Positions 1 to 64,000 of a stretch of DNA of 64,000 nt are shown here, piece after piece. Within the stretch, counting starts at the first letter, position 1. Every line of letters begins with the position of its first letter. A program made the translations under genes and the position numbers. The stretch lies in IMG/VR virus record IMGVR_UViG_2568526411_000004. The stretch is one strand, 5' to 3'. This DNA is from a virus (Duplodnaviria; Heunggongvirae; Uroviricota; Caudoviricetes). Under the pieces are notes generated by a model. It searched no databases. It had not been told where the DNA came from and was given only the letters and a program-made list of their open reading frames with translations.

Positions 1-820
1 GGCACTGTTGCAAATAGTCGGTGGTGATAAACTTATCATCCCCTTTTGCTGATGGAGCTGCACATGAACCCATTCAAAGGCCGGCATTTTCAGCGTGACA
101 TCATTCTGTGGGCCGTACGCTGGTACTGCAAATACGGCATCAGTTACCGTGAGCTGCAGGAGATGCTGGCTGAACGCGGAGTGAATGTCGATCACTCCAC
201 GATTTACCGCTGGGTTCAGCGTTATGCGCCTGAAATGGAAAAACGGCTGCGCTGGTACTGGCGTAACCCTTCCGATCTTTGCCCGTGGCACATGGATGAA
301 ACCTACGTGAAGGTCAATGGCCGCTGGGCGTATCTGTACCGGGCCGTCGACAGCCGGGGCCGCACTGTCGATTTTTATCTCTCCTCCCGTCGTAACAGCA
401 AAGCTGCATACCGGTTTCTGGGTAAAATCCTCAACAACGTGAAGAAGTGGCAGATCCCGCGATTCATCAACACGGATAAAGCGCCCGCCTATGGTCGCGC
501 GCTTGCTCTGCTCAAACGCGAAGGCCGGTGCCCGTCTGACGTTGAACACCGACAGATTAAGTACCGGAACAACGTGATTGAATGCGATCATGGCAAACTG
601 AAACGGATAATCGGCGCCACGCTGGGATTTAAATCCATGAAGACGGCTTACGCCACCATCAAAGGTATTGAGGTGATGCGTGCACTACGCAAAGGCCAGG
701 CCTCAGCATTTTATTATGGTGATCCCCTGGGCGAAATGCGCCTGGTAAGCAGAGTTTTTGAAATGTAAGGCCTTTGAATAAGACAAAAGGCTGCCTCATC
801 GCTAACTTTGCAACAGTGCC
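1..820 (+). mobile_element. IS26: IS26 (IS6 family) copy 1, complete 820 bp, terminal inverted repeats GGCACTGTTGCAAA / TTTGCAACAGTGCC
   Basis: The exact IS26 left end is at 1-14 and the right end at 807-820. It encodes the canonical 240-aa Tnp26. Confidence 0.95.
46..768 (+). CDS. tnp26: IS26 transposase (DDE, IS6 family)
   Basis: The 240-aa protein MLMELHMNPFKGRHFQRDIILWAVRWY... is identical to the second copy at 22354-23076. Confidence 0.95.
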   Translation: MLMELHMNPFKGRHFQRDIILWAVRWYCKYGISYRELQEMLAERGVNVDHSTIYRWVQRYAPEMEKRLRWYWRNPSDLCPWHMDETYVKVNGRWAYLYRAVDSRGRTVDFYLSSRRNSKAAYRFLGKILNNVKKWQIPRFINTDKAPAYGRALALLKREGRCPSDVEHRQIKYRNNVIECDHGKLKRIIGATLGFKSMKTAYATIKGIEVMRALRKGQASAFYYGDPLGEMRLVSRVFEM

Positions 821-849
821 AATATAAGTCTTTTGCAAAAGGAATAAAT

Positions 850-2565
850 ATGTCAGAGGTAGTTACGATTGCCGCCGACGCGGTAAATGCCGTGCTGAGT
901 CAGCCCAGCACAAAAGTAAAACTAATCGTTCAAAAGGCGCTTTCGTACCAAGTTGACGGCGCTGAAACAATGGCTGTTTTTAAACAGCATAAGTGGGATG
1001 GCCGTTCGTCCTTCTTTGTGTATAAAAATTGCTCCTTCCCTGCCGGCTTTCTTCATTTCGTCGCTGCCAATCTTCGCCGTGAGGGGTACAAGGTCAATAT
1101 TGTTCGCAAGCCCTTCCCTGCCCCTTTAGGCCCTGAGCGCCCACAGGTAGACGCTTTTGGTTATGACTCTAAATATGATTACCAACCAGAGGTTATGGAC
1201 AGGTTGGTAAAACATGGCCAAATCATTGCTCAGATTGCTACAGGTGGCGGTAAGTCACGTATTGCCCGTCTTTGTTTCGCTCGTATTGCTCGCCCTACCC
1301 TCTTTCTCACCACGCGCTCAATCCTGATGTATCAAATGAAGGATGCGTTTGAGAAAGATATGGGCATTCCATGTTCTGTCTTTGGTGATGGGCAATTTGG
1401 CAACGTGAACGCTCAAGGTCAGACGACTATCAAAATGATGTCGGTTGGCACAGTACAGACATTCATGAGCAAGTTGGAAGTCACCACAATTCAGGAAGAG
1501 TTCAATGTTCTGTTCAATGCCGTGCAGGAGAAGTTCAAAAAAGAAATTGTGGCATTGAAGGGCAAGTTAGCGAAAGCCAAGAAAAGTACAGCTGAAATTA
1601 CAGCTGCTACAAATGATCTGATTTCTAAACAGCAGGCATGGTTGAAGGCCAACAATCAAGACATGGCCAATAAGGCCAAAGCCAAATTTGACGAAAAGAA
1701 TATCGAGCGTCAAAAAACCATCAAGCTTCTTTCCATGTTCGAGTTCGTAATTTTGGAAGAGGCGCATGAAGCTTCAGGTAATTCTTACTACGAAATCTTG
1801 CGCTATTGTAAGAATGCTCATTACCGCTTGGCATTAACCGGTACGCCGTTTATGCGTGAGAGCGAAGAGTCGAACATGCGTCTAATGGCATGCTCTGGCC
1901 CGATCGCAATCAAAGTCACTGAGGAAATGCTAATTCAGCGCGGTGTACTTGCTAAGCCTTACTTCAAATATATTGAGCTTCGCAAAAAGCCAGATCACCT
2001 TCTCCGCACTACTGGTTGGCAATCGGCATATAGATTGGGTGTCACAGAAAATGAAGAACGCAATTTAGCTATTGTGAGTGAGATTATTCGAGCCAAAGCT
2101 TACGGTTTGACGTCGATGATTCTTGTGCAACATACATCGCATGGCGAGCATTTAAACGAGCTTTTAACGCAATATGGTTTACGTGCTGAGTTCATTAAGG
2201 GTGAAAACAATCAAGCTGAGCGCAAACTAGCGTTGAACAAGCTTGCCAGTGGTTCGGTTGATGCGCTAATTGGTACAACCATTTTGGATGTGGGAGTAGA
2301 CGTTCCAGCTGTGGGTATGATTATTCTTGCGGGCGGCGGTAAGGCTGAAATTGCATTGCGTCAACGTATTGGTCGCGGTTTGCGTGCGAAGAAGATTGGT
2401 CCAAATGTGGCGTTCATTGTCGACTTTACAGACCATTGGAATACACATACCAAAAAACATGCTACGCAGCGACGCGAGATTGTTTTGCATACTAAAGGTT
2501 TCGGAGAGAACATTGTTAATGATTTCAATTTTGAACAATTAGGCTTCACCAGATTGTCTGCATAA
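850..2565 (+). CDS. SF2 DEAH-type DNA/RNA helicase
   Basis: Motif I IATGGGKSR, motif II LEEAHE, motif III LTGTPF and motif VI QRIGRGLR are present. The ATG at 850 has an AAGGA SD; the track start at 808 is a TTG inside IS26. Confidence 0.8.
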   Translation: MSEVVTIAADAVNAVLSQPSTKVKLIVQKALSYQVDGAETMAVFKQHKWDGRSSFFVYKNCSFPAGFLHFVAANLRREGYKVNIVRKPFPAPLGPERPQVDAFGYDSKYDYQPEVMDRLVKHGQIIAQIATGGGKSRIARLCFARIARPTLFLTTRSILMYQMKDAFEKDMGIPCSVFGDGQFGNVNAQGQTTIKMMSVGTVQTFMSKLEVTTIQEEFNVLFNAVQEKFKKEIVALKGKLAKAKKSTAEITAATNDLISKQQAWLKANNQDMANKAKAKFDEKNIERQKTIKLLSMFEFVILEEAHEASGNSYYEILRYCKNAHYRLALTGTPFMRESEESNMRLMACSGPIAIKVTEEMLIQRGVLAKPYFKYIELRKKPDHLLRTTGWQSAYRLGVTENEERNLAIVSEIIRAKAYGLTSMILVQHTSHGEHLNELLTQYGLRAEFIKGENNQAERKLALNKLASGSVDALIGTTILDVGVDVPAVGMIILAGGGKAEIALRQRIGRGLRAKKIGPNVAFIVDFTDHWNTHTKKHATQRREIVLHTKGFGENIVNDFNFEQLGFTRLSA

Positions 2566-2571
2566 GAAAGG

Positions 2572-2602
2572 TTGCCACTTTAATGAGTGGCAATTCTTTT
2601 TG
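2572..2602 (+). terminator. rho-independent terminator after the helicase
   Basis: TTGCCACT-ttaatg-AGTGGCAA stem followed by TTCTTTTTGT. Confidence 0.7.
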
Positions 2603-2657
2603 TGACAAAGGTTTATGTATATAATTACTTGCGACAAGACAGTTTTTAGAGAAAGTT

Positions 2658-2936
2658 ATGCCATCGTTTGATTCAAAGAAGTTCTATGACGAAAAGGGTT
2701 TGGTACGTAAGCCATTCACTGTGACGCAAGAAGCCTCAGAGATTATTGCTCGTTTCGCTGAGAAGTACCCTACCCTTACGCAAGGCGATATTGTCTCGGT
2801 TTTGGCAGGTTTTCTTGAAGATGATCGCATGAGCTATGTAGTTGAAGAGGCTTGTGCTAAATTCGCTGAAGCCAAACCACCAAAAATTCATGCGAGAGCT
2901 GGTGGGCGGCCAAAAAAGAAAACAGAAGATTCTTAA
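2658..2936 (+). CDS. hypothetical protein with AT-hook-like C-terminus (GGRPKKK)
   Basis: 92-aa ORF downstream of the helicase on the same strand. Confidence 0.45.
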   Translation: MPSFDSKKFYDEKGLVRKPFTVTQEASEIIARFAEKYPTLTQGDIVSVLAGFLEDDRMSYVVEEACAKFAEAKPPKIHARAGGRPKKKTEDS

Positions 2937-3172
2937 TACTTTATAAGGTAAAAAATATGATGGTGTGGACTCCTACAATTGAAGCGCGTAAAAATTCTGA
3001 ATAACGATATTGAGTATGCGGGAATCAGGCTTTCCGACAAGGATGTGGAAGTATAAGGACTCATTCTCCGGCAGCCAGTCCTGAAAATATAAGGACGTTA
3101 TAGGAGGTCGGAGATTTAGGAAGGCTATGCATCCGGGGTTGAGCGAAATCTCTAGGACTTCGCTACTCTCTG

Positions 3173-3370
3173 TCAATTTAAAACTATGCGCTTGTTTGTA
3201 TGTTCGATATATGTGCATAAGAGCGCGAGACACACATAAAATATAAACGTCATAGCAAAATACAGCTTTGCAAAACTCAATGACACTTCACCGCTAACTG
3301 TATAAAACACCATTACAGCAAGCATGATTAAAACGAACACATTTATGATAATAATTATTAATGTTTTCAT
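3173..3370 (-). CDS. small hydrophobic two-TM protein
   Basis: 65 aa, strongly hydrophobic; a palindromic operator lies just upstream at 3406. Confidence 0.3.
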   Translation of the reverse strand: MKTLIIIIINVFVLIMLAVMVFYTVSGEVSLSFAKLYFAMTFIFYVCLALLCTYIEHTNKRIVLN

Positions 3371-3405
3371 AGCATCGCACCTTACAAGCTACTGACCGCT
3401 TATGC

Positions 3406-3423
3406 AGTCAGTAGTGACTGACT
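3406..3423. promoter_or_regulatory. palindromic operator, variant AGTCAGT-AGTG-ACTGACT
   Basis: Inverted 7-bp arms with a 4-bp spacer. This is the same half-site as the CAGTCAGTACTGACTG family. Confidence 0.6.
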
Positions 3424-3429
3424 TTTAAA

Positions 3430-4131
3430 TTAGCGTTTTTTCTCGATAGTGAATGTTTTAAACATTTCGACTATTAACGCGGTCACGTCTTCACTTGTAA
3501 AGCTGACCATACCGTGTTTTTCACCTTTCACAAGGTCGCATATATTGAACATTTGTAACATTGCTTTAGTTGAACATGTTTGAGTCGGTGCGGTATTCAT
3601 GCCCGTACTATGATACTGTCTAACGCGTTTAACGTTCTCTAACCCGTCTTTGTTCTCTATAGCAGCACACAAGCAACGTTCAAGCTCAAAATGACGTAAT
3701 TGTTTAAACTCGATTAAATTACGCAAAATAGAACGTGTGTACGGGTCAATCTTCATGCAGTTGTTTTGTGCAATTGCTTGCATGAGCTTGCGACACTTAA
3801 CAATTGCTTTGCTTGCTAAATAACCGTCTTTACCTTTTATATCTTCACTGTAATTACCGATAATGTCAGCGAATGCTTTTAGCTCGATACCTTTAATTAA
3901 ACATTGCTCTATAGTTGCTAAACCTGCATCAGTAGAGAAAAAGTTAATTTCACTTACTATGTCGCGTGATAACGGTTGATGCACCTTGCGTATCTCAAGG
4001 TTCGCAAGAATAGTCTTTTGTATGTTCTTAGCGCGTGCTTTGAAGTTTGTTTTAACTTCTTTTTTAGCAGTAGCAGCGTTTTCTATAGTTGTTTCAGCAG
4101 CTAAAAGATCAAGGTTTGCTTTAGTATTCAT
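3430..4131 (-). CDS. hypothetical protein
   Basis: The ORF track runs 3430-4209. An internal ATG at 4131 (MNTKANLD) has a GAGAT SD; the first ATG lacks an SD and sits on the palindrome at 4222-4240. Confidence 0.5.
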   Translation of the reverse strand: MNTKANLDLLAAETTIENAATAKKEVKTNFKARAKNIQKTILANLEIRKVHQPLSRDIVSEINFFSTDAGLATIEQCLIKGIELKAFADIIGNYSEDIKGKDGYLASKAIVKCRKLMQAIAQNNCMKIDPYTRSILRNLIEFKQLRHFELERCLCAAIENKDGLENVKRVRQYHSTGMNTAPTQTCSTKAMLQMFNICDLVKGEKHGMVSFTSEDVTALIVEMFKTFTIEKKR

Positions 4132-4221
4132 AGTAAAAATCTCACATCGGTTAAGTTGTTTTAGATACCGTCTAACTTTTTCGAGTAAGTTGTTTCGGTA
4201 TGAGTACATATTAGCACAAAA

Positions 4222-4240
4222 TTGACTTGTTACAAGTCAA
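4222..4240. promoter_or_regulatory. perfect 9-1-9 palindrome TTGACTTGT-T-ACAAGTCAA (operator)
   Basis: Seen directly. A related imperfect copy is at 4772-4790. Confidence 0.55.
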
Positions 4241-4365
4241 TTATTAAAAATAATTTGTTTATTTGTTTAAATTTTGATCAAACAAATAAACATGCTTTAA
4301 AATGCAATAAAACGCCCTTTTTAGAGCGTTTTATTCAAAATGGTATGATCTATCGACTATAGTGC

Positions 4366-4692
4366 TTAAATCACTGTTAAGCGTATGTTATGCACGTTTA
4401 ACGCAATGCTACGGTACTGCATAAAGTTAAGCATGTATCTATTAATAAAATCATTCATAAATGCGCTTTTAGATACCTTTAAAACTTTTTTGTGCTTAGT
4501 GATAGCTGTTAAGTATTCAATGCGCTTGTTTTGTCTCTCTATGCACTTATCAGCGTGAACTATTGCGCGTTGCTGTATTAAATGCATGTATGCGCGTTTA
4601 CCTTCTAATACACTATTAAGCAATTCACTATCATTGTTTAATTCATTAGCAAGTTTAGCTATAGCATTTTTACGCATAATTTGAGTTGTCAT
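4366..4692 (-). CDS. hypothetical protein
   Basis: 108-aa ORF with an AGAAGG SD upstream. Confidence 0.5.
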   Translation of the reverse strand: MTTQIMRKNAIAKLANELNNDSELLNSVLEGKRAYMHLIQQRAIVHADKCIERQNKRIEYLTAITKHKKVLKVSKSAFMNDFINRYMLNFMQYRSIALNVHNIRLTVI

Positions 4693-4771
4693 GATAAAAC
4701 CTTCTATTTAGTTAAGTTGTGTTTGTCGGTTTGTTTCGAGCTAACCGACTGAGTGAATAATTGCACCTAAA

Positions 4772-4790
4772 TTGACTTGTTGCAAGTTAA
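4772..4790. promoter_or_regulatory. imperfect copy of the TTGACTTGT-T-GCAAGTTAA palindrome
   Basis: Lies upstream of the 4692 gene start. Confidence 0.45.
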
Positions 4791-5090
4791 TTTTGAACGC
4801 AAAATAATCACTCGTTAAAAATAAAAACGAAATTAGAGTCAAAATCAATGAAAACCTTATGGCACAAGGGTTGGCGCGATTTTTGGGTGATCACGTCCGA
4901 GGCAATTCCTATCAAAAATTGGATTGCCGTGTGGCTCTTCCACGGCGGCACTGAGGCGAGTGGCAGCTCCTTATGCGAGCGTGCGGGTGTTTTAGGAAAA
5001 TTCTATAGTTCAGCCGAGGCAACGCCGTTTTTCACTCTTGGATGGGGCGTGGATCTGCTTTGGATTGTCCTAGGCATGTTGCGTACGATA

Positions 5091-5117
5091 ATAAAAAACC
5101 GCTCAAGTTAGAGCGGT
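5091..5117 (-). terminator. rho-independent terminator (ACCGCTC-aagtta-GAGCGGT)
   Basis: Stem-loop followed by a T-run on the minus strand, downstream of the 5215 gene. Confidence 0.65.
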
Positions 5118-5214
5118 GCAGTCATGTCCATGTTGAGTGAGCATCAGCGCTGTTCTACACAGCATGAAGGCGGTCAATTAAGCTCAACCGCGTTCACTTA
5201 ATCAATGTGTCAGC

Positions 5215-5712
5215 TTAATTGTGCAAGTCGTCGTATGTTGCTTTGCTTCCATCAGAAAATTCTATTACACAATTTTCTAGGTCCACTATCATGCTATCAG
5301 TGCGCTTTAGCTCACTTCGATAATGTTGGATTTCTTCGTCATCTTCTTCATCTATGAGGTCAATTACATGTGCGCAGTAGTCTGTAATGTCGTTAATCTC
5401 TGCAACTGCTGCATATAGCGCTTTGTGTTGTTCGTGATTAAGATGTGATAAATCCATTGTGCTGAAGTATTCGTAGAAGTCCTTAATTGTCAAACCGTCG
5501 ACATACGTATAGTTTTTAGCTGATAGGTTTTTATTATCCGCATCTTCTTTAGAGTGAGAGCTATAGCGAAAAACACCCTCGTCATTCTTGTGACTTGGAC
5601 CGCACAGAGGAGATACGTTGTGTAGATATAAAGATATTATGCACGGTCGATCGAATCCTATAATTACTGCGTCATATCCTGATCTCGCTATACGGTGTGC
5701 TGTAACTTTCAT
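5215..5712 (-). CDS. hypothetical acidic protein (C-terminal DEEDDEE run)
   Basis: 165 aa with an ATG start; the conserved leader lies upstream. Confidence 0.55.
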   Translation of the reverse strand: MKVTAHRIARSGYDAVIIGFDRPCIISLYLHNVSPLCGPSHKNDEGVFRYSSHSKEDADNKNLSAKNYTYVDGLTIKDFYEYFSTMDLSHLNHEQHKALYAAVAEINDITDYCAHVIDLIDEEDDEEIQHYRSELKRTDSMIVDLENCVIEFSDGSKATYDDLHN

Positions 5713-5719
5713 TTTTTAA

Positions 5720-5753
5720 CTCTATGTTGCTTGTTTCGATAGAGCTATTTTCT
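5720..5753 (-). promoter_or_regulatory. conserved early leader GAAAATAGCTCTATCGAAACAAGCAACATAGAG (minus-strand sense)
   Basis: Belongs to the ATCGAAACAA leader family and is preceded by TCCACAAAC...ATTGAGAAAAT promoter-like sequence. Confidence 0.6.
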
Positions 5754-5910
5754 CAATGCGTTTGTGGATATATAACACATGGCTTAGGCGTTGTGTGCAT
5801 GTTGCCTATGGGGGGTGGCCGCGCCGTGGATGTGCCGAGGATTGGCCTCATGAAAAATGCCTAGGCCTGTGCCTAAGTGAAAATTGGATTGGCCTAGGAA
5901 ACAATATGAT

Positions 5911-5939
5911 CAAAAGAAAACCGCTCATACAGAGCGGTT
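5911..5939 (-). terminator. rho-independent terminator (AACCGCTC-ataca-GAGCGGTT)
   Basis: Stem-loop plus TTTTCTTTTG on the minus strand, downstream of the 5947 gene. Confidence 0.65.
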
Positions 5940-5946
5940 CAGAGTG

Positions 5947-6312
5947 TTAGCGTTTAAAGTTTAAGTGTGTCAATTCTTGCATTTGCTCACACATAAATTG
6001 TTGAGCTTCGATATAAGTCGTAAATATTACTTGTCGAGTTATCTTTGAGACTTCATACACAAAGTCATCGGTCTGTGAAAGGTTATACGCTTCAAGTTTT
6101 TCATGCTTATCTGCGTCCACTTTGCAAACGTTTACTAAATAATGAATCTCTTCTTCATTTTCATGCACAGACAAATGAAGCGCATAAGCATCAATTCCAG
6201 AGTTCAACAAGATGATTTGACCGTAATGTACGTTTAACACATCTAAATCAGCTATATGCGAAAAGGTCCAGTCGCTTTTCTTTACTTCATCGTTGCTGTC
6301 ATAAGTTTTCAT
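5947..6312 (-). CDS. hypothetical protein
   Basis: The track start at 6372 is a TTG lying upstream of the promoter and leader. The ATG at 6312 (MKTYDSNDE) directly follows the conserved leader. Confidence 0.55.
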   Translation of the reverse strand: MKTYDSNDEVKKSDWTFSHIADLDVLNVHYGQIILLNSGIDAYALHLSVHENEEEIHYLVNVCKVDADKHEKLEAYNLSQTDDFVYEVSKITRQVIFTTYIEAQQFMCEQMQELTHLNFKR

Positions 6313-6349
6313 AGCTCTATCTCTATGTTGTTTCGATAGAGCTATTTTC
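6313..6349 (-). promoter_or_regulatory. conserved early leader ...AAAATAGCTCTATCGAAACAACATAGAGATAGAGCT-ATG
   Basis: Preceded by AAATTGTTTGTCCAAAATCAGCTTGTGAAAAT, which reads as a -35 TTGTTT, a 17-nt spacer and an extended -10 TGTGAAAAT. Confidence 0.6.
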
Positions 6350-6405
6350 ACAAGCTGATTTTGGACAAACAATTTAAGGACTTGGAGACGTTAAGTCTTT
6401 TTTGC

Positions 6406-6699
6406 TCATATCTTCAACTCCGCTGTGTCGGTTTGTTTTGGATAACAATTGCAGCCTATCGACAATTCCTCACTGACACCGCCCCACTCTGCCACTATAT
6501 CTAGGTCGCTGTGATTGTAGGCTTGATTGTGACCGCAAGGTTTCCATGTATTTAAACCGCGTGGGCGTAGCTTACCTCTAAACATCTTCCAAACAGAGCC
6601 TTTTATAGCGAATGTGCCATCACCGTTTACTTCGTGAACTGTAACTCGGCTACCGTTGCGTGTGCGGTAGTCGCCTGCTTTAGTTATTAGTTGAGTCAT
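6406..6699 (-). CDS. hypothetical protein
   Basis: ATG at 6699 (MTQLITKAGDY) downstream of an ATATCGAAACGAACAA leader; the track start at 6783 is an upstream extension. Confidence 0.5.
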   Translation of the reverse strand: MTQLITKAGDYRTRNGSRVTVHEVNGDGTFAIKGSVWKMFRGKLRPRGLNTWKPCGHNQAYNHSDLDIVAEWGGVSEELSIGCNCYPKQTDTAELKI

Positions 6700-6707
6700 G
6701 ATTAAAC

Positions 6708-6735
6708 CCGTTGTTCGTTTCGATATGTATTGTGA
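6708..6735 (-). promoter_or_regulatory. leader-family element CATATCGAAACGAACAACGGG
   Basis: Variant of the ATCGAAACAA leader. Confidence 0.45.
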
Positions 6736-7240
6736 TATTTCATAGCTGGATATGCACCGCATGGCATAGGCAATATTCATCAATCGCCTATTCCGATTAA
6801 CCGCATGTTTGTGCCGAGGACATGCCAGTTTTTGCGTGGAACATTCCGAGGATTCGCCGTGATATTTTGAATTGGCAGCTGTGAGGAATAGCCTCGGCGC
6901 GAAAATTTTTGTTCCACTTGCCTGTGTGTATGTGTGATTTTTTAGGAAATATTTAGTTCAGGAAATTTGTTGGGATTTTTCATTTTCTCTATAAAGATTT
7001 TAAGTCATGACCATTCCGATGTGAAAACGCTAGAAGAAGTGAAAATGCCCCCCCTTCCCCCCCATAGCCTAAAAAGACATTTACATGAGAAGGAAGGGAG
7101 AAGGCATCTACTTCATCCGCGCCACATCGGAATGCGAACATTCCGTAGTTGGTAAACGCCGACCCTAAGCAAAACGCACCCCTATCGAAAAGCAAGATGG
7201 GTCCACTGCCAGCAGTGAAAACTATCTTGGGTGCAATTGT

Positions 7241-7258
7241 AGTCAGTGCTTACTGATT
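7241..7258. promoter_or_regulatory. degenerate palindrome AGTCAGT-GCTT-ACTGATT
   Basis: Same half-site family, one mismatch. Confidence 0.35.
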
Positions 7259-7721
7259 TTTCAAGTGTAAGAAGTTTGGCTGAAACAATTTTTTAACAAC
7301 AGAATCCACCGCTCCCTTCGGTCGCTCCATGCACATTGCACAACTCCTCTCTCTATGTGTTATTACTCTATAACCGCCTATACACATACTTCCTATTGTT
7401 CTTACTCTCCGTGTATGATGAATTGTCCTTCTAGCTATACTTAGTGAAATCCTTATTGTGTATAGTGTTCAGTATGTACTTATCATTATCCGTGTAGTTG
7501 TTAGAGTTTTTGTCTGTATTGATTGATTGTTTTTAAGATCGTTTGCAATTGTTCTATTGTTTATCAGTTTGATTATTTAGATAGCATTATGAAAATATGC
7601 TGTTTGAGTTAAATTTGCTGTTCTATGGCTTAGTTGTAGATTAGTTGGATTGTTTGTCAGTAAGTTATCTATTCTTTAGTACGTTTTGGAATTTAGTTGT
7701 CTGGTGTTTGAATAGTAAGTC

Positions 7722-7779
7722 CGTATTATCATATTACCGTGTGTATGTATGGTCGTATGGTAATACGGTAATATGATAT
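7722..7779. other. lox-like inverted-repeat site A (TATCATATTACCGT arms around GTGTATGTATGGTCGTATG)
   Basis: About 80% identical over ~55 bp to site B at 56203-56254, which sits next to the tyrosine recombinase gene. Confidence 0.45.
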
Positions 7780-8124
7780 TTCAGCCTAGAGATAAATTGC
7801 CTCATTCTGTGCCTGATAATTTGTTATAGCGTTCAGGTAAAAAATACAGCCTTAAAGTAAATTTGCTATTTGCGCATAGAATCGTTTTAGAGAGCGTTTT
7901 GCTTGTGTTTAGTATGATTCATCATCTTAGTGATAAAAGCGTCTCTAACGCGCGTTTATAAGCGATTATAAGCGGTTTAAGTGAGAGTGTTTGCTTATCT
8001 GGTTTTAGCATGGTTCGGCGGGTAAGTAATGAATTAGTTACAAGTCAGTTTATTTGTATAAAAATACTTATAAATCAATGATGTATAATAATATCTCTAT
8101 AACTGTCTGTTTTTGCTTATTTTA

Positions 8125-8165
8125 GATAAAAAAGAGCCAGCTCTAAAGAGGGGCGTAGAGCTGGC
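8125..8165 (-). terminator. rho-independent terminator (GCCAGCTCTA...AGAGCTGGC)
   Basis: Stem-loop followed by TCTTTTTTATC on the minus strand. Confidence 0.55.
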
Positions 8166-8430
8166 AAAAAGGTGACTTGTGAGACTTTTTTCTCTATCAA
8201 TACACTCGAATATTCTATCTAAAGAGCTTCGTTGTCTTGATGTGAGTATTGTATAAATACCGAGTAGGATTGAGAAGGGGAGGCGTTTATATCGCCTGTC
8301 GTGTTTCCTATTAAACTCATTATAATGATTGCATGTAACGTGAATTGAGTACGGCGTATGTTGACCGCATTAATTGTTCTTGGAGCGATAGGGCTCATTT
8401 ATTTGATGCTCAAAGCCATGAAGTGATTAG

Positions 8431-8474
8431 ACAAAAAGCCCTGAGCATTCAGGGCTATTATTTAGTTATTTTCT
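8431..8474. terminator. bidirectional terminator (AGCCCTGA-gcat-TCAGGGCT)
   Basis: The hairpin is flanked by T-runs on both strands, downstream of the 8546 gene. Confidence 0.65.
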
Positions 8475-8545
8475 AATTGCGCAAATATCTGCTCAAAAAT
8501 GATCGATTTCATAAAAAAAGTGCAAATATTTGCTCAATATTGGTC

Positions 8546-9088
8546 TTAATAGTTTCGGTAAACCTTTCCTTCAGCTACAAGATAATCACTAATTAAAGCG
8601 TCGCGCCCGTAACGTTCATAGTCGAAATAACCTTGAATGTCCTCTGGTATTTCCAAAGCAGAACATTCATCAATTAAATAGCGTCCAAAATCATCGTCAT
8701 TTTCGTAGTCACACACGTAACGATCTTCGTGCCACTCTTTAACGTTTGACCAATCAGCATAGTTGCCTTCAACTAATGCAGCGTATGTGCCAACTTCTTT
8801 AACTTCATCAAGATCAAGGCTTACTAAAAACTCAATTAAAGTTTCAAGCATTTTGAATGATGAGACTTTTATCTCTTCGTTGGCCCAAGTGTCTTCTAGC
8901 TGCCAAAACTCTATCTCTACATCGCCTAACTCATCTATGAAGTCGTCGTATTCATCAAAGTAAAGGTTAAAACCGTGTTGATGCGTAAAGCTGAAGCCTT
9001 CTAAGCGAAAACGTTTCTTGTTATCAGGGTTAGAAAACTTCGCTAAAAACTGCTCTATAGTCACTTGATCGTTAGTTTCGTAAGTCAT
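8546..9088 (-). CDS. hypothetical highly acidic protein
   Basis: 180 aa, rich in D/E (DEYDDFIDELGD, YENDDDFG); ATG start with the conserved promoter and leader upstream. Confidence 0.6.
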   Translation of the reverse strand: MTYETNDQVTIEQFLAKFSNPDNKKRFRLEGFSFTHQHGFNLYFDEYDDFIDELGDVEIEFWQLEDTWANEEIKVSSFKMLETLIEFLVSLDLDEVKEVGTYAALVEGNYADWSNVKEWHEDRYVCDYENDDDFGRYLIDECSALEIPEDIQGYFDYERYGRDALISDYLVAEGKVYRNY

Positions 9089-9092
9089 TTTA

Positions 9093-9125
9093 AAAATCTC
9101 TTTGCTTGTTTCGATGAAGTAATTC
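9093..9125 (-). promoter_or_regulatory. conserved early leader TTCATCGAAACAAGCAAAGAGATTTTTAAA-ATG
   Basis: Preceded by AAATTGTTTGTCCAAAAACCGATTGAGAGAAT (a -35, a 17-nt spacer and an extended -10). Confidence 0.6.
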
Positions 9126-9174
9126 TCTCAATCGGTTTTTGGACAAACAATTTGTGGCTTAGGCGTTGTTATCT

Positions 9175-9205
9175 ATAAAGAAAAACCGCTCACGATGGAG
9201 CGGTT
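9175..9205 (-). terminator. rho-independent terminator (AACCGCTC-acgatg-GAGCGGTT)
   Basis: Same stem sequence as the terminators at 5091 and 5911. Confidence 0.65.
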
Positions 9206-9223
9206 AAATTAGTGGACTTTAAT

Positions 9224-9601
9224 TTAAAGACCATGATCTGTGGTCGTAAAATCACTGTAATAAAGAGCGTTAGTGGCGGTGTCTAAATGTATTTTGGAAG
9301 TCATTTCAAAATATTCTTCACTCTCTTCGCAAACTAATTGATTATATTCGGAGTAACCGTCGGCAATAAGAGCAACCGCCTTTATTACAGCATCTATGAA
9401 CTCTTGCTTGTATTCATCTAGGCGCATAGTGGTTTGTAGCTTTAAACCCGTTTCTGCACTTGTGTAGGTGTTCATGTGCTTATCTGGTTCGCCAATGTAT
9501 ATCTCAGCGAGATAAGGTTGATCTGCGGATATTATTGCGGTCTGAGCCTTATTAGAGAAAAGCTCGTTTACTGCGCGGTATATGGTGACGATTGGTTGCA
9601 T
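9224..9601 (-). CDS. hypothetical protein
   Basis: The ATG at 9601 (MQPIVTIYRAV) follows the leader immediately; the track start at 9670 lies upstream of the leader. Confidence 0.55.
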   Translation of the reverse strand: MQPIVTIYRAVNELFSNKAQTAIISADQPYLAEIYIGEPDKHMNTYTSAETGLKLQTTMRLDEYKQEFIDAVIKAVALIADGYSEYNQLVCEESEEYFEMTSKIHLDTATNALYYSDFTTTDHGL

Positions 9602-9610
9602 TATGTTTAA

Positions 9611-9640
9611 CTCTATTTGTTTCGATAGAGTAATTTTCAC
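9611..9640 (-). promoter_or_regulatory. conserved early leader GTGAAAATTACTCTATCGAAACAAATAGAGTTAAACATA-ATG
   Basis: CTCTAT...ATAGAG inverted repeat around CGAAACAA. Confidence 0.6.
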
Positions 9641-9795
9641 AATTGAAAATAGGGGAGACAAAGGCAACATACGTTGCCTTGTGTGTTAGCCATACTGCAT
9701 GCATTGCATGCAAACGCTGATATTTACATTGGTGCTGATTGAGTTTGCTGTGCATCCAAGTAATGCAACGCACGCCAAGATTATTACTAATGGCT

Positions 9796-10014
9796 TCATG
9801 CCTTCTTGCCTCTTCCCACAAACCAATCAACCGCCTTACAGAGCATTTCGTCTTTGTGCCAATCTTCAATCACACGAGTTTCATCTCGGTCATGTGAGAA
9901 GAGCGGGCCACAGTAGTTGTTCCATGTCATGTATACATATCGCCCATCAAGTAAGCGCAATCTAAAAGTTGGAACCAGGCACACGAAACCGCCGGGCATT
10001 CTTCTGCAAGTCAT
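9796..10014 (-). CDS. small hypothetical protein
   Basis: ATGA overlap with the stop codon of the 10011-10352 gene. Confidence 0.35.
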   Translation of the reverse strand: MTCRRMPGGFVCLVPTFRLRLLDGRYVYMTWNNYCGPLFSHDRDETRVIEDWHKDEMLCKAVDWFVGRGKKA

Positions 10015-10352
10015 GCTGCTTTCTGCTCCGCTTTTTGAATCAATGTGCGGAGGCGCCAGATATACGTTTGCGAATAGCCATTGTCCGTCTTGATCGGTAT
10101 TGTTTTGAATCCGCGTGCCTCAGCTTGCGCAACTAGCTTTTTAGCTCTCTCTAAGCTGCCAATATGCTCTAACGCTGTCTTTGGCTGTGGTAACTTGCCA
10201 CTCTTGCGTAGCCTTGCAATGTTTGAGTTGATCGTTCCTACAGTTCTGTTCAGCTCCTTTGCTATTTCAGCAATTGGAGTGTTATTAGAATGTAAGGTGA
10301 TTAGCTTATTAATTTCACCTGTTGTCCAATAGCGAACCTTTGCAATGCTCAT
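10011..10352 (-). CDS. HTH DNA-binding protein
   Basis: The NTPIAEIAKELNRTVGTINSNIARLRKSG segment looks like a helix-turn-helix. Confidence 0.5.
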   Translation of the reverse strand: MSIAKVRYWTTGEINKLITLHSNNTPIAEIAKELNRTVGTINSNIARLRKSGKLPQPKTALEHIGSLERAKKLVAQAEARGFKTIPIKTDNGYSQTYIWRLRTLIQKAEQKAA

Positions 10353-10382
10353 GGCTTGCCCTCCAATGCATCAAAGCGAACT

Positions 10383-11018
10383 CTAATCTTCATTAATGAC
10401 CTCCTGAGATTTGCCAGCCGTTTTAACCACAATGGAATACACAGGCTCAAAATACTCTCGCGTTCCCTCTTCATCTCCCCATTTGTACCCACCGTAATGC
10501 AAAGCTTCCACTGTTGATTGCGGCATTTTCTTAGGAATTGCGACATACCCATCTGGAATTTGTTTTGCATTATTAATCTGTGCATACAAATCTTGTCTTT
10601 CATCAAGCAATTCAGTGATTCGATCTTGAAGTTGTCCAACTTTAAAATCTTTTGATCTGTTTAATCTTTTTTCTTCAGCCAGTTCATCTAACAAGGAATC
10701 AATTTGTCGATAAAGGTTTTTCCAGTATTTATTAGGGTTTTCGTCATGATCTTTAAGAACCTCCCTAATTAATTGTTCTATATCTTCATCTGACATAAAC
10801 TCCTTGTCACCGTTCGCTTTTTGCTCTGTAAGCTGTCTGTTAATCTCAGCGTCCAGCAAATCACGGGTTGATGGGTGGCCAACCTTCTCACCTACCAGAT
10901 ACCGCAAGCGTTCATTTTCAGCCTGCAACTCAATCAACTCGCACGGCGTACCATGTCGACCGTCATGAAAGCCTGCTTTGTACGCTGCCTCTTTTATTTC
11001 TATTTGTTCATTCATCAC
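10383..11018 (-). CDS. hypothetical coiled-coil protein
   Basis: 211-aa ORF with charged heptad-like segments. Confidence 0.5.
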   Translation of the reverse strand: MMNEQIEIKEAAYKAGFHDGRHGTPCELIELQAENERLRYLVGEKVGHPSTRDLLDAEINRQLTEQKANGDKEFMSDEDIEQLIREVLKDHDENPNKYWKNLYRQIDSLLDELAEEKRLNRSKDFKVGQLQDRITELLDERQDLYAQINNAKQIPDGYVAIPKKMPQSTVEALHYGGYKWGDEEGTREYFEPVYSIVVKTAGKSQEVINED

Positions 11019-11455
11019 ATTAAGCCTTCTACAAAATCTCTAACTTCTTCAAAAACGTCAGTTCTAATGGAGTGTTCTATGCTTACGTTTTCTTCATACA
11101 GCCTTTGCTCTTCATTGAAGCCGTCTCTGCAAAACTTGAGAACCTTCTCTAGTGCCGACATCGCTGAACTAGGAATGGGTTGAGCGTCTATACTTTCCAC
11201 GTCAACAACAATGATGTTTTGCACGTCGTAATCTCTTAGTACTTCATCCAGAAGCGATACAGTCAAATCACTTGAACCTGCAAGTATGCTAGAAAAAATC
11301 TCTATACGATCTTCATTGGATAGCGTGTTAAGCTTCTCTTCATCGCGAAAGAACGCCATGAAGTCATCACGATTAAATGTGTCAGTCTGCATTTGTTTAA
11401 CTCTTGAAAACTTTCTTAAATTAATGATATTGAAAGTTTTTTGGATATTGCGCAT
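11015..11455 (-). CDS. hypothetical protein
   Basis: 146-aa ORF whose start/stop overlaps the neighbouring gene. Confidence 0.45.
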   Translation of the reverse strand: MRNIQKTFNIINLRKFSRVKQMQTDTFNRDDFMAFFRDEEKLNTLSNEDRIEIFSSILAGSSDLTVSLLDEVLRDYDVQNIIVVDVESIDAQPIPSSAMSALEKVLKFCRDGFNEEQRLYEENVSIEHSIRTDVFEEVRDFVEGLM

Positions 11456-11491
11456 TGGGGGTTAAGTTGCCAATGCGCAAAGCTTTATGCC

Positions 11492-12118
11492 TTAACCTGT
11501 GTACGGCTCAAGTTGCACATCGAAAACTTTCATTTCGAAATCCAACTCATCTGGAGTAAAGAAGTGTTCACTGTAAAGCCGGGCAGCTTCCGCCTGTGTT
11601 TCAGCCTTAATTTGAACTATCGCTGACGCTTTAAATTGCCACGTTGGTATTTTTGGCTCTTCAAGCGTAACGGGTCTGTTTGCAAACAATTTCATGTCAT
11701 GCGATGCGTTCGAGTCATCCAAAAACTTAACTACAGTTCGGTCTTCGCTGAGTTCGACAGTTTGGAATTGATCTACTATTGCCCAGTTATGCCCATCGCC
11801 ATCAATGAGTTGAATAAGCCTAATTTCAGTTTCAGGACTAGGGCCTAGCAAATTTTTACTCCACTTGATCGTCTCTGAGCCAACGGTGCCATAATCTGCC
11901 TGTTTTAATGCCTGCCAAAGTTTCATTATTGGTCCAACCTTTGTAATGCTCACTTCATCGTATATGCCTGAGTAAAAACCTTCCTCAAGAACAATCTTAA
12001 TCGGTCCTTCCGCGTAGGTTTCATCTTCCAAATACTCACGCGCCTGTTGAAGCGTGTCGACGGTCTTTTCGCCACAACGTTGTGTGTCTTTTTCAATCCA
12101 TTTAACTAAATATGGCAT
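11492..12118 (-). CDS. hypothetical protein
   Basis: 208-aa ORF. Confidence 0.5.
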   Translation of the reverse strand: MPYLVKWIEKDTQRCGEKTVDTLQQAREYLEDETYAEGPIKIVLEEGFYSGIYDEVSITKVGPIMKLWQALKQADYGTVGSETIKWSKNLLGPSPETEIRLIQLIDGDGHNWAIVDQFQTVELSEDRTVVKFLDDSNASHDMKLFANRPVTLEEPKIPTWQFKASAIVQIKAETQAEAARLYSEHFFTPDELDFEMKVFDVQLEPYTG

Positions 12119-12194
12119 TTATCCTTCCACCTCTATCGCTTCAGGATCTATCGTCCCGTCTAAATTTGTGTTGCTTGTTTCTGTGCCTAAATCA

Positions 12195-12671
12195 TTAATC
12201 TGCTTCATTGCTCATTACCTTTTCTGCAATGCTTTTCTTCAATACCTTGCGGGCTTGTCTCATTGCGTATTTAGCTCTACTGTCACAATGATGGTTCGCT
12301 AAATAGCGGTTATCGGTTAATTTCGTATGACCTTTAACGTGTCGACATCTGAGCTTTAGTTCATACATTTTGGCGGTGTCTAATATGTGATTTAGAACAA
12401 CTGCAATGTCAGGACGAACCTTGCACTTACCGCTAAGGCAGAAGAGAACACCCTCGTTGTCTACTTGAATTAAAACCTCATCACCTTTTGAGATAAGCCC
12501 GGCATTGATAGACGCCTGCAAAGAGTTAGCTACGCCTTTAAATTCCGCCTCGTAGCTGTCTTTAACAACGCCTTTAATAATGTTCCCACCCGCACGTTTG
12601 CCTCTGTCTGACGCGCACCAGTATCCAAACCCAGCGGCGCCAGTTTTGTGACAAAGCGAGGCATCAGTCAT
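12195..12671 (-). CDS. rnh: RNase H (RNase HI-like)
   Basis: MTDASLCHKTGAAGFGYW resembles the RNase HI N-terminus (FTDGSC.GNPG); HVKGHTKLTDNRYLANHHCDSRA resembles VKGHAGHPENERCDELA. The start is set at the ATG at 12671. Confidence 0.6.
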   Translation of the reverse strand: MTDASLCHKTGAAGFGYWCASDRGKRAGGNIIKGVVKDSYEAEFKGVANSLQASINAGLISKGDEVLIQVDNEGVLFCLSGKCKVRPDIAVVLNHILDTAKMYELKLRCRHVKGHTKLTDNRYLANHHCDSRAKYAMRQARKVLKKSIAEKVMSNEAD

Positions 12672-13200
12672 TAATGTCACTAGCATAAGAGTGGTCCAAC
12701 TCTTCAAAAACAAGGTCGTCTAACTGCTCTTCTTTGAATCCAAAGTTATTAACAAGGCATTGACGAGCGGTTGCTTCATTTTTGAATATGCAAATTTGCT
12801 TTGAATCATCCAAAATGTATTCAAGACCGTTAATTGATACGCCTTCAATATGTCGACCAACACGAACAGGTGGCGCAACTTTAAATAATGGATCTGCGCC
12901 AATGAATACTTCATCAGGAATGTTGTTCCAGTTACGACGAAGAATGTCGAACTCACCTTCGTTCCAATAGTTCAAAAATTCCATTGCGTCATCGGTGCCA
13001 TCCACATTGTCACTTAATATGTATTGGATAACAGCAAGAGCCGGGTCGTTAGTGCGCTCTTTTATTTCGACGATTAGATTTTCTTTGGCGGACTTAAACT
13101 CTTCCTCAATGATTGCGTGATCTTCGAGTGGTTGACTGCCAATGTTTTCATGTGCGCGAGTGGCTGATTCAAACGCATATACAAGGTCAATTAGGCTCAT
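12664..13200 (-). CDS. hypothetical acidic protein
   Basis: 178-aa ORF. Confidence 0.5.
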   Translation of the reverse strand: MSLIDLVYAFESATRAHENIGSQPLEDHAIIEEEFKSAKENLIVEIKERTNDPALAVIQYILSDNVDGTDDAMEFLNYWNEGEFDILRRNWNNIPDEVFIGADPLFKVAPPVRVGRHIEGVSINGLEYILDDSKQICIFKNEATARQCLVNNFGFKEEQLDDLVFEELDHSYASDIND

Positions 13201-13793
13201 ACCGCTTCCTCCTCGCGTTTTTCAGCTATGCATTCTTCTAAGTGTTGAATTGCACTTACTTTTGAATCAAAAGGCCCTTGCCAACAATCATTGAAATGAA
13301 TGTCCCATTCGACCACGCCATGTTCTACAAATCTTTGAAGCTGAACCCGACCGTAAAATGGCACATCATGCGCCCACCAAATTTCGTTATCGTCGGTGCC
13401 AAATTCGATCTTAGAGTTTTGCGCCACTGCTTCAGCTTTATAGACGCCTTCAGCGTGTTTAATTAGATTTATTACAGGAGTTCCTTTTGGAAACCACGTT
13501 TGCCCAATCATGCAATCGTTTTCCAGCGTTAAAGCCTCCACGATTGGAACTGGGCCAGCTTTCAATCGCATTATTACGTCAATAACATTTTGCGAATCTT
13601 CGTCAAACTCAATCCACCCTTTGTCGTAAACTCCAAAATGGTATTGTTCGTTTTTTAAATCATTTGCCACTTGCGAATTAACAACTTCAAATCCTGTTTT
13701 TGATTTGACAAACTCTAAAAAACTTACTGTCGTGTCGTTATGTAATTTTTTTAGAGATGAAAGCACGCTATATAGCTGATAAGAATGTGACAT
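13197..13793 (-). CDS. hypothetical protein
   Basis: 198-aa ORF with an ATCGAAACATACAGG leader-like element upstream. Confidence 0.5.
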   Translation of the reverse strand: MSHSYQLYSVLSSLKKLHNDTTVSFLEFVKSKTGFEVVNSQVANDLKNEQYHFGVYDKGWIEFDEDSQNVIDVIMRLKAGPVPIVEALTLENDCMIGQTWFPKGTPVINLIKHAEGVYKAEAVAQNSKIEFGTDDNEIWWAHDVPFYGRVQLQRFVEHGVVEWDIHFNDCWQGPFDSKVSAIQHLEECIAEKREEEAV

Positions 13794-13863
13794 TTTTCGT
13801 TATCCAGTAGTTAAGTTAGGAGACGGGCTGTACATAAGCACAGCCTGTATGTTTCGATATGGA

Positions 13864-15066
13864 TTAGAAATTAACTACACGTTCGTCTTTGTTAAGGTAG
13901 CTGAAGGTCGGACTTGCCTGAACGGTCACAACCACGTCATGCTCCTTGTCAGTCAAGGTAAAGACACGCGTTTTAGGGTCAAACTCACACTTGACGTCAT
14001 TTGGTTTAACAATGCGGTGATATGGCTCAAGCTCAATAAATTTATCTTCAGCCATAAAGCCGATGCACTGTTTAGCATCGCCGTTTTCGTCTTCCCAAAG
14101 TTTGCCATCGTCGGTTTTTCGGAAACCATTAGGTCGAATCATTAAACGGAACTCAAATGTATCGTCTGTCATCATTCGTTCGATGTAGTCCGCATCAAAG
14201 TAAGTGAAGTCAAATGAATCCGAAACGTCATAACCTTTGTAGGTTGCTTCTTTTTGAAGGCGAATATCATCATAAGAAATGGTAGGTTTAATATTTAAAA
14301 ACTTGCCTAGATCGCGGACTGAAATGTTTTGACCTTCTGATTTATTAATTTCCTTAATTAAGATGGTCAACATATCCATGTTGAACATTGAGAAACGCCC
14401 TACGTATTCAAGAATTTCGTCGATGCGATCTTTGTTTATTAGTACGTCGTTTGCATATTCGCGAATGGTTGACTCGCTGATGCTGCCAAAGTGTATGTTG
14501 TAATAAACACGACCCGGACGGTTATGGAAGTACTCATAGCGCGAGCTGCGAGAATCCGCATTCATAGTGAGAATGAAAAGTGTGTGCATTGGGTACATGC
14601 CATCAAGAAGTGTTAGCATGTCATTAACTTGTTCTGGCTTGGTGTAAACCTTGTCGAACTCATCAATGAAAACAATTTTTTGTTGGTTAATTTTTTGAAG
14701 GAAGCCTTTGTAGTCATCACCGACATAGGCTTCACTTTGTAAAATGCAAATACCGCCACTTTTCACAAAATCAACGCATAGCTTTTTAGCTAATAGAGTT
14801 TTACCTGTACCCTTAAAACCTTCAAGCATGATAGTTGTGGGTATTTCTGTGCGCTCATTGAAGGTTTCCATGATGCGGTCTTGATGTTGGTAGGCGTTAC
14901 CATACGCTTTCGGAATTAATGTAAGCGGGTTGGTGATTTGAAGGTAGAAACCGAGCTTGTCATGAAAACATAAGCGGTAAAAACCAGCAGGCAAGCTATC
15001 AATAGCGACGCCACTTACATCTGGAGCTAAGTGATAAGTGTCGTTTTGGCGAAGATATTGTGTCAT
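13864..15066 (-). CDS. AAA+ ATPase
   Basis: Walker A GFKGTGKT, Walker B IVFIDEFDK, sensor 1 TMN and arginine NRPGR are present. The N- and C-terminal domains are unassigned. Confidence 0.7.
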   Translation of the reverse strand: MTQYLRQNDTYHLAPDVSGVAIDSLPAGFYRLCFHDKLGFYLQITNPLTLIPKAYGNAYQHQDRIMETFNERTEIPTTIMLEGFKGTGKTLLAKKLCVDFVKSGGICILQSEAYVGDDYKGFLQKINQQKIVFIDEFDKVYTKPEQVNDMLTLLDGMYPMHTLFILTMNADSRSSRYEYFHNRPGRVYYNIHFGSISESTIREYANDVLINKDRIDEILEYVGRFSMFNMDMLTILIKEINKSEGQNISVRDLGKFLNIKPTISYDDIRLQKEATYKGYDVSDSFDFTYFDADYIERMMTDDTFEFRLMIRPNGFRKTDDGKLWEDENGDAKQCIGFMAEDKFIELEPYHRIVKPNDVKCEFDPKTRVFTLTDKEHDVVVTVQASPTFSYLNKDERVVNF

Positions 15067-15132
15067 GGTTGCGACTCTCTGTTAAGTTAAATGTATGATA
15101 GATAAATAATTTTGGGGTTAAATGCTGGCGTC

Positions 15133-15540
15133 TCACTTTGCCAGCTTTAATTCCTCGACCACATGTTTGATTTGCTCGCATGCATATTCGCTTTGACCTT
15201 CAACCGCATGACGTAGGTGAGTGAATGCTTCCATTACTTCAGCCATTCGTTTGCGGTTTTCTCCGCGCAAGTGTCCTTGCAGTGCAAAAAGCTCTTCTGA
15301 AAGACGTTTCAAATCGCTCGAATCGATTAAATTTCCTTTGATTTCGCCTAAGTAGCCTTCAATCGCGTCTTTATCGATTACTTCGTCTTCTAAGTCTTCA
15401 ACCCGCTCAATAAGCTTTTGTTGAGTTGCGAGGCATAAGCATCCGTTAAGACGAAACTCTTCACGCGGAGTCATTGCAGAATAAATAATATGAGAGTCAT
15501 TAAAATCACTAAATAGTGACTGATCTATACATATGTTCAT
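15133..15540 (-). CDS. hypothetical protein
   Basis: 135-aa ORF; a palindromic operator lies upstream at 15598. Confidence 0.5.
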   Translation of the reverse strand: MNICIDQSLFSDFNDSHIIYSAMTPREEFRLNGCLCLATQQKLIERVEDLEDEVIDKDAIEGYLGEIKGNLIDSSDLKRLSEELFALQGHLRGENRKRMAEVMEAFTHLRHAVEGQSEYACEQIKHVVEELKLAK

Positions 15541-15597
15541 GCGCTTATCTCTTAATACGGTGAGATAAATATATAAAATACATCGCGGATTATAAAC

Positions 15598-15611
15598 AGT
15601 CAGTACTGACT
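15598..15611. promoter_or_regulatory. palindromic operator AGTCAGTACTGACT followed, in the minus-strand sense, by TTTATAAT
   Basis: Perfect palindrome. Confidence 0.65.
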
Positions 15612-15751
15612 GATCAATTGGAATTGTGATTATTTATAAAAAAATGCGTTTTAAGCGCTTTTAGATAAAAAGGGTGTAATTTATTAACCGTGACGAACAA
15701 ACGCGATATACGAGAAAATACGCGCATTAAAAAGGGCAATTTAATTGCCCT

Positions 15752-16141
15752 TTACCATGCATTCTTTGTGTTTGTGACCATTTTCTTTGGCGCTTCGACT
15801 TTAGAGGTTGTTATAGGGTTCTTTCTTTGAACGCCCTCTACATTTAAAAAGTCAAAACTTACGCGCCACTCAAGACCCGGATTGGCACTATCGCTCGTTT
15901 CAACTACCGTTGCTGTTTTGGTGTTTATTTTGGTGATGCGAACTCGTCGATTGACGCCCTTTCGGGAATCAACAAAAGTTGCATATCGCCCAACTTCAAT
16001 ACTGTAATCTATACGAGATTCTATTTCTTGCTTTACCCCTTCTTGAAGTTGGAAAAGGGCCTCTGTAGATAATTTCTTCAAAACACTTAAATTCATAATT
16101 GGCACCCGAATTTGAGGAAGGCGAACCCTCCTAATCATCAC
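15752..16141 (-). CDS. hypothetical protein
   Basis: 129-aa ORF. Confidence 0.45.
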   Translation of the reverse strand: MMIRRVRLPQIRVPIMNLSVLKKLSTEALFQLQEGVKQEIESRIDYSIEVGRYATFVDSRKGVNRRVRITKINTKTATVVETSDSANPGLEWRVSFDFLNVEGVQRKNPITTSKVEAPKKMVTNTKNAW

Positions 16142-16144
16142 TGA

Positions 16145-17098
16145 TTAAAGCTCTGGAAATAATTCGCTTTTGATCTTCATCAAAAGAAGAGAGTTTGGAT
16201 TAGGCACTAAGCGACCCTGTTCATCTTTCAAGGCAATTTTGAGCATCGGTAACATTTGCATCATCTGACCGCTCTGTGCGCTTGCAGTACCAGGAGAGTA
16301 AGGCTTTGCAAGAAGATTTGAATACAAGTTACCCGTTTTCTTTGTTGTGATATAACCGTCTTTCAACAAAACGCCAAAAGTACGATGCATAACAACATTT
16401 AATTCACCGCCATTCTTCAACCATGTGAAGAGTTGAACGATTTTTTCAGCAACCTTCTTTTGAGTCGTAATAGACGAACCTGAACCCGGACGCGCATTAA
16501 GAATGTTTAACAATTCTTGCTGTCTAGCTTTTAAAGCTTCTGGATCTTTTTCAAGTAATTCAGCATCTTCAACTTCAAGTAGAAGGTGGTCATAAGCATC
16601 GTCGCCTAATCGAGACAACAAAACAGCCGATACTTTGCTATTTTGATATGTTGTTCGATAAGTAGACGGTGAAGCTTCGCGCTGATTCTCTTGATTTTTA
16701 GCGGCTTCAGTCTCTTTTTTAGTCTTTTTAGACTTCTTTTCGACCTTCTTCTCTTCAGTGGAAACTTCTGTAACCGCTAAAGATAAGTCGAGTGCGGATG
16801 CATCAAAATCAGTATCTTCAATCAGACCTTCGAGAGTATCTTGTGGTTCAGTCGCTACTTGTTCAGTTTTAACTTCTGTTTGTGTGGCAACCTCTTCAAC
16901 TAAAGATGCATCTAATTGAAGATCTTCAATGGATAAAGCAGCGTCGTCTATGCTTGCTTCGGTCGTTTGAGCTGTAGAACCTTGACCATCAAGAACATTG
17001 ATTAAATCAGTTAAATCAGTTGTTTCATCAAAAAGCTGTTCAAGAAAAACTTCATCTTGTTGAATGTTTGCTTGAGCTGTCATGTTTACCTCATTCAT
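16145..17098 (-). CDS. hypothetical protein with ~120-aa highly acidic N-terminal region and Lys-rich linker
   Basis: 317 aa. The ATG at 17098 follows the conserved promoter and leader (TTTTTTGTCCAA...CATAAT...ATCGAAACAA). Confidence 0.6.
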   Translation of the reverse strand: MNEVNMTAQANIQQDEVFLEQLFDETTDLTDLINVLDGQGSTAQTTEASIDDAALSIEDLQLDASLVEEVATQTEVKTEQVATEPQDTLEGLIEDTDFDASALDLSLAVTEVSTEEKKVEKKSKKTKKETEAAKNQENQREASPSTYRTTYQNSKVSAVLLSRLGDDAYDHLLLEVEDAELLEKDPEALKARQQELLNILNARPGSGSSITTQKKVAEKIVQLFTWLKNGGELNVVMHRTFGVLLKDGYITTKKTGNLYSNLLAKPYSPGTASAQSGQMMQMLPMLKIALKDEQGRLVPNPNSLLLMKIKSELFPEL

Positions 17099-17125
17099 TG
17101 CGTTGTTTCGATGAATGAATTATGA
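17099..17125 (-). promoter_or_regulatory. conserved early leader TTCATTCATCGAAACAACGCA-ATG
   Basis: Leader-family member. Confidence 0.55.
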
Positions 17126-17201
17126 CTAACCGCCGTTGGACAAAAAATAGATTTTGATGGCGAGCTGCAAAGGTCGCCTTGAGCAAGATTTGGTCAACTT
17201 A

Positions 17202-17912
17202 CTAAGCGCAATTCAACTCTTCGTTTTTAAGTGGAGCATCATATGAAACGGGCTTAAACGTATTACAGCATTCGTAAATGCTTGTTGAGCCTACTGGATC
17301 TGAGATCACTAGCGTTCCATCTTGACGTTGCATGAAATTACCCGTGTGGAGGTCGGGAAATGCATCGGAATTTTGCTTCAAAAATTTAGCCATTGTTAAA
17401 AAACTCATGCTAAGCGATGGGTGATCTTTTAAATGGTCATCAAACGCCAAATCCATTAAGCAAGTGATATTTCGCTCATGGCGGTCATCAATAAAGCTAC
17501 AACCATTTAGAATGCGTAATTTTTTACAAATACGATTCACCAATGAGCGATTAGGCCCCTTAACAGGTAGCTTATGAAGTCGTTCAACCTCATACAAGTA
17601 CATCGGTACAGGCATGGTTTTGGGTTGAGTAATAGCAGTCTTGCTAATGTTTTTGCCAACAATAAATTCACCCACTTTGCCAAAGTCCCGGATAGGCCGA
17701 GTGAAATGATTACTCTCGCGAGATAGAGAGTAGGGGCCAAACAATGACTCATAACCCATAGCGTCAATACTTAGTTTTAAAACCGTATCTGAATTACCGC
17801 TTTCGTAGACACCTGAGAACTGTCCACGCGCAATCAATTTTTTCCCTTTGAGTGCGCTATGAGTGTTTCTAACCGTCTTCACGCTTTGATCGTTTAAAAT
17901 AAAAATGTTCAT
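17202..17912 (-). CDS. protein-kinase-like fold protein
   Basis: Gly-rich loop ARGQFSGVY, VLKL lysine, catalytic-loop-like DLHTGNFMQRQDG and ISDPVG (DFG-like). Confidence 0.45.
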   Translation of the reverse strand: MNIFILNDQSVKTVRNTHSALKGKKLIARGQFSGVYESGNSDTVLKLSIDAMGYESLFGPYSLSRESNHFTRPIRDFGKVGEFIVGKNISKTAITQPKTMPVPMYLYEVERLHKLPVKGPNRSLVNRICKKLRILNGCSFIDDRHERNITCLMDLAFDDHLKDHPSLSMSFLTMAKFLKQNSDAFPDLHTGNFMQRQDGTLVISDPVGSTSIYECCNTFKPVSYDAPLKNEELNCA

Positions 17913-18000
17913 ATTCTCTTAGACTTAACAAATTCAATCTATTAGATACTTTTTTAGTTGGAGACTAAACGCGAGGGGGTTATTTGCCAGTCTGGAAATT

Positions 18001-18252
18001 TCAAAATTGATGATCTAAATAATCTGCATATGCAACTGATTTTCTACTCTTTTCCATTAATAGCAGAATTATTTTACTACGCAAACTTATTGGAATAGGG
18101 CGTTCTTCCGCCATCCATTGTCTTACTCTGCTTGAGTCCACATCAATCGCGCGAGCCAATTCTGTTTGCCATTGAGTGCCGTAAAGTATCTCACCTGCCT
18201 GTTTTAACTCTTCGGGCGACATGCGAGAGGCTTCAGAATCAAGGTTATCCAT
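18001..18252 (-). CDS. Cro/YdaS-like HTH regulator
   Basis: TQWQTELARAIDVDSSRVRQWMAEERPIP matches an XRE/Cro-type HTH. The ATG at 18252 is used; the track start is a TTG. Confidence 0.55.
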   Translation of the reverse strand: MDNLDSEASRMSPEELKQAGEILYGTQWQTELARAIDVDSSRVRQWMAEERPIPISLRSKIILLLMEKSRKSVAYADYLDHQF

Positions 18253-18440
18253 GTTCAATCCTATGATTTGTCAGCCGATAAAGAAAAAGCAATTAGATTT
18301 TTCCAATTGCCTTTCCCCCAACTTAACTAAGTTATCTCATCGTTTTCCTATCTTTCGATAGGCTCGAAACAAACAAACAAGATAAAGAGAGTTTTACAAC
18401 TCATTGGATAAATATAACCGCATGAATCGCTAGGGTCAAG

Positions 18441-18716
18441 TTACAATTGGTCAATCAAATATTTGTATCGTTCAAAATTCTCAGTAGAACTTTCAAGGTC
18501 TTCGGTTAGGAAAAACCAAACTTCGTTAAATATATCCAGCTTCTTTTGAACTTCAGCCTTTATCATATGAGTAGCCATGCCGATTACAAGCAAAACCACC
18601 GCGCCTATCCAGAAAGGCGGGAAAAACAAACAAAGAAACCCAATAATCAAACATCCGTATGAAATGCGCTTAGTGTTTCTAAAGCTCTTTGTTTCGATTG
18701 ATATGTTTTCTTGCAC
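18441..18716 (-). CDS. small membrane protein
   Basis: Two hydrophobic helices. Confidence 0.4.
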   Translation of the reverse strand: MQENISIETKSFRNTKRISYGCLIIGFLCLFFPPFWIGAVVLLVIGMATHMIKAEVQKKLDIFNEVWFFLTEDLESSTENFERYKYLIDQL

Positions 18717-18870
18717 TTCTGATAAGAGGCTTTTAAATTCTTCTTCGCCTACAAGGTGTTTAAATATAATCTTTAAGCGTCATAATCACAGGTTAAATTT
18801 CAAGGACTTGGACATATATTACAATGATTCCTTCGTGACTTGAAATTTAACTTGTGGCTATTGGGCCAGA

Positions 18871-19404
18871 TCACACAATCTTATAAAAACCGCGATCTAA
18901 GCCTGCAAAGAAACACTGCATCATTACATCGACGTCATAGTCGGCTGCGTGAGCTGCATTGGGGTCATAATCAATATTGAGCGCAAAACAAAGTTCGCCC
19001 AATTTCGGTGATTTTCCATCAAAAGTAGCCCATCGACCATTTTCCATCGTACAGAACTGACGAACAGGCGGTAATAAGGATCCAACGCGTCTAAGCTCTG
19101 CTTGCGTAAAGGGCATATCAAAGTCAATGTTATGAGCAATTACTACGTCAGCTGTGCTTAAAAGGTGATGCACAGTTGGCGCAACTTGTTCCCATTTAGG
19201 GCAACCTAAAAGCTGGCTATAATCAATTCCGTGAACAGCCTGAGCTTTGGGGTCGATCGGTCGTTCTGGATCGATGCGTTGTACGTATTTATCAACGAGC
19301 TGTCTTGTGTCTGAGTCATAAGACAAAATTGCAACTTCAATAATGCGATGACCGTCGGCTTGCTCTAAACCTGTAGTCTCGGTATCAAAACCACGTAAAA
19401 TCAT
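18871..19404 (-). CDS. DnaQ-like 3'-5' exonuclease (DEDDh)
   Basis: Exo I FDTETTG, exo II HNIDFD and exo III HAADYD motifs. Confidence 0.75.
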   Translation of the reverse strand: MILRGFDTETTGLEQADGHRIIEVAILSYDSDTRQLVDKYVQRIDPERPIDPKAQAVHGIDYSQLLGCPKWEQVAPTVHHLLSTADVVIAHNIDFDMPFTQAELRRVGSLLPPVRQFCTMENGRWATFDGKSPKLGELCFALNIDYDPNAAHAADYDVDVMMQCFFAGLDRGFYKIV

Positions 19405-19676
19405 TCTGAAACGCCTTCCTCAGTAATCGTATTTTTAGTTGAATAAGGGAAAGTAAACTGCAAAGTGTTGATAACTGCCTTGATAGTGTTTTGAGCTATT
19501 CGAATTTCATCTGGATTATCAAGCAAAATCTTCTCTTTGCCGGTGTTGAGAATAATATGCTTTGGCTCTTGACCTTCTTCGCTTTGAACAATGCCAGTTA
19601 AGCGATTTAAAGTGTCTTCAAACCAAACTTCGGTTTCCTGAAGCATTTCTAAGTGACTTCTTGCTATATTTTTCAT
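19401..19676 (-). CDS. hypothetical protein
   Basis: 91-aa ORF with an ATGA overlap to the exonuclease gene. Confidence 0.45.
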   Translation of the reverse strand: MKNIARSHLEMLQETEVWFEDTLNRLTGIVQSEEGQEPKHIILNTGKEKILLDNPDEIRIAQNTIKAVINTLQFTFPYSTKNTITEEGVSE

Positions 19677-19710
19677 TGCATAACCGCCTATTGCTTAATG
19701 GTTTATTGAT

Positions 19711-19728
19711 TCAGTCAGTGATGACTGA
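19711..19728. promoter_or_regulatory. palindromic operator variant TCAGTCA-GTGA-TGACTGA plus an extra half-site at 19731-19740
   Basis: Half-site family with a 4-bp spacer. Confidence 0.55.
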
Positions 19729-19771
19729 TCTCTGACTGAATTGTAAAACATCAATACTGGCTTATCAGCTA

Positions 19772-20593
19772 TTACTTAACGTTTACGAGTGGAGTTGCGC
19801 TATTTGAAGGGAGTAAAACAGTGTGAGTGCCTTGTTGAGCAAAGGCTTGTTGTGCTTCAATTTCCATCTTTTTGATTAGCATTGGCGTGAGTGACGCACC
19901 AACAATACGGTTGGCTTCAGCTTCAGCACGAGCTTTGGTTAAAGTAACTTGGGCTTGAGCATCTGCAAGGTGTTGCTCTTCTTTTTTACGTGATATATCA
20001 AATTCAATTTGAGCGGCACGAGTAATTGCTTGTTCCAATTTTTCGTCAGTAACAAGAGCGCGGACAGAAGCACCAGCAATGGTAAATGTATTGGGCATTT
20101 CTTTATCTAAAGACTTCTGTAATGAAGCTACAACATCAGCCGCGATTTCATCACGCTTTAGATGAATTTCGCTGGAATCATATTTTGCCGTTGCTTTGAA
20201 AACCGCTTCAAGTGCATGGCGTTTAACAAAGCGTTCGCCCACCACTGTGTCGCCGTCTTTATTTGCCCCCAAGTCACCAGCTAGTTTAGAAAGTGTGTCA
20301 GCGACTTTATTTGGCTGAATCATGTAACGAATGTCCATATCGACTTCTTGCATCGATACATTATCTTTCGTCTTCGGGTGAATGTTTTCAAGTGGAACGG
20401 TAGTTTCACGGACGCTAATTACCTTTAGGTCACGAGTGATGGTTTGATACACACCCGGAGCCAATTCGTCCATTTTCATTTTGCCGAAAACCGATTCAAC
20501 ACCTACGTGACCAGTTTCAACCTTTGAACAACCAGTAAAAGCCATTGTCATGCCGACAGTGAGAGCTATAAGGATTGAGCTTTTTAACTTCAT
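19772..20593 (-). CDS. SPFH/band-7 domain lipoprotein
   Basis: Signal peptide plus lipobox (AFTGCS). The central region looks like a prohibitin/HflKC-type domain with a coiled-coil C-terminus. Confidence 0.55.
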   Translation of the reverse strand: MKLKSSILIALTVGMTMAFTGCSKVETGHVGVESVFGKMKMDELAPGVYQTITRDLKVISVRETTVPLENIHPKTKDNVSMQEVDMDIRYMIQPNKVADTLSKLAGDLGANKDGDTVVGERFVKRHALEAVFKATAKYDSSEIHLKRDEIAADVVASLQKSLDKEMPNTFTIAGASVRALVTDEKLEQAITRAAQIEFDISRKKEEQHLADAQAQVTLTKARAEAEANRIVGASLTPMLIKKMEIEAQQAFAQQGTHTVLLPSNSATPLVNVK

Positions 20594-20594
20594 G

Positions 20595-20777
20595 TTAAGT
20601 TCCTATAGTCGCATAAACGTAAATAGCCAAAAGTACAGTGATAACGACTAAGATTTGCCATCTGTACTTGTTCAAGTGACTAAACGCCAATTTGCGAATT
20701 TTTGTGTTAAATGCCGCTGTCACAAACGCAACAACGACAAGGATGATTAAAAGTGTTTTGAAGAGAATTGAGATCAT
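20595..20777 (-). CDS. 60-aa two-TM membrane protein (possible minimal NfeD-like partner)
   Basis: Hydrophobic; translationally coupled to the SPFH gene. Confidence 0.35.
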   Translation of the reverse strand: MISILFKTLLIILVVVAFVTAAFNTKIRKLAFSHLNKYRWQILVVITVLLAIYVYATIGT

Positions 20778-21007
20778 TTCTTCTTAGGCTGAGCTTTGCG
20801 TTTAACTTTGGATTTGAGGATGATCTTTTCGATTTCATTCTTGTTAGCAAGAATGAACGATTTAACATCCACATCATCAATGAAAGCAGGCAATTCAGAC
20901 TCGACATACGCATGGTTAATACGGAGAGCTTCTTCATGCTTTACATATTCATCGTAAGTGCGGTGAAGTGTGCCGTCAGATGCTTGATGTACCGTAATAC
21001 GTGGCAT
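20774..21007 (-). CDS. hypothetical small protein
   Basis: 77 aa with a Lys-rich C-terminus. Confidence 0.4.
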   Translation of the reverse strand: MPRITVHQASDGTLHRTYDEYVKHEEALRINHAYVESELPAFIDDVDVKSFILANKNEIEKIILKSKVKRKAQPKKK

Positions 21008-21009
21008 TT

Positions 21010-21726
21010 TTAAGCTCCTGCCTTCAGATCAGTGCCGAAACCACGTTCTTTAAGAAAGTTGGTCACTTCATCACGAAGGGTTTGGGTGCCCATGTCTTCA
21101 AAAGTTTGAGTGATTTGCTTAACAACATCTTCCAAAGCAACACCGCGTTCCTGAAGGGCCATGAAATTCAGAGCGGTCAACTTAATTAACTCTTTGATAT
21201 ATTCAGCTTCCGAGTATTTGTTTTCGTCGCCGTTGTTTAAAGCTACGCTTAAACCGCTCAAAACGCCCACGCTTTGTTGCGTGCGAAGTAATAACTCATC
21301 AAGATTTGGCACTACAAAGCGATGCATTTTTTCGCTCGCTGTATATGCTTGATCTAACGTATTGATGTTTACCGCTTGGATTTTGTTACCACCTGAAGCC
21401 ACAAAATTTGCATGTTTTGGAAGTGCTTGATTTGCTCCCGCTGTACTAATTTTGCCTTCAGCTTTTGTTGCTTTGCCTAGAAGACCTAAACTTGAAATTA
21501 CCCCACTATCTGTAATTTGCACTCCAGCTCCACCCACAGGGCCAGCAGCGAGGTTAGCATTCGAAACAAAAAATTGATTTGCAGCTGCTTTAGTTTCAGT
21601 TGTCGCGGCTTTATCAGTAGAAGGATTGAGTTCAGCTGGTCGTAAACCATCTTTGGTCATTTCTAAAACTACCACTTGGCCCATTCCAGATTTTTCAATT
21701 TCCTTTGCAAAACAGTGAAGGCACAT
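21010..21726 (-). CDS. hypothetical protein
   Basis: 238-aa ORF; a possible internal start is at MGQVVVLE. Confidence 0.5.
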   Translation of the reverse strand: MCLHCFAKEIEKSGMGQVVVLEMTKDGLRPAELNPSTDKAATTETKAAANQFFVSNANLAAGPVGGAGVQITDSGVISSLGLLGKATKAEGKISTAGANQALPKHANFVASGGNKIQAVNINTLDQAYTASEKMHRFVVPNLDELLLRTQQSVGVLSGLSVALNNGDENKYSEAEYIKELIKLTALNFMALQERGVALEDVVKQITQTFEDMGTQTLRDEVTNFLKERGFGTDLKAGA

Positions 21727-21817
21727 CTTTTGTATTCCTAAAATTAATTTTGAACTTCATAAAAGCACCGCTAAACGGTTGTAGCGTTCCCTTGTGTGCT
21801 TTTATGGCGAAAAGTAT

Positions 21818-21831
21818 AGTCAGTACTGACT
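21818..21831. promoter_or_regulatory. palindromic operator AGTCAGTACTGACT followed, in the minus-strand sense, by TATACT
   Basis: Perfect palindrome. Confidence 0.65.
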
Positions 21832-21878
21832 GATTTAATGGCAAATATTTTTCACAAAAACAATTAACCAAACATTAT

Positions 21879-22217
21879 TTAATCAGTTGCGATCGTAATC
21901 ATCCGCAGAGCAATGCGCTCAACCTCTCTAAGAGGAAGTGCTTCGGGATTCTCGTGTATGACATTGGTGTTTGACGAAAGGAAACCCCAATCGCCGTCCG
22001 TCAAACACTTTGTTTTACCCGCAAACTCAAGCATCCAAAGATCATTTTGAGCATCGTAATAGAACCCATCGCGAAATTCGCGAAAGTAAAACTTAGCATC
22101 ATCACTGTTAAAGCTATGTTCTGTTAAATATTTAATCGCTTGAGACGCAACTAAACGACTAATTTTTTCTTTTGGTTGGGTCCAATACCAATCAAGCTTC
22201 ATTGCGGTAGTGTGCAT
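21879..22217 (-). CDS. hypothetical protein
   Basis: 112-aa ORF. Confidence 0.45.
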   Translation of the reverse strand: MHTTAMKLDWYWTQPKEKISRLVASQAIKYLTEHSFNSDDAKFYFREFRDGFYYDAQNDLWMLEFAGKTKCLTDGDWGFLSSNTNVIHENPEALPLREVERIALRMITIATD

Positions 22218-22301
22218 ATTATCTACCAGCTGCTATCCGAAGATGATGAACTGCTACTGTCATACGATGAGCCGCCGTCTGAGCTGTACGATGAAGAACT
22301 C

Positions 22302-23121
22302 GGCACTGTTGCAAAGTTAGCGATGAGGCAGCCTTTTGTCTTATTCAAAGGCCTTACATTTCAAAAACTCTGCTTACCAGGCGCATTTCGCCCAGGGGAT
22401 CACCATAATAAAATGCTGAGGCCTGGCCTTTGCGTAGTGCACGCATCACCTCAATACCTTTGATGGTGGCGTAAGCCGTCTTCATGGATTTAAATCCCAG
22501 CGTGGCGCCGATTATCCGTTTCAGTTTGCCATGATCGCATTCAATCACGTTGTTCCGGTACTTAATCTGTCGGTGTTCAACGTCAGACGGGCACCGGCCT
22601 TCGCGTTTGAGCAGAGCAAGCGCGCGACCATAGGCGGGCGCTTTATCCGTGTTGATGAATCGCGGGATCTGCCACTTCTTCACGTTGTTGAGGATTTTAC
22701 CCAGAAACCGGTATGCAGCTTTGCTGTTACGACGGGAGGAGAGATAAAAATCGACAGTGCGGCCCCGGCTGTCGACGGCCCGGTACAGATACGCCCAGCG
22801 GCCATTGACCTTCACGTAGGTTTCATCCATGTGCCACGGGCAAAGATCGGAAGGGTTACGCCAGTACCAGCGCAGCCGTTTTTCCATTTCAGGCGCATAA
22901 CGCTGAACCCAGCGGTAAATCGTGGAGTGATCGACATTCACTCCGCGTTCAGCCAGCATCTCCTGCAGCTCACGGTAACTGATGCCGTATTTGCAGTACC
23001 AGCGTACGGCCCACAGAATGATGTCACGCTGAAAATGCCGGCCTTTGAATGGGTTCATGTGCAGCTCCATCAGCAAAAGGGGATGATAAGTTTATCACCA
23101 CCGACTATTTGCAACAGTGCC
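22302..23121 (-). mobile_element. IS26: IS26 copy 2, complete, inverted relative to copy 1
   Basis: GGCACTGTTGCAAA at 22302-22315 is the reverse complement of the right end; TTTGCAACAGTGCC is at 23108-23121. The flanking 8-mers AAGAACTC and ACTACAAC differ, so there is no simple TSD. Confidence 0.95.
22354..23076 (-). CDS. tnp26: IS26 transposase
   Basis: The 240-aa protein is identical to the one encoded at 46-768. Confidence 0.95.
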   Translation of the reverse strand: MLMELHMNPFKGRHFQRDIILWAVRWYCKYGISYRELQEMLAERGVNVDHSTIYRWVQRYAPEMEKRLRWYWRNPSDLCPWHMDETYVKVNGRWAYLYRAVDSRGRTVDFYLSSRRNSKAAYRFLGKILNNVKKWQIPRFINTDKAPAYGRALALLKREGRCPSDVEHRQIKYRNNVIECDHGKLKRIIGATLGFKSMKTAYATIKGIEVMRALRKGQASAFYYGDPLGEMRLVSRVFEM

Positions 23122-23157
23122 ACTACAACTATCATAAAGATCCAAAACCAGCCGTCG

Positions 23158-23580
23158 TTATGTATCATTGCGTTTCTCTCCTCTCAAAATTGCAATAACG
23201 TCATCAAACTGCTTAAAAAACATGGATTGACCAATACAAGTCATGTCAGCCCTTGCAAGCGCCGAATTAATACGATTTTGAAGTTCGTCCACTTTTAATT
23301 GTTGTTCCTGCCAAGCCTCCCATTGCAAACCAATTGCTAAAGGAACTGATCTTCCTTGTCGGCTTGGTATATACAATTTTCCATTATGAAAAAATGCCGT
23401 TGTTCTATGCTTCTGAATATGGCGAATAAAACGCAATTCATGATCTTGAGTTGCGCCATAATCTTTCAGTTTTTCATAATAAATACGTTCGCCATCCACA
23501 ACATACGAGGCGCACGACAAGCATTGATCAGTCTGCTCTCGGCAAACGGGGCATGATTGGAAATTTTTAAACTCACTCAT
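23158..23580 (-). CDS. Cys-cluster (zinc-finger-like) protein
   Basis: CPVC...C..C near the N-terminus. The ATG at 23580 overlaps the upstream gene's stop. Confidence 0.45.
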   Translation of the reverse strand: MSEFKNFQSCPVCREQTDQCLSCASYVVDGERIYYEKLKDYGATQDHELRFIRHIQKHRTTAFFHNGKLYIPSRQGRSVPLAIGLQWEAWQEQQLKVDELQNRINSALARADMTCIGQSMFFKQFDDVIAILRGEKRNDT

Positions 23581-23776
23581 GGCTGGCTCCTTTAAATGCC
23601 CCAATCATCGCCTTGTACATCTCTCTGCGCTTTCTATTTGTTTCAGGATGCACATCACTTCCTTTAACTGGGTTCATGTAGCAGTGAGCAGCATTAAGCA
23701 TTTTTTGTGTAGGCTCTTTAGGCACTAGAACATAGTCACCGCTTTCAAGCATTTTGATTTGCTCATCAACAAGCAT
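23573..23776 (-). CDS. hypothetical small protein
   Basis: 67 aa, within a translationally coupled chain. Confidence 0.35.
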   Translation of the reverse strand: MLVDEQIKMLESGDYVLVPKEPTQKMLNAAHCYMNPVKGSDVHPETNRKRREMYKAMIGAFKGASHE

Positions 23777-24002
23777 GGTCTTTATCCTCCAAAATGCCTT
23801 TGAGGACCCTGTAGAAGCCTAATAGCTCATCATCAGAATATTCACGTAGATCACCACACGCATAGATGGCTTCACTAAGCTTTAAGAGCTTTAGTTCATT
23901 TGCATCAATCTCAGCCTGTCGACTTTGTTTTCCCGCTTCAAATGCATCTACACCTGTGTAATTCAAATTCTTTTTTGCCCAATTCAAAAATTCTTGATTC
24001 AT
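23766..24002 (-). CDS. hypothetical small protein
   Basis: 78 aa. Confidence 0.35.
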   Translation of the reverse strand: MNQEFLNWAKKNLNYTGVDAFEAGKQSRQAEIDANELKLLKLSEAIYACGDLREYSDDELLGFYRVLKGILEDKDHAC

Positions 24003-24307
24003 TCCCCGCCTCCGTATATTGATTCGTGGACAGCCACGTCTTGCTGCAATTCCTTGATCTCGTCTTTGCTTACTCCAGCAAACTCAGAACCGAACGAAAT
24101 CAAATAAGCCAAGTGATCTTTTGCTTTCGACAATCCGCCAAGCTGCGCTATACGATCCAAAGACTCCACTAGACGCTTGAGGTCTTTCAAATTAATGAGT
24201 CCGTCCGCTTGCTTATAGATGACATGAGTAGAACCATCTATTGCGGCTTCAATAACCTCTCTCGCCTTCTTAAGTCCAAAATCCTGAATAAATTTAACAG
24301 CATTCAT
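23999..24307 (-). CDS. hypothetical protein
   Basis: 102 aa. Confidence 0.4.
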   Translation of the reverse strand: MNAVKFIQDFGLKKAREVIEAAIDGSTHVIYKQADGLINLKDLKRLVESLDRIAQLGGLSKAKDHLAYLISFGSEFAGVSKDEIKELQQDVAVHESIYGGGE

Positions 24308-24501
24308 CTTTCACGCTCCTTGCCGGTGCCTTCACAGCTACCGCATGGGATTGAGTCACCATTAGGTCGGCACGAGTCATACCAACCTGAACCATTGCAG
24401 GCTGTACAAGGTACTAATTTGTTTCGATACACATGCTTGAAGTAATGCTCAGTACGAGCGGCTTTTCTGGTTTTAAAATCATGCTTTGCCATTTTCGTCA
24501 C
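24304..24501 (-). CDS. small zinc-ribbon protein (CxxC...CxxC)
   Basis: CTACNGSG...CGSCEGTG resembles a DnaJ-type zinc finger. Confidence 0.4.
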   Translation of the reverse strand: MTKMAKHDFKTRKAARTEHYFKHVYRNKLVPCTACNGSGWYDSCRPNGDSIPCGSCEGTGKERER

Positions 24502-24874
24502 CCTTTATGATGACCAATCCTTTAATGGTCTGTTTGAGGGTTTGATTTTCAGCCTCAATCTCGCGAGTTTTTGCGTACTGCTTGTCAAATGCATCTTTCC
24601 AATACTGCAAGTCGTCTCTAACGTTTTTAAGCCCTTCGGCTTTTCCGCGTGCGTAACCTTTATTACGCTCACGACGAACCAATTTGTGCCAGCTGAGATC
24701 TTCATTAACCCACATGCGAAGGAAGTCAAATAAACGACCTTCTTTTGTATGAATGACCTCTACAAAAGGAATGCGTATTAAAAGAAGGTCTTGCGGCTTT
24801 TTTCTATCACCCAAAGTCCAGCCTTTCTTTATCCCCAAAGGCGATTGGTGATTTGTAAATCTAATAACGATCAT
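24479..24874 (-). CDS. possible PD-(D/E)xK / VRR-NUC-like nuclease
   Basis: The D...EVIHTK arrangement is only weakly motif-like. Confidence 0.3.
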   Translation of the reverse strand: MIVIRFTNHQSPLGIKKGWTLGDRKKPQDLLLIRIPFVEVIHTKEGRLFDFLRMWVNEDLSWHKLVRRERNKGYARGKAEGLKNVRDDLQYWKDAFDKQYAKTREIEAENQTLKQTIKGLVIIKGDENGKA

Positions 24875-25110
24875 TTCTTTTCCTCTTCAAGTTTCTCGAC
24901 CGCGATGCACTTAAACACCTTCTTACCTACAAAGAACCCGCCTAGACGTTCACATTCAGAGGCGATCATTGAGTGTGTGTAGTTGTGACACATGAACCAC
25001 GCAACAATGAATCCCAATAAAAACCAAGCCATCTTGCTCATCCAAAAACTCGAATCAAAATTGCGATGCACATAATCACCGCGCCAATAACAGCTAAACC
25101 GACCAACCAC
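24871..25110 (-). CDS. small membrane protein
   Basis: 79 aa with a hydrophobic helix. Confidence 0.35.
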   Translation of the reverse strand: MVGRFSCYWRGDYVHRNFDSSFWMSKMAWFLLGFIVAWFMCHNYTHSMIASECERLGGFFVGKKVFKCIAVEKLEEEKK

Positions 25111-25208
25111 AAAGAGGGGAGGGTATTGATATTCATAGAAACCCCGTTATATAAATTGATAAAAATGGCAGCTTACGCTGCCACTTCCTTGTTAATTACT
25201 TACGCTTG

Positions 25209-25415
25209 TTAGCCACCAAGACGCGTTACACGATTCGATAAGCTATAAACCGAGGTGCTTAAAGAACTAATAGCGGACGCATTCGCGTCAGCACTTTGTT
25301 TAAGCTGCTTGATTTCTTCACCCTGCGCCGTAACAGTGTTTGTGAGCGCTGTCACTTTTGCAGTAAGGTCGGTTACTTGCGCTTGTAATTGTTGGACCGC
25401 TGCGTCACTCATCAT
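25209..25415 (-). CDS. small coiled-coil protein
   Basis: 68 aa, Ala/Gln/Thr-rich heptads. Confidence 0.35.
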   Translation of the reverse strand: MMSDAAVQQLQAQVTDLTAKVTALTNTVTAQGEEIKQLKQSADANASAISSLSTSVYSLSNRVTRLGG

Positions 25416-25504
25416 TAACTCCTTTTGATTCTGAGTGTTTGCGCTTCAACTTCTTTATTGAAGCTCTGTTAAATTGGGGTCTCAATGACCTCAGATTGAT
25501 TCGC

Positions 25505-26188
25505 CTACTGGCGTGTTTCAGTGGCAAACTCAATCCCATTCATGGAATCAGGCTTGCTTGAAACTGTTTCCTTTGCATCCAATTTGGCAATTAGCGAAAT
25601 CCGTGCTTTGTGCCAGCATGAATGACAAAGAGAAATACGTTTATTAAGATCAAGGACGTCGCGTTTGAGATACCAATGCGGCACTCGTAAACGACCATCC
25701 ATAAACAGGCCCAAAACAATCGTGTTTAGCTTTTCAATGAAAGCTTTACAGCACTTGGCTGAGCCTTCTTTTTTGACCAAAGGAATACCCGGCTGAACAA
25801 GCATTACCCCCGTGAAATATTTGTTTTGGACTTCAAAGCATTTGTTCAAATACGCTTCCAAGCGCTGAGACTGTTCATCGCTTAAACCGTCTGTCACGGC
25901 AGCGAGGGTGTACATCATCAGGTCAATAGGCGTGCGATCTGTAATGACTGGTTCGAGTTTGCTCTCGCCCATGAAGTGTTCAACGTATAAATCCTCAAGG
26001 CGGGCAATCATATGCTCTTGGATCTTCATTCGATCATCGAATGAGTAGGTCTGATTCGATGAATCAAACCCAATCTCACGTTGCCATCCTGTGATGTCAC
26101 TTTTCAGAAAAATAGCACCGTGCTTTTCCGCGTATGCTTGAGCAAGCGCTGTCTTACCAGTACGGTGACTTCCACAAAGACCAAACAT
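25505..26188 (-). CDS. P-loop nucleoside/nucleotide kinase (dNMP-kinase-like)
   Basis: Walker A GSHRTGKT and a DRTPID motif like the ERS/DRS motif of dNK-fold kinases. Confidence 0.45.
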   Translation of the reverse strand: MFGLCGSHRTGKTALAQAYAEKHGAIFLKSDITGWQREIGFDSSNQTYSFDDRMKIQEHMIARLEDLYVEHFMGESKLEPVITDRTPIDLMMYTLAAVTDGLSDEQSQRLEAYLNKCFEVQNKYFTGVMLVQPGIPLVKKEGSAKCCKAFIEKLNTIVLGLFMDGRLRVPHWYLKRDVLDLNKRISLCHSCWHKARISLIAKLDAKETVSSKPDSMNGIEFATETRQ

Positions 26189-26646
26189 TATTCTGTACCT
26201 GTGCTTCCGAAGCCGCCTTCACCGCGTTCAGTTGATGAATCAAATTCATCTACAACAGTCATCGCTAGTTGGAATGTTGGCAAAACAACATATTGAGCAA
26301 TGCGTTCACCCGGCTTTAATACAAATGGCTTGTCGCCGTTGTTGCGGAGACACGCTTTAATTTCACCTTGATAGTCGCTATCAATAACGCCAGTGCCATT
26401 CGCTAAAACAATTCCATGTTTAACGCCTAGCCCTGAACGTGGGTACAGCATGCCCACCAAGTTTTTGTTTTTTAGGTGAATGGCGATGCCAGTTGATACG
26501 AGTAATTGTTCTCCCGGATTCAACGTTACTTCAGCGTCAAGGCATGCACGTAGATCCAAACCCGCAGAGCCTTGAGTGGCATATACAGGCGCACCAAACT
26601 CACTTAATAAGCGGTCATCTAAAATTTTTACTTCCACTGGAACCAT
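26188..26646 (-). CDS. dut: dUTPase
   Basis: 152 aa with AGLDLRA, RSGLGVKHGIVLANGTGVIDSDYQGE and a C-terminal GGFGSTG motif. Confidence 0.9.
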   Translation of the reverse strand: MVPVEVKILDDRLLSEFGAPVYATQGSAGLDLRACLDAEVTLNPGEQLLVSTGIAIHLKNKNLVGMLYPRSGLGVKHGIVLANGTGVIDSDYQGEIKACLRNNGDKPFVLKPGERIAQYVVLPTFQLAMTVVDEFDSSTERGEGGFGSTGTE

Positions 26647-26939
26647 CAGTTAATTTCCTTCTTTACATCTTCAATGGTTAAATTTTGAGGCGCTGTGATT
26701 AGCTTGCTTAAAGCTGCGCCAACAGTACGAGCGCGAGCAGCTTCGGCATTTGCTTCATCTTGTTTGAATAAGATTTTTGCTGCTTCTTCGCCGTGATTGT
26801 TTGCTTCGCGAAGTTTTTGTTCTTCCAAAGCGCTTAGTTCTTCAACTTGCTTGGTGATATTTCCAATAATCAAGTCGACCGATTTCTGTGGCTGTGGGCT
26901 TGACTCATTTGAGCCGAATAACCATTTCCAAAAGCTCAT
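26646..26939 (-). CDS. hypothetical protein
   Basis: 97 aa. Confidence 0.4.
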   Translation of the reverse strand: MSFWKWLFGSNESSPQPQKSVDLIIGNITKQVEELSALEEQKLREANNHGEEAAKILFKQDEANAEAARARTVGAALSKLITAPQNLTIEDVKKEIN

Positions 26940-27796
26940 GCTGCTTCCTTAAATTGAAGTTCGATTAATTTTCGATGCTGTACAAAGCCATCGAAATTCC
27001 CATGTAGATGTTTGTTTTGCCATTCGCCTTTGAACAACTTCACTAACCACGGATTGCGAATATCTGGTGTGGCTTGGTGTTCAAATGGAGAGGCATGTAG
27101 CGGCTCAGAACCCACTAGCTTTTCGCAAAGGCGAATATCCTTTTGGATGTCTGGCGCTTTACCGTCATGCCGCAAGTAGGACACACGACAACAACGAGCC
27201 GCCGACACTTGCAACAAAATGTCGGTTGGATACTTTTCGCGTTCTTCATCCAGAATGTACGGAAGGTGCCACTCATTAGGGGCCAATAAGACAGGTATTG
27301 ATTTTTCTAGCGCAGCCTTCATTAATGCAGTTAAGGCAAAAATGGTTGGGTCCGCATCTTCGTGATGGCGTAGCTCAAAAAAGTTATCGAAGCTTGTCGC
27401 TGTTAAAACCACTTCAATAAATTGGAAAGGTTCTAAAATGCGATTAACAACTTGTTTGTGCAGACCAAGATCGTCAGCCATGAAACGTGCGGTATTTACT
27501 GCATTTTTAGCAGCTTCCAACCATGCTTCACGCGCAAGCTCCTTTTTGTACTCATTCACCTCTTCCCAAGCTTGCATACCAGCTTGGTTTTTACCCCAAT
27601 GAACAGGCATTGCCGGATTTGCTTCAACTTGGTTAATCAACTTGATAACAGGGATGGCACGCGAGCTTGAAGCATTGCGACTAAATACGCGGTGGGTCAT
27701 CACTTCACTGTGAATAAAGCGCGGATAACGCAGCTGAAAGGTAGTAATTCGCTTACCTTCATGGCTGCAAGAATCCGCAATAATTTTGACTTGCAT
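26936..27796 (-). CDS. thyX: flavin-dependent thymidylate synthase ThyX
   Basis: ThyX motif HRVFSRNASSSR (RHRxxSxNxxSxR). Confidence 0.8.
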   Translation of the reverse strand: MQVKIIADSCSHEGKRITTFQLRYPRFIHSEVMTHRVFSRNASSSRAIPVIKLINQVEANPAMPVHWGKNQAGMQAWEEVNEYKKELAREAWLEAAKNAVNTARFMADDLGLHKQVVNRILEPFQFIEVVLTATSFDNFFELRHHEDADPTIFALTALMKAALEKSIPVLLAPNEWHLPYILDEEREKYPTDILLQVSAARCCRVSYLRHDGKAPDIQKDIRLCEKLVGSEPLHASPFEHQATPDIRNPWLVKLFKGEWQNKHLHGNFDGFVQHRKLIELQFKEAA

Positions 27797-27866
27797 TGTT
27801 GGGTAACACTCACTTTTTAAAAAGAGGTGACTAATGCCACCCCTCGTTCTCTGAGCGTTAAAGTAT

Positions 27867-27880
27867 AGTCAGTACTGACT
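27867..27880. promoter_or_regulatory. palindromic operator AGTCAGTACTGACT (followed by TATACT) in the divergent thyX / doc-module region
   Basis: Perfect palindrome. Confidence 0.65.
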
Positions 27881-28026
27881 GATCTTTTGGAGTTTATTTT
27901 CAGCAAAATAGGCTTATTTTTAGCCAGTTGTTTTATGTTTACGAATAAACAGTTAAAATGAACCATGACATTCGATCGACGCAATGAATTGACATTGGAT
28001 CGACGTTTGTTAAAGAGGTTAATTAC

Positions 28027-28389
28027 ATGAAAAGATTTAGCGAGTTTTTAGCTGAGCGTAAAAACAAATCTAAAAGCGAAAGAATTTTAGAGCTTCAAAG
28101 AGTTTTTAAATCAACTCCTGAAGTTAGCGAAGAAGAGAAGGAACGCTTAGTTAAAAGATATTTGTCACAACACGCCAGCATTAAAGAGGCGGTTGAAGTT
28201 ATGACGTCTTTAAAGCTTTCTCAGGAGTATGCGAAGGTTATGGATGAAATTCATAACGATGTGTTGGCTCGCGCGGCTGTAGCAATGGAGTTAAATGCAT
28301 CTCCTGCTTCTGAGCGTTTGGTGCGCGGAGTTGCTCGCAGTGTTATTCGTGATCATCACGAGGAACTCGAACGTCTGGCTTATAAGTAA
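28027..28389 (+). CDS. putative antitoxin partner of the Doc toxin (not Phd-like)
   Basis: 120-aa helical, charged protein. Its stop overlaps the doc start (TAATG). Confidence 0.4.
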   Translation: MKRFSEFLAERKNKSKSERILELQRVFKSTPEVSEEEKERLVKRYLSQHASIKEAVEVMTSLKLSQEYAKVMDEIHNDVLARAAVAMELNASPASERLVRGVARSVIRDHHEELERLAYK

Positions 28390-28808
28390 TGTATGATCCA
28401 GCGCCATTAATTAACGCAACGCTTGTTGAAGCGATTCATAGCGAGATTTTAGACAGCGTAGAAGGAGGCATGAGAGGTCCAACTAATTATGGTCTTCTCG
28501 AAAGTGCTTTAAATAGAGTTCAGCAGTATGTTTATTATGACGGTTTGAATGACATTTATGAGATTGCGGCATGGTATGGGATTTCTATTTCCACTCAACA
28601 TGCATTCTCAGACGGCAATAAGCGAACTGGATTAACCGTAATGTTGACTTACCTTCGTATGCAAGGCGTCTATATCGAGCCTAATCAAGATCTTGATGAC
28701 ATGATGGTTGATATTGTGCAAAGCGCACAATCAACAGAAGATGGAAATCATAAAGAGATTGCTGAGGCTTTAGCTGAGTATCTCTATCAGTATGTTCATC
28801 AGTTATAG
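28389..28808 (+). CDS. doc: Doc/Fic-family toxin
   Basis: Fic/Doc motif HAFSDGNKRTG (HxFxDGNKR). Confidence 0.8.
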   Translation: MYDPAPLINATLVEAIHSEILDSVEGGMRGPTNYGLLESALNRVQQYVYYDGLNDIYEIAAWYGISISTQHAFSDGNKRTGLTVMLTYLRMQGVYIEPNQDLDDMMVDIVQSAQSTEDGNHKEIAEALAEYLYQYVHQL

Positions 28809-28837
28809 AAAAGGCGCATTAAGCGCCTTTTCTTTTA
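28808..28837. terminator. bidirectional terminator (GGCGC-attaa-GCGCC flanked by A- and T-runs)
   Basis: Lies between the convergent doc and nrdB genes. Confidence 0.7.
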
Positions 28838-29827
28838 CCATGCTAACGCACCGCCAGTTTTGTAGTCTGTTACGCGTGTTTCAAAGAAATTCTTTTCGGC
28901 TGTATTAGGCTTAGAGAACTCTTCTACCCACGGAAACGGATTTACCACACCAGGATAAGGCACAAATGGCGCTCGAATTTGAGCGGCGCGTTTATTAGCT
29001 AAATATTTAATATACAGTTCAATCGCTTCTGGATTGGTAACGCCTTGATGAATATATTGACCCCAACTAATTTCCATTTTGGTAGATTCATCAATGATTT
29101 TAGCCGCATCTTCCCAAAATGAAGAAGTAAACACTTCAGGATTTTCAATACGCAATGTTTCAATCATGTTCAAGAACAGATCAAGATGCGTTCCTTCTTC
29201 ATCACGTTGAATATAGCGAATCATATCCGCAGAACCCAACATCTTACCTTTGAAAGCAAGTAGATAAAATCCTAAGAATCCTGAGAAGAAATACTCGCCC
29301 TCAAGCATGACGTTAGAAATGCAAGCAAGGGCAAAACCACGCGCTGAGAACTGATCTCCCAAGATGCGTGATTGACGCAAAATAAACTCGTTTTTCTTCG
29401 CCAAAATACCATCGCGTTCAAATGTCATATAGACACTCATTGGGTCCGCTGAGACCGTTTCGATGAGTTTGGCATAAGACTCTACATGGTTGGCTTCCTC
29501 CCAAGCTTGACGGGACAAACATATGGCAACTTCCGGTGAGGTCACATGTTTTGCAATATTTTGGTTGATATTGTGAAATTGAATGCCGTCAAGGTTCGAT
29601 AAAAACGCAAGGCTCTTGTCATACAATCGACGTTCCGCTTCGGTAAGCTTGTCTCGATAGCAAATGCCTTCATTACTCAAGTCGACCACTTCGGGGAACC
29701 AATTGTTATCCTTCATGCGTTGATGAATGTCTCTGGCCCATGTGTGTTTCATCGGGCTGATCGCCATAAGGTCATCCTTTGGCCCTAAAATTAAGCGTCG
29801 ATCATTAATTCGGTTTGCGTATGTCAT
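28835..29827 (-). CDS. nrdB: ribonucleotide reductase small subunit (class I)
   Basis: 330 aa with the EEANHVESY iron ligands typical of R2. Confidence 0.85.
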   Translation of the reverse strand: MTYANRINDRRLILGPKDDLMAISPMKHTWARDIHQRMKDNNWFPEVVDLSNEGICYRDKLTEAERRLYDKSLAFLSNLDGIQFHNINQNIAKHVTSPEVAICLSRQAWEEANHVESYAKLIETVSADPMSVYMTFERDGILAKKNEFILRQSRILGDQFSARGFALACISNVMLEGEYFFSGFLGFYLLAFKGKMLGSADMIRYIQRDEEGTHLDLFLNMIETLRIENPEVFTSSFWEDAAKIIDESTKMEISWGQYIHQGVTNPEAIELYIKYLANKRAAQIRAPFVPYPGVVNPFPWVEEFSKPNTAEKNFFETRVTDYKTGGALAW

Positions 29828-29873
29828 TTCTTTATTCCATGAAAGAGGGGCGTTAAAAACACCCCTGCATAAT

Positions 29874-29891
29874 AAGTCAGTAGTGACTGAC
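29874..29891. promoter_or_regulatory. palindromic operator variant AGTCAGT-AGTG-ACTGACT
   Basis: Upstream of nrdB. Confidence 0.55.
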
Positions 29892-29906
29892 TATATTAAC
29901 CTAAAA

Positions 29907-32297
29907 TTATTGGCAACTTTCGCAATCAGGCTCGAAAATCGAACACAATTTGGCTTGTTGGTGAGCTTCTGCATCACTCAATGTCGCCCCTTGAGCCACT
30001 GCTGATTTCAATGCTTCAATGACGTCATCTTTTGCCGATGCTGAATCTTTGGTAGCTGATTGGCCACGTAGGTAGTAAGTGGTCTTCAAACCCTTGCGGT
30101 GAGCTTCGGTGTAAATGAGGTCTAAGTCTCTACCAGTTGTTCCTTGCTTAGCGAACAAGTTAGTTGATTGAGACTGACAGATCCATTTTTGTCGAACAGC
30201 TGCGGCTTTAATAATCCATAGCTGATCAACATAGAACGCCTCTTTAAGTAAGTGATAGTTTGTTCCAACATGACGCACCGATGGGTCAATCACTTTGTAC
30301 ACGCCACCTAAGTTCGTTTTATAGAACTGAAGCAGGAATGGCACTTCTGTGCATTGGGTTGTACCGGCAATGTTTGAGATCGTTGCCGTTGGTGCAATTG
30401 CCATGATGTTTGAGTTGCGCATGCCTTTCTTGACTTTCTCGCGCAAGGCTTCCCAATCGAAACGACGTGGGCGATCAAAGAAAGGCTTGCCATCTTCCAT
30501 CTTCTTAGCAGTGTCAATTGGCAAGATGCCTTGTGACCACTTAGAACCTTCAAATGAAGGATATGACCCAAGCTCTTGCGCTAGATCTGCTGAGGCTTCA
30601 ATTGCAAAGTAAGAAATTGCCTCAAACAATGCGTCTGCTTGTTCAAGATGTTGATCACTTTCAAAATCTACACCTTGTTTTACTAGCCACTCGTAATAAC
30701 CCATTACACCTAAACCAATTGGGCGGTGACGAAGGTTAGAGAGTTTGGCGCGTTCTGATGGGTAGTAGTTTACGTCAATCACCGAGTCGAGATTTCGGAT
30801 GGCCAAACGAACTGCTGTACGCAATTTTTCTAATGGATTATCGCCCGACATTACAACGGCTAGGTTGATTGAGCCAAGATTACAAACAGCTGTTTCTTCT
30901 TTAGATGTATTTAGCGTGATTTCGGTACACAAGTTACTGTGGTGAATTACCCCCACATGCGACTGAGGGTTACGGCGGTTACTCTCGTCTTTGAATGTAA
31001 TCCACGGGTGGCCCGTTTCAAACAAGTTAGAAAGAATATGACGCCACACTTTAATTGCAGGCAATTGGAACTCAAATTCACCAAGCGCTTCAAGCTCTTC
31101 ATAACGGGCTTCAAATTCTTCGCCATACAACTCATGAAGCTCAGGGAATTTATGCGGAGAGAAGAACGACCACATTGCTTCCGGGTCTTCTTTGCGTTTC
31201 ATTAACAAATCAGGAACCCAAGCGGCAGGGAATACATCATGCGCACGAAGTCGGTCATCACCAGCTTCCTTCTTGAGTTCACAGAAGGACATGAAATCAG
31301 GATGCCAAGATTCAAGATAAGGCGCCACAGAACCTTTACGTTTACCGCCTTGATTTACCGCGACAGCTGTATTGTTTTGAACTTTGATGTAAGGCACAAC
31401 ACCGCTAGAGATACCATTTGTACCAATGATGATTTCATTTTCACCACGCACAGGTGTCCAATCTGTGCCGATACCACCAGCAAACTTAGACAATAAAGCT
31501 GTTTCTTCAATGGCTCCAAAGATTGAAGCATAACGACTGTCACCAAGTTCGGCTGTGATCGTGTCTGATACTTGGTTTAAGTAACAGCTAGACAACTGAG
31601 GGCGTAATGTACCGGCATTGAAAAGCGTTGGTGTTGAAGAGATATAGTTCAAAGTTGAATACATTTCATAGTATTCAAGAGCGCGCGCCGTGCGGTTTTC
31701 AGGCTTTTCTTTAATTGCGACACCCATTGCTACACGCATCCAGAAATGTTGCGGCAATTCGATAATTTCACCTGAAGTTTTACCAGTCGCTTTTTCGTAC
31801 TTAACATCGCGATTTTTGCGAATAAAGTAACGGTCTTTTAGAGTATCTAGTCCTAAATAACCAAACAGCAAATCACGCTCTGGCTTGATTGCGGCATTAA
31901 TTCTATCTAGGTCGTAGCTTTGCAATAAAGCAGGGTCGAGAAGGTTGCAAGAAACACCCCCCTGAATGTAATCCTTAATGTGAGGATATTTAAAACCACC
32001 ACCATCGACCTTTCCTTGCTCGCCGCATACAAGTTTGTATAAATCTAAGAGCAATAAGCGAGCCGCTACAAATGAAGCATCTGTCATGGTTGCAGAAGTT
32101 AGTTTAGATGCTGCGCTAATTAAAGCTTCTTGAATGTCGCTTGTTTTAATACCGTCATAGATAAGCATAATTGCATTATCAATAACTAATTGAGGTGGCA
32201 CGTTTGTGTTTTTTGTGGCCCAAATTACCGCTTTCTCAATTTTTTCTTGAGAAAAAGGCTCCGTAGAGCCGTTGCGTTTGGTTACACGGTTGGTCAT
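29907..32297 (-). CDS. nrdA: ribonucleotide reductase large subunit (class Ia)
   Basis: 796 aa with an ATP-cone-like N-terminus, the NLCTEI active-site motif and a C-terminal CESCQ cysteine pair. Confidence 0.9.
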   Translation of the reverse strand: MTNRVTKRNGSTEPFSQEKIEKAVIWATKNTNVPPQLVIDNAIMLIYDGIKTSDIQEALISAASKLTSATMTDASFVAARLLLLDLYKLVCGEQGKVDGGGFKYPHIKDYIQGGVSCNLLDPALLQSYDLDRINAAIKPERDLLFGYLGLDTLKDRYFIRKNRDVKYEKATGKTSGEIIELPQHFWMRVAMGVAIKEKPENRTARALEYYEMYSTLNYISSTPTLFNAGTLRPQLSSCYLNQVSDTITAELGDSRYASIFGAIEETALLSKFAGGIGTDWTPVRGENEIIIGTNGISSGVVPYIKVQNNTAVAVNQGGKRKGSVAPYLESWHPDFMSFCELKKEAGDDRLRAHDVFPAAWVPDLLMKRKEDPEAMWSFFSPHKFPELHELYGEEFEARYEELEALGEFEFQLPAIKVWRHILSNLFETGHPWITFKDESNRRNPQSHVGVIHHSNLCTEITLNTSKEETAVCNLGSINLAVVMSGDNPLEKLRTAVRLAIRNLDSVIDVNYYPSERAKLSNLRHRPIGLGVMGYYEWLVKQGVDFESDQHLEQADALFEAISYFAIEASADLAQELGSYPSFEGSKWSQGILPIDTAKKMEDGKPFFDRPRRFDWEALREKVKKGMRNSNIMAIAPTATISNIAGTTQCTEVPFLLQFYKTNLGGVYKVIDPSVRHVGTNYHLLKEAFYVDQLWIIKAAAVRQKWICQSQSTNLFAKQGTTGRDLDLIYTEAHRKGLKTTYYLRGQSATKDSASAKDDVIEALKSAVAQGATLSDAEAHQQAKLCSIFEPDCESCQ

Positions 32298-32342
32298 TTT
32301 GTTTCCTTGTTGCGTTACGTTGTGTGGCTTTCGCCACGAGAA

Positions 32343-32663
32343 TTACCAAACAAATGCTTTTGTTCGGGGTTTATCTGAAGCAAGCGGAGCAGCCTTTTCA
32401 GGTTCGATTTCGTCGACGCCGATCACCACTGCTGCTTTTCCGTCTTTGACAATGTTTGAGAACAGTGATTTCGCCCAAGCATTCGCCATAGGGTCTATAG
32501 AGTCCCATTCATCCATGTAAATCGCCTTTGATGACGGCTTGGCGGGTGTAGAGGTCACCCATACGTCTTTACCTTGTCTTGCTAAGTCCTTTGTGAGCTG
32601 ATCTATAAGCTTTTGATTGAAGGCAAACCTTCCCATGCTGCGAGGTCTGTGAAGAATCACCAT
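32343..32663 (-). CDS. hypothetical protein
   Basis: 106 aa. Confidence 0.4.
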   Translation of the reverse strand: MVILHRPRSMGRFAFNQKLIDQLTKDLARQGKDVWVTSTPAKPSSKAIYMDEWDSIDPMANAWAKSLFSNIVKDGKAAVVIGVDEIEPEKAAPLASDKPRTKAFVW

Positions 32664-33262
32664 GCCACCCCACCAGTTCGAGGGGTATCTTTTGTGATGC
32701 CCACTGATTCATCTGAGGCTTCTTCAAGCTCTTTTTCTAGCTCTTCAGGTGTTTTCTTTGGCGTTATGGGTGGAACGATAATTGAGTCACGTTCAAAATA
32801 GCCATCCCATGATTCAGCTTTTTTATTCCGCAACGAGTCATAATCAACTCGACTTACCAACGAAGAAATTGCACTTGCGCTTGCTTTGACTGAAAGGTCT
32901 GCCGCACTTACTCTCGATGTGAGATTTGATAAGCTGTTTGTTAGCTCGTTTGCGCCTAATGGAGCAGGGCAGATAACTGGTCGAAAAATCGTTTGCGAAT
33001 CACATCTTATCGTTACTCTTAGCTCATCCTCCCAGCTCTTGCGAGTGCGAACAACTTCGCTTTGAACCTTAAAGCAATGACAATTCAGGCATTGAGAGGA
33101 AATGAAGCCTTCGTTTACCGCTATTTTCATAGCCTTACTTTTGGAGTAACTAAGTGCGGCTTCAATATCTCTTTCGAGGGGGTCTAACCGAACGGTAACA
33201 CGAGCGGGATTTCCTTCTGCAAAGAGTTTTAGTTTGTCATTGCTCATCTGTTGGTGATCCAA
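32657..33262 (-). CDS. hypothetical protein
   Basis: 201 aa. Confidence 0.45.
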   Translation of the reverse strand: MDHQQMSNDKLKLFAEGNPARVTVRLDPLERDIEAALSYSKSKAMKIAVNEGFISSQCLNCHCFKVQSEVVRTRKSWEDELRVTIRCDSQTIFRPVICPAPLGANELTNSLSNLTSRVSAADLSVKASASAISSLVSRVDYDSLRNKKAESWDGYFERDSIIVPPITPKKTPEELEKELEEASDESVGITKDTPRTGGVAW

Positions 33263-33312
33263 AAACCTAATAAATAAAATATTAAGGCGACAAATCGCCG
33301 CCTTAATAGTAT

Positions 33313-33326
33313 AGTCAGTACTGACT
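33313..33326. promoter_or_regulatory. palindromic operator AGTCAGTACTGACT followed by TATACT
   Basis: Perfect palindrome. Confidence 0.65.
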
Positions 33327-33344
33327 GATCTAGTGCCTAATTTT

Positions 33345-33938
33345 TTAATTTAGTTGGGCATTTTTTAACTGCTTGAGCATCTGAATTGCAGATTTAAACT
33401 CGTCGGTGTCCAAACCTGCCTTAATCGCGAAAGTAGCATCTGCCAAATGTTCGTTACTACTTAATGGCTCTAGTACGCCTTTGATTTTTCGCATTGGCCA
33501 TTTAGCTTCAGGATGAGCATTCATTGCAGCTTCGATCATTTCGCCCTTTGTTGCGGTTTTAATGCCGGTTCCAGCTAATTTTACTTCGGTCGGTGTGACT
33601 TGAATTAAAGGAAGCGGACAACTAGACAAAACCCCAATGCAAATACCGTAAGAAACCATTGCTCGCGCTGACTGAGAGCCAACAGGAACTTCGCAAATAG
33701 CAAATGAAGCACCCTTACAAGCTTCTTTTAAACCATCATGAAGCGATTTTGCCCGGCGTAAGTCATCACTGTTTTTGCGAACAACTTTTTTAGTTGCCTT
33801 GTTCTCTTCAGATTTAATTAAGTTCATGCTCACAACAGAGAATGAAAGATCTGGATCATCCAAATTCACATCGGCAACTACGATTCCGAAATTCTTTAAT
33901 GATGGGTCAATCCCGATTACGCGTACTGTATTACTCAT
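33345..33938 (-). CDS. RuvC-like Holliday junction resolvase
   Basis: N-terminal VIGIDPSLKNFGIVV matches the RuvC catalytic-Asp motif. Confidence 0.6.
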   Translation of the reverse strand: MSNTVRVIGIDPSLKNFGIVVADVNLDDPDLSFSVVSMNLIKSEENKATKKVVRKNSDDLRRAKSLHDGLKEACKGASFAICEVPVGSQSARAMVSYGICIGVLSSCPLPLIQVTPTEVKLAGTGIKTATKGEMIEAAMNAHPEAKWPMRKIKGVLEPLSSNEHLADATFAIKAGLDTDEFKSAIQMLKQLKNAQLN

Positions 33939-33941
33939 TTT

Positions 33942-34574
33942 TTACCACACTGCCACATTGTTTTTTAAACTTTGAATCTTTTGCTCGCGCACACAGCGGA
34001 GCTTCTTGATTTCCGCTTTTGCCTCTTGGATTGATTTGATCGCTGGTCTAAATGACAAGCTGTCGAAAACTTCCGTCAGCGTTTCATGCAATCCGTTAAA
34101 AAGCTGACGGCCACGATTTATATCAACCATGATTTCTGCAAAATCGGCAGCAAAAGCGGGTCTGAAGCGGAGGTGAATTAAATCAAGGATGTCCTCTTGA
34201 ACTTTCCAAAAGTCCATTTGCTCAATGAGGCTTTCATTTATGCCAGCCTTAAACAAAAGGAATGATTCTCCACCCAAAAACTCTCGCTGCGTCCAAGAGT
34301 CCGTACCGCTTTTATAGATTTTTCGAACCTGAATATTCCCACCCTGAGCCAACATAAACTCGTTAGCAAATGACAGAGGGGAAAATTCAGAGTCGTTAGC
34401 ATTCATATCAAGTTCAGCATTCATTTGATGCACAACGCCAGAAAGGATTTCCTTCACTTTTGAAGCGAGTTTTGCATCCTCATTTGCGCACAAATTCAAA
34501 TGCTGCTGAATTAAACTGTCCTCCTTTTCTAGCTGAGCGAGGACTTCATCCTCAATAGCTTCATAGATGTTCAC
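33942..34574 (-). CDS. hypothetical protein
   Basis: 210 aa. Confidence 0.45.
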   Translation of the reverse strand: MNIYEAIEDEVLAQLEKEDSLIQQHLNLCANEDAKLASKVKEILSGVVHQMNAELDMNANDSEFSPLSFANEFMLAQGGNIQVRKIYKSGTDSWTQREFLGGESFLLFKAGINESLIEQMDFWKVQEDILDLIHLRFRPAFAADFAEIMVDINRGRQLFNGLHETLTEVFDSLSFRPAIKSIQEAKAEIKKLRCVREQKIQSLKNNVAVW

Positions 34575-34674
34575 AAATGCTCTCCTTGCAATTAATGTGT
34601 GAATTTGTATGCCCTTAACGAAAAACGCGCTAATACGCGCAATCTGTGCGTATTAGCGGTATGTTTAGACGGGA

Positions 34675-36627
34675 TTAAACGAGATTTGCACCGCTCACAG
34701 TTGAGTAACCATTTTCCTTAGTGACTACCACAACATCGTCAATCCAATCTCGCAGCTCTGAATGCGACACAACGATCACGGTGCCTCGTTCTCGTGCTTT
34801 TCGCTCAAGCACACCCATAAGACGTTCAAGACCTGATTTATCCAATGCATCATCAATTTCGTCACCGATGAACAAACTAATCGGCTTGGTTGCGCGACTA
34901 GCAACCAGATCTTGCAGTGCTAAAGCGGTAGCTAAACGAACCTTACGTTTTTCACCGCCGCTCAAACCTTTAAATGACTCTCCGCCCGTATTGTCACGGA
35001 CATCGATTGTGAATTTTTCTTTAAGCTCTTTTTTGCTGTTAAGCGTCAAGGTCGACCAAACCGCATGAGTGTTGCCGTCAGTAAGTGCGCCGAGATAGTC
35101 TTCGGTTCGCTCATTCAAGAACGGCGTAACTGTATCGAGAATATGAGCGCGCACACCTGATGGGCCATAAATCAAAACCGCATGTTCATGTAATTCAACT
35201 AACGCTTGCAATTCCTGCACTTCCTGATCAATTGCAGAGTTCTTTGCGATGTAATCCGCAATTTTTGCTTGTTGGTCAGCTTCCATTGCTGAGAATGGAT
35301 TCGCCTCATTCATTACATCTTTTGCGCGCTTTTTGATTCTTTCAATGTCCTTGAGATTGCGGTCAATCTCAGAGCTTGACGAAGTAAATGCAGCAATTGC
35401 GCCTTCAACAGCAGCCTTGTCAGCATAGAGCTTGCGAACGTCCAGCGAATTGTTTTGAAGGAAGTCATTGAGGTTCTTCTCAGCCGCTTCAAATTCAGCT
35501 TTCACCTGTTCCATTTCGGCTTTGGCTTTCAGCGCATCTTGTTTTGCAACTTGGGCTTGATTCATTTGAACCGACCGCGCTTGCTGTAAATCACTAGCGC
35601 AAAATTCTTTACCGCACTGTGTGCAAGGCGTACCAACTAAACCGTCAATGCCTCGAATTTTGGTCGCTAAATTATTTAAATTAGTTTTAAGAGAAGAATA
35701 ATTATTATTAGTGATGCGGTACTTGATACCCAAGTCATCACGGATCTGAGTTAATTTCTTTGCCTCATTAACTAAATCTTCCGCTTTACTAATCGCGGTT
35801 TCAATACTTTGTTTCTCGGCATTGAGAGCGTTAATGTCGGTATTGCCCATTTGGACTTTGATGTCTTCAATAGCCTTCTTCAGCGGTAACGCTTCGCTCA
35901 ACACAGCTCTAGCGCGTGACTCTTTTGTGTCGTCAAACTGCTTTAATTTCGCTTGTGTCTCAGCCAGTTGACTCTGCATGGTCGCAAGTACCGTCGCAAA
36001 ATTATCGCGTATTGTGAGCTTATTTGAGAGCTTCGCTTTAACTTCGGCTAACTTACGTTTTGCAATGGTGTGCGCTTGCTCTAAAACCTGAATGCCAGCC
36101 GCCTCTTCAATTAAGACTTTCAGGTTTTTATCCGTAAGGGCGGGGAGGTTTGGCATCATTTCCTGACCCGCATATACGGATGACATAAAGACATCTAGCG
36201 TAGAACCAACAATATCAACTACAAGCTCCTGAGTTTCTTTATCAGTGCCTTTCGTGATGTTGCCATTAGGTAACTCATTGCCGTAAATATCGGTTTTTAA
36301 GACAATCAGCGCGTTTTTGTGTGTCGCATGTTTGCGGTGACGAGCGATTTTGTAACACTGTCCATTGTCATGAATCGTGAGTTCGACCGCACAATCCTTT
36401 TTGGCCGTCTTATTAATGACTAAATCTCCTGTAACGTCTCTTGCGGTAGTTCCGTAGAGGCACCAACATAAAGCGTCAACAATGGATGACTTACCTGAAC
36501 CATTTGAGTCTGCGGATGAGTTGTCTTTGTTTTCACCTTGCACCAACAATAATCCACGATTAGCTAAATCAAGACGGGCTTCGCCAATCGTTAAGAAGTT
36601 ATTAATCTTGAGTGTTAAAAATTCCAT
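34675..36627 (-). CDS. SbcC/Rad50-like ATPase (gp46-like)
   Basis: Walker A NGSGKSS, a long coiled-coil with a CxxC hook (CTQCGKEFC), the LSGGEKRK signature, and LFIGDEIDDALD Walker B / D-loop. Confidence 0.85.
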   Translation of the reverse strand: MEFLTLKINNFLTIGEARLDLANRGLLLVQGENKDNSSADSNGSGKSSIVDALCWCLYGTTARDVTGDLVINKTAKKDCAVELTIHDNGQCYKIARHRKHATHKNALIVLKTDIYGNELPNGNITKGTDKETQELVVDIVGSTLDVFMSSVYAGQEMMPNLPALTDKNLKVLIEEAAGIQVLEQAHTIAKRKLAEVKAKLSNKLTIRDNFATVLATMQSQLAETQAKLKQFDDTKESRARAVLSEALPLKKAIEDIKVQMGNTDINALNAEKQSIETAISKAEDLVNEAKKLTQIRDDLGIKYRITNNNYSSLKTNLNNLATKIRGIDGLVGTPCTQCGKEFCASDLQQARSVQMNQAQVAKQDALKAKAEMEQVKAEFEAAEKNLNDFLQNNSLDVRKLYADKAAVEGAIAAFTSSSSEIDRNLKDIERIKKRAKDVMNEANPFSAMEADQQAKIADYIAKNSAIDQEVQELQALVELHEHAVLIYGPSGVRAHILDTVTPFLNERTEDYLGALTDGNTHAVWSTLTLNSKKELKEKFTIDVRDNTGGESFKGLSGGEKRKVRLATALALQDLVASRATKPISLFIGDEIDDALDKSGLERLMGVLERKARERGTVIVVSHSELRDWIDDVVVVTKENGYSTVSGANLV

Positions 36628-37736
36628 TACTCAGCAACCTCCATGCGCGCTTCTGTCAAAATTGATTGGCACAGCGCATCAAGTTGAGGGCTGTTTAACG
36701 GCGAGTTAGTAATAAATTGAGTTACGGACGACTCAATTGACGCGCCAGCTTTTACCGCTGCGTTTGCACGTTGAACGTCTGCAACTGGTTTGGACGCAAT
36801 GATCGTCACACCTTGAGCGCCAATATCTGTAAGGTATTTGCGGAACTGCTCAATTTCGATTTGTTTAACGATCTTGATTTTTGCGCGGACATAGTTACCA
36901 GGCACAACAGCTTGAATGTCTAATTCATCCATTGAGCCATCAATTTCAACAAAGGCAGGTAAATGGGATTTGTACCAACGCACATCGGTGTTATTTACAA
37001 CTAAGAATCCTGCTTTATGGCCAACGTCAGACCATGTGTAGTGAGCCAATGCACCTACCGAATAAACAGTTTCGCTAAGTTGTTTGTGATGATGGTAGTG
37101 ACCGCTAAATACGAGCTTAAATCCATATTGCTCAAGATCACTTGCGGTAAGTCCATGCTCAGGTAATCCCGCAATAACGCCGTCTACAGGCGCATGAATC
37201 ATTAACGTCCAATCACTTATGCTTTCCATAGAGCGCAAAGGCGGAGGGGATGGCATTGATTCGATGTGCTTTTTAGCCTTTTCTATCTCGTCTTTAAGCC
37301 CTTTTACGCTTTCAATCCACGGTATCATCACAACACGATCATCATTGAAGAAAGTAGGCTTATTAACGATTTGACAACCGATACCTTCTAATGCTGTTAC
37401 TGCAGAGCCGGTGCGTGTGACATGACGATCTTCAAGATCATGGTTGCCAGCTAATATACGAATGATAAAACCTTCTTCAATCAATTGGCGGTAAACATCA
37501 AGCGTAGGGTTTAGTACTGAGGGCGCAATCTGCCCGCGCACATGAAATAAATCACCTGTGTGATAAATAGTGTTGCCGCCTGCGCTTTTAACTTCTGCTG
37601 CAAGACGGCGAACTTCGTTTAAACACCCTTCTAAACGGTTATTGATACCGTTAGCAGTAGTGTGTGAAAACGCACTCCAATTATGGTGATGCGAATCTGA
37701 CTGAATGCCATAAGGTTTCATAGATATAGTTTCCAC
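36627..37736 (-). CDS. SbcD/Mre11-like nuclease (gp47-like)
   Basis: Phosphoesterase motifs GDLFH, GNHD and GHYHHH. Confidence 0.85.
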   Translation of the reverse strand: METISMKPYGIQSDSHHHNWSAFSHTTANGINNRLEGCLNEVRRLAAEVKSAGGNTIYHTGDLFHVRGQIAPSVLNPTLDVYRQLIEEGFIIRILAGNHDLEDRHVTRTGSAVTALEGIGCQIVNKPTFFNDDRVVMIPWIESVKGLKDEIEKAKKHIESMPSPPPLRSMESISDWTLMIHAPVDGVIAGLPEHGLTASDLEQYGFKLVFSGHYHHHKQLSETVYSVGALAHYTWSDVGHKAGFLVVNNTDVRWYKSHLPAFVEIDGSMDELDIQAVVPGNYVRAKIKIVKQIEIEQFRKYLTDIGAQGVTIIASKPVADVQRANAAVKAGASIESSVTQFITNSPLNSPQLDALCQSILTEARMEVAE

Positions 37737-37766
37737 AAAATTGTGTGATAATTATAGACATAAATA

Positions 37767-37780
37767 AGTCAGTACTGACT
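37767..37780. promoter_or_regulatory. palindromic operator AGTCAGTACTGACT
   Basis: Upstream of sbcD. Confidence 0.65.
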
Positions 37781-37782
37781 GA

Positions 37783-38181
37783 TTATTTTGCCATATAAAA
37801 ATGATGGTTGCCTATTTGACCAACATATTTGAGTTGTTTTTCCCAGCCTCGCTTACGATGTGAGAAAAAATGAGTAACACCGCTGTACCGTACTGGAACT
37901 GAAAATCGACCATTTAAGGCTTGTTCTGCAATTCGTTTTGAATCTTCCCAAGCTTCTTTTTCTTTTGGCTTTCCGCTGCTGTTGAGCGTTCTACCGCTTA
38001 CCTTACTTGCAGTCCATGAGAATTGATGTTTTCTAAGGACTTCCTGACAAATTTTACTATTGTCGCCTTCAGCGCGGTTAAGGGTGGTAATTGCAACTAA
38101 CTCTTTGCCTAGCTTTGGTTCACCTCGTGCTTCGTGGTAAATGTTCAAAGCTAGGCATGTCAGCGCGGATGTCAAAATCAT
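37783..38181 (-). CDS. SleB/CwlJ-family cell wall hydrolase
   Basis: The NIYHEARGE motif. The start is set at the ATG that overlaps the upstream stop (TAATG); the N-terminus is signal-like (MILTSALTCLA). Confidence 0.6.
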   Translation of the reverse strand: MILTSALTCLALNIYHEARGEPKLGKELVAITTLNRAEGDNSKICQEVLRKHQFSWTASKVSGRTLNSSGKPKEKEAWEDSKRIAEQALNGRFSVPVRYSGVTHFFSHRKRGWEKQLKYVGQIGNHHFYMAK

Positions 38182-38429
38182 TATGGTCGAACTCCTTGTC
38201 GTATTTTCTTCACAGCTGAAAGCCAATTTTTCTCGGCTCTATGGCAAGAAGGAGAAACAGGAGCGGGGAGAGAAAAGCCCGTTTTTGGGTCTTTCAAGAC
38301 AACGTGACCGCCTTTACTTTGGCGATATGTCCAACCTTCCTTAATTAAGGCTTTAGCTGCTCGGTCAATCGTGCGATTGTTAGAAATGTTCATATCTTTA
38401 AACTCTTTGTTTGTTTCAGATATGAACAT
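38181..38429 (-). CDS. small basic protein with weak HicA/YcfA-like resemblance
   Basis: The EGWTYRQSKGGHVVLKDPKTG segment matches the pattern only loosely. Confidence 0.25.
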   Translation of the reverse strand: MFISETNKEFKDMNISNNRTIDRAAKALIKEGWTYRQSKGGHVVLKDPKTGFSLPAPVSPSCHRAEKNWLSAVKKIRQGVRP

Positions 38430-38463
38430 TTTAAAAGTAAGTCATTGGTGACTGAATAATAGG

Positions 38464-38844
38464 CTACTTAATTTTGAGTGATTTTTCAAGATTGCCGTGA
38501 AAACGCTCTGAATTGATCATGAATTTGTTCATGTTTAAACGTTTGTACAAGCCTTTTGATGTGCTGTGTGGTTCGCAGTTCTCGAGAAAGTGGCTTAAAG
38601 GGGTGAGGTAGTAAGTGCATTTCTTGTTTACGCGGTGAACTACCCCAATTGCATCAATTGAGTTGTTAATACAATGACTGATGATAATAGGTTCAAAAAG
38701 CCATGAGTTGGTCTTTAAATCAATATTGCGATTCTTAGCTCCTGATCTCATGGCCAAGTAGATAGATTTGCCGCCTTGCGTGTAAACCATGCCGACTTGT
38801 TTGCCGTTGATTGAGTGTGGTTTTCTCATGAAAATAACCCCCAA
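38464..38844 (-). CDS. hypothetical protein
   Basis: 126 aa. Confidence 0.4.
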   Translation of the reverse strand: MGVIFMRKPHSINGKQVGMVYTQGGKSIYLAMRSGAKNRNIDLKTNSWLFEPIIISHCINNSIDAIGVVHRVNKKCTYYLTPLSHFLENCEPHSTSKGLYKRLNMNKFMINSERFHGNLEKSLKIK

Positions 38845-39344
38845 TTAGGATTTGTTCTTTTTGAATAATTAGGATTTGTTCTTTTTGGATTTGGAACTTC
38901 GGGTTGATCTACACTTTCTTTGGTGAGCGCAAAATACGCCCCAAGAAAGCACAGCACTTCTCTGGCTTTTGAGCCACCAACAGCCCCTTCTATCTTTCCA
39001 ATCAGCTCTCCCGCTCTAAACGAGTTATTAAAAAATACAGTGTACTCCTCGCGTTCACATTTATGATGAGTGGCATCATTGTGTTCGCGCATGTAGGTGT
39101 GAATTTCATCAAGGGCATAGCTGTACAGCTCCCCAACATTGAAATGCTCTTCATCATTGGATAATTTCACTTCGGGTCGCTGAGAGCCTAATTCTGGTAC
39201 GTCTCGACGCGTGTGACCTTTGACATAAGCCATCTTAGTTCTGTCTAACGTGGAGATAATCATTAGACGGCTGTTTTCATACTCGTTTCTAAATCGGTAT
39301 TCTAAGACGCTTAGCTCAGCATTTAGATTCGGGATGTATTTCAT
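38826..39344 (-). CDS. WGxWS-tail family protein (paralog 1; tail KRTNPNYSKRTNPNWGLFS)
   Basis: N-terminal region homologous to the 39341 gene. The start at 39344 forms an ATGA overlap with the upstream stop; the track start is a TTG. Confidence 0.5.
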   Translation of the reverse strand: MKYIPNLNAELSVLEYRFRNEYENSRLMIISTLDRTKMAYVKGHTRRDVPELGSQRPEVKLSNDEEHFNVGELYSYALDEIHTYMREHNDATHHKCEREEYTVFFNNSFRAGELIGKIEGAVGGSKAREVLCFLGAYFALTKESVDQPEVPNPKRTNPNYSKRTNPNWGLFS

Positions 39345-39778
39345 GACCAAGCTCCCCAATTTGGATTGTTGCGTTTCGGAACGGGTGGATCTCGAAAGAA
39401 CTTCAAAACCGCATTTTTATAATAAAAACCAACTGTTCTAGTTAGTTTCGTCTCTAACATACACATTTGACTGTCATCGTTAAAATAAAGAGGCGATGCC
39501 CACCAAATATATTCGGCCTTTCCAGCTACATCTCTTTTGACTTCCTCAATGAAAGTCTTTCCATTGGCGAACAGCTCTTCTTTATCTGTGTTTTCAGATG
39601 TTAAAAGGATTGTTTCCATTGGAGGCGCATGTGGTTCTCGCCAATTATAGAGACCCTTCAAAAAAGCCATTTTGGTTTCATTTGCATTGCTTAAAAACAT
39701 TAAACGGTAAACATAATTGCCTTGTTGAAAAAGATGCTCAACAACGTTTAGATCTGGCTCTAACTGTTCTTCTAACAT
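39341..39778 (-). CDS. WGxWS-tail family protein (paralog 2; tail KRNNPNWGAWS)
   Basis: Paralog of the 38826 gene; TAATG overlap with the upstream gene. Confidence 0.5.
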   Translation of the reverse strand: MLEEQLEPDLNVVEHLFQQGNYVYRLMFLSNANETKMAFLKGLYNWREPHAPPMETILLTSENTDKEELFANGKTFIEEVKRDVAGKAEYIWWASPLYFNDDSQMCMLETKLTRTVGFYYKNAVLKFFRDPPVPKRNNPNWGAWS

Positions 39779-40176
39779 TATGCCCAGCTCCCCCATTTGC
39801 CTTTGTAGCGTTCCGCTCGCTCGCGATCTGCGCGAGCTTTCATTTCTTTTCTAATCGCTTCCTGTTTTGCGGCTTCTTGAGCTTCTTTATGATATTTGTC
39901 GAAAATTTCTTTGGCTTCTAGCTTTGTGTAGACGGTAACTGGATATCTTTTCTTTAACTCCGGCACTTCAAAAACAATTAAGTCGATAATTGCGTTGACG
40001 GTTTCGTCAAATGTACTTGCCAAACCACCAAACTTACCCGCTCGAAATTTTCTCAACCACAATAAGTAATCAACACCTTCAAAATCGGAGTCATTCTGAA
40101 GCATGAGAATAAGTTCAGCCGGTGTTCGCCCTTTGTATTTCCCTTCAGGAAACTTCTCATCAAATTTTATAGTCAC
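39778..40176 (-). CDS. WGxWS-tail protein (tail KGKWGSWA), unrelated body
   Basis: 132 aa with a charged coiled-coil segment. Confidence 0.5.
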   Translation of the reverse strand: MTIKFDEKFPEGKYKGRTPAELILMLQNDSDFEGVDYLLWLRKFRAGKFGGLASTFDETVNAIIDLIVFEVPELKKRYPVTVYTKLEAKEIFDKYHKEAQEAAKQEAIRKEMKARADRERAERYKGKWGSWA

Positions 40177-40526
40177 TCTATTCGCCTTAAATAAATAACT
40201 GTTGATTTCTTCATTGCGCTTGCGATGTGTGGCCCGTAAAGCTTTAAGGTTAATTTATATAAGCGCTCTGCGCTTCTGCATTTGTCTTCGCTGTCAATTT
40301 CGGTGTGATTATCAGCACCGTAATAAGCGCATAGCTCGCCAAGCTTCCCGACAATTACACGATCAACAATCGCTAAACCTTCGATCATTTTAGTTTTTGA
40401 ATTTTGGAGATACACTCGATCACCAGCGGCAAGTTTCTTTGACCATGTAACCCCCAAACGAATTGTATTGAAGTGATCATCCATGCCTTGTAGTGGTGGT
40501 ACAAAATCCAAAACATAATGTTTCAT
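40173..40526 (-). CDS. hypothetical protein
   Basis: The track's GTG start at 40559 lies inside the terminator hairpin; the ATG at 40526 is preferred. Confidence 0.4.
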   Translation of the reverse strand: MKHYVLDFVPPLQGMDDHFNTIRLGVTWSKKLAAGDRVYLQNSKTKMIEGLAIVDRVIVGKLGELCAYYGADNHTEIDSEDKCRSAERLYKLTLKLYGPHIASAMKKSTVIYLRRIE

Positions 40527-40530
40527 AAGC

Positions 40531-40579
40531 AAAACCGCCCTAATAAAAATGTTATTCACACTTTTAGTTTAGGGCGGTC
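40531..40579 (-). terminator. terminator-like hairpin (ACCGCCCTAA ... TTAGGGCGGT) with T-run on the minus strand
   Basis: Downstream of the recA-like gene. Confidence 0.5.
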
Positions 40580-40598
40580 TAACTATTACTCCTGAGAA

Positions 40599-42095
40599 TT
40601 ATTTATCGGACTTGGGTAAGAAAGCTTTTAACTGCTCCATGCCATTAGGTTCTGCGTTTAACTTGGCTACAAGCTCTTTGACAAAGTACTTCTTGCCATC
40701 TGTCCATGTAACACGAGGCTTGTTGTATTCAATCCAACCGCGCTTAATTAAATGATCAAGCATAGCGGCGATATGATCGAAGTAAGCCACATCAAATTCG
40801 TTGTACATCATGCGTAAATTGCACTCTTGGAACGGTCGAGTGAATTTTGTTTTGACGCATTGAACGGTAATGTTTTGGCCCACAAATTCCTTTTCACCAA
40901 CTTCGTCTTTGTCCATGATTTTTTGACGACCTAAAGCCAAGCGTGCAGAAGCGTAAAACTCCATTGCTTTTCCGCCTGGTGTGCAGTTGTGAACAATGAA
41001 GCCATTGTCTTTGTTGCCCGCAAGGAAGTTGTGATTGCCCTCAATGGTAATGTCATACATGCGGGTGTCTAACTTCTTACCGCCTTCGCGAACCTCTGTG
41101 ACGACAGCATAGGCGGTTTTGTGCTTATGAGTAACAAGGTGATAGCCAACCTTCACATCCTCTGCGTTAATCCAGCCACACTCGCGAGTAAGAATTTTGT
41201 GATCGTTTGTTGCTGTAACCGCAGATACGCCATTCTTCGTTTCAGGTGTAGTTGCTCGAATGTGAATCCAACGCTTGTCGGTATCAGCGATAGAGCCATT
41301 GTCATGCCAATCAACGATAAATTTAGGCTCAATTTCACCTGTTGTTTCGTTGTATGACCACACTTCCTTGTTGATCTTGTTCTTAACGATTTCCTTGATT
41401 GTTGCAGTTGTGCCATCAACAAAGGGAATTTGAACGTCACCACGTAAACAGCGAGGATCACCAAACATAACACCCGGCTTTAAGCGCATTTGGTTGAGAT
41501 ATACGAATGTCGCGCTAAACTCTTCAGCTCGGTGACTCATGGTTTTTAACGTAGAAGACGTTACACGAGCCAGCGCCGTAGTGTCATTCATGGTGTATTC
41601 ATCAATTTCTTTGCCAGCTTGCGATTTAGGTAATGCAGCAGCAATAGAGTCAAATACAACTAAAATTGGCGCATCATCAGGAATAGCTTTAGATGCACGA
41701 ATTAACTGGCACGCTTTAGCGGCAAGTGTGTTTCCTTCCTCCCATGTTGCAGGCTTCGCGTAAATCCAATATGGACGCTGTGTGTTAAGACCGAACCCTT
41801 CAGCCAAACGAACATCGAAAGAGCGTTCCCAGTCAATGAAGATTGCACAGCCACCCATTTTCTGAGCGCGAACCATCCATTCAGTAGCGTCAGCAGTTTT
41901 ACCAGTAGATGATTCGCCAAATACTTCAACCATTCGACCAAATGGCAAACCGCCTTCGTAGCTTCCTGAAATAATGCGGTTTAATTCAGGGTTGCCCGTA
42001 TCAATCCAACGAGTGACCGCTTGTTCTGCATGGTTATCACCGATTGCTTTGAATAATGCGTCATTTAGTGCGTCGATTTGTGCTTGTGCTGTCAT
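40599..42095 (-). CDS. RecA-like recombinase (UvsX/RecA family) interrupted by a mini-intein
   Basis: Walker A GESSTGKT and RecA-like FVYLNQMRLKPGVMFGDPR | intein | CTPGGKAMEFYASARL. The start is the ATG at 42095 (MTAQAQ). Confidence 0.8.
   Translation of the reverse strand: MTAQAQIDALNDALFKAIGDNHAEQAVTRWIDTGNPELNRIISGSYEGGLPFGRMVEVFGESSTGKTADATEWMVRAQKMGGCAIFIDWERSFDVRLAEGFGLNTQRPYWIYAKPATWEEGNTLAAKACQLIRASKAIPDDAPILVVFDSIAAALPKSQAGKEIDEYTMNDTTALARVTSSTLKTMSHRAEEFSATFVYLNQMRLKPGVMFGDPRCLRGDVQIPFVDGTTATIKEIVKNKINKEVWSYNETTGEIEPKFIVDWHDNGSIADTDKRWIHIRATTPETKNGVSAVTATNDHKILTRECGWINAEDVKVGYHLVTHKHKTAYAVVTEVREGGKKLDTRMYDITIEGNHNFLAGNKDNGFIVHNCTPGGKAMEFYASARLALGRQKIMDKDEVGEKEFVGQNITVQCVKTKFTRPFQECNLRMMYNEFDVAYFDHIAAMLDHLIKRGWIEYNKPRVTWTDGKKYFVKELVAKLNAEPNGMEQLKAFLPKSDK
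40986..41450 (-). other. 155-aa mini-intein (Hint domain, no endonuclease domain) within the RecA-like gene
   Basis: It begins CLRGD after ...FGDPR and ends ...FIVHN before +1 Cys (CTPGG). Removing it restores a RecA-like FGDPRCTPGG core. Confidence 0.7.
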
Positions 42096-42105
42096 GTCTT
42101 TAATC

Positions 42106-43170
42106 TCAATTAGTTTGTGTCGGTAATGCTTGTTTGAACGGTTGAACAAAGTTATCAATTACGTTCAAAATGGATGCGAAGTTCAGCTCCGCGCATATGT
42201 CAATGAACTTGTCTAAGTCAAAGTTGCCTTTGTCTATTTCAAGGTGTTGCTTCTCTAAAGGATGTGGGTTGATCAGCTGCATGATTTTCATATTTCGAAT
42301 GAAGATCGAACGACCTTGACCGATATATGCGTCCATGTGTTTTTTCAGCTGTTTCTTGTGTTCCTTCTCGTTCTCTTCGTCACTTAGAGAGTCGTCACGT
42401 TGATAATGGAATAAGTTTTTCCATTGCTCTTTCGTGTAGGGAGAAGTGCCTTTCCACAATGAGCGTTGAGCTTTATTGGCTGGTTTAATTTCGCCACTTT
42501 CGCAACGTTGAATGAATTTACCAACCGAACCATGTTCAGCTAGAAATAACGGCGCTGTTGCTTCACCAATACCGCCAACTCCCGGTATGCAGTCAGAAGA
42601 ATCGCCTTGAAGAGCTTTGCCCTCCAAAAACGCTAGTGGAGTTTTATAGCCAGTCTTTTCAACAAAATTTTCAAAGGTAATAACCTTCTCATTTCGTTTG
42701 TCACGCAAATCTTGCCAACGCACACCACGACGTATGAGTTGCACCCAATCTACGTCGCCTGACGCAAGTAAGATTTCTTGATCTGGATTTTTCATGATTT
42801 GCTTTACTAAGATTCCAGCTAAGTCATCAGCTTCATGAATGTATGAAAGAATCTGCGTAATGCCTAAAGCAGATAGAGCCGCTTTGATAAACGGTAACTG
42901 CGCTTTGTAAGCTTCTTTATCAGCGACCTTTTCAGGTGTATCAGCAACGCGCTTAATTTTGTATTCAGGGCACATATCAAAGCGAAATTGAGCTTTTCCA
43001 TCCCATAGCACATAGATTGTTGCTAACGGGTTGCGGATGCGTAATTCGCGCACTGTACGAAGAAAACCGTACACTGCCTGAGTTTGCATAACACCCGAAT
43101 GCAGTTTTGTAGCGTGATGAGCTGCGTAACCAATAGAGTTCGCATCAATTAAAATCGTTAAATGTGGCAT
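42106..43170 (-). CDS. 5'-3' exonuclease / flap endonuclease (FEN, T4 RNase H / T5 D15-like)
   Basis: N-terminal PIN-like domain (ILIDANSIGY) and H3TH GDSSDCIPGVGGIG. Confidence 0.85.
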   Translation of the reverse strand: MPHLTILIDANSIGYAAHHATKLHSGVMQTQAVYGFLRTVRELRIRNPLATIYVLWDGKAQFRFDMCPEYKIKRVADTPEKVADKEAYKAQLPFIKAALSALGITQILSYIHEADDLAGILVKQIMKNPDQEILLASGDVDWVQLIRRGVRWQDLRDKRNEKVITFENFVEKTGYKTPLAFLEGKALQGDSSDCIPGVGGIGEATAPLFLAEHGSVGKFIQRCESGEIKPANKAQRSLWKGTSPYTKEQWKNLFHYQRDDSLSDEENEKEHKKQLKKHMDAYIGQGRSIFIRNMKIMQLINPHPLEKQHLEIDKGNFDLDKFIDICAELNFASILNVIDNFVQPFKQALPTQTN

Positions 43171-43226
43171 ATTTGATACCCTCTGACGAAGAAGCCACCT
43201 TGCGGCGGCTTCTTGTTGATTAACCG

Positions 43227-44114
43227 TTAAACTGGAATATCGAGGTCTAATAACGCTTCTAAATCAGTGTTAAGGTTGATCGGGGCATGCTCAACCGTTT
43301 GAGGTTGTGCAGGCTGAGTAACTTCGGTATACGAAATTTCCTCTGCGGTCTGTTGATATGCAGGTTGCGCAGCGCCGCCAGCAGCTAAGCCAATTGCAGC
43401 AGGTGCAGTACGAGGCGTATCGTTGCTTTGAGCGGGCGGTAACAAACCTACAACTTGTTGAACGTGTCCTAACGAGCGTTGTAAACGTTCGTCATTTTCT
43501 TGAGAAACATATTCATCAAGATTGTTAAGTTTTTCGTAAACTTGTGGAGGAACTGGTTTGGTTTCGGCATCTGGTAAAACAGTGTATTTGGTGTTCATAC
43601 CTGAGCCGTTTCGGTTAATCACAATGACTTGTGAACCGTTAGGATCAAATAAACGCGCACCCCATTTAGCCAATACATCAAAGATTGCGCTAAATACTGT
43701 TTTAGGCACTTCTAAGATTTGCGGATCGTTTGGACGGTCAGAATCTAAAGCCAAAACGTTCATTAAATAAGTTTGGCGTGAACCACACTCTTTTAATGCT
43801 TCGACTTGAGCTTCTGTTGTAGCTATGTTAGCAGCTTGTTTTAAAGCGCCACAGATCGGGCAATCCTTGCCAAATGTCTTATCTAAACAAACATAAGTAG
43901 ACTGTAGATCACCGTTTGCATCTTTAATAAAGTGCATACCGAAATCGTGGAACCACACGTCTTGCTTACCTTGCTTCCAACCCCACCCCGGAAGTAATAC
44001 ATAACGATTCGACCCATCTTTAGGTTTGAGAGTTTTCTCACGCGAGCGAATAGCGTTTTGCTTATTTGCTGCGGTTTCCATTAATTTAGCTGGGTCTAAA
44101 ACGAATTGAGTCAT
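43227..44114 (-). CDS. putative ssDNA-binding protein (gp32-like)
   Basis: Cys/His cluster (H..C..CPIC), acidic C-terminal tail DLEALLDLDIPV, and a position between the FEN and replication genes. Confidence 0.4.
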   Translation of the reverse strand: MTQFVLDPAKLMETAANKQNAIRSREKTLKPKDGSNRYVLLPGWGWKQGKQDVWFHDFGMHFIKDANGDLQSTYVCLDKTFGKDCPICGALKQAANIATTEAQVEALKECGSRQTYLMNVLALDSDRPNDPQILEVPKTVFSAIFDVLAKWGARLFDPNGSQVIVINRNGSGMNTKYTVLPDAETKPVPPQVYEKLNNLDEYVSQENDERLQRSLGHVQQVVGLLPPAQSNDTPRTAPAAIGLAAGGAAQPAYQQTAEEISYTEVTQPAQPQTVEHAPINLNTDLEALLDLDIPV

Positions 44115-44233
44115 GTTACAATTTCCTTGAGTAGCTTTGCGTTGATTGCTTTGTTGCTTTGAGACTTGTTAAAACTTGCGAATCGCTTCATTTCGACGTG
44201 CTGCGATTCGCTTGTTTTAACGGTTGATAGTAT

Positions 44234-44247
44234 AGTCAGTACTGACT
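44234..44247. promoter_or_regulatory. palindromic operator AGTCAGTACTGACT followed by TATACT
   Basis: Perfect palindrome. Confidence 0.65.
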
Positions 44248-44264
44248 GATCTTTTCAATAAGAA

Positions 44265-45371
44265 TTATTGGGTATATGTACGATTTAATGAGCGAGCAGC
44301 GTTTTCAACCGCGGCCATCGAATCGTCATTATGATTATCTTGATTTAATATCCGCATCTGACCTTGTAGCTCGGCGCGCAAACTAGATCCGCGTTGAATT
44401 AACATGTCACGACGATGTACAAGCGCAAACACATTTCCCTTATGGATGTTGGCGTATTGCGTTGCCGTAGCATGTACGTCATAAGCCAGTTCCCATGTTG
44501 GGTCTCTGCGAATATAAGCGTCAATGAGACGTTCAGTAGGCTTTTCACCTGCTTTAATAAGTGATTTACGGTACACCTGAAACAACGTAGCTTCTACATG
44601 TTCGAGCTGTCGCTTCGCCAGTGCTTGCTGATGATCTGCGAGAGCTTGTTGAGCTGACCAGTAAGCCATTAATGAAGGTTGAGCTGTCATACATTGGTCA
44701 ATTGTGACATCGGAAATCGCTGTTTCTATCTGAAATGCGTGTACATCCGGCTTGTATTTCAGGTTTTCTAATGTGATACCTAATTTTCCGACATATCCCG
44801 TTGCTCGCTTTTGTTGAGCCATTGCTGATGTTTGTTGCGCAGGGCTTGGAGCAGCTTGCTCAGCAATAGGTTGAGGATTTTTAGGAGCAGTTGCGATAGG
44901 TGGTACGACGCTAGTATTAGCAGGAGCGGCGGATGGAGTAGAAGCGGTCGTAGCAAATATTTGATCAACAACTTTTTGATCTGCATCATTGTCCACCCTT
45001 TCTGGAACTGGCGGTTGTAACGTAGTCTGCTGTTGTGGTGGGGGTGTTTGAGTCTCTGGTTCTAATTCAACTTTTCCTTCAGCGTGTTTAAGCATTCCAC
45101 CAACATTAAAATTGGCGAACATAGCTTGAGGTGTTGATGCAACAGGGGTTGGCTCAGGAGTAATAACTTGCTGCACTGGCGGCTCAGGTACCGCTTGAGG
45201 CTGTGGAGAAGGTGCGGTCACTGTTTGTTGAACTACTTGAGGCTGTGGTTCTGCTGCTGGTGCAGAAGGTTGCTCAGCTGGCGTAGAATGCATTTCGCCA
45301 AGCATGTCTAATTCTTCAAATAGTTTGTCTAAGTCCTGTTCTGTTGCGAAATCTTGTGTTTGAGTTGTCAT
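44265..45371 (-). CDS. hypothetical Pro/Gln-rich protein
   Basis: 368 aa with a central low-complexity P/Q/T region. Confidence 0.55.
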   Translation of the reverse strand: MTTQTQDFATEQDLDKLFEELDMLGEMHSTPAEQPSAPAAEPQPQVVQQTVTAPSPQPQAVPEPPVQQVITPEPTPVASTPQAMFANFNVGGMLKHAEGKVELEPETQTPPPQQQTTLQPPVPERVDNDADQKVVDQIFATTASTPSAAPANTSVVPPIATAPKNPQPIAEQAAPSPAQQTSAMAQQKRATGYVGKLGITLENLKYKPDVHAFQIETAISDVTIDQCMTAQPSLMAYWSAQQALADHQQALAKRQLEHVEATLFQVYRKSLIKAGEKPTERLIDAYIRRDPTWELAYDVHATATQYANIHKGNVFALVHRRDMLIQRGSSLRAELQGQMRILNQDNHNDDSMAAVENAARSLNRTYTQ

Positions 45372-45425
45372 AAATACCTCTGCGTTAAAAATAAGGTGTC
45401 ACTATAAAATTATTAAACGAAAAGT

Positions 45426-45445
45426 CAATCAGTAGTGACTGACTT
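45426..45445. promoter_or_regulatory. palindromic operator variant AATCAGT-AGTG-ACTGACT
   Basis: One mismatch. Confidence 0.45.
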
Positions 45446-45455
45446 TTCAGATAAA

Positions 45456-48400
45456 TCAACTTAATACTTCAGCCACTTTTTCAAAGGCTAAAGTAAGGTC
45501 TGGTAATTTTGAAGGGTCAAACGGTAATTGAGCTGGACTAATCCCGCATACGATTGTTGCATCAAGCGTTGGGTCATAAACCGCTGTAGCATTCAGTTCT
45601 GATATTCCACCTTTAACCGACGGTAAGAACTTTTTGGCCACCGAAGATCCTAGCGCAACAATAATGCTCGGTTTTACGAGTTTTATCTCTTCTTCCAAGT
45701 ACTTACTACAGTTGTTAATCTGCGAGTTAGTAAGAAACTTATCTGATTTACGCGCTTTCACCATAGTTGTGTAATAACCATCACTAGGATTTAAGCCAGC
45801 GTCTTTAATTGCCTGTTTAAGATAAGTTGAGACATCACCGACCATAAGTTTGTCTTGTTTGTCCTCATCGACGTTAGGACAATCTGTGACAACCATAAAC
45901 TTAACTTTGTTACCACAGCGCATAGTAGGGTGCTTTTTACCTTTCAAATCACAAGCGTCACACTGTTTGTATTCTTGAGCCACCATAATGATGCGACTCT
46001 TTAAATGCTGCTCGGTTAGATCAGCAACACGGTCAGCTTTTACAGTATCAATGATAATGCCGGGCAATAAGTCCATTTGAGCCTTGCGACGGTCGACGTG
46101 TCGTGCAGGTAATTGAGTAGGCTCAACACTCGCTAAAGCGCCAATTGCATTAAGCGATTCAACCACTTTGCTGTTTACCTTTGTTTTAGGCTGTGCTGCT
46201 GCTTCTTGGAACTCAAAGAGACTATCAAAACGTTTTTTAATTGGCGCATCGTCGTCATAGCCCCAAACGGGTGTTTTGTCGCGTTTATACTTAACAATCT
46301 TCAAGTCACGATGCTTTTCGCGTAATTTCACAATAGCGCGCGCCGTTGTCTCTGACACACCCTTTACAGCGTTAAAAGGTGCAAGAATGTTGTGATTGTC
46401 TAAAATGGTGTAACGATCAGAAGATAAGTTAATATCGGGCGGCAATACTTCGATACCGCATTCGCGCGCATCCTTTACCAACCCCTTCAATTTGTCTTCG
46501 TCTACGATTGATAAAGAGGCTGCGAAATACTCAGCAGGGTAGTGGACACGAACGTATGCACACCATACCGAGATAATCGAATAAGCCGTTGCGTGACTTT
46601 TGTTGAAACCATAGCCAGCAAAGGCTTCGATCTTGTCAAAGATGCGACCGGCTTCTCCTGGTTCTACTCCTGATTTAGCAACGGCGCCATCAATGAACTT
46701 TTGACGCATTTTAGCCATTTCATCTACATTCTTTTTACCCATTGCTTTACGGAGTTTATCCGCTTCAGCATTTGTAAAACCTGCAAAATCCACAGAGACT
46801 TTCATTACCTGTTCTTGATAGATTATGACGCCTAGCGTGTCTTTGAGTGCTTCAACCATATTAGGATGATCGTAACTTACTGAACGCATACCCTGACGCG
46901 TAGCAACATAATCATCTAAAAGTCCTGAATCCATCGGACCCGGACGATACAACGCGGTTGCAGCTGAAATATCATCAAAGGTCATTGAACCGCCTTTCGC
47001 AATATCTTTAAGCAGCTGCTTCATGCCTCCTGATTCAAACTGGAACACGCCCGTAGTATTACCGTTTGCGAAAGCTTGCAATGTTTTTGGGTCATCTAAT
47101 GGAATTTCTAAGTAATTTAGATAAATACCATGACGTTCTTTAATATAATCACGGGCGATATTCAGCGTATCTAAAGTGGACAAACCGAGTAAGTCCATTT
47201 TGACCAAACCGCAATCTTCTACAACGCGTTTATCCCAATTGACCACAGTGTCTTCAGATCTTCGCTCTAATACAGCGCGATTCACAATCGGCTCACCTGC
47301 AACAACAATACCGGCAGCGTGTTGGCCAAATGACTTCATTGTGCCTGCAAGTTTGACCGCGTGCTTCCAGATCTCAGGATGTGCTTTTTTAAATTTCTCT
47401 AATTCAGGAACCGCTTTAGCTGACTCTTCCAAAGACATTGTTTGGCCATGATCTTTGAGTACGAATTTTGAAGCTGTGAGTTCAAGAGGTGTTAAACCAC
47501 TTAGACGACCAACATCACGTAGCGCTGACGCAGAGGCTAAGGTCGAATAGTTGGAAATACCCGCTACGTAGTCTTTACCGTATTTATCAATCAAATACTC
47601 AACGACCTTATGACGACGTGAAGAGGCAAAGTCCAAGTCAGCATCGGGTAAGTCTAAACGTTCAGGGTTAATAAAACGCTCAAAGATCAAACCGAATCGA
47701 ATTGGATCGACGTCGGCAATACCGATTAGATACGCAACAAGTGAACCATTAACCGAACCACGTCCCGGACCTACAATCACACCATTGTTTTTCGCCCATG
47801 TAACAAGGTCTTCAACCATAAGGAAGTAAGATTCAAAACCCATGTTTTTAAGCGTTTTTAACTCATAGCCTAAGCGTTCTTTGTAAACGGTATCGAGTAA
47901 ATTTTTAGGTGGCAAATAGCCTAAGACGGGCTTGCTAAAACGTTTTTTCCAACCCTCAACGCATAACTCGCACAACTTCTTAAACTCATCATTAGCGAGT
48001 TTAGGCAATGAAACTGGTTGTTTTTCAAACTTGTACTGGCACTTTTGCACTACTTCTTCGCAGTTCTTAATGCCATTTGTCCAAATTGCAGTTACCGATT
48101 TAGGGTCAAGTACAGTGCGATTAAACTTAATTCCGCGTGCAATAGCAGCTTTAGTGCGGTCTATGATTGCGCTAGGCTCTACAAATGCAAATTCCTTAAC
48201 ATACTGACGACTGCGAAAAGGTGCATCTAACTGCGTGTTACTCGCAATGGCACTCATCACATCCATCGTACTAGCGTCTGCATTATCTAAGTAGCGGAAA
48301 GGGTAGGTGACAAGTGGCTTGCAGCCCAATGAGCCAACCAGCTCGATTGCGCGCTTATTCATTTTGTCGAAAAGGGGAGTGTTTATAGGGCAAAGTTCCG

Positions 48401-48911
48401 CATAGAAATCTTCACCAAAACGCGCTTTGAGTTGACGAGCTATATTTTCATAGTCTGGATGACTACACATACCGAACATATCGCCTGTAGATATGATGAC
48501 GTCTTCTAACTCAAGCAAGTCTTTTAAACACGAGCGTGGATTGTAATAAAAGCGCTCTGGAGTATTTGCTTCGGTCAATAGCCTAAGCAGCCCTTTGAAT
48601 CCAACCTCAGTCTTCGCGTAAACCTTACAGATAAACGACAGATTTTCTTTAGGAATCTCTTGAGATTGTTTTGTAGGTCGACGGTAGGTAGGGTCGTCAT
48701 AAACACGTACACGCACGCCAGCAATTGGTTTTATGCCTTCTTTCTCAGCTTTGTAAGTGAACTGAATTAACGCATGCACGCTCATATCATCCACTAAAGC
48801 CACCGATTGATAACCCAACTCCTTCGCTTTCTCAATGATATGATCAACTTGAAGCATTGACTGACCAATCGAGAAGTCCGACTGTACGGAAAGGGCATGA
48901 TTAATATTCAT
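45456..48911 (-). CDS. dnaE: DNA polymerase III alpha-like (DnaE, PHP N-terminus) with C-terminal UDG-fold domain
   Basis: 1151 aa with a PHP N-terminus and polIII alpha core motifs. The C-terminal ~190 aa resemble a family-4 UDG with a degenerate GExPG motif. Confidence 0.85.
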   Translation of the reverse strand: MNINHALSVQSDFSIGQSMLQVDHIIEKAKELGYQSVALVDDMSVHALIQFTYKAEKEGIKPIAGVRVRVYDDPTYRRPTKQSQEIPKENLSFICKVYAKTEVGFKGLLRLLTEANTPERFYYNPRSCLKDLLELEDVIISTGDMFGMCSHPDYENIARQLKARFGEDFYAELCPINTPLFDKMNKRAIELVGSLGCKPLVTYPFRYLDNADASTMDVMSAIASNTQLDAPFRSRQYVKEFAFVEPSAIIDRTKAAIARGIKFNRTVLDPKSVTAIWTNGIKNCEEVVQKCQYKFEKQPVSLPKLANDEFKKLCELCVEGWKKRFSKPVLGYLPPKNLLDTVYKERLGYELKTLKNMGFESYFLMVEDLVTWAKNNGVIVGPGRGSVNGSLVAYLIGIADVDPIRFGLIFERFINPERLDLPDADLDFASSRRHKVVEYLIDKYGKDYVAGISNYSTLASASALRDVGRLSGLTPLELTASKFVLKDHGQTMSLEESAKAVPELEKFKKAHPEIWKHAVKLAGTMKSFGQHAAGIVVAGEPIVNRAVLERRSEDTVVNWDKRVVEDCGLVKMDLLGLSTLDTLNIARDYIKERHGIYLNYLEIPLDDPKTLQAFANGNTTGVFQFESGGMKQLLKDIAKGGSMTFDDISAATALYRPGPMDSGLLDDYVATRQGMRSVSYDHPNMVEALKDTLGVIIYQEQVMKVSVDFAGFTNAEADKLRKAMGKKNVDEMAKMRQKFIDGAVAKSGVEPGEAGRIFDKIEAFAGYGFNKSHATAYSIISVWCAYVRVHYPAEYFAASLSIVDEDKLKGLVKDARECGIEVLPPDINLSSDRYTILDNHNILAPFNAVKGVSETTARAIVKLREKHRDLKIVKYKRDKTPVWGYDDDAPIKKRFDSLFEFQEAAAQPKTKVNSKVVESLNAIGALASVEPTQLPARHVDRRKAQMDLLPGIIIDTVKADRVADLTEQHLKSRIIMVAQEYKQCDACDLKGKKHPTMRCGNKVKFMVVTDCPNVDEDKQDKLMVGDVSTYLKQAIKDAGLNPSDGYYTTMVKARKSDKFLTNSQINNCSKYLEEEIKLVKPSIIVALGSSVAKKFLPSVKGGISELNATAVYDPTLDATIVCGISPAQLPFDPSKLPDLTLAFEKVAEVLS

Positions 48912-48942
48912 TACATTCCTTTAGCAATTTAATAAGTAAAAA

Positions 48943-49632
48943 TTAATTAGATTCAAATAACTTAGGATTAGCTATGAGTTTTGACTCAGACTCAACGGCG
49001 ATTTCAAATGCCTGAAAAATCTTGAAAGCTAATGATGTGTGACTGCCAGCTGTACCATCTGACCACTCAAGACGGCTCATATACTCGCTCTTCAATTGTG
49101 CGCGTGTTACACCGCCCTTAATTAACATTTCAATAAGGATTGCAAGCCACTTTGGGCCAGTCTTTTCAAGTGGATTAACACCAGCTGTAAGGTCTTTCTT
49201 GATACGGTCGACTAAACCAGTCTTACAAAGCTGTACCGCAAACGACTGTGCTTTCACTGGAAGCTCTGCGATTAGAGTGTTTTGATCGTCTGTTAATTTA
49301 AATTCGACCTTCTCAACCTTAGTTTTGCGCGGCACTTTCATTTCAGGCATAGGCATTTCTTTGCGTTCAGCTGCTTTTTCAGCCATTTCTTGCTTCATAC
49401 GCTCTTCAATGCGCGCTCTCGCTTCTTTCTTGGCCTTTTCGTGTTTTTTCAAATAGTCCTCAACGTTAATTACGCCCTTAATGCGATTTAACGTCTCTGT
49501 TACCGCTGGAATACATTGTTCAAATGCTGGACACTCTTTGCATACCGCACTTTCATGAGAAAAACATGAGACGGCACCAAAACAAGCGGGCGCATTCAAT
49601 GCAGCTTTTTTATGTTCATTTTCGTGTGTCAT
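48943..49632 (-). CDS. hypothetical protein with N-terminal Cys cluster
   Basis: 229 aa. Confidence 0.5.
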   Translation of the reverse strand: MTHENEHKKAALNAPACFGAVSCFSHESAVCKECPAFEQCIPAVTETLNRIKGVINVEDYLKKHEKAKKEARARIEERMKQEMAEKAAERKEMPMPEMKVPRKTKVEKVEFKLTDDQNTLIAELPVKAQSFAVQLCKTGLVDRIKKDLTAGVNPLEKTGPKWLAILIEMLIKGGVTRAQLKSEYMSRLEWSDGTAGSHTSLAFKIFQAFEIAVESESKLIANPKLFESN

Positions 49633-49707
49633 TAATTCGCTCTCTTTTGCGCATACAGCGCTTTAAACCGTTTAACTGATGTTTGTTAGCTGACTAACTT
49701 AAAAGCG

Positions 49708-50406
49708 TCACATAAGCTCATTGCTAAGCAATTTGCGGATCTCTTTTGCTGCTTCGTCGATTAGCACCAACTCCTTATTGTTTCTTGCTGTGCGTTTAAC
49801 ACAGCGCACAATAAATGCGAGATTGAGAGGCTTTACCATCGCTTTGTAGTGGGAGCTGTGAAATTGAAGCGCAAACTCTCTTTTGGCATATTGAGCCTCA
49901 TACTCGCGCTCAAATTCTTGGTCTGGATGAATAACCTGTTTAAGCAGCGCTACGGCCAAAGGACTTAATTGCTTTTGCACGTAGCTAAGAAGGTTGGATA
50001 GATCCACTTGTTCTAATGAGTTTTCCTGCTCTACGTCCAAAAAGACTTCGGCATCTACCGGCTCGCTTTCGTGATGATTCGCAAGGTCAAAGAAAGAGAC
50101 TGTATTAATCGAACGGTCGCCAACAGCATTTTCGATAATGCGATTAATACGGTTATATGCCGACTTTACGAAGTAGGTCGAGAAACGAAAATTTTGTTTC
50201 TCATCAAAGCCTTTGATCGTTTTCACGAAAACTTCAAAAAGTAGGTTGTGAATGTCTTCGCCGTCTTGAAGTTCGATCGGAACCTGCATCCCTGCGCTTT
50301 GCATATTGGCAACACGTTTTAAAATGTTGCTTGTTACTTTGTTGATTAAGCCAACATGCTCTTTGTAGAGTTCGTTTACTGATTTATTCATGCCGCTATC
50401 TCCCAA
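49708..50406 (-). CDS. sigma-70 family sigma factor
   Basis: Region 2 signature FDEKQNFRFSTYFVKSAYNRINRII (FD..G.RFSTY..WIR). Confidence 0.6.
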   Translation of the reverse strand: MGDSGMNKSVNELYKEHVGLINKVTSNILKRVANMQSAGMQVPIELQDGEDIHNLLFEVFVKTIKGFDEKQNFRFSTYFVKSAYNRINRIIENAVGDRSINTVSFFDLANHHESEPVDAEVFLDVEQENSLEQVDLSNLLSYVQKQLSPLAVALLKQVIHPDQEFEREYEAQYAKREFALQFHSSHYKAMVKPLNLAFIVRCVKRTARNNKELVLIDEAAKEIRKLLSNELM

Positions 50407-50420
50407 AGAAGTGTTCGGAA

Positions 50421-51620
50421 TTACCCGAACACTCGCTGCGCAATTCCCTTCACAATTTCGTAATCGCGGGAAGATTGTTTGTTGGCATAAGCTAAAGAGA
50501 TACCCGTATTCATAGAGCCGCGCATCACACCTAATTTCGCCGCATAGATTAGAGAGCGCAAAGAAATCGTATCGCTAATTTCTTTATTGCTATAAGCAGC
50601 GCGCACCTTAGTTGCAAACTCAACTAGATTTTTCGCATCTATTGGGTCAATTTGTGTGTGACGTACAATGGCTTTTGCTTCATCTTCTTTAGACATGTAA
50701 TGCTTTTCCATCACCATGCCAAAGCGGTCATAGTTCGCCGTGTTTTGAATGGTTGTTCCTGAATACAAACCTGTTTCATCACCCGTACCATTGGTGTTAC
50801 CCGTCGCACAGAAGCGGAAATTTGGATGAGGTTTGATAATGCGATTTTCAGGGTCAGCTTCTTTAATGTTGAGCGGCTTACCTTCCATAACAGCTTGATA
50901 AACAGACAATACACTTGGCTGCGCAAAGTCATATTCGTCAGCAAGATATAACCAGCCATGCTTCATCGCTAACGCCAACGGCCCAAGTTGGAAAGTCATG
51001 TTTCCATCAACTACAGTCCACATGCCGACGATATGTGCTTCTTCTGTATTGGCGGTGTGCTGAATACGAACGACTGGTCGACCAGTTCTTGCAGCCACCT
51101 GATCAATAAGTTCTGTTTTACCAGTACCTTTGTGGCCCCAAACATAAAAAGGAATATTCAGTTCAAGCGCGATAAGGGTATTTTTCAACACATCAATTTC
51201 AAAAACGTATGTGTTGTTAATTTCAGGCACCATGTCTGGTGATGATGAGTTCTCAATACAAGATACTGGGATTGGATCACCCTGTGCGTTTTTACCTTCT
51301 GGGCCAGAGATTTCAAAAATTTCATGTAAATTACGCGCAACTAAGGTGTCTTTAGCGACGAACGAACCCGGCTTTTGAATTACCGAACTTGGTTGAGCTG
51401 GCTGAGCTGCCGCTTGTTCTTGAGCCTTTTTCTTCTGCTCTTCCGCTTTCATTCTGATGCGCTCGATTAAAGCTGGCGATTGGGTCGGTGCATTAGGATA
51501 AGAAGATTTATAATTCTCAAAAGTCACCTTTGGGTGATCAGTATTAAGGTGATGAGGTATAGAATGCACTTGAGCTTTACAAATTTCGCATGCGATTGTT
51601 TCATTTTGATTTACAGTCAT
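50421..51620 (-). CDS. MoxR/CobS-like AAA+ ATPase
   Basis: Walker A GHKGTGKT and Walker B LYLADEYDF. Confidence 0.7.
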   Translation of the reverse strand: MTVNQNETIACEICKAQVHSIPHHLNTDHPKVTFENYKSSYPNAPTQSPALIERIRMKAEEQKKKAQEQAAAQPAQPSSVIQKPGSFVAKDTLVARNLHEIFEISGPEGKNAQGDPIPVSCIENSSSPDMVPEINNTYVFEIDVLKNTLIALELNIPFYVWGHKGTGKTELIDQVAARTGRPVVRIQHTANTEEAHIVGMWTVVDGNMTFQLGPLALAMKHGWLYLADEYDFAQPSVLSVYQAVMEGKPLNIKEADPENRIIKPHPNFRFCATGNTNGTGDETGLYSGTTIQNTANYDRFGMVMEKHYMSKEDEAKAIVRHTQIDPIDAKNLVEFATKVRAAYSNKEISDTISLRSLIYAAKLGVMRGSMNTGISLAYANKQSSRDYEIVKGIAQRVFG

Positions 51621-51705
51621 TTTTTAAATCTCACAAAGATAGATTTTGACAAAACTTTGTCTTTTGAATATGCGTGAATGATACTAATATCTTCTAGGAA
51701 AAGAT

Positions 51706-51719
51706 AGTCAGTACTGACT
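51706..51719. promoter_or_regulatory. palindromic operator AGTCAGTACTGACT
   Basis: Perfect palindrome. Confidence 0.65.
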
Positions 51720-51759
51720 GATTATTTAAATAACCCCAACTGACTATCTTGCTCACGAA

Positions 51760-53817
51760 TTACTTGAGAAGTAATGAGCGAAGCTCGCCAATAACCGTGT
51801 TAGGTAAGTCGGCAACAGATCTCAAAACGACATTTTTTGGATAGAACTCTTTTACGCTTTGCGTATTGATTCCAATTCCAATAACTTCAAATCCTGAGCG
51901 AGAAATTTCCTGAACGGTTGTTTTGAGGTGTTTGTTTAGCGTTGGGGTCGGGCCGCTACCATTTGGATTACCATCACTTAACACCATAATGATTTTCCGT
52001 GCTTCTTTTTGAGCGCTTAGCCGCTGTGCCGCAATTTGAAGACACTCCCCATCAACATTCGTGTTTAAGAACCTAACATGAGGCAACCATGCAAAACGAT
52101 GGCGGTTTTCGAGCGTTAAGCGCTCATTAAACCCTTTAATGACTGGCATATATAAACCTTCCGTTCTTGTGTATCGAATCGTTTTGCCATTATGCGTAAA
52201 GCTTTCTTTTGCGTGTGGATCACCGTTTTTAGTTGTGAATCCAATAACTTCATGATTAATGTTGAGACGGTCAAGAACAGATGACATTGCATATGACGCT
52301 TGAGAGGCTGTGTTAATGCGTTCGCCCTTCATTGAACCTGAACAGTCAATTAAGAGGGTTACAGCGACATCTTTGGAACGATTCTCTTGTTTGCGACGGA
52401 ATATACGGTCGTCTCTAACAGCTAAACGAGAAAGTGACGCCTGGTTAATTTTTCCTTGCCGTAAACCGTTCTCCCATGTTCTTGCTGATCGAGCAACCAT
52501 AAGACGTTCCAAATCTTTTTGAATTGTTCCCGTAATTTTATTGGTTGCTCTATCTAAATCATCCATAAAGGACGATTTGTAATTTCTGCCAATTTTTAAT
52601 GTTTCGATAACGTCATATCTGTTTGTATAAACGAGATATGGCGCAGTGCAAGCAAAGTCTTTTGCTTCATTGCTTAACTGAACGGCAAACGAGGCGTCAA
52701 AATCATTCGCTGACTCCTTGTCGATCTCTTGCAAAATCGCCTTAGCGTCTAAATTAAGCTTTCTTAATTCCTTTTTCTTTTCTGACGTCTGATTCTCAGA
52801 GTCGCTAGACTCGTTGCCTTCATTGCTGTCGCCCTTACCATTCGATTTGTCAGACTTATTTTGGTGGCGCTCACTTTTACCATCTGATTCGTTCCCACCA
52901 TCCTCATCTTCGGATTGACCGCCTTTACCTCCATCACCTTGTTCGTCTTGCTCATCAGCATCGCCTGAAGACTCACCGGCACCATCTTCTTCAGAATCGC
53001 CATCATCTCCCTCACCAGCGCCTTGCTGACCGTCTGCATCTGAACCTTCATCTTCGTCAGAATTTCCGCCACCTGAGCCGCCTGGTTGCTCATCTTCATC
53101 TTCGTTAGATTGACCATTTCCTTGTTGATCACATTCTTCTTCCTGTTGTTGATCTTGCGGGGGTTGTTTCTCGTCTTCGGGACTTTTTAGAGCTTTGTAA
53201 ATTTCTTTAGCTAAGCGAACGGCATCCTGAGACGACTGCATTGATTGAAGTTGTGGCGCAAGGTGTTTGATGGCAGCATGAATATTTGGCAACAAATGAA
53301 TCTTGTCGCGCATATAAATTTCAAAAGTTGATTGACCCGAAAGGCTGCGGAGATATGGAGTGGCCAAGATACCCATAATCTTTGTTTCATCAACATCGGG
53401 ATGCGCCATAACTTCTTTAAATTTCGGAGTAATCATCTCTTCTAAAAAGAAGTGTGCGGTGTGATCTAAGTTAGAACCAGAACCTCTAAATTTTTCAGCC
53501 ATGCATTTTTCGATGCGGGCGTCTTCTAAAATATTTGCGAGACTTTTTAAAAGGTAATCGCCAACGCTATTTAGGGCTTTAAAATCAGAGAAAAGAACAT
53601 GTGCAACCTCATGATCTAAGAATCCCTGTATTGCTCTTATAAGTTCTTCTGATGCATTGTCCGAAAGGTACGGTAAATTGATAGAAATCGGATTTCCATT
53701 AATGTCAGACTTGACGTATGCTTCCATACCTATTTGAGTTACTTCAATTTTTTTCTCAATGAGAGCATTTGTGATTGCAACGATAGCGTTGCGTAAATTA
53801 GCAATGCGATTGTTCAT
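51760..53817 (-). CDS. CobT-like vWA-domain protein with long acidic/Gly-rich low-complexity insert
   Basis: vWA MIDAS LLIDCSGSM; central D/E/G/S-rich region. Confidence 0.65.
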   Translation of the reverse strand: MNNRIANLRNAIVAITNALIEKKIEVTQIGMEAYVKSDINGNPISINLPYLSDNASEELIRAIQGFLDHEVAHVLFSDFKALNSVGDYLLKSLANILEDARIEKCMAEKFRGSGSNLDHTAHFFLEEMITPKFKEVMAHPDVDETKIMGILATPYLRSLSGQSTFEIYMRDKIHLLPNIHAAIKHLAPQLQSMQSSQDAVRLAKEIYKALKSPEDEKQPPQDQQQEEECDQQGNGQSNEDEDEQPGGSGGGNSDEDEGSDADGQQGAGEGDDGDSEEDGAGESSGDADEQDEQGDGGKGGQSEDEDGGNESDGKSERHQNKSDKSNGKGDSNEGNESSDSENQTSEKKKELRKLNLDAKAILQEIDKESANDFDASFAVQLSNEAKDFACTAPYLVYTNRYDVIETLKIGRNYKSSFMDDLDRATNKITGTIQKDLERLMVARSARTWENGLRQGKINQASLSRLAVRDDRIFRRKQENRSKDVAVTLLIDCSGSMKGERINTASQASYAMSSVLDRLNINHEVIGFTTKNGDPHAKESFTHNGKTIRYTRTEGLYMPVIKGFNERLTLENRHRFAWLPHVRFLNTNVDGECLQIAAQRLSAQKEARKIIMVLSDGNPNGSGPTPTLNKHLKTTVQEISRSGFEVIGIGINTQSVKEFYPKNVVLRSVADLPNTVIGELRSLLLK

Positions 53818-53834
53818 AATAGATCCTTAGCGAT

Positions 53835-53852
53835 TCAGTCAGTGATGACTGA
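53835..53852. promoter_or_regulatory. palindromic operator variant TCAGTCA-GTGA-TGACTGA
   Basis: Upstream of the cobT-like gene. Confidence 0.55.
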
Positions 53853-53976
53853 TTATTTATGATCATATTATGACGATTTAGAGTTGGGGTGTATAGAGTT
53901 TTGTTTGGCTTCAGCAAGAGGGCGACAAATCACCGCCTCAATCTTGCTAACTTCACTAATGATATTCTTATAAAAA

Positions 53977-54177
53977 TTATGGATTTATCACTCTAACTAT
54001 ACTTTTTGGAGCGCAGGTATTAATTACCTCAATGTCCCCTAAATTCAGATGCTTATAGCGCTTTATAGTGTAAAACCCGTCATTTAGCAGTGTTTCTACA
54101 CCTTCTGTTTTTTCTAAAATTTCAGCAAGTTCATCCAAGTCTACAGTTTGGAATTGATCATTCAATGTCACAGTCAT
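53977..54177 (-). CDS. small hypothetical protein
   Basis: 66 aa. Confidence 0.3.
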   Translation of the reverse strand: MTVTLNDQFQTVDLDELAEILEKTEGVETLLNDGFYTIKRYKHLNLGDIEVINTCAPKSIVRVINP

Positions 54178-54404
54178 TTAAATCACCATTCTGATTTATC
54201 AAGATTTTGAAGAGGCTATTAATATACGTCTCATCATTTCAGCCCCGTATATTATAGTTTGGGTTCGCTCAAAAGCTTTTAATAAAATCAGTCAGAAGTG
54301 ACTGTTTGAACATTTAAAAGCCAGTTGTTGATCGTATTCATAAATTCTCCTTATGTGATAATTAACAAAACTTAATACAGTGTGAAGTTTTGTAAGTTGA
54401 TGGG

Positions 54405-54468
54405 GTTTATATAAACTGTTAATTTTTAGACAATTTATATAAACGGTTAATTTTAAATAGTTAATTTT
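54405..54468. repeat. iteron-like direct repeats (TTTATATAAAC x2, GTTAATTTT x3)
   Basis: Seen directly in the ~600-bp noncoding region upstream of the HTH / recombinase / par module. Confidence 0.5.
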
Positions 54469-54778
54469 GGACTTTCTACATTGCCATATTGTAATTTTTT
54501 CCTTTTTTGACTAAAAAAAATAACAAAAAATCTGGAAAAAATTAGTCCATTCAATCGAATACACTTTGCATTCGCTGCATCTAGTTTGTAAACTTGGGCG
54601 TATATAATTCACGAGTGACTGATTTTTTCTATAAAATTAGTCCCCCCACCACCTATAATAGTGCTGTAATTCAAAATCAGTCAGTTCTGAGTATATATTT
54701 GGTCTCATGTTCTGGATTATTACAAAGTGAATTACGACTCATCATAGGAAAAATTTAACTCTGTATTTGGAGAGGCAA

Positions 54779-55243
54779 ATGGCTAAAAATCGCAACAATA
54801 TGAACGTGGCAGAATATCTCGCAGACTTAATCGAGAATTCTCCTAAAAGCCAGCGTGAGATTGCTGAGGAAATAGGTTTTAAACGCCCTAACGTTTTATC
54901 GATGATTAAGAGTGGTGAAACTCGCTTACCGATCGATAAAATCAAGCCTACCGCTTTAGCATTAGGCGAAAACCCTACTCGCCTTCTTATACGCGTTCTA
55001 AAAGAATATGCACCGGACTTAATTGATGTTGTCGAGTCAATCACTGGGCAAACTCCATTAACCCCTAACGAAATTAATATCGTCAAAACTATTCGCAGTG
55101 TAACTATGGAAGACCCTTCTTTTTATGGAGACACTCGTGACAAGTTTGTTGACGTAATTAAGGAAATGGAAAGCGAGACAATTAAGCACCGCGCTGAGCT
55201 TCAAAAAAATAAGGAGGAATCGGCATTCAGATCTCAGAAATGA
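54779..55243 (+). CDS. XRE-family HTH transcriptional regulator
   Basis: SQREIAEEIGFKRPNVLSMIKSGE HTH; ATG with a GGAGAGG SD. Confidence 0.7.
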   Translation: MAKNRNNMNVAEYLADLIENSPKSQREIAEEIGFKRPNVLSMIKSGETRLPIDKIKPTALALGENPTRLLIRVLKEYAPDLIDVVESITGQTPLTPNEINIVKTIRSVTMEDPSFYGDTRDKFVDVIKEMESETIKHRAELQKNKEESAFRSQK

Positions 55244-55278
55244 AACAAGTGTAAATACCTCATTTGCCTTCCCTAAAA

Positions 55279-55316
55279 ATGCCCGAATCAGATCGGGCAT
55301 TATTTTATGTTTTTTA
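55279..55316 (+). terminator. rho-independent terminator (ATGCCCGA-atcaga-TCGGGCAT + T-run)
   Basis: After the HTH gene. Confidence 0.75.
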
Positions 55317-55607
55317 AATACTTGGCTAACTTTTCGCATATTCACTTCCTCTTACTTTTTCCCAAACTTGAAAACGTTACAAATTCAAATTTAGCACAGC
55401 TTATCCATTAAAATCCATCATTAAAATAGCTGCATATTCAGAAAAGTCTGTATACGTCGAATGATGACGCACTTTCGTTGTTTCGTCCATAAAAAATATA
55501 ATAAAAGGCTTCTTTTATTACATTTTTTATTTTTCGACATGTGGTAGACTGTTTTTATATCCTTTCCGTTTTTGGAAAAATGTAATAAAAAATTATTTGG
55601 TCGATTT

Positions 55608-56195
55608 ATGGCAAGAACAACAACTGGAAAAGCCCCATATGTGTCAGAAGATGATCTTGAGATTACTTTAGCCACTCAAACGGGCGTAAATGCATTACGG
55701 AACAAATGTGTTTTGTATTTCTCACACTTCCTTGGGCTTCGCGCTAAAGAATTATCAATGTTAAAGGTCGGCGATGTTTACGATGTGAAGAAGGGTAAGC
55801 TGAAGGATATTATTCGATTGCTCGGTAATATTACTAAAGGCAACCGCTACCGAGAGGTATTCCTGGTCAATCCAATCGCTAGATCACTGGTAGAAGAATA
55901 CATAACAAAAGAAAGACCAAAGGATCCAGACGCACCTTTATTTTTATCGCAGAAGGGCGGTCCATTCTCACCAAATAGCATGGTGACCATGATTAATAAC
56001 TGTTATAAGAAGGCTGGTATTCAAGCAACCAGCCATTCCGGTCGACGTTCCTTTGCCACAAGGCTAATAAGAAAGGGCGGTGATATTTATTCAATTCAAC
56101 AATTGATGGGGCATAGCTCAATCCTGACCACGCAAAAATATTTTGCATCGGATCCGGAATTGCTCCGCAGTATAGCCGAGAAATTAAACGACTAA
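55608..56195 (+). CDS. small tyrosine recombinase (catalytic domain only; FimB/FimE-like size)
   Basis: The HSGRRSFATRL (HxxR) and LMGHSSILTTQKY (catalytic Tyr) motifs. An alternative start is at 55572. Confidence 0.8.
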   Translation: MARTTTGKAPYVSEDDLEITLATQTGVNALRNKCVLYFSHFLGLRAKELSMLKVGDVYDVKKGKLKDIIRLLGNITKGNRYREVFLVNPIARSLVEEYITKERPKDPDAPLFLSQKGGPFSPNSMVTMINNCYKKAGIQATSHSGRRSFATRLIRKGGDIYSIQQLMGHSSILTTQKYFASDPELLRSIAEKLND

Positions 56196-56202
56196 GCGTA
56201 TT

Positions 56203-56254
56203 ACCGTATTACCATGTGTGTGTATAGTCATATGATAATACGGTAATACCAATA
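56203..56254. other. lox-like site B: 18-bp inverted arms GTATTACCGTATTAYCAT around a ~16-bp spacer
   Basis: Immediately 3' of the recombinase gene; related to site A at 7722-7779. Confidence 0.5.
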
Positions 56255-56396
56255 TGTATTTTAAATACTATCTTTATGGTCTTATTTACAACTTAGCATC
56301 ACGTCTTACAGCGCTTCTAGTTTACAACTTCTATTCAATTCACTAGAATGATTCTGTTTTATAGGCGTTTATGCCAACTTAACTAAGGAAATTTTG

Positions 56397-57074
56397 ATGA
56401 TTATCGTGTACGCCAATACAAAAGGCGGCGTGAGCAAAACAACTCTTGCCACATCTACTGTGGCCGCGCTGCACCAAAGAGGTAACACTGTTATCGGTAT
56501 TGACCTAGATGCCAACAAAGGCTCTTTCGAATGGAGCCAAGCACGAGAAGCCGAAAACGAAGTAGAAAACGGTAAATTTTTTCATTTAACAGGCAATATC
56601 GAAGACGAAGCTCGTCGCTTAAATGAAGAATATGATTACGTCGTAATTGACACGCCGGGATATGACTCTGCCGAAATGCGCTCGGCTCTTTTAGCTGCGG
56701 ACGTTATTGTTTCGCCTCTTAAAGTTGGAGCTCAAGATCTCAAAGGGCTTTATACGCTTTTGGATTTAGTTGATTTGATCAATGACACTGTTCGCAAACC
56801 GGCTGGCGAGAACCCAATTGTCGTGCATCCTGTTATTACCCAAGCTCCTGCGGCCGATAATTCAGTTGATTTACGCGACACCATTAAAGCACTTGAAGCG
56901 ATTCAAAACGAAGCCCCACGTCTTCAAACAATTATGCGTTTACGTATGCCATATAGCCGCGCTTATCGAAACAACGTCGGCATTACTGAAATGGAAATGG
57001 ACGTAAACAATCGAGTTGCAATTAAAGAATTTGAACAGTTACTTGAGGAGATCATTGAAAATGGCAAACGATAA
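56397..57074 (+). CDS. parA: ParA partition ATPase (type Ib, no N-terminal HTH)
   Basis: Deviant Walker A KGGVSKTT. Confidence 0.85.
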   Translation: MIIVYANTKGGVSKTTLATSTVAALHQRGNTVIGIDLDANKGSFEWSQAREAENEVENGKFFHLTGNIEDEARRLNEEYDYVVIDTPGYDSAEMRSALLAADVIVSPLKVGAQDLKGLYTLLDLVDLINDTVRKPAGENPIVVHPVITQAPAADNSVDLRDTIKALEAIQNEAPRLQTIMRLRMPYSRAYRNNVGITEMEMDVNNRVAIKEFEQLLEEIIENGKR

Positions 57075-57477
57075 AAATGCACCATTGCCTCAGCGTGCAG
57101 CACGCGAAGCTAAAGAGTCTATCTTAAATTCCGCTCCTGTAGCAGCTCAACCTTTAGCGCCAAAAGTTGAAGCTCCGCAAGTAGAAGAACCTGAAGCTGA
57201 AGTGGTTGAAGTTCAACAAAAAGCAACTGAAGCGACTAACTTTCTAAACGACGCAGCACCGTGGCGTAAAAAGTCCACAATGTCTGAAGAAGAGTTGATG
57301 CTTGCAACCAAGAAGTTTTCAGCAAACCTTCCGATGGAATTATATTTAAGACTCAACTTTATTGTTGCTATTGAGCAGTTAAATAGTCCAAAAAAACTTG
57401 ACATGACGCAGATTGTGACTAAAGCTCTAATGGAGAGTACAGAAAAGACTCTCAAAAAAATGGGTTACAAGGTCTAA
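57061..57477 (+). CDS. small ParB/ParG-like centromere-binding protein
   Basis: 138 aa, immediately downstream of parA and overlapping it. Confidence 0.5.
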   Translation: MANDKNAPLPQRAAREAKESILNSAPVAAQPLAPKVEAPQVEEPEAEVVEVQQKATEATNFLNDAAPWRKKSTMSEEELMLATKKFSANLPMELYLRLNFIVAIEQLNSPKKLDMTQIVTKALMESTEKTLKKMGYKV

Positions 57478-57490
57478 GAAAGCCATTTGA

Positions 57491-57517
57491 GAAAGTCGCC
57501 TTTGGGCGGCTTTTTTA
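57491..57517 (+). terminator. rho-independent terminator (GTCGCC-tttg-GGCGGC + TTTTTT)
   Basis: After the par operon. Confidence 0.7.
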
Positions 57518-57518
57518 T

Positions 57519-57550
57519 GCAAAGAAAAGGCCCTGAGATAATCAGGGCCT
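57519..57550 (-). terminator. terminator hairpin AGGCCCTGA-gataa-TCAGGGCCT (minus-strand)
   Basis: Convergent terminator for the 57663 gene. Confidence 0.6.
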
Positions 57551-57662
57551 TGTAAGACTACAGATGCAGAATGAATTATAGGAGTAAGTTCAATATTTTA
57601 ATGTATTTTTGAGAAATGATTAATAGTAAATACTAAATAATAATAGAATTGCCAAAATAGTC

Positions 57663-58067
57663 CTAGAATAGTGTATTTTTCTGGATGCGCCCGCTTCTGA
57701 GCCAAAAATCTTTATTGGCTCTGACAAATTCATCTTCTGTAAAAATGCGGTTTACCCACCAAGAAAAGAAGTTGTAGTCATCCGCTTCGAGTTGTATAAC
57801 CGCATTATACGCAGGAGGCACATGCACCGTGATTGTTGTGCCCCTGTCGTCATATCTTATGCGAACAATTGGTGACGTTTCTAAGTCAGTTTTAGCGCTT
57901 ATTTCAACGATAATAGCGTTATCTCGATGATTTTGAATCATCGAGTATTCAGCTTTAAATACGTTCAAATACGCGGTAGCAAGTTGTCTTGCGGCAGCGA
58001 GTACGTCTAATCTGATCTGAAGCATTCGAGTCACCACAGGCTCATTGTTCAGATCTATTTTTAACAT
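57663..58067 (-). CDS. hypothetical protein
   Basis: 134 aa. Confidence 0.45.
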   Translation of the reverse strand: MLKIDLNNEPVVTRMLQIRLDVLAAARQLATAYLNVFKAEYSMIQNHRDNAIIVEISAKTDLETSPIVRIRYDDRGTTITVHVPPAYNAVIQLEADDYNFFSWWVNRIFTEDEFVRANKDFWLRSGRIQKNTLF

Positions 58068-58081
58068 TTATTAGATGATTT

Positions 58082-58696
58082 CTATAGATACATTACAAAA
58101 TCAACGTCAATTTCATCCGTAATCAATCGTGAATATCCAGACAACAATTCACGCCATGTTTTGCCGAAAGCACGATAAACTTCAGACTCTAAGTCATCCA
58201 GTGGGACATGTTGGCCATTCTCAACTTTCCAAAAAGCATTGATCGTTCTTGAGCTAGGAATTAATGAATTAATAATACTTGTGGCCAAAGCCGTGTTTGG
58301 ACAAACCTTAATCGCCTGCTGGTATGACATGGTTTCTATCTGAAAAGAAGAATAGTGCGTTTCCATTCCGAACAAAAAGGCATGTTGATAGGTCTGACTT
58401 AATTTTTGCAAACCTTCTTTTAATTCGCTTGTGAGTAAAAAGTTTTCGTTTGGTTCGACATAATCACGCAAAGGTGACGTTAAAACATTTTCTAACTCTG
58501 CAAACTGCACCTGACGCACTAAATAATTAATATCTCGGTCTATATCTACATCGGGATAGTCTGATTTAATAATTTTTCGGAAAGCTAAGAATTGAGCCGG
58601 AATAACCGTATCAACCTCTGCCGTCCACATATCTGTTTTAGAAATTAATGAATTTTCAAGTCTTGGCAAAACACCAGGAACATCTTTTAAAAGCAT
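58082..58696 (-). CDS. hypothetical protein
   Basis: 204 aa. Confidence 0.5.
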   Translation of the reverse strand: MLLKDVPGVLPRLENSLISKTDMWTAEVDTVIPAQFLAFRKIIKSDYPDVDIDRDINYLVRQVQFAELENVLTSPLRDYVEPNENFLLTSELKEGLQKLSQTYQHAFLFGMETHYSSFQIETMSYQQAIKVCPNTALATSIINSLIPSSRTINAFWKVENGQHVPLDDLESEVYRAFGKTWRELLSGYSRLITDEIDVDFVMYL

Positions 58697-58775
58697 GAAA
58701 AAACTCCATGTGCCTACATGGAGTTTAGTATAGTTAGACAGTGCTGAAAAACTTGGAATTATTTGCTTAGGCTAA

Positions 58776-59411
58776 TCAAACTGCCTTTGCCTTTTCGGTT
58801 TGATCAAATGGTTTTTTCATCACATGCTGCATGATGATGTCCGTCACATGCTTTAAATCGGATGCTGTATTAAACGACGCAAAAACCATATCACAAGAGC
58901 CGTCAGTGGTTGATGATTTAAGCCAGTTTTGCTCAACTTCCAACATAGACGCCATACGGTCAGTTAAATCTGTTAATTCATTAGCGCTCGCCATTTGAAT
59001 GCGATTCATAAACCGTTCAGCTTGTATTACCGAGCTTATGTCAAGGTAGATCGACAAATATCGCATTTGATTACCTTGAAGATATTTTACAAGCTTACGA
59101 CGACCGACGGGTTCAATCACTATCAAAGAGTCAAACGGCGCATCTATTGCTTGAATGATCTCTTTCTTGCGCACACCGTACATGACGCCACCATGCACGT
59201 TAAACTCAATAAACTCGTCTTTGTTAATGGCATCGCTGAATTGCTCTTTGGTCAAGAAGTGGTAATGGACACCATTTTTCTCGCCTTCACGCGGTTGTCG
59301 AGTTGTGCAAGTTACGATTCGCCCAAAACCGCCATTCTCAATAAGGTGTTTCGCGAGAGTCGATTTCCCCGAACATGTTTTTCCTGAAATTATTAAAATC
59401 ATTTTATTCAC
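58776..59411 (-). CDS. gmk: guanylate kinase
   Basis: P-loop ISGKTCSGKST and Gmk motif TTRQPREGEKNGVHYHF. Confidence 0.65.
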   Translation of the reverse strand: MNKMILIISGKTCSGKSTLAKHLIENGGFGRIVTCTTRQPREGEKNGVHYHFLTKEQFSDAINKDEFIEFNVHGGVMYGVRKKEIIQAIDAPFDSLIVIEPVGRRKLVKYLQGNQMRYLSIYLDISSVIQAERFMNRIQMASANELTDLTDRMASMLEVEQNWLKSSTTDGSCDMVFASFNTASDLKHVTDIIMQHVMKKPFDQTEKAKAV

Positions 59412-59414
59412 CTT

Positions 59415-59804
59415 TTAATCGCGGTCTAGGCATTTCCAGCCTCTAAAGTTTAAATTTGAATAAGGCGCACAGTCGCCCCAAGCGTAATATTCATATTCAG
59501 GGCCAGTAGAGCGCTTTTTCTTTGCCGCCGAGCTGCTTACATATGATGTGCGAGCGGGTGTCGTTGGCTTCGTTACTACTGGCTTGCTAACGGTCGGCTT
59601 ATAGCTTGTTCTCACTGGCGTTGTAGATATTGAGCGAATTGCCGAAGGGCGTGAAACCGAAACAGATCGCGCAGAAGATACCGACGCACGGGCAGAAACT
59701 GCCGCGTGTGCCGATGGTGCAAAAGTAGCTATGCTTGCCGCTGTTAAGATTGCAGCCGCAACAACTAACAACGCTGATTTATGCTTACCTTGTATTTTTC
59801 GCAT
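59415..59804 (-). CDS. secreted Ser/Thr/Pro-rich protein with signal peptide
   Basis: The N-terminal hydrophobic segment ends AHA; the rest is low-complexity. Confidence 0.4.
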   Translation of the reverse strand: MRKIQGKHKSALLVVAAAILTAASIATFAPSAHAAVSARASVSSARSVSVSRPSAIRSISTTPVRTSYKPTVSKPVVTKPTTPARTSYVSSSAAKKKRSTGPEYEYYAWGDCAPYSNLNFRGWKCLDRD

Positions 59805-59809
59805 TGTAT

Positions 59810-61213
59810 TTAACCTACCTGTACGTTTTTAATCGCGTTATCAAATTGCTCATAAATGCGCGCTAGATCGTCTGCAACCGTTTTGTCTAAGCGATAACAG
59901 TCTTCAACCATGCGTGGCAAAAACAACGAATAATTAGGACTGCTCGCTGAAGGTTTTAGAATCGTGTTCGAACGCACAGTAATGATTCGACCAATCCAGT
60001 CTTCCGGGTTTGCGTCCAATTCGTCACGTAATTTTTCATTTTTAACGGCGACGTCGACAATTAATTGACCGCACGCTGACTTGCAACTTAATGCCCCTGC
60101 CCTTCCTTCATTTTTCGATCCAGCCTTGCCTTCATTGATACCCACGACTTCTAACTCACAGTCAGCCTCAAGCTTTAATTTGATTTGTTCTTTACTTGTG
60201 CCGTCTTTCCAAATTGCTGTTGAGTTTTTAATAACCGTGCCTTCTTTTCCTAATAGCAGCTTCTCTTCACAGTGCTTATATGCTTCGCTTAGGCTATTTA
60301 CAATACGGGTCTCGATGATGCGAATGTATTTACCGCCCTTAACCATGTTAAACAGTGCGCGAAAACGATTAGCGTATGGCGCCTTAAATACCCCTTTTGG
60401 CACTACCGCCTCAAAAGGGATGAAATCCCACACTTTATAAATTGGACGCTCATTCTCGGCAAATTTACCGCCCTTCAAGACGCTATTAAGAATGCCATTG
60501 CCAATCTCTCGTGGAAGCTCTACACCATCACGCTCGACAAGTAGCTCGCCGTGATACTGGAAGTTAGGCTGAAGTAAAAGCTCCGCTTCTTCTACGATGT
60601 CTTTAAACTCATCCATAGGGAATTGAGAGCCTTGACGAGAGACAAATGAAAGTAGTTCATTTGCACGTTTATTTCCGTTCGCGTACATGCCGTCTGCTTT
60701 CTCTTGTGAGAAAACGCCTTTGCCCCATGTCCACGTATCAAATTTTGCATCTTTAGGCAAAGAACAACGTTGATATGGAAATTCAGGAATTAAGCCTTTG
60801 CATGCTTTATTGATTGTTGATTCACTAAAGCCTGCGCGTAAGTCTTTACGCAAAATTCGAATAAATAGATCGCCTGACTTTTCGCTCAATTGAGCCAGCT
60901 GACAACGAACCGCTTCGCGAGCTGCATTGCCTGTAAGTTCACGTTTTTCTAGTGCGTATATGATTTCTAAAGTATCCGCTTCGTCAAACCATAGCTCACC
61001 AGTGCCCTTTGCATCTTTATCCGGGAGAATACCAAATATGCGGAATGGGTTATAAGCAAGTGAACACACTTCTTTAAATAAAGGATTGCTTATGTAGTGG
61101 CTCACCATTTCCAGTTTTTTATTTTTAGAACTCTCTTGAGCTATTTCATTGAGCGCCTGACACACAAGGTCGCTATTGAATGTTTGTGTTAAGACTGGCT
61201 CCAAAGTTGCCAT
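59810..61213 (-). CDS. ATP-dependent DNA ligase
   Basis: Nucleotidyltransferase motif I EKADGM (KxDG); 467 aa. Confidence 0.7.
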   Translation of the reverse strand: MATLEPVLTQTFNSDLVCQALNEIAQESSKNKKLEMVSHYISNPLFKEVCSLAYNPFRIFGILPDKDAKGTGELWFDEADTLEIIYALEKRELTGNAAREAVRCQLAQLSEKSGDLFIRILRKDLRAGFSESTINKACKGLIPEFPYQRCSLPKDAKFDTWTWGKGVFSQEKADGMYANGNKRANELLSFVSRQGSQFPMDEFKDIVEEAELLLQPNFQYHGELLVERDGVELPREIGNGILNSVLKGGKFAENERPIYKVWDFIPFEAVVPKGVFKAPYANRFRALFNMVKGGKYIRIIETRIVNSLSEAYKHCEEKLLLGKEGTVIKNSTAIWKDGTSKEQIKLKLEADCELEVVGINEGKAGSKNEGRAGALSCKSACGQLIVDVAVKNEKLRDELDANPEDWIGRIITVRSNTILKPSASSPNYSLFLPRMVEDCYRLDKTVADDLARIYEQFDNAIKNVQVG

Positions 61214-61241
61214 TTGTTACTCCAATTTTTACATTGGCCCG

Positions 61242-61499
61242 TTATAAACGGGCCAGATAATCACGCTCAATGCGCTCTATATTTGAAACTCTTTGCTGAG
61301 CTATCAGCTCAACGCCACTTGCTAAATCAGCAACCATTGCTCTGATTTGCTCATCGTCTAAATGCTTCGCCGCAGCAAAGTTACCCAACTCATCACCCAT
61401 CAATTTTTTAAGGGCGTTAATGATGTCTTTTCGTGTTGCGCCTTTAGTTCGCTTAACCTCAGCAACTTGGCAACTTAATATTTGATATAAATCAGTCAT
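61242..61499 (-). CDS. hypothetical protein
   Basis: 85 aa. Confidence 0.4.
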   Translation of the reverse strand: MTDLYQILSCQVAEVKRTKGATRKDIINALKKLMGDELGNFAAAKHLDDEQIRAMVADLASGVELIAQQRVSNIERIERDYLARL

Positions 61500-61519
61500 A
61501 AATTACCTACCACTAATAC

Positions 61520-62119
61520 TCAAACACTTAATTGTTGTCGCTTTGCTTTGGCAATATCTATTAATGACATACCTTTTTTAACAGTCAGTACTGACTGATC
61601 TTTATGTGATGATAAAGGTTTCTCAGTGGAATTTAAAGCGGATTGTTGATTTTCCGACTTCATTTCCTTAGCAATGCGACTATTTATGGCGTCTGCAATC
61701 GAACCAACTTCGAATGTATTTACTGGCTCTGACGGCGTAAGAGTTGGCTTTTTAATGTCGTTTTTAATTACGATATCGGAAATTTTAATACCGTATTGAG
61801 CTGCGTTGTGACGCACGTTCTGGCGCATCTTAACTCGGTTGATGTAGTAGATCGCTGCACCATTCCGCTTCTCTTCTTGGCGCATAGTCAACGCCTGACA
61901 AACTTTATTGCATATTGCAGCTGAGCAACCAGACTCAACAGATGGAAGCAATTTACCCGCCTCTATCTCGCGTATGCGATTTAAGCACGAAGCATAAGCT
62001 GGGCGATAACCAGAAGCGCCACAATATTCAAGGTAAAAAGCATTGTCCCCTTGAGCAGAAGCTTCAACAGGGTAAATTGCTGTATCGACGAATGGCACTA
62101 TTTCTATACGATTATTCAT
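61520..62119 (-). CDS. hypothetical Cys-containing protein
   Basis: 199 aa. A palindromic operator lies within its 3' end. Confidence 0.45.
   Translation of the reverse strand: MNNRIEIVPFVDTAIYPVEASAQGDNAFYLEYCGASGYRPAYASCLNRIREIEAGKLLPSVESGCSAAICNKVCQALTMRQEEKRNGAAIYYINRVKMRQNVRHNAAQYGIKISDIVIKNDIKKPTLTPSEPVNTFEVGSIADAINSRIAKEMKSENQQSALNSTEKPLSSHKDQSVLTVKKGMSLIDIAKAKRQQLSV
61583..61596. promoter_or_regulatory. palindromic operator AGTCAGTACTGACT lying inside the 3' end of the 61520-62119 ORF
   Basis: Perfect palindrome ~90 bp upstream of the 61499 start. Confidence 0.55.
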
Positions 62120-62201
62120 TGAATACTCATTGTTTGTTTCGGTATGGTCATTTTATTAAGCGACAGTAGGGGTTTAAATAGATGCGGTTTGATAGCCATA
62201 A

Positions 62202-62624
62202 TTAACTCCAACTACCCCAAACCAAACTCTTGCCTTCCGTCTCATATCTTGAGCTTGCTTTTGACACCAAGATTCTTATCTTGGCTTCAGTCAAAAACTT
62301 GCCGATTCGTTGAACAATGTCCTCAGTCGATAGCATTGAGTTGTTTTTAAATGCAGATAGTCCAAACTGAATTGCTTTGGAGCCTGCAAATTTTTCGTCT
62401 TTTCCTAATTTTTCCACCTCAAGCGCAATGTGATTTATCCCCTCATTAATGCGGCAGACAAAACTATTGTCTGTGATCTTGAATTTGCCATTTGCTTTCT
62501 GATTGACAATAAAATCAAAAACCACACATTTGTTAGGGTCGTCACCGACGCTAACAAGATGGATGGATCTAGTTGTAGAAAAGTCATGGCTCATGTATGA
62601 ACCGCCAGTTTTAAGCCTGATCAT
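62202..62624 (-). CDS. WGxWS-tail protein (tail LVWGSWS)
   Basis: The ATG at 62624 forms an ATGA overlap with the upstream stop; the track start is a GTG. Confidence 0.5.
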   Translation of the reverse strand: MIRLKTGGSYMSHDFSTTRSIHLVSVGDDPNKCVVFDFIVNQKANGKFKITDNSFVCRINEGINHIALEVEKLGKDEKFAGSKAIQFGLSAFKNNSMLSTEDIVQRIGKFLTEAKIRILVSKASSRYETEGKSLVWGSWS

Positions 62625-63136
62625 GACCACGCACCCCACTTGGAGCCATAGCTTTCTTGGATACGTTTCGCTTCTGATGCTTTTGATACTGGCACAGTCG
62701 GCATTGCGTATTGGTCATCCATAACCCCAAAAAGGTATTCAAGGTAGTCATCTGCCAAAAATTGACTTAATGTCGCCTTCATTATTCTGTTTGCGTTAAA
62801 TTCGATCATATGTGGTCTTCTCACCACAATTTCGTGTGCGCAAAGGTCTCTAAATTTTCCAAATAGCGTGTTTGCCAATTTGCGTTCTTCAGGCGTGTGT
62901 GAGGTGTAGCCTTTTGATTTTTTCTCATCAATCACTTTTGAAAGATGCTCTTTGGCTGAGCGCGCATCCTTAAAAAGATAAACCACTTCTTGAAACCGCC
63001 CGGATAACTTCCCGTAATATCCTCTAACCCAACCCGCGCCAGTTTGGGTGTTATACGCATGGATAAGCATATAATCTTTGCCGCCCGAACTTGAGTCACA
63101 GATCATGTATTCAACCATTTCGATTTTAAGGGTCAT
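62621..63136 (-). CDS. WGxWS-tail protein (tail SKWGAWS)
   Basis: 171 aa. Confidence 0.5.
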   Translation of the reverse strand: MTLKIEMVEYMICDSSSGGKDYMLIHAYNTQTGAGWVRGYYGKLSGRFQEVVYLFKDARSAKEHLSKVIDEKKSKGYTSHTPEERKLANTLFGKFRDLCAHEIVVRRPHMIEFNANRIMKATLSQFLADDYLEYLFGVMDDQYAMPTVPVSKASEAKRIQESYGSKWGAWS

Positions 63137-63147
63137 TTGATCGCTTC

Positions 63148-63504
63148 CTATCTTGTAGTTACATCGCCAGAAAGGGTTTCAATATCGCCCTTGATCACAC
63201 GCGCTCGAACATCGCCAGTAACGGTCTCAATATCACCAGTAACGTCGCCACAAGTCACGTTGCCCGATACTGTGCTAATGTCGCCCACATTGCCTTCAAT
63301 TCTGACATTTCCACTTGTAGTATCCACTGAATCACAATCGCCATTTATCACAACTTCAATTTTTGGCGAAAGGCCCTGAACGCAACCTCCATCAATGAAA
63401 ATGCCATCGTCTTGAATGACCACGTTTGAGCCGTGATAACTTTTACCATTGATCTTTATTTCAGATGGCTTTCTGTTAAATAATTTAAGAAACCTTTGAA
63501 TCAT
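63148..63504 (-). CDS. beta-helix repeat protein (bactofilin-like repeats)
   Basis: Repeated xxGNVxxGDVxG units. Confidence 0.4.
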   Translation of the reverse strand: MIQRFLKLFNRKPSEIKINGKSYHGSNVVIQDDGIFIDGGCVQGLSPKIEVVINGDCDSVDTTSGNVRIEGNVGDISTVSGNVTCGDVTGDIETVTGDVRARVIKGDIETLSGDVTTR

Positions 63505-64000
63505 TTTTTGACTCCATATTGTAGCTTGAGAGTTACCGCGCTCATTTCATTGACGACAATTGCCGATCTGTAGAGTGAGCGCACCATTTCTGGTGGAATT
63601 TCATTAGGGTCTTTGCCGGGAGGGAGGATGGCTATTCGTACAGTGATGCCACATTTACGAACCATTAGAGCTGCTTCGATTGCATCTTGAATTGCTCGTC
63701 GCTCTCCATCCCACATAAAGGTCAAGCGTTGCAAACCAGCCTCTTTGAGCTTTAACAGTTCTGCGAATTGTGTTTCTTCATCGCCGTATGAAAGGTGTTT
63801 ACCGAACGAACCAATGACACCGACATTGCAAAGTGCGTCATCTTCTGAAAAGGCTTGATGTATAGCCATGACGTCAAAAGCGCCTTCACCCATCGCAATA
63901 TCTACGCATCCATACGCGTTATTACCGTTGTAAAGAAAGGCAGCTGTAGACGCATAACCTGAAGGAAAAAGATATTTCTTCTCAGCTAAGCCTGTAATGT
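63501..64000 (-). CDS. DnaG-like primase, Toprim domain (partial; 5' end beyond window)
   Basis: Toprim EGxxD (MGEGAFDVMAIHQA) and GKDPNE. The reading frame stays open to the window edge. Confidence 0.55.
   Translation of the reverse strand, partial: ITGLAEKKYLFPSGYASTAAFLYNGNNAYGCVDIAMGEGAFDVMAIHQAFSEDDALCNVGVIGSFGKHLSYGDEETQFAELLKLKEAGLQRLTFMWDGERRAIQDAIEAALMVRKCGITVRIAILPPGKDPNEIPPEMVRSLYRSAIVVNEMSAVTLKLQYGVKK

Follow-up and report, generated by a model that had tools for sequence, protein, structure and literature searches.

A predicted kinase of the T7 gp0.7 family and a winged-helix protein with an acidic tail, encoded side by side in an Acinetobacter baumannii phage-plasmid

Phage T7 encodes in its early region two proteins that bear on the locus described here, the protein kinase gp0.7 (T7K) and the acidic protein Ocr (gp0.3). 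A Nature paper published in 2026 showed that the T7 kinase disarms many bacterial defence systems via mass phosphorylation and that its homologues come chiefly from T7-like lytic phages (Autographiviridae, 46 clusters at 80% identity), apart from 2 clusters of jumbophage origin and a few members in prophages (PMC13645617). According to the same paper, the motif DPV is a hallmark of T7K homologues, G76F is a catalytic mutant of T7K, and the C-terminal shut-off (SO) domain has been lost in distant jumbophage and prophage homologues (PMC13645617). JSS1_004, a phage kinase homologous to T7K and highly similar to it by the account in PMC13645617, antagonises Dnd defence (PMC12345140, as cited in PMC13645617); it is a T7K-family precedent for the anti-defence function proposed below. 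Ocr is a folded dimer with a subunit of 117 aa that mimics bent DNA.

We analysed a window of 64,000 nucleotides, which belongs to a temperate phage-plasmid of Acinetobacter baumannii from the AB group, a phage-plasmid group that has been described before (PMC7969092). A. baumannii "plasmids" of 107-113 kb are 100% identical to the window over the 6 kb that were tested, and the window encodes phage replication genes as well as a ParA-type partition/recombinase module at 56394-57477, away from the locus at 16145-17912. The carriers of the kinase clade described below include plasmids of multidrug-resistant A. baumannii, which also bear IS26 and, in relatives, genes for macrolide resistance. The locus is part of a block of genes on the same strand that also encodes a DnaQ-like exonuclease and an AAA+ ATPase with weak matches of the Orc/Cdc6, DnaC/IstB and clamp-loader type. 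Scans of this DNA for promoters and terminators yielded a number of sites no higher than in shuffled sequence, and a literature search returned no paper joining 'T7 kinase' and 'phage-plasmid'.

The earlier note had proposed a kinase-like gene at 17202-17912 and an acidic-protein gene at 16145-17098; both were confirmed as minus-strand open reading frames at these positions. The product of 17202..17912 is a 236-aa protein that consists of a kinase domain only, and the glycine loop, the VLKL lysine and the DLHTGN motif described in the note are all present in it. Conservation and the alignment with T7 gp0.7 place the Gly-rich loop G30-Q-F-S-G34-V35 and the beta3 Lys of V44-L-K46-L-S-I-D50 in codons 26-50 (17763..17837, minus strand), and the catalytic loop D187-L-H189-T-G-N192 and the Mg-binding D205-P206-V207 in codons 185-208 (17289..17360, minus strand). 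The S-D205-P-V downstream of DLHTGN is an additional motif that the note had missed, and the polypeptide stops 29 residues past DPV. The Gly-loop, VLKL, DLHTGN and SDPV vary little or not at all among 21 close homologues; in 87 diverse homologues there is no variation at G30, D187, N192 and D205, and V35, V44 and K46 are conserved in at least 90%. The family profile finds 583 cluster representatives (50% identity, E <= 1e-3), mostly of 190-250 aa, and DP[VILF] is found in 123 of 160 single-domain members. Structure prediction, which the note had named as a check, gave a bilobal protein-kinase-like fold with high confidence (pLDDT 90.3), and the top fold matches of this model are all protein kinases or related kinase-like enzymes.

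The link to T7 gp0.7 needs a deep profile for its detection, and identity in aligned columns is only about 21%. With hhalign, the 87-sequence kinase profile aligned to gp0.7 over 141 columns with the motifs in register (Prob 96.8%, E 2.6e-10); a control protein gave a Prob of 0.04%, and a shallow profile of 21 sequences found gp0.7 weakly (Prob 18.6%). G30 is thereby matched with T7K G76 and K46 with T7K K93, DLHTGNFM with DMHSGNIM (D187/H189/N192 with T7K D195/H197/N200), and D205-P206-V207 with T7K D213-P214-V215, so that both proteins have DPV for DFG. The spacing of D187 to N192 (+5) and to D205 (+18) is the same as that of D195, N200 and D213 in T7 gp0.7, and both proteins are phage-encoded and share a protein-kinase-like fold. 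An hmmscan against PHROG returned two T7 gp0.7 kinase families, phrog_15752 as a local match (E 1.5e-5) and phrog_2828 (E 0.004), which contradicts the earlier statement that the kinase fits no known family. Its characterization as a kinase is supported, and more specifically than proposed, since the deep family profile detects T7 gp0.7 with all catalytic motifs aligned. The 17202-17912 product is most plausibly a new and divergent representative of the known T7 gp0.7 (T7K) kinase family.

Other searches were less informative. Pfam and NCBIfam scans of the 236-aa kinase gave no family match, and precomputed Pfam data showed none for the kinase, its 20 closest relatives, P0052 or P0063; the family member P0055 has a precomputed match to PF27024 Phage_T7_kinase. 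A Pfam scan of 87 family members produced a single weak match (Kinase-PolyVal, E 0.0069). A PDB sequence search with the kinase and winged-helix family profiles returned nothing significant; Mer kinase was aligned in register, but with an E of about 1.4. Megablast and tblastn searches of a phage collection with the region and the kinase gave no match, and this collection seems to be without close relatives. A profile search of genome contigs (alignment A1) found one locus only, in A. sichuanensis.

The kinase differs from T7K in several respects. It has 236 aa, compared with 359 aa in T7 gp0.7, and is without the C-terminal SO/DNA-binding domain. The autoinhibitory Ser216, which directly follows DPV in T7K, is replaced by Gly (G208); this Gly is invariant in close homologues, and in the wider family mostly A, G, C or F follows DPx. 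Its carriers are a temperate phage-plasmid of about 110 kb and genomes of siphovirus size, whereas T7K belongs to Autographiviridae. Depletion of Ser/Thr/Tyr, which a promiscuous kinase might leave as its mark, was absent in the neighbouring proteins (15.4% vs 14.1%, a weak and indirect proxy). A hyper-promiscuity of the T7K style is not supported by this comparison. By analogy, we predict a small stand-alone protein kinase of the Ser/Thr type, distantly related to T7K, that upon phage gene expression would phosphorylate host and possibly also phage proteins and would thereby redirect host machinery or disarm defence proteins, acting with neither the DNA-binding/SO domain nor the Ser216 autoinhibitory site of T7K.

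The gene at 16145..17098 (minus strand; phrog_3932, E 1.4e-151) is a 317-aa open reading frame for an acidic disordered tail, a Lys-rich linker and a C-terminal winged helix. Translation probably begins at the second ATG, at 17083; GAGG lies 5 nt upstream of it, and PGAP uses the same start, giving 312 aa. An N-terminus of about 120 residues dominated by Asp and Glu had been reported; residues 1-120 are clearly acidic, but 'dominated' is an overstatement, as they contain 31 D+E and 3 K+R (26% acidic, vs 13.7% in the window's proteins). The most acidic stretch of 115 residues has a net charge of -27 and ranks 3rd among 65 minus-strand open reading frames. On the basis of pLDDT and composition, the acidic, disordered region comprises residues 1-115 (16754..17098, minus strand). 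The Lys-rich linker that had been noted after it is real: by composition it comprises residues 116-142, KKVEKKSKKTKKETEAAKNQENQREA (16673..16753, minus strand), with 10 K+R in residues 121-160 and EKKVEKKSKKTKKE at residues 115-128, and a basic or mixed-charge linker is found in most homologues. Disorder is predicted for the N-terminal ~145 residues, with a pLDDT below 50 at residues 37-99 and 102-143 and of about 50-59 at residues 4-36. Between homologues, the sequence and length of the tail vary and its acidity is kept (mean D+E 25%, K+R 4%, median net charge -17 in 126 members), and a short amphipathic acidic motif near its N-terminus is conserved. The tail also holds an internal duplication of 108 nt (36 aa), with direct repeats D1/D3/D5 that are 108 nt apart.

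The conserved part of the protein is the slightly basic C-terminal domain (residues 150-317; 16145..16651, minus strand), which is helical with a winged helix-turn-helix core and is predicted with pLDDT block means of 80-97 over residues about 161-317. It contains the invariant motifs QKKVAEK and KPYSxGTxxxQxxQ, and polar or basic positions such as K214, K215, K219, K265, Y267, S268, T271, Q275 and Q278 are conserved. Among the matches listed, all 120 homologues of at least 240 aa have the two-part architecture and a length of 245-315 aa. Comparison with Pfam, NCBIfam and PDB sequences gave no family match, the 318 homologues carry no functional annotation (all are 'hypothetical'), and within the phage collection only Nickievirus and Stenotrophomonas phages match. 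The fold of this domain resembles that of MarR/ArsR/PadR-type winged-helix DNA-binding proteins, DNA binding being putative here. Because the putative recognition helix has zero Lys/Arg, the winged helix could bind protein rather than DNA. DNA-binding proteins with acidic auto-inhibitory tails include HMGB1, T7 gp2.5 and sigma70 region 1.1, and the layout of acidic tail, basic linker and nucleic-acid-binding fold is the same here. Compared with known winged-helix proteins, this one is in no known sequence family and has its acidic tail, of about 115 residues, at the N-terminus. With low confidence, we propose that the protein acts on DNA to regulate or organise the transcription or replication of the phage. 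Its winged helix and Lys linker would make the contacts to DNA, and the acidic tail would auto-inhibit this binding or recruit a partner.

On the same low-confidence reading, the winged-helix protein probably has a small partner, the product of the next gene downstream. The gene usually found right behind the winged-helix gene is that of a 114-aa protein (15752..16096, minus strand; phrog_10017), which lies directly 3' of the winged-helix homologue in 23 of 50 IMG/VR loci and also in L003, L004, L061 and L063. Directly upstream of the kinase gene and on the same strand is an open reading frame for an 85-aa HTH protein (18001..18258, minus strand) that matches phrog_3626 (E 1.1e-44) and has weak Pfam matches under the cut-offs to YdaS_toxin (E 6e-4) and P22_Cro (E 0.037); it is possibly a local regulator. 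Of 50 related viral loci, only 4 have the kinase and winged-helix genes next to each other, in several distant lineages; the two genes are on the same strand and at most 10 kb apart in 24, and in about half of the 50 no kinase-like gene lies within 10 kb of the winged-helix gene. A divergent 219-aa gene upstream in L004 was rejected as a kinase, the real kinase homologue at that locus being 3.2 kb upstream.

The earlier note had also called the proteins encoded at 8546-9088 and 5215-5712 extremely acidic. This applies to the former, which has a pI of 4.10 and a net charge of -29 and is at the top of the 65 open reading frames, but not to the latter, which ranks only 9th (pI 4.80, net charge -16), with several open reading frames that had not been flagged being more acidic. 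The 8546..9088 product (minus strand) is the antirestriction protein ArdA, from a known DNA-mimic family: it matches Pfam PF07275 with an E of 8.8e-12 and 46.3 bits at a gathering cut-off of 27 and the anti-restriction families of PHROG with E values of 1.1e-11 and 2.1e-6, and its RefSeq product name is already 'antirestriction protein ArdA'. Because this is a standard ArdA, the assertion that none of the candidates can be placed in a known family by sequence is wrong, and all four proteins match PHROG families (E 1e-112 to 1e-151). Its suspected role as a DNA mimic was right in kind, though as an ordinary ArdA that Pfam and RefSeq already recognize. The 5215..5712 gene (minus strand; phrog_8815) encodes a moderately acidic protein of 165 aa with no family match in Pfam or NCBIfam. 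For the remaining acidic or unknown open reading frames of the block, PHROG gave no anti-defence annotation. ArdA is the only recognisable anti-restriction DNA mimic in the block; it is encoded 8 kb away from this locus and is unrelated to the 16145-17098 product.

The earlier note had read the locus as an early anti-restriction and host-takeover cassette in which an Ocr-like mimic blocks type I R-M or BREX next to a gp0.7-like kinase. The N-terminal region is indeed strongly acidic and its acidity is conserved family-wide, the adjoining gene is truly gp0.7-like, and a true DNA-mimic gene, that of ArdA, is in the same block; like Ocr, the product is acidic and phage-encoded. However, homology to Ocr was rejected (hhalign Prob 2.7%), the acidic region is predicted to have no stable structure and no fixed charge pattern of the kind expected of a DNA mimic, and a 312-aa protein with a disordered, variable tail and a conserved winged helix differs from a 117-aa folded dimer. 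The resemblance to the T7 gene arrangement is loose at best: the neighbour is gp0.7-like, but transcription reaches the kinase gene first and the acidic gene second, rather than the reverse, and their adjacency is rare. The 16145-17098 product is not a folded DNA mimic and is not Ocr-like, and we consider the cassette as originally conceived very unlikely. Also very unlikely is a two-gene version of T7K, in which the SO-less kinase would receive its DNA targeting in trans from the winged-helix protein, which would sit on DNA and whose acidic, Ser/Thr-rich tail might recruit the kinase or become phosphorylated. If true, a temperate phage-plasmid of a clinical pathogen would focus its kinase activity on those host defence proteins that are bound to DNA. 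The two genes do share a strand within 10 kb in 24 of 50 loci, but in about half of the loci the winged-helix gene is without a nearby kinase. The winged-helix protein was also rejected as a homologue of the SO domain (Prob 0.3%).

An origin-binding replication initiator of the lambda O type, or a plasmid partition or centromere-binding protein, would account for the winged-helix domain of the 16145-17098 product, whose structural matches include TubR and MukF, for its occurrence in one block with the DnaQ-like exonuclease and the AAA+ ATPase, and for the confinement of its family to elements of about 105-115 kb with their own DnaE-type replicase. We nevertheless hold this to be unlikely, as no iterons, operators or other repeated sites were found in or near the gene except the coding duplication, and there is no match to Rep, ParB or any other family. 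Partition is weakened further by the ParA-type module elsewhere in the window. Because the family is also present in Nickievirus phages, which were deposited as linear phage genomes, a plasmid-specific partition role is disfavoured, although this does not count against an initiator. As for the 236-aa protein, it might not be a protein kinase but a pseudokinase, or an enzyme that phosphorylates small molecules, as the kinases of aminoglycosides, choline and Kdo do. Enzymes of the APH/choline-kinase type have the motif H-G-D-x-H-x-x-N, to which the D-L-H-x-G-N loop is similar, and Foldseek matches include APH(9), APH(3''), APH(4) and AceK. Because the protein ends ~30 residues past DPV, it is without the activation segment that eukaryotic-type protein kinases typically have. 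We judge this alternative to be improbable. The reading that we prefer, an A. baumannii phage-plasmid with a T7K-like kinase, a winged-helix protein that is no mimic and ArdA as the sole recognisable DNA mimic, is likely to be correct as a whole.

The winged-helix protein with its acidic tail is a conserved, wholly uncharacterised gene product of this phage lineage, for which annotation as an anti-restriction DNA mimic is unwarranted. The SO-less kinase clade to which the 17202-17912 product belongs is much larger and more divergent than the T7K relatives found in PMC13645617. If its members are active kinases, host takeover and anti-defence based on phosphorylation would be far commoner among phages than documented, and in the phage-plasmid the kinase would need to be silenced during lysogeny in the plasmid state.

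The ORF at 17202-17912 was found on the minus strand as described in the earlier note, and its product carries all three motifs reported there (the glycine loop, the VLKL lysine and the DLHTGN loop), followed downstream by S-D-P-V. Each of the four motifs is invariant across 21 homologues that share 37-87% identity with it. An AlphaFold2 model based on a 21-sequence alignment was confident (pLDDT 90.3, pTM 0.84), and the 50 matches listed in a Foldseek search against the PDB were all protein kinases or related kinase-like enzymes, including AceK, aminoglycoside kinases, MLKL, PknB and CK2. The best E-value was 2.6e-4 and scores were moderate, consistent with a minimal, divergent kinase. A profile search over 1.84 billion cluster representatives identified 583 relatives at E<=1e-3, 175 of them at E<=1e-10, and the majority are stand-alone proteins of 190-250 aa. 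Across an alignment of 87 diverse family members, G30, D187, N192 and D205 are invariant, and conservation is 90% or higher at V35, V44, K46, E110, M194 and R196. The start chosen by PGAP in RefSeq gives a 226-aa product and drops ten residues that are kept in homologues (MxIFxLxD; window 17883-17912).

Comparison of the 87-sequence profile with the T7 gp0.7 protein kinase (T7K) using hhalign resulted in a probability of 96.8% (E 2.6e-10) over 141 columns, covering gp0.7 residues 65-217, with all catalytic elements in register: G30 corresponds to G76, K46 to K93, D187-L-H-T-G-N192 to D195-M-H-S-G-N200, and I-S-D205-P-V to I-T-D213-P-V. An unrelated control protein reached 0.04%. Because a shallow 21-sequence profile yielded just 18.6%, the kinship is remote and visible only with depth. 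The PHROG family of T7 gp0.7 also matches the kinase-like protein locally (E 1.5e-5), and a precomputed match to Pfam PF27024 'Phage_T7_kinase' is present in P0055, an intermediate family member, and in none of the closest relatives. DPV at T7K residues 213-215 is the hallmark that stands in for DFG in T7K homologues, and G76F served as the study's catalytic mutant (PMC13645617). The same study showed that pervasive phosphorylation by T7K disarms defence systems and that the C-terminal shut-off (SO) domain, which is lost in distant homologues, steers the kinase to nucleic-acid-binding proteins (PMC13645617). In contrast to T7K, the kinase-like protein has no SO domain, and the autoinhibitory Ser216 is replaced by Gly. 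The kinase call thus holds and, given the fold and the T7 gp0.7 alignment, can be sharpened to the SO-less clade of the T7K family; we file the protein as a divergent, kinase-domain-only member. We infer that it is active as a kinase and serves anti-defence or host takeover. Ser/Thr/Tyr depletion was not seen in the proteins neighbouring the kinase-like gene.

The ORF at 16145-17098 (minus strand) was also found as described: its first 120 residues contain 31 Asp+Glu versus 3 Lys+Arg, and the reported Lys-rich linker follows (EKKVEKKSKKTKKE). Compared over the most acidic 115-residue stretch of each of 65 ORFs, this one comes third. Translation probably begins at the second ATG (17083), where GAGG precedes the codon by 5 nt and where PGAP also places the start; the first ATG (17098) has no ribosome-binding site. 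The protein has no match in Pfam, NCBIfam or PDB sequences, and its PHROG families, 3932 and 5235, are both without known function. AlphaFold2 gave pLDDT below 50 for nearly all residues 1-147 and ten-residue block means of 80-97 for residues 161-317. A profile of the C-terminal winged-helix domain recovered 318 relatives at 90% clustering. Among the best 120 of these, sizes are mostly 245-315 aa, all source-named proteins are 'hypothetical' except for one DUF3558 label, and many lie on 105-115 kb contigs, some of them from E. coli, Cupriavidus, Ralstonia and Paraburkholderia. The N-terminal region is acidic in all of 126 family members (mean D+E 25%, K+R 4%, median net charge -17) and varies in sequence and length; the C-terminal domain is conserved and slightly basic. 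A 108-nt (36-codon) stretch is duplicated within the tail (16754-16822 versus 16862-16930, minus strand), with units reading IEDLQLDAS...TEVKTE and IEDTDFDAS...TEVSTE, which suggests that the tail grows by tandem duplication.

The proposal that this protein is an Ocr-like DNA mimic was not borne out. Similarity to Ocr (T7 gp0.3) is absent (probability 2.7%), and the suggested structure-prediction check was negative, the acidic region being predicted as disordered. Because the tail is disordered, non-conserved and joined to a conserved winged-helix domain, it does not have the appearance of a folded DNA mimic. Similarity to the T7K SO domain is likewise absent (0.3%). Tentatively, the protein may be a DNA-bound regulator or organiser, with a tail that would either hold back its own DNA binding or bring in a partner; a role as origin-binding initiator is a strong competing explanation. 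Partition is an unlikely function because the ParA module sits elsewhere in the window and the winged-helix family is also present in Nickievirus phages. This plasmid-maintenance module, on the opposite (plus) strand in the window's lowest-GC stretch (35%), encodes an HTH protein (54767-55243), a tyrosine recombinase (55572-56195) and a ParA/MipZ ATPase (56394-57074). A small ORF that overlaps within it (57016-57477) is a candidate for the centromere-binding partner.

The T7-like arrangement proposed earlier differs in gene order, since the kinase gene precedes the acidic gene here, whereas Ocr precedes gp0.7 in T7. In Pseudomonas phage hairong, the kinase homologue is directly upstream of the acidic-protein homologue (hhalign probabilities 98.1% and 99.7%, respectively). 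We surveyed 50 IMG/VR loci encoding the winged-helix protein with flanks of up to 10 kb and found a kinase homologue in 24, on the same strand every time (adjacent in 4, upstream by 0.9-4.5 kb in 17 and downstream in 3). Linkage is much tighter for the gene of a 114-aa protein (15752-16096, minus strand; phrog_10017, no Pfam), which is the next gene downstream of the winged-helix gene in 23 of the 50 loci. The conserved same-strand block comprises an SPFH protein, a DnaQ-like exonuclease, the kinase, the winged-helix protein and a small protein; by these counts, the kinase and acidic genes are members of one conserved block and not an obligate pair. An AAA+ ATPase of 400 aa (13864-15066, minus strand; phrog_2376) resembles the ATPase domains of clamp loaders, RuvB, Orc1/Cdc6, IstB and ClpX only weakly and in scattered fashion, and at the related locus L003 its gene directly follows the kinase gene.

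Because long ORFs between ~3.4 and 27.8 kb are nearly all on the minus strand, the transcription order is kinase-like gene, acidic protein and then, ~8 kb further downstream, ArdA (8546-9088). The earlier note held that its candidates fit no known family, which is incorrect for the kinase-like protein, with its T7 gp0.7 PHROG match, and for 8546-9088, which scores above threshold for Pfam ArdA and already carries that name in RefSeq. Its description of two further proteins as extremely acidic applies to ArdA, the most acidic ORF (pI 4.10), but not to the unassigned 5215-5712 protein, which is moderate (pI 4.80, rank ninth). Unflagged ORFs of the same block at 12664-13200, 11015-11455, 9224-9670 and 11492-12118 (minus strand; pI 4.27-4.57) are as acidic or more so, with PHROG families all of unknown function, and the window's single most acidic 115-residue stretch (net -35) belongs to a CobT-like 685-aa protein (51760-53817, minus strand). 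Two IS6/IS26-family transposase ORFs in inverted orientation (46-768, plus; 22354-23076, minus) with identical Pfam scores enclose a 21.6-kb segment that includes the kinase, winged-helix and ArdA genes. The IS26 layout is not constant between variants: in NZ_CP031445, a related plasmid, it is msr(E)/mph(E) that the IS26 copies flank.

The 6 kb around the kinase and acidic genes is 100% identical in 27 Acinetobacter baumannii plasmids of 105-114 kb, and PLSDB classifies 32 of 33 matching plasmids as non-mobilizable. Elsewhere, the window has phage-type genes for replication and recombination (DnaE-type polymerase, ribonucleotide reductase, SbcCD, a UvsX-like protein, DNA ligase and a CobS/CobT-like pair). 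The element matches the 'AB' phage-plasmid group, kin of the SSU5 supercommunity (PMC7969092). With the kinase-like protein, a kinase family that recently drew attention for its anti-defence role now reaches into the temperate phage-plasmids of a clinical pathogen.

Follow-up and report, generated by a model that had tools for sequence, protein, structure and literature searches.

A Doc toxin paired with a putative antitoxin of an unnamed family in an Acinetobacter phage-plasmid

Doc toxins occur together with antitoxins from several unrelated families, as in the AbrB/MazE-Doc and Xre-Doc systems (Makarova et al. 2009), and because this mix-and-match pairing is already well known, a further kind of partner does not constitute a new principle. 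In the Phd-Doc system of P1, residues 52-73 of Phd, which contain a kink, are sufficient to inhibit Doc and do so with pM affinity (PMC10728895). The two helices of the Phd-C element can be moved from one antitoxin scaffold to another, and a fusion of the element to SUMO suffices (PMC10440598). For PanA_Phd-C:Doc of Corynebacterium doosanense, which is described by a 'linear neutralisation' model, the accessory part of the antitoxin was found to be dispensable for neutralisation (Ernits et al. 2023, PMC10440598). Small basic helical partners are also encoded upstream of Fic-fold toxins in the class I Fic systems YhfG-FicT and VbhA-VbhT. In Acinetobacter baumannii, the partner of a chromosomal Doc carries the TAfinder 2.0 label 'NpoA' (PMC13114088); the definition of this label could not be traced, and the protein may or may not belong to the 59-aa family described below.

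Here we describe a Doc gene and its upstream partner in a viral DNA stretch of 64,000 nucleotides, which we call the window. A 4-kb part of the window has 100% identity to 27 circular, phage-gene-bearing plasmids of Acinetobacter, which are 104-114 kb in size. It contains phage replication and recombination genes, and its DnaE is nearest to those of RHEph10-like and Nickie phages (40-43%). The AB group of phage-plasmids comprises circular Acinetobacter elements of ~110 kb that bear a set of phage genes and have Rhizobium phage RHEph10 and Pseudomonas phage Nickie as distant relatives (Pfeifer et al. 2021, PMC7969092), and judging by its sequence the window is a member of this group, from A. 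baumannii. An earlier note on this DNA had guessed at plasmid-prophage maintenance of the P1 kind, which was apt, since the window falls among the phage-plasmids; in both systems the module is borne by a plasmid-prophage. The features of the cassette are:

27864-28026, plus strand: conserved upstream regulatory region, 85-97% identical between phage-plasmid and chromosomal copies
27867-27880, no strand: perfect 14-bp palindrome AGTCAGTACTGACT, an inverted repeat on the left border of the conserved cassette, possibly an operator
27966-27981, plus strand: direct repeat 1, TGACATTCGATCGACG, 16 nt, candidate operator half
27990-28005, plus strand: direct repeat 2, TGACATTGGATCGACG, 16 nt, at 24 nt from repeat 1, its end lying 6 nt ahead of the AAAGAGG ribosome-binding site
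28027-28389, plus strand: partner gene, putative antitoxin of 120 aa, from the ORF list
28389-28808, plus strand: doc gene, 139 aa, from the ORF list, with the Fic motif HAFSDGNKRTG at 28599-28631
28807-28836, no strand: bidirectional intrinsic terminator, from inverted repeat and fold energy

The TAA stop of the partner gene (28387-28389) and the ATG of doc (28389-28391) have one base in common, confirming the TAATG overlap that had been pointed out before. The only ribosome-binding site of the pair, AAAGAGG at 28012-28018, lies ahead of the partner gene, with none before doc. The two genes are thus adjacent and co-oriented, with the upstream partner first, a one-base overlap and a single ribosome-binding site, which is the layout of a type II operon; P1 phd/doc likewise has the antitoxin gene first and the same one-base stop/start overlap. 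The pair had also been described as the only plus-strand unit in a minus-strand block of ~30 kb, which is true but understates the block, as this extends over ~50 kb. In the ORF list of the window, from ~3.4 to 55 kb, all long ORFs are on the minus strand save the pair and shadow ORFs, and over the base-for-base matching stretch (window 23.2-50 kb) of an identical plasmid, RefSeq annotates all CDS except the pair on the minus strand. The one long plus-strand ORF, at 22531-23298, shadows an IS26-type transposase gene. We rejected as a gene an intergenic 55-aa ORF on the minus strand (27817-27984), which is unannotated and only partly present in the chromosomal copy.

In the sister subgroup pABTJ2, thyX and nrdB lie 12 nt apart and the pair is absent, so that the cassette is an insertion, as had been suspected. 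It also occurs in Acinetobacter chromosomes, where it stands alone without phage genes around it and brings its own upstream region and terminator. The cassette is unbroken even in relatives of the window whose nrdA is disrupted by ISAba1.

The homology between the chromosomal copy and the window begins at about the palindrome, which is located 147 nt upstream of the partner ATG and is present in the chromosomal copy with one mismatch; to the left of the conserved region, the chromosomal DNA is unrelated to the window. A consensus scan called no promoter in the upstream region, where an invariant TAAAAT at 27954-27959 may serve as the -10 box. Beside the ribosome-binding site, a pair of direct repeats reads TGACATT[C/G]GATCGACG. 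The repeat halves TGACA and TCGACG do not change across four divergent loci, whereas the intervening bases differ (TGACA-N5-TCGACG, twice). Of the palindromic operator proposed in the earlier note, the perfect 14-bp palindrome is therefore present, but what is conserved beside the ribosome-binding site is a pair of direct repeats, and in these operator candidates the window differs from P1 Phd-Doc. The two repeats would be the likely site of autoregulation. Autoregulation of the classical kind is unsupported, because no DNA-binding domain can be recognised in the partner, most of whose structure is predicted with low confidence.

At the other end, the terminator hairpin, with arms at 28807-28817 and 28823-28833 and flanked by an A-tract and a U-tract, occupies the 26-nt gap between the convergent stops of doc and nrdB. 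Its fold energies on the plus and minus strands (-18.6 and -20.8 kcal/mol; z = -5.9 and -5.6) show that the bidirectional terminator postulated previously is real; a simple consensus terminator scan had missed it. The hairpin is kept in all copies, the chromosomal one included. Rfam gave two sub-threshold matches only, both on this hairpin, which we took as chance.

The toxin is clearly assignable to the Doc subfamily of Fic proteins and has an intact kinase-type motif. It matches Pfam Fic (PF02661; score 54.2 bits, gathering cut-off 24, E = 2.8e-14), TIGR01550 DOC_P1 (66 bits against a curated cut-off of 38.65, E = 3.3e-18, profile positions 7-115 of 122) and the 'Doc-like toxin' family phrog_577 (1.8e-38), all far beyond chance, which bears out its earlier identification from the signature HAFSDGNKRTG (residues 71-81 of 139). 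Its best relative in the PDB is P1 Doc (2.2e-13), with 37% identity over the catalytic core and the motif residues H, D, N, K and R retained. The stretch H71-A-F-S-D-G-N-K-R79 aligns with HIFNDANKR of P1 Doc, and both conform to the Doc-type motif HxFx(D/N)(A/G)NKR. The active site thus carries the kinase motif of Doc instead of the AMPylating HxFx(D/E)GNGRxxR, and this sets the protein apart from the toxins of YhfG-FicT and VbhA-VbhT. A dN/dS of 0.03-0.07, computed from a protein-guided codon alignment, indicates strong purifying selection on doc. Among longer Doc homologues, we found no natural fusion of partner and Doc.

The partner, in contrast to P1 Phd, shows no relationship to Phd/YefM. 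It has no Pfam match to this family (PF02604) at E <= 1, and hhalign of its family profile against P1 Phd returned a probability of 0.1%, in agreement with its earlier description as non-Phd. Pfam, NCBIfam and PADLOC contain nothing for long, short or very long members of the family, while PHROGs has only the 'unknown function' families phrog_8906 and phrog_11529. All sources label these proteins 'hypothetical', in line with the earlier suggestion that the putative antitoxin may belong to a new family. Neither the window partner nor nine longer members contain any Pfam domain, Panacea (DUF4065) included, which distinguishes them from PanA_Phd-C. The antitoxins of AbrB/MazE-Doc and Xre-Doc differ in having recognisable DNA-binding domains, none of which is detectable in the partner. 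PDB sequence and profile searches with the partner yielded chance matches only, and a Foldseek search with the confident model of a 59-aa homologue had no match in the PDB at E <= 10.

The family is small, with 83 representative clusters among 1.84 billion. Its usual length is 59 aa, with members spanning 32 to 253 aa, and from the sequences compared the 120 aa of the window partner represent a lineage-specific expansion. A tblastn search of 50,697 phage records with the partner found nothing, the window's own element apparently not being in this collection. A scan of the genome collection confirmed only two further partner loci, because the 120-aa query gives low scores with short homologues.

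Three parts can be distinguished in the partner:

28027-28065, plus strand, codons 1-13: N-terminal helix motif MKRFSEFLAERK, conserved in many members
28066-28278, plus strand, codons 14-84: hypervariable helical insert, 71 aa
28279-28386, plus strand, codons 85-120: C-terminal module AVAMELNASPASERLVRGVARSVIRDHHEELERLAYK, ~36 aa, universal in the family, putative Doc-neutralising element

The C-terminal module, with invariant columns A103, V106, H110, L117 and A118, is the only part common to all family members, their N-terminal parts being otherwise unrelated. The N-terminal motif is absent from Burkholderia-type and several other members, all of which are still paired with Doc. The insert between motif and module ranges from 0 to ~200 aa across the family. 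Since most members are 59 aa long, the middle would not be needed for the core function, and we infer that it is a lineage-specific, recombining and dispensable insert. The dN of the C-terminal module is 0.05-0.08 against 0.56-0.89 in the middle, a 10- to 20-fold reduction, and the middle is a recombining mosaic, with dS of 1.1-2.4 against 0.2-0.6 in the flanks (dN/dS and dS from protein-guided codon alignment). A test for positive selection on the middle was negative (dN/dS 0.35-0.5, not above 1).

The earlier note had called the partner helical and 120 aa long; the size is correct, and AF2 predicts an all-helical protein (pTM 0.29). Residues 1-83 are modelled as helices only, with pLDDT ~60, and the N-terminus of the 59-aa homologue as coil. 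The C-terminal helix-kink-helix reaches pLDDT 87-89 in the window partner and ~90 in the homologue. In the predicted order, an extended segment (84-92) is followed by a 17-residue and a 9-residue helix, which meet at a one-residue kink on the invariant His. The strand-like segment before the helices differs among alleles (AVAMEL, AVGIGL, AVMIGL, ACVILD).

As in P1 Phd, the neutralising element of the partner is probably a kinked C-terminal helix, according to these predictions. In contrast to Phd, AF2 does not predict a folded N-terminal alpha/beta dimerisation or DNA-binding domain (pLDDT ~60 for residues 1-83), the partner has 120 aa with a hypervariable 71-aa insert, and the charges are reversed. 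The clade to which this Doc belongs is strongly acidic (-14), with basic partners (+1.9; short form +5.7), whereas Phd-C is acidic; owing to this opposite charge, the mode of Doc binding may differ from that of Phd-C. The partner family resembles PanA_Phd-C in the combination of a short two-helix C-terminal element, here predicted, with interchangeable N-terminal parts, yet its accessory part is a variable, apparently low-complexity helical segment rather than a conserved globular domain.

In every partner locus we sampled, Doc is encoded directly downstream, overlapping or within 13 nt, and the pair was seen in at least eight kinds of genomic setting:

AB phage-plasmids: the window and three further loci
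Chromosomes of A. oleivorans/lactucae: three loci
Tail region of Acinetobacter prophages: two loci
Wohlfahrtiimonas: two loci
Burkholderia phage phiBtTUL1a: one locus
Two other ~100-kb elements: three loci
An Acinetobacter MAG
A. venetianus: two loci

We consider it probable that the pair is a type II toxin-antitoxin moron, in which the partner neutralises Doc through its C-terminal helices and which serves addiction in the plasmid state and possibly exclusion. The cassette between thyX and nrdB would be self-contained, with its own promoter region, two translationally coupled genes and a terminator. By homology, the Doc kinase would phosphorylate EF-Tu and thereby stop translation, and the C-terminal helix-kink-helix of the partner (residues ~92-120) would bind and block the toxin. 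This element may act like the portable two-helix Phd-C of Phd and PanA_Phd-C antitoxins, to which it has no detectable sequence relationship; the term 'non-Phd' thus likely applies to the partner's ancestry and N-terminal domain, but not necessarily to its mechanism. Because it faces away from the surrounding lytic-cycle genes of DNA metabolism, the cassette is probably expressed in the plasmid-prophage state. Loss of the element would be punished by post-segregational growth arrest, and most likely the cassette prevents loss of the phage-plasmid, while phage exclusion is also conceivable.

The same module might instead have been selected for anti-phage defence of the lysogen, by abortive infection or superinfection exclusion, a reading we regard as possible but doubtful. 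Doc would then shut down translation once infection had depleted or displaced its antitoxin, and the variable middle would be what meets phage factors. This would fit a related ~100-kb element in which the 253-aa member and its Doc lie directly before an Abi_2 gene, beside thyX-nrdB, as well as the short-form pairs at moron positions in prophage tail regions, a weak match of Doc to the PADLOC candidate defence component PDC-M59B (1.5e-7) and the mosaic middle with its elevated dS; sensory roles have, moreover, been proposed for accessory antitoxin domains (Ernits et al., PMC10440598). However, dN/dS in the middle is not above 1, most family members lack any middle, the partner has no PADLOC match, and addiction is the classical need of a low-copy plasmid-prophage, for which P1 is the precedent. 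Defence and addiction are not mutually exclusive, and sequence alone does not separate them. A more far-reaching proposal, which is speculative and in our view unlikely, would make the partner a new class of antitoxins without a DNA-binding domain, combining a C-terminal Doc clamp of ~30 aa with a rapidly recombining middle. In phage-plasmids, this middle would sense the proteins of invading phages or host proteases, or serve as a decoy for them, in an allele-specific manner, and the function of the Doc module would extend beyond addiction to tunable exclusion of rival phages and phage-plasmids. That the partner is no antitoxin at all but has a regulatory or chaperone role, or is an unrelated gene in the same transcript, and Doc a lytic effector shutting off host translation, appears very improbable. 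The cassette does sit among lytic DNA-metabolism genes, and the category of Doc-like toxins in PHROGs is 'moron, auxiliary metabolic gene and host takeover', but it is transcribed opposite to all its neighbours and has its own terminator, and its strict pairing and one-base overlap are typical of toxin-antitoxin operons. It also persists alone in chromosomes without the surrounding phage genes, where the gene of an unneutralised Doc would not be tolerated.

Within a toxin-antitoxin module, the parts of the partner might have other tasks than those we propose. The C-terminal module could be a dimerisation or DNA-binding element of beta-alpha-alpha topology, similar to RHH domains and acting on the direct repeats, with Doc neutralised by the N-terminal helix MKRFSEFLAERK or by the middle. 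The predicted strand-helix-helix order is indeed that of RHH domains, the N-terminal motif is conserved too in many members, and so are the direct repeats. We nevertheless judge this arrangement improbable, as known RHH antitoxins have the RHH domain at the N-terminus and the toxin-binding tail after it (review PMC4803016), whereas the module is located at the extreme C-terminus, and as members without the N-terminal motif are nevertheless paired with Doc. Further, a one-residue kink at the invariant His connects the two helices in place of the usual G-x-S/T/N loop, no RHH match was found in Pfam or the PDB even at E = 10 or by Foldseek with the 59-aa model, and the strand-like residues differ from allele to allele although the repeats stay the same, a poor fit to a simple model in which this segment reads the repeats. 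Inhibition of the FicA/VbhA/YhfG type, in which a [S/T]xxxE[G/N] helix of the partner would put an inhibitory glutamate into the Fic active site, is hardly credible. The invariant SPASER of the long forms contains S-x-x-x-E, but its sixth position is R instead of G or N, and neither the (D/E)ATKR(V/I) of the short forms nor the SPAGRK of the Burkholderia forms has a glutamate there, so that the motif is not conserved in the family. As the toxin also lacks the AMPylating motif targeted by this mechanism, and as neither YhfG nor any other Pfam family matches the partner, we rejected an inhibitory motif of this type as contradicted by the motif comparison.

What is new about the pair is a concrete, putative antitoxin family that has no name in any domain library. 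Its build is unusual, with a universal C-terminal two-helix module, an often-conserved N-terminal motif and an allele-exchanged middle of 0 to ~200 residues. The pair would provide a clean natural test case for the 'linear neutralisation' model, which holds that Doc can be tamed by a short portable peptide alone. The exact window protein is recorded on at least 1000 A. baumannii contigs, on phage-plasmids that, in some isolates, also harbour the macrolide-resistance genes msr(E)/mph(E) flanked by IS26. If the cassette stabilises phage-plasmids, it would help to keep such resistance-bearing elements in clinical lineages of A. baumannii.

The pair of genes between thyX and nrdB is best read as a type II toxin-antitoxin operon, judging from its sequence and organization. 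Both open reading frames lie on the plus strand exactly where the earlier note had placed them, within a cassette that also contains an upstream region and a terminator.

Features of the Doc cassette
27867-27880: perfect palindrome of 14 bp, AGTCAGTACTGACT, in the conserved upstream region
27954-27959: invariant TAAAAT, candidate -10 box
28027-28389, plus strand: partner ORF, 120 aa
28389-28808, plus strand: Doc ORF, 139 aa
28807-28817 and 28823-28833, both strands: arms of the terminator hairpin, with A-/U-tracts at the sides

The TAATG overlap described previously is present, one base being common to the TAA stop of the partner and the ATG of Doc, an arrangement identical to that of P1 phd-doc. 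A ribosome-binding site (AAAGAGG) is located 8 nt 5' of the partner ATG, but inspection of the sequence upstream of the Doc ATG revealed none there, which suggests that the two genes are translationally coupled. The identity of the 139-aa protein as Doc is unambiguous: it matches Pfam Fic with 54.2 bits (cut-off 24), TIGR01550 'death-on-curing family toxin' with 66 bits (cut-off 38.65) and phrog_577 'Doc-like toxin' with 1.8e-38. Its best PDB relatives are the P1 Doc structures, whose HIFNDANKR motif aligns with H71-AFSDGNKR-79. The toxin itself is an ordinary Doc.

The partner had been proposed to be unrelated to Phd and possibly to represent a new family, and our searches bear out both points. 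Pfam, NCBIfam and PADLOC contain nothing that matches it significantly, its sole PHROGs match is phrog_8906 ('unknown function'), sequence and profile searches against PDB gave chance matches only, and hhalign assigned a probability of 0.1% to the comparison of its family with P1 Phd. A first homologue search yielded eight clusters of 94-124 aa, all from Acinetobacter, with a near-invariant C-terminus (SPASERLVRGVARSVIRDHHEELERLAYK), a conserved start (MKRFSEFLAERK) and unalignable middles. The next Doc clade (128 aa, ∼48% identity), found in Acinetobacter prophages and Wohlfahrtiimonas, is preceded by a 59-aa gene, MIKRLKDFKVEDRK...ATKRVVMHSAKRVIRQHKDEIQELAYK, to which both ends of the 120-aa partner are homologous, and in Burkholderia phage phiBtTUL1a a 60-aa gene upstream of Doc has its C-terminal part in common with the partner. 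Profile searches extended this small family to 99 clusters in a set of 5.8 billion sequences and 83 representatives among 1.84 billion, annotated throughout as 'hypothetical' and yielding no Pfam domain.

The one feature common to all members is a C-terminal module of ∼36 residues with invariant A103, V106, H110, L117 and A118. Proteins ranging from 32 to 253 aa have it as their extreme end; N-terminal to it they are mutually unrelated and lack Pfam domains. In every sampled locus a Doc motif follows the module, at constant spacing and on the same strand. The two long forms that we checked (253 and 212 aa) are each directly upstream of Doc, in elements of ∼100-108 kb. In one of these, a metagenomic contig (L012/L013, locus 2501-4884), the plus strand holds the 253-aa member, followed by Doc (128 aa) and an Abi_2 gene, adjoining thyX-nrdB on the minus strand; in this phage lineage, accessory or defence genes may preferentially settle near genes of nucleotide metabolism. 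This modular build is unusual, and we found no characterization of the family in the literature or databases. For the chromosome of A. baumannii ACICU, the TAfinder predictions listed in a 2026 paper include a 'Doc/NpoA' pair (PMC13114088); should 'NpoA' denote the 59-aa family, the family would already have a database label, though not a characterization.

AlphaFold2 modelled partner residues 1-90 as helices with low confidence (pLDDT ∼60, pTM 0.29) and residues 91-120 with pLDDT 87-89, as two helices (93-109 and 111-119) with a kink between them at the invariant His110. In the 59-aa homologue, the N-terminal half was modelled as coil, followed by the same helix-kink-helix at pLDDT ∼90; this model had no Foldseek match in PDB. 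A codon analysis compared the window allele with three other alleles.

Substitution rates in the partner and Doc
Partner ends, codons 1-13 and 85-120: dN 0.03-0.08, dS 0.2-0.6
Partner middle, codons 14-84: dN 0.56-0.89, dS 1.1-2.4, dN/dS 0.35-0.5
Doc: dN/dS 0.03-0.07

The high dS and the dN/dS of the middle indicate an older segment, recombined in and under relaxed selection, between tightly constrained ends; positive selection on the middle was not found.

P1 Doc is established to phosphorylate EF-Tu (PMC4803016, PMC10440598), and by homology the Doc of the window would do the same. The partner, as the sole candidate, would be the antitoxin, since it is strictly linked to Doc across unrelated contexts, and guilt by association is an accepted rule for toxin-antitoxin pairs (PMC2701414). 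Within it, the helix-kink-helix is the probable neutralizing element, being the one segment common to all members and having a precedent in Phd: residues 52-73 of Phd, which are kinked, inhibit Doc by themselves with pM affinity (PMC10728895), and the two-helix 'Phd-C' element can be moved from one scaffold to another and suffices as a SUMO fusion (PMC10440598). The pair may be useful as a natural test of the portable-neutralizer model. Doc of the window clade is very acidic (−14) and its partners are basic, which is compatible with direct binding; Phd-C, in contrast, is acidic, suggesting that the interface differs in detail. The module could instead be a dimerization or DNA-binding unit, as its predicted strand-helix-helix order might imply, but we consider this improbable because the module sits C-terminally, the N-terminal motif is not universal in the family and searches gave no RHH signal. 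A defence role for the operon has some contextual support in the Abi_2 gene adjoining the 253-aa member and its Doc.

The cassette had been described as an inserted unit, and comparison with pABTJ2 (NC_020524.1), which typifies a sister subgroup, agrees. Its nrdB has 72% DNA identity to that of the window and its thyX homologue (52% protein identity) lies 12 nt beyond, with no Doc pair in these 12 nt, whereas the junction in the window is occupied by regulatory DNA (230 bp), the two genes and a hairpin. In A. oleivorans and A. lactucae (L003-L005, locus 3840-5000) the same cassette is chromosomal and lies between an Mpo1-like gene and thiE. Homology to the window starts at ∼27864, at the 14-bp palindrome, spans the genes and terminator and ends in a remnant of the nrdB 3' end (49 aa in these copies). 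Its extension into nrdB points to transfer from a phage-plasmid-like source to the chromosome, with the cassette moving as a unit.

From 27864 to the ATG, phage-plasmid and chromosomal copies have 85-97% DNA identity. TAAAAT is a possible -10 box; a consensus promoter scan called no promoter in this upstream region. Directly 5' of the ribosome-binding site are two 16-nt direct repeats, 24 nt apart, in which TGACA and TCGACG are invariant across loci and the intervening bases differ, suggesting a candidate protein-binding site; the partner has no detectable DNA-binding domain. If transcribed, the leader (27960-28030, plus strand) would form a hairpin pairing the two repeats (−18.8 kcal/mol, z = −2.8, equalled by 1 of 200 shuffles), which may be a feature at the RNA level or simply a consequence of repeats rich in TCGA. 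The stops of the convergent doc and nrdB genes are separated by the terminator hairpin, which fills the space between them and folds strongly on either strand (−18.6 and −20.8 kcal/mol, z ∼ −5.7), as expected of the bidirectional terminator proposed earlier. A weak Rfam match to the STnc250 sRNA overlying it (28801-28895, minus strand; 24.3 bits, gathering score 42, E = 0.039) was taken as chance.

The region has 100% identity to 27 circular plasmids from A. baumannii, which measure 104-114 kb and are typed 'non-mobilizable' without exception; no close relative of the window was found among 50,697 phage records. The window encodes a phage-type DnaE polymerase, closest to those of Rhizobium phage RHEph10-like phages and Pseudomonas phage Nickie (40-43%), a UvsX-like recombinase, SbcCD, DNA ligase, helicase, CobS/CobT-like proteins, ribonucleotide reductase, ThyX and dUTPase. 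It matches the 'AB' phage-plasmids of Pfeifer et al. 2021, elements of ∼110 kb that are restricted to Acinetobacter and have RHEph10 and Nickie as distant relatives (PMC7969092).

The earlier note's lone plus-strand pair in a ∼30-kb minus-strand block is real but understated: as annotated by RefSeq in an identical plasmid, the pair are the only non-minus CDSs where bases match exactly (window 23.2-50 kb), and the ORF list of the window has the same pattern from ∼3.4 to 55 kb. The other long plus-strand ORF (22531-23298) is not a gene but the shadow of an IS26/IS6-family transposase gene (22354-23076, minus strand; DDE_Tnp_IS240, 2.5e-48). This gene lies within the minus-strand block, and in its region NZ_CP031445.1, a plasmid that is identical otherwise, has IS26-msr(E)-mph(E)-IS26.

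In several relatives, including NZ_CP140432.1 (L022) and others of 108,159 bp, ISAba1 breaks nrdA (window ∼29.9-32.3 kb), and the Doc cassette, 1 kb away, is intact, which suggests that some elements of this kind are in decay as phages while being kept as plasmids. The orientation of the cassette away from lytic-cycle genes and its own terminator fit expression in the plasmid-prophage state, which, with its survival beside a broken nrdA, would fit a maintenance role as in P1. The original interpretation is supported with minor corrections, and the cassette is a possible stabilizer of clinically widespread Acinetobacter phage-plasmids.

The element carries anti-defence functions too, as an ArdA antirestriction protein is annotated in NZ_CP031445.1 (1582-2124; window 8546-9088, minus strand), in the early minus-strand block. 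At 38181-38393 (minus strand), between neighbours at 37783-38181 and 38464-38829 and adjoining a cell-wall hydrolase, RefSeq annotates a 'HicA family toxin' of ∼70 aa, whose Pfam HicA_toxin match (21.2 bits) is under the threshold of 27; an adjoining 120-aa ORF matches neither HicB nor any other Pfam family. This HicA-like gene may be a second toxin gene on the element, orphan or degenerate.

What the first reader, a model, noticed from the sequence alone, without database searches (positions are those of the whole stretch)
38826..40176. Cluster of small proteins sharing a C-terminal W-G-x-W-S/A tail, with a second cluster at 62202-63136
Five proteins end in the same tail: RTNPNWGLFS, RNNPNWGAWS, KGKWGSWA, LVWGSWS and SKWGAWS. 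Two are clear paralogs; the other three have unrelated bodies. They form two tandem, translationally coupled arrays (ATGA/TAATG overlaps) about 22 kb apart. One protein carries the KRTNPN(Y/W) unit twice. A short shared C-terminal motif on otherwise unrelated proteins suggests a docking or targeting peptide. Possible roles are recruitment to a common host or phage hub, a protease or chaperone tag, or a capsid-packaging signal. I know of no described motif that matches.
Basis: seen in the sequence. Interest (0 to 1): 0.8.

Follow-up and report, generated by a model that had tools for sequence, protein, structure and literature searches.

The report
Shared C-terminal tryptophan tail on phage-plasmid proteins
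Five small proteins of an Acinetobacter phage-plasmid, and many more in related SSU5-type phages, end in the same tryptophan-glycine tail on a floppy linker; it looks like an undescribed address label that ties different accessory proteins to one partner that is still unidentified.

Summary
The window is a ~107-kb Acinetobacter baumannii phage-plasmid. W-G-x-[W/F]-[S/A] occurs exactly five times in the six-frame translation, each time directly before a stop (about 0.02 expected by chance).

The tail is selected at the protein level. The Gly, Ala, Ser, Asn and Pro codons vary synonymously. Orthologues and extra cassette genes in related phage-plasmids keep the tail. The protein after the primase also keeps it in 62%-GC phages (NPNWGIWG, WGMF), Pseudomonas phage hairong (WGAFG) and Salmonella phage SSU5 (GWATW). 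Hairong alone has about 15 small proteins ending in [Y/F/W/L/C]-G-x-[W/F]-[A/S].

AlphaFold models of two tail proteins show a folded core and then a roughly 30-residue low-confidence C-terminus. Both cores resemble the DNA-break-binding WGR domain of PARPs.

Best reading: a lineage-wide C-terminal short linear motif, tethering variable accessory proteins to one receptor. I could not identify the receptor. Leads are the CobT-like VWA protein (part of the tails fit the Ku-binding motif R-x-x-P-x-W), a replisome or repair protein, or a host hub.

Rivals are a C-terminal degron, and a by-product of translational coupling (TGGGGAG also serves as the next gene's Shine-Dalgarno). I found no prior description of this motif.

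The parts
38826..39344 (-). Gene A (172 aa, phrog_5427). Folded core, then a low-confidence linker, then the tail ...KRTNPNYSKRTNPNWGLFS. Tail codons are at 38829-38843.
38853..38900 (-). 24-nt tandem duplication that doubles the KRTNPN unit upstream of the tail of A.
   Evidence: Sequence read. Orthologues P0003 and P0004 carry a single unit.
39341..39778 (-). Gene B (145 aa from the ATG that overlaps C's stop; paralogue of A). Tail ...PKRNNPNWGAWS, codons 39344-39358. Its stop overlaps the start of A (TCATGA).
39778..40176 (-). Gene C (132 aa, phrog_9337, GTG start overlapping the upstream gene's stop). A charged helical C-terminal stretch is followed by the tail ...RYKGKWGSWA, codons 39781-39795.
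   Evidence: The orthologue in L004/L005 ends RYKGQWGSWA.
62621..63136 (-). Gene E (171 aa, phrog_20393). N-terminal WGR-like domain, low-confidence C-terminal 30 residues, tail ...YGSKWGAWS (codons 62624-62638). This is the lineage-conserved member, located after the primase.
   Evidence: Pfam WGR E=0.0076, below the curated cut-off. hhalign to genuine WGR repeats gives 78.7%. Foldseek top hits are PARP1/2/3 WGR domains. pLDDT is below 50 for residues 141-170. Relatives are shown.
62202..62624 (-). Gene D (140 aa if it starts at the ATG overlapping E's stop; 130 aa in RefSeq; phrog_21485). Tail ...GKSLVWGSWS, codons 62205-62219.
   Evidence: Weak body similarity to L013_G147, which ends GQWGSW.
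38464..38829 (-). 121-aa gene (phrog_9044) translationally coupled to A. It has no tail and closes array 1.
40173..40526 (-). 117-aa conserved gene (phrog_3705) between the RecA-like gene and array 1. It is coupled to C, has no tail, and is conserved in phage hairong.
61520..62119 (-). Cysteine-rich ~200-aa protein (phrog_4558). It is always the next conserved gene after the E-type gene, directly adjacent or translationally coupled in hairong, L028, L031 and SSU5. Candidate partner.
51760..53817 (-). CobT-like protein with a C-terminal VWA domain (intact MIDAS DCSGS). With the CobS-like MoxR AAA+ ATPase at 50421-51620 it is a candidate receptor. This is inferred only.
   Evidence: Pfam. MIDAS motif check. 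Present in every tail-bearing phage examined.
40599..42095 (-). RecA/UvsX-like recombinase with an intein, directly upstream of array 1 (context gene).
59810..61213 (-). ATP-dependent DNA ligase, downstream of array 2 (context gene).

Best explanation
The tail is a C-terminal short linear motif. In this plasmid it reads W-G-x-[W/F]-[S/A]-COOH. Across the lineage it generalises to aromatic-G-x-[W/F]-(small)-COOH. It sits at the end of a flexible linker and is read by one common receptor.

The motif works as a tether or address label. It brings a variable, fast-evolving set of small accessory proteins to the same place in the SSU5-type replication/recombination machinery. Several of these proteins have folds or family matches tied to DNA breaks and ends (WGR-like A/B and E here; a Mu-Gam-like protein in phage hairong).

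Shown:
- The motif is non-random, strictly C-terminal and under amino-acid-level selection.
- It is shared by at least 7 body families with no detectable sequence similarity.
- It is conserved in syntenic genes of distant phages.
- It is preceded by low-confidence (presumably disordered) sequence in the two modelled proteins.

Inferred:
- That a receptor exists and that binding, rather than degradation, is the outcome.
- The identity of the receptor. My ranking is: a conserved phage protein of the module (the CobT-like VWA/MoxR pair, the Cys-rich protein next to E, SSB, RecA or SbcCD), then a universal host hub.
For: 1. Statistics. There are 5 of 5 occurrences before a stop, against 0.02 expected. 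In phage hairong, 10 of 23 six-frame occurrences of [WFY]G.[WF][ASG] are terminal, against about 5% expected.
2. Protein-level selection. The tail Gly uses all four codons; Ala uses GCG/GCT/GCA; Ser uses TCA/AGT/AGC; and NPN uses AAT/AAC and CCA/CCT. Orthologue differences peak at codon position 3.
3. Conservation while bodies diverge or are replaced:
- P0003 and P0004 are 62-79% identical to A and end NPNWGAWS.
- L004 and L005 carry extra cassette genes X149 and Y155 with new bodies and the same tail.
- L013 carries three genes ending WGLWS, WGVFS and WGSW.
- The bodies show no similarity by blastp or hhalign.
4. The gene after the primase keeps the tail in:
- 60-63%-GC viral contigs (NPNWGIWG, NSNWGIWG, NPMWGMF);
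- Pseudomonas phage hairong (GGGWGAFG);
- SSU5 (GWATW).
5. The tail persists where no downstream gene overlaps it: hairong_050 (75-nt gap), L013_G147 (93-nt gap) and window gene D.
6. Architecture. Both models show a confident core followed by about 30 residues with pLDDT below 50 that include the tail. The linkers are rich in P, N, K and E.
7. Many clients per genome. About 15 hairong proteins carry the tail, two in ANB28, two ending WATW in SSU5, and one 102-aa ORF between cobT and cobS in L031.
8. Genomic position. In the plasmid all five genes lie inside the replication/recombination module.
Against: - No receptor was identified, and no multimer modelling was possible.
- The flanks are basic in the window but acidic in hairong and the high-GC phages, so only 4-5 residues are common. 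That is little information for a specific interface.
- In most cases the tail codons overlap the ribosome-binding region of the next gene. Part of the conservation of W-G could therefore act at the nucleotide level.
- An exposed non-polar C-terminus is also what cytoplasmic proteases recognise, so the outcome could be degradation rather than docking.
- Most hairong clients lie outside the replication module, in a block of small genes of unknown function. This weakens the 'replisome' part of the statement.
Confidence: 0.5

Rival explanations
1. C-terminal degron. The exposed, mostly non-polar aromatic tail on a floppy linker is recognised by a host AAA+ protease (ClpXP, ClpAP, FtsH or Lon). A whole class of accessory proteins is thereby kept short-lived, for example to silence them in the plasmid state.
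For: - The motif is strictly C-terminal and follows a low-confidence linker.
- Its last five residues carry no charge in the window.
- The hosts range from Acinetobacter to high-GC bacteria, which fits a universal host machine.
- From established knowledge: non-polar C-terminal pentapeptides such as WVAAA and the ssrA tag destabilise cytoplasmic proteins, and aromatic-rich tags (beta20, sul20) target Lon.
Against: - Known degrons do not need an invariant Gly or a fixed aromatic-x-x-aromatic spacing.
- Many hairong tails have K, E or R at the x position (YGKWA, YGEWA, FGRWS).
- The E-type protein is a conserved, syntenic module component, not an obvious candidate for rapid turnover.
Confidence: 0.2
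2. Specific version of docking. The tail is a functional analogue of the eukaryotic Ku-binding motifs and docks on the VWA domain of the phage CobT-like protein. The terminal carboxylate may complete the MIDAS metal site, and the CobS-like MoxR ATPase then acts on the bound client.
For: - RNNPNW, RTNPNW, RVNPNW and RDTPNW fit the minimal KBM R-x-x-P-x-W. XLF-like motifs are a basic patch plus an aromatic residue at the C-terminus. KBMs bind the vWA domains of Ku80 and Ku70 (PMC4831024, PMC10682503).
- CobT-like VWA with intact DxSxS, together with CobS-like, is present in every tail-bearing phage examined.
- In L031 a 102-aa ORF ending FTWGQF lies between cobT and cobS.
- The clients include WGR-like and Gam-like DNA-end binders.
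Against: - Only about a third of the tails have the R-x-x-P-x-W flank. Hairong, L012 and SSU5 tails have acidic or no flanks.
- The minimal KBM is so short that it occurs in more than 600 human proteins.
- Co-occurrence does not discriminate, because the whole replication module co-occurs with the tail.
- No binding evidence of any kind was obtained.
Confidence: 0.12
3. By-product of gene organisation. The tail codons are conserved because TGGGG(A/G) is the Shine-Dalgarno sequence, and TCATGA/TAATG the overlapping stop/start, of the next gene in translationally coupled cassettes. The roughly 20-nt junction may also serve as a recombination site for cassette shuffling. On this view the peptide itself has no function.
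For: - In the window and in L004, L005 and L013, most tails end ...TGG GGA GCx TGG TCA TGA. GGAG lies 7-9 nt before an overlapping ATG.
- The near-identical junction recurs 3-4 times per array in L004 and L005.
- The number of cassettes varies between relatives.
Against: - The Gly third position takes all four bases, and the x and last codons vary.
- The second Trp is not explained by a Shine-Dalgarno requirement.
- The motif persists without any overlapping downstream gene (hairong_050, L013_G147, window D).
- It persists in hairong with codons such as TAC GGC AAA TGG GCT, which are poor Shine-Dalgarno matches.
- About a dozen other 1- or 4-nt overlapping junctions in the same plasmid follow tails with no W or G pattern.
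Confidence: 0.06
4. Virion-loading signal. The tail docks on the capsid interior, portal or scaffold, like encapsulin cargo-loading peptides. DNA-end-binding and anti-host proteins are then packaged and injected with the genome.
For: - Many small unrelated clients share the tail.
- One client is a Mu-Gam-like end protector, and WGR-like folds bind DNA ends.
- From established knowledge: encapsulin cargo proteins use short C-terminal peptides that bind an HK97-fold shell.
Against: - All clients are encoded in replication or early-type regions, none in the structural modules.
- The plasmid's ArdA anti-restriction protein lacks the tail.
- No proteomic evidence is available.
Confidence: 0.06
5. 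Variant clamp-binding motif that recruits the proteins to the host beta sliding clamp.
For: - NWGLF superficially resembles QLGLF (reading).
- The plasmid encodes DnaE but no recognisable clamp. The 368-aa gene after dnaE is an acidic peptide, a P/Q-rich linker and a helical domain, not a clamp.
Against: - The plasmid's own DnaE carries a canonical-type QMDLLP motif, which differs from the tail.
- In the tail, the position equivalent to the second Leu is small or charged (A, S, K, E).
- The Gln position is not conserved.
Confidence: 0.04

Closest known systems
Ku-binding motifs of NHEJ accessory factors (APLF-type KBM R-x-x-P-x-W; C-terminal XLF-like motif)
   Same: Both are short peptides on disordered tails of otherwise unrelated DNA-break-repair accessory proteins. 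Both have a conserved Pro-x-Trp or a C-terminal aromatic residue and act as position-independent tethers to one hub. Four tails in this lineage fit R-x-x-P-x-W exactly. The clients include WGR-like and Gam (Ku-like) proteins.
   Different: No Ku with a vWA domain is present here. The basic patch is not conserved across the lineage. The invariant Gly and the second aromatic residue at position -2 or -1 are not KBM features. Binding is untested.
C-terminal aromatic docking tails of replisome proteins (E. coli SSB tip DDDIPF; T7 gp2.5 and gp4 acidic tails ending in Phe; T4/RB69 gp43 clamp-binding tail)
   Same: In both, an extreme C-terminal aromatic residue with a free carboxylate sits on a flexible tail and is used to dock on partner proteins of the replication/recombination machinery. 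The genes lie in a replication module.
   Different: In those systems the hub carries the tail (SSB), or one or two core enzymes do. Here many accessory proteins carry it. The sequence differs (W-G-x-W, not acidic-IPF). The plasmid's own gp32-like SSB has a separate DLDIPV tip.
Beta-clamp-binding motif QL[SD]LF and PIP box
   Same: Both are penta- to octapeptides, often C-terminal, shared by many unrelated clients of one hub.
   Different: The consensus is not met, and DnaE of this plasmid has a canonical-type motif instead.
Non-polar C-terminal degrons (ssrA tag, WVAAA-type tails) and the HbYX motif of proteasome activators
   Same: Recognition depends on the last 3-5 residues and the free C-terminus. 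The hydrophobic-aromatic-X-COOH pattern matches HbYX formally.
   Different: The invariant Gly and the first aromatic residue are not part of those signals. The plasmid has no proteasome/HslV-like gene.
C-terminal tail of the ribonucleotide reductase beta subunit, which binds the alpha subunit
   Same: The same plasmid uses a second family of C-terminal Trp tails (GGALAW on RNR-beta; GGVAW and KAFVW on small proteins next to nrdA). C-terminal peptide docking therefore appears to be a recurrent device in this genome.
   Different: The consensus differs (terminal Trp, no W-G), and the presumed partner (RNR-alpha) is different.

Membership tests
Ku-binding motif (APLF-type KBM) | Minimal sequence R-x-x-P-x-W preceded by a basic patch | tested here: inconclusive
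   Met by window A and B (RTNPNW, RNNPNW), L004_X149 (RVNPNW) and L005_Y155 (RDTPNW). Not met by C, D, E, the L012/L028 E-type protein, or the hairong and SSU5 tails. Motif definition taken from PMC4831024.
Ku-binding motif (APLF-type KBM) | Binds a hydrophobic pocket of the Ku80 vWA domain | not testable with these tools
   No Ku was identified. The only VWA domain found is in the CobT-like protein. No multimer modelling or binding assay was available.
XLF-like C-terminal motif | Basic patch followed by a conserved Phe at the extreme C-terminus | tested here: inconclusive
   Window A (KRTNPNWGLFS) fits. Most tails have Trp instead, and flanks are acidic in other lineages.
Beta-clamp-binding motif | Q-L-[S/D]-L-F, or Q-L-x-L-x-L | tested here: not met
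   No tail fits. A regex scan of the plasmid proteins finds QMDLLP in DnaE instead.
SSB C-terminal tip type tail | Run of acidic residues followed by I-P-F-COOH or a similar ending | tested here: not met
   The window tails have net positive flanks. The plasmid's gp32-like SSB carries its own DLDIPV tip.
HbYX motif | Hydrophobic-Tyr-X at the C-terminus, together with a proteasome-type ring to dock on | tested here: not met
   The pattern is met formally (A-W-S, L-F-S). However, phmmer with the HslV-like protein of L012 finds no homologue in the plasmid, and several relatives end directly on W or F.
WGR domain (protein E, and A/B at fold level) | Pfam PF05406 match above the gathering threshold | tested here: not met
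   E scores 16.8 bits against a cut-off of 22, E=0.0076. A and B have no Pfam hit.
WGR domain (protein E, and A/B at fold level) | Profile or structural similarity to bona fide WGR domains | tested here: met
ssrA-like or non-polar C-terminal degron | Tail-dependent degradation by ClpXP, ClpAP, FtsH or Lon | not testable with these tools
   Only the sequence character of the tail (uncharged last five residues in the window) could be noted.

The most novel reading that the evidence does not exclude
SSU5-type phages and phage-plasmids use a dedicated peptide 'addressing code': aromatic-G-x-W/F at the free C-terminus. A single phage-encoded receptor reads it, most attractively the VWA/MIDAS domain of the enigmatic CobT-like protein working with its MoxR-type CobS-like ATPase. 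The code assembles a changing set of WGR-like, Gam-like and other small proteins into a DNA-end/nick-handling complex. This would be a bacterial-virus analogue of the Ku/KBM recruitment system of eukaryotic end joining. It would also give the widespread phage CobS/CobT pair its first function.
Probability: 0.12. Interest if true: 0.85.

Novelty: new variant of a known kind. Interest (0 to 1): 0.65.

Why it matters
If the tail is a docking code, one short peptide gives experimental access to several things at once.

- A peptide pull-down should identify the hub.
- The client list can be read straight from genome sequences: 5 proteins here and about 15 in phage hairong. It assigns a shared context to a set of proteins that are otherwise hypothetical, in a phage-plasmid present as a >=99%-identical plasmid in 27 A. 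baumannii records, most of those with a stated source being clinical isolates.
- It may explain conserved but enigmatic module components (CobS/CobT-like, the Cys-rich protein, WGR-like proteins).
- It would be a portable tag for recruiting engineered proteins to the phage replication machinery.
- It shows that short linear motifs, well studied in eukaryotes and their viruses, can organise whole sets of phage accessory proteins.

If the tail is instead a degron, it defines a class-wide turnover signal relevant to the plasmid/lytic switch.

Tried and rejected
- Phage collection: no DNA or protein match for the tail genes. The element is found only in the plasmid collection.
- IMG/VR search with protein A alone: nothing found.
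- K-mer and exhaustive HMM searches with A and E: they return only the Acinetobacter family, one divergent E (P0009) and a generic WGR protein.
- DNA pattern scan for NPNWGxW[SAG]-stop:
  - Representative genomes gave only chance hits (short ORFs and a truncated integrase).
  - Metagenomes gave only the known phage-plasmid plus chance hits, including an out-of-frame ORF inside a hydroxylase gene.
- A 16-column tail profile cannot reach significance in a 5.8-billion-protein database (best members 22-30 bits, E 0.1-4000).
- The search for related loci with the diverse E alignment failed because no conserved stretch was available.
- The 368-aa gene next to dnaE was considered as a phage sliding clamp and rejected. 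It has no Pfam or PDB match, and its architecture is an acidic N-peptide, a roughly 170-aa P/Q-rich linker and a helical domain.
- An HslV-like peptidase seen in L012 was considered as an HbYX receptor. It is absent from the plasmid.
- Presence/absence profiling across the plasmid, hairong, ANB28, L012/L028, L013 and L031 did not single out a partner, because the whole module co-occurs with the tail.
The BFVD search returned only uncharacterised proteins.
- Pfam, NCBIfam and PHROGs give no function for A-D or for most hairong clients.
Full report
**What the window is.** The 3-kb stretch around array 1 (window 38000-41000) is 100% identical to 26 and more than 99% identical to one further Acinetobacter baumannii plasmid of 105-114 kb. 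All 27 are typed as non-mobilizable. The full record NZ_CP027608.1 is a phage-plasmid. It carries RepB, ParA and ParB together with terminase, portal, capsid, tail and lysis genes. It also has a large replication/recombination/nucleotide module of the SSU5 type: DnaB-like helicase, primase, ATP-dependent ligase, CobT/CobS-like proteins, DnaE, a gp32-like SSB, a 5'-3' exonuclease, an intein-containing RecA-like recombinase, SbcCD, RNR and ThyX. The window is the reverse complement of this record, so all the genes discussed lie on the minus strand. The phage collection contains nothing similar to the tail genes.

**Checking the observation.** The five ORFs and their C-termini are exactly as described. 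W-G-x-[W/F]-[S/A] occurs five times in the six-frame translation of the window and of the whole plasmid, every time immediately before a stop codon. Simulated sequences with the same first-order composition give 0.585 occurrences anywhere and 0.02 before a stop.

The genes are real. Each matches a PHROG family over its full length, with E-values from 1e-73 to 1e-123. Differences to orthologues are concentrated at third codon positions. The stop/start overlaps (TCATGA, TAATG) are present. The doubled KRTNPN unit in A is a 24-nt tandem duplication, and orthologues lack it.

In most cases the codons for W-G (TGGGGA/G) lie 7-9 nt upstream of the overlapping start codon of the next gene, where they make a good Shine-Dalgarno sequence. 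Four observations show that this does not explain the motif:
- The Gly codon uses all four third bases. Ala uses GCG, GCT and GCA. Ser uses TCA, AGT and AGC. The NPN flank varies synonymously.
- The motif persists where no gene overlaps: hairong_050 has a 75-nt gap, L013_G147 a 93-nt gap, and window gene D none.
- Hairong tails use codons that are poor Shine-Dalgarno matches, for example TAC GGC AAA TGG GCT.
- About a dozen other 1- or 4-nt overlapping junctions in the same plasmid follow C-termini with no such pattern.

I therefore treat the tail as a peptide motif whose codons have been co-opted for translational coupling.

**Conservation in relatives.** Orthologues of A that are 62-79% identical end in QKRTNPNWGAWS. 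Related phage-plasmid contigs have the same array after the RecA-like gene, but with extra members. These are a 149-aa and a 155-aa protein with new bodies, ending NPNWGAWS, KNWGAWS and TPNWGAWS. A more distant 103-kb element (L013) has three genes after its primase, ending YKGQWGLWS, SYPDWGVFS and NGQWGSW.

With the last 12 residues removed, only two pairs are detectably related: A with B, and E with the E-type proteins of other phages. At least seven body families share the tail.

**Spread beyond Acinetobacter.** A degenerate DNA pattern for the tail found 60-63%-GC viral contigs. In them the gene after the DnaB-primase pair encodes a homologue of E ending NPNWGIWG, NSNWGIWG or NPMWGMF. That gene is directly coupled to the same Cys-rich protein and is followed by the ligase.

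The closest phage by ligase similarity is Pseudomonas phage hairong (Nickievirus). It has the same synteny, and its post-primase protein ends GGGWGAFG.

Scanning the rest of hairong gave the most striking result. About 15 annotated small proteins end in [Y/F/W/L/C]-G-x-[W/F]-[A/S], for example YGEWA, YGKWA, FGRWS, YGTWA, WGSFA, FGKWA, CGLWS, WGTW and FGHFS. Of 23 six-frame occurrences of [WFY]G.[WF][ASG] in the 87 kb of hairong examined, 10 are terminal.

Stenotrophomonas phage ANB28 has the same module without an E-type gene, but two of its proteins end YGEW and YGGW. In Salmonella phage SSU5 the syntenic post-primase protein ends TGWATW, and the protein after the SbcC-like gene ends PTWATW.

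The common core is thus aromatic-[G/A]-x-[W/F]-(0 or 1 small residue)-COOH. The flanks are basic in the window but acidic elsewhere. Scans of representative bacterial genomes and of metagenomes for the NPN-type tail returned only this element and chance hits. The motif therefore appears to be specific to this lineage.

**What the proteins are.** E has a sub-threshold Pfam WGR hit. Its profile retrieves a bona fide multi-WGR protein and aligns to those repeats at 78.7% probability. Its AlphaFold model (pLDDT 61) has PARP1/2/3 WGR domains as top Foldseek hits.

One hairong client matches a PHROG annotated 'Mu Gam-like end protection'. C, D and most hairong clients have no detectable family.

In both models the last roughly 30 residues, including the tail, have pLDDT below 50. 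The architecture is a folded module, then a flexible linker, then the tail, as in SSB or KBM-bearing proteins.

**Mechanism.** The pattern is many unrelated or highly diverged small proteins with a strictly C-terminal 4-5-residue aromatic motif at the end of a flexible linker, conserved across hosts from Acinetobacter to high-GC bacteria. This is the signature of a short linear motif read by one common receptor. I consider a tether or docking function the most likely (about 0.5). The clients would be brought to a component of the replication/recombination module or to a universal host hub.

I could not identify the receptor:
- The 368-aa gene next to dnaE is not a clamp.
- DnaE itself has a canonical-type clamp motif, QMDLLP, unlike the tail.
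- An HslV-like candidate is absent from the plasmid.
- Phylogenetic profiling does not discriminate, because the whole module co-occurs with the tail.

One lead is that a third of the tails fit the minimal eukaryotic Ku-binding motif R-x-x-P-x-W, and A resembles the C-terminal XLF-like motif. Those peptides bind vWA domains (PMC4831024, PMC10682503). Every tail-bearing phage examined encodes a CobT-like VWA protein with an intact MIDAS motif next to a MoxR-type ATPase. L031 has a tail-bearing 102-aa ORF between those two genes. This is an analogy, not evidence of binding, and the basic flank is not conserved. I give it about 0.12.

The main rival is a C-terminal degron (about 0.2). The coupling by-product, virion loading and clamp binding are each below 0.1.

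**Novelty.** C-terminal docking peptides are a known kind (SSB tip, T7 gp2.5 and gp4 tails, clamp-binding and PIP motifs, KBMs). I found no description of this motif or of its spread over SSU5-type phages in the literature searches. All carriers are annotated as hypothetical proteins. I rate it a new variant of a known kind, with interest 0.65. It is real, conserved and experimentally tractable, but its receptor and function remain inferred.

Noticed in passing
window 28835-29827(-), 32343-32663(-), 32657-33247(-), 33942-34574(-), 15752-16096(-): A second family of C-terminal tails ends in a terminal Trp. RNR-beta ends KTGGALAW. Two small proteins just upstream of nrdA end PRTGGVAW and PRTKAFVW. 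The protein after SbcC ends NNVAVW, and a 114-aa protein ends TKNAW. The RNR-beta C-tail is the classical alpha-binding peptide, so the neighbouring small proteins may mimic it to dock on, or regulate, RNR-alpha.
   Followed up: partly
L059 (Pseudomonas phage hairong OM223115, 67000-112842) and L014: About 15 annotated small proteins of phage hairong end in [Y/F/W/L/C]-G-x-[W/F]-[A/S]. One of them (hairong_162) matches a 'Mu Gam-like end protection' PHROG. Many of these genes are also linked by ATGA, GTGA or TTGA overlaps.
   Followed up: partly
L061 38241-39035 and L062 16436-17182 (Salmonella phage SSU5): SSU5_042 (between the primase and the Cys-rich/ligase genes) ends TGWATW. SSU5_076 (after the SbcC-like exonuclease) ends PTWATW. 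This is a W-A-T-W variant of the tail at two syntenic positions.
   Followed up: partly
window 40599-42095(-): The RecA/UvsX-like recombinase is interrupted by an intein (Cys ... HNC; 498 aa). The orthologues in L004 and L005 are 343 aa and intein-free.
   Followed up: partly
window 45456-48911(-): The DnaE-type polymerase has a C-terminal uracil-DNA-glycosylase-superfamily domain (Pfam UDG, residues 1002-1133). It also has an internal QMDLLP clamp-type motif at residue 945.
   Followed up: no
window 44265-45371(-): The conserved 368-aa protein after dnaE has a short acidic N-terminal peptide (DLDKLFEELD), a roughly 170-residue P/Q/A-rich linker and a conserved helical C-terminal domain. In phage ANB28 the homologue is only 177 aa. 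Function unknown.
   Followed up: partly
window 43227-44114(-): The gp32-family SSB ends in ...LEALLDLDIPV. This resembles the tip of bacterial SSB (DDDIPF) rather than the acidic domain of T4 gp32.
   Followed up: no
window 62116-62199(-): A 27-aa ORF (MAIKPHLF...) starts 3 nt after the stop of D, and its stop overlaps the start of the Cys-rich gene. It may be a coupling ORF or may arise by chance.
   Followed up: no
window 63148-63504(-): A 118-aa protein between the primase and E is built of G-D/N-V/I repeats (SGNV.., GDI..). It has a weak LiaG-family hit and looks like a beta-helix or bactofilin-like protein. It has no counterpart in the related phages.
   Followed up: no
window 38181-38429(-) and 37783-38226(-): A HicA-like toxin homologue (sub-threshold Pfam hit) lies directly next to a SleB-type cell-wall hydrolase, with no obvious HicB partner. 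It sits between array 1 and sbcD.
   Followed up: no
L012 10367-10867(-) (IMG/VR 3300047323_000160): By eye, a protein of the high-GC phage carrying an E-type gene has an HslV/proteasome-beta-like N-terminus (TTIAFKDG...). This was not checked against any family library. phmmer finds no homologue in the Acinetobacter plasmid.
   Followed up: partly
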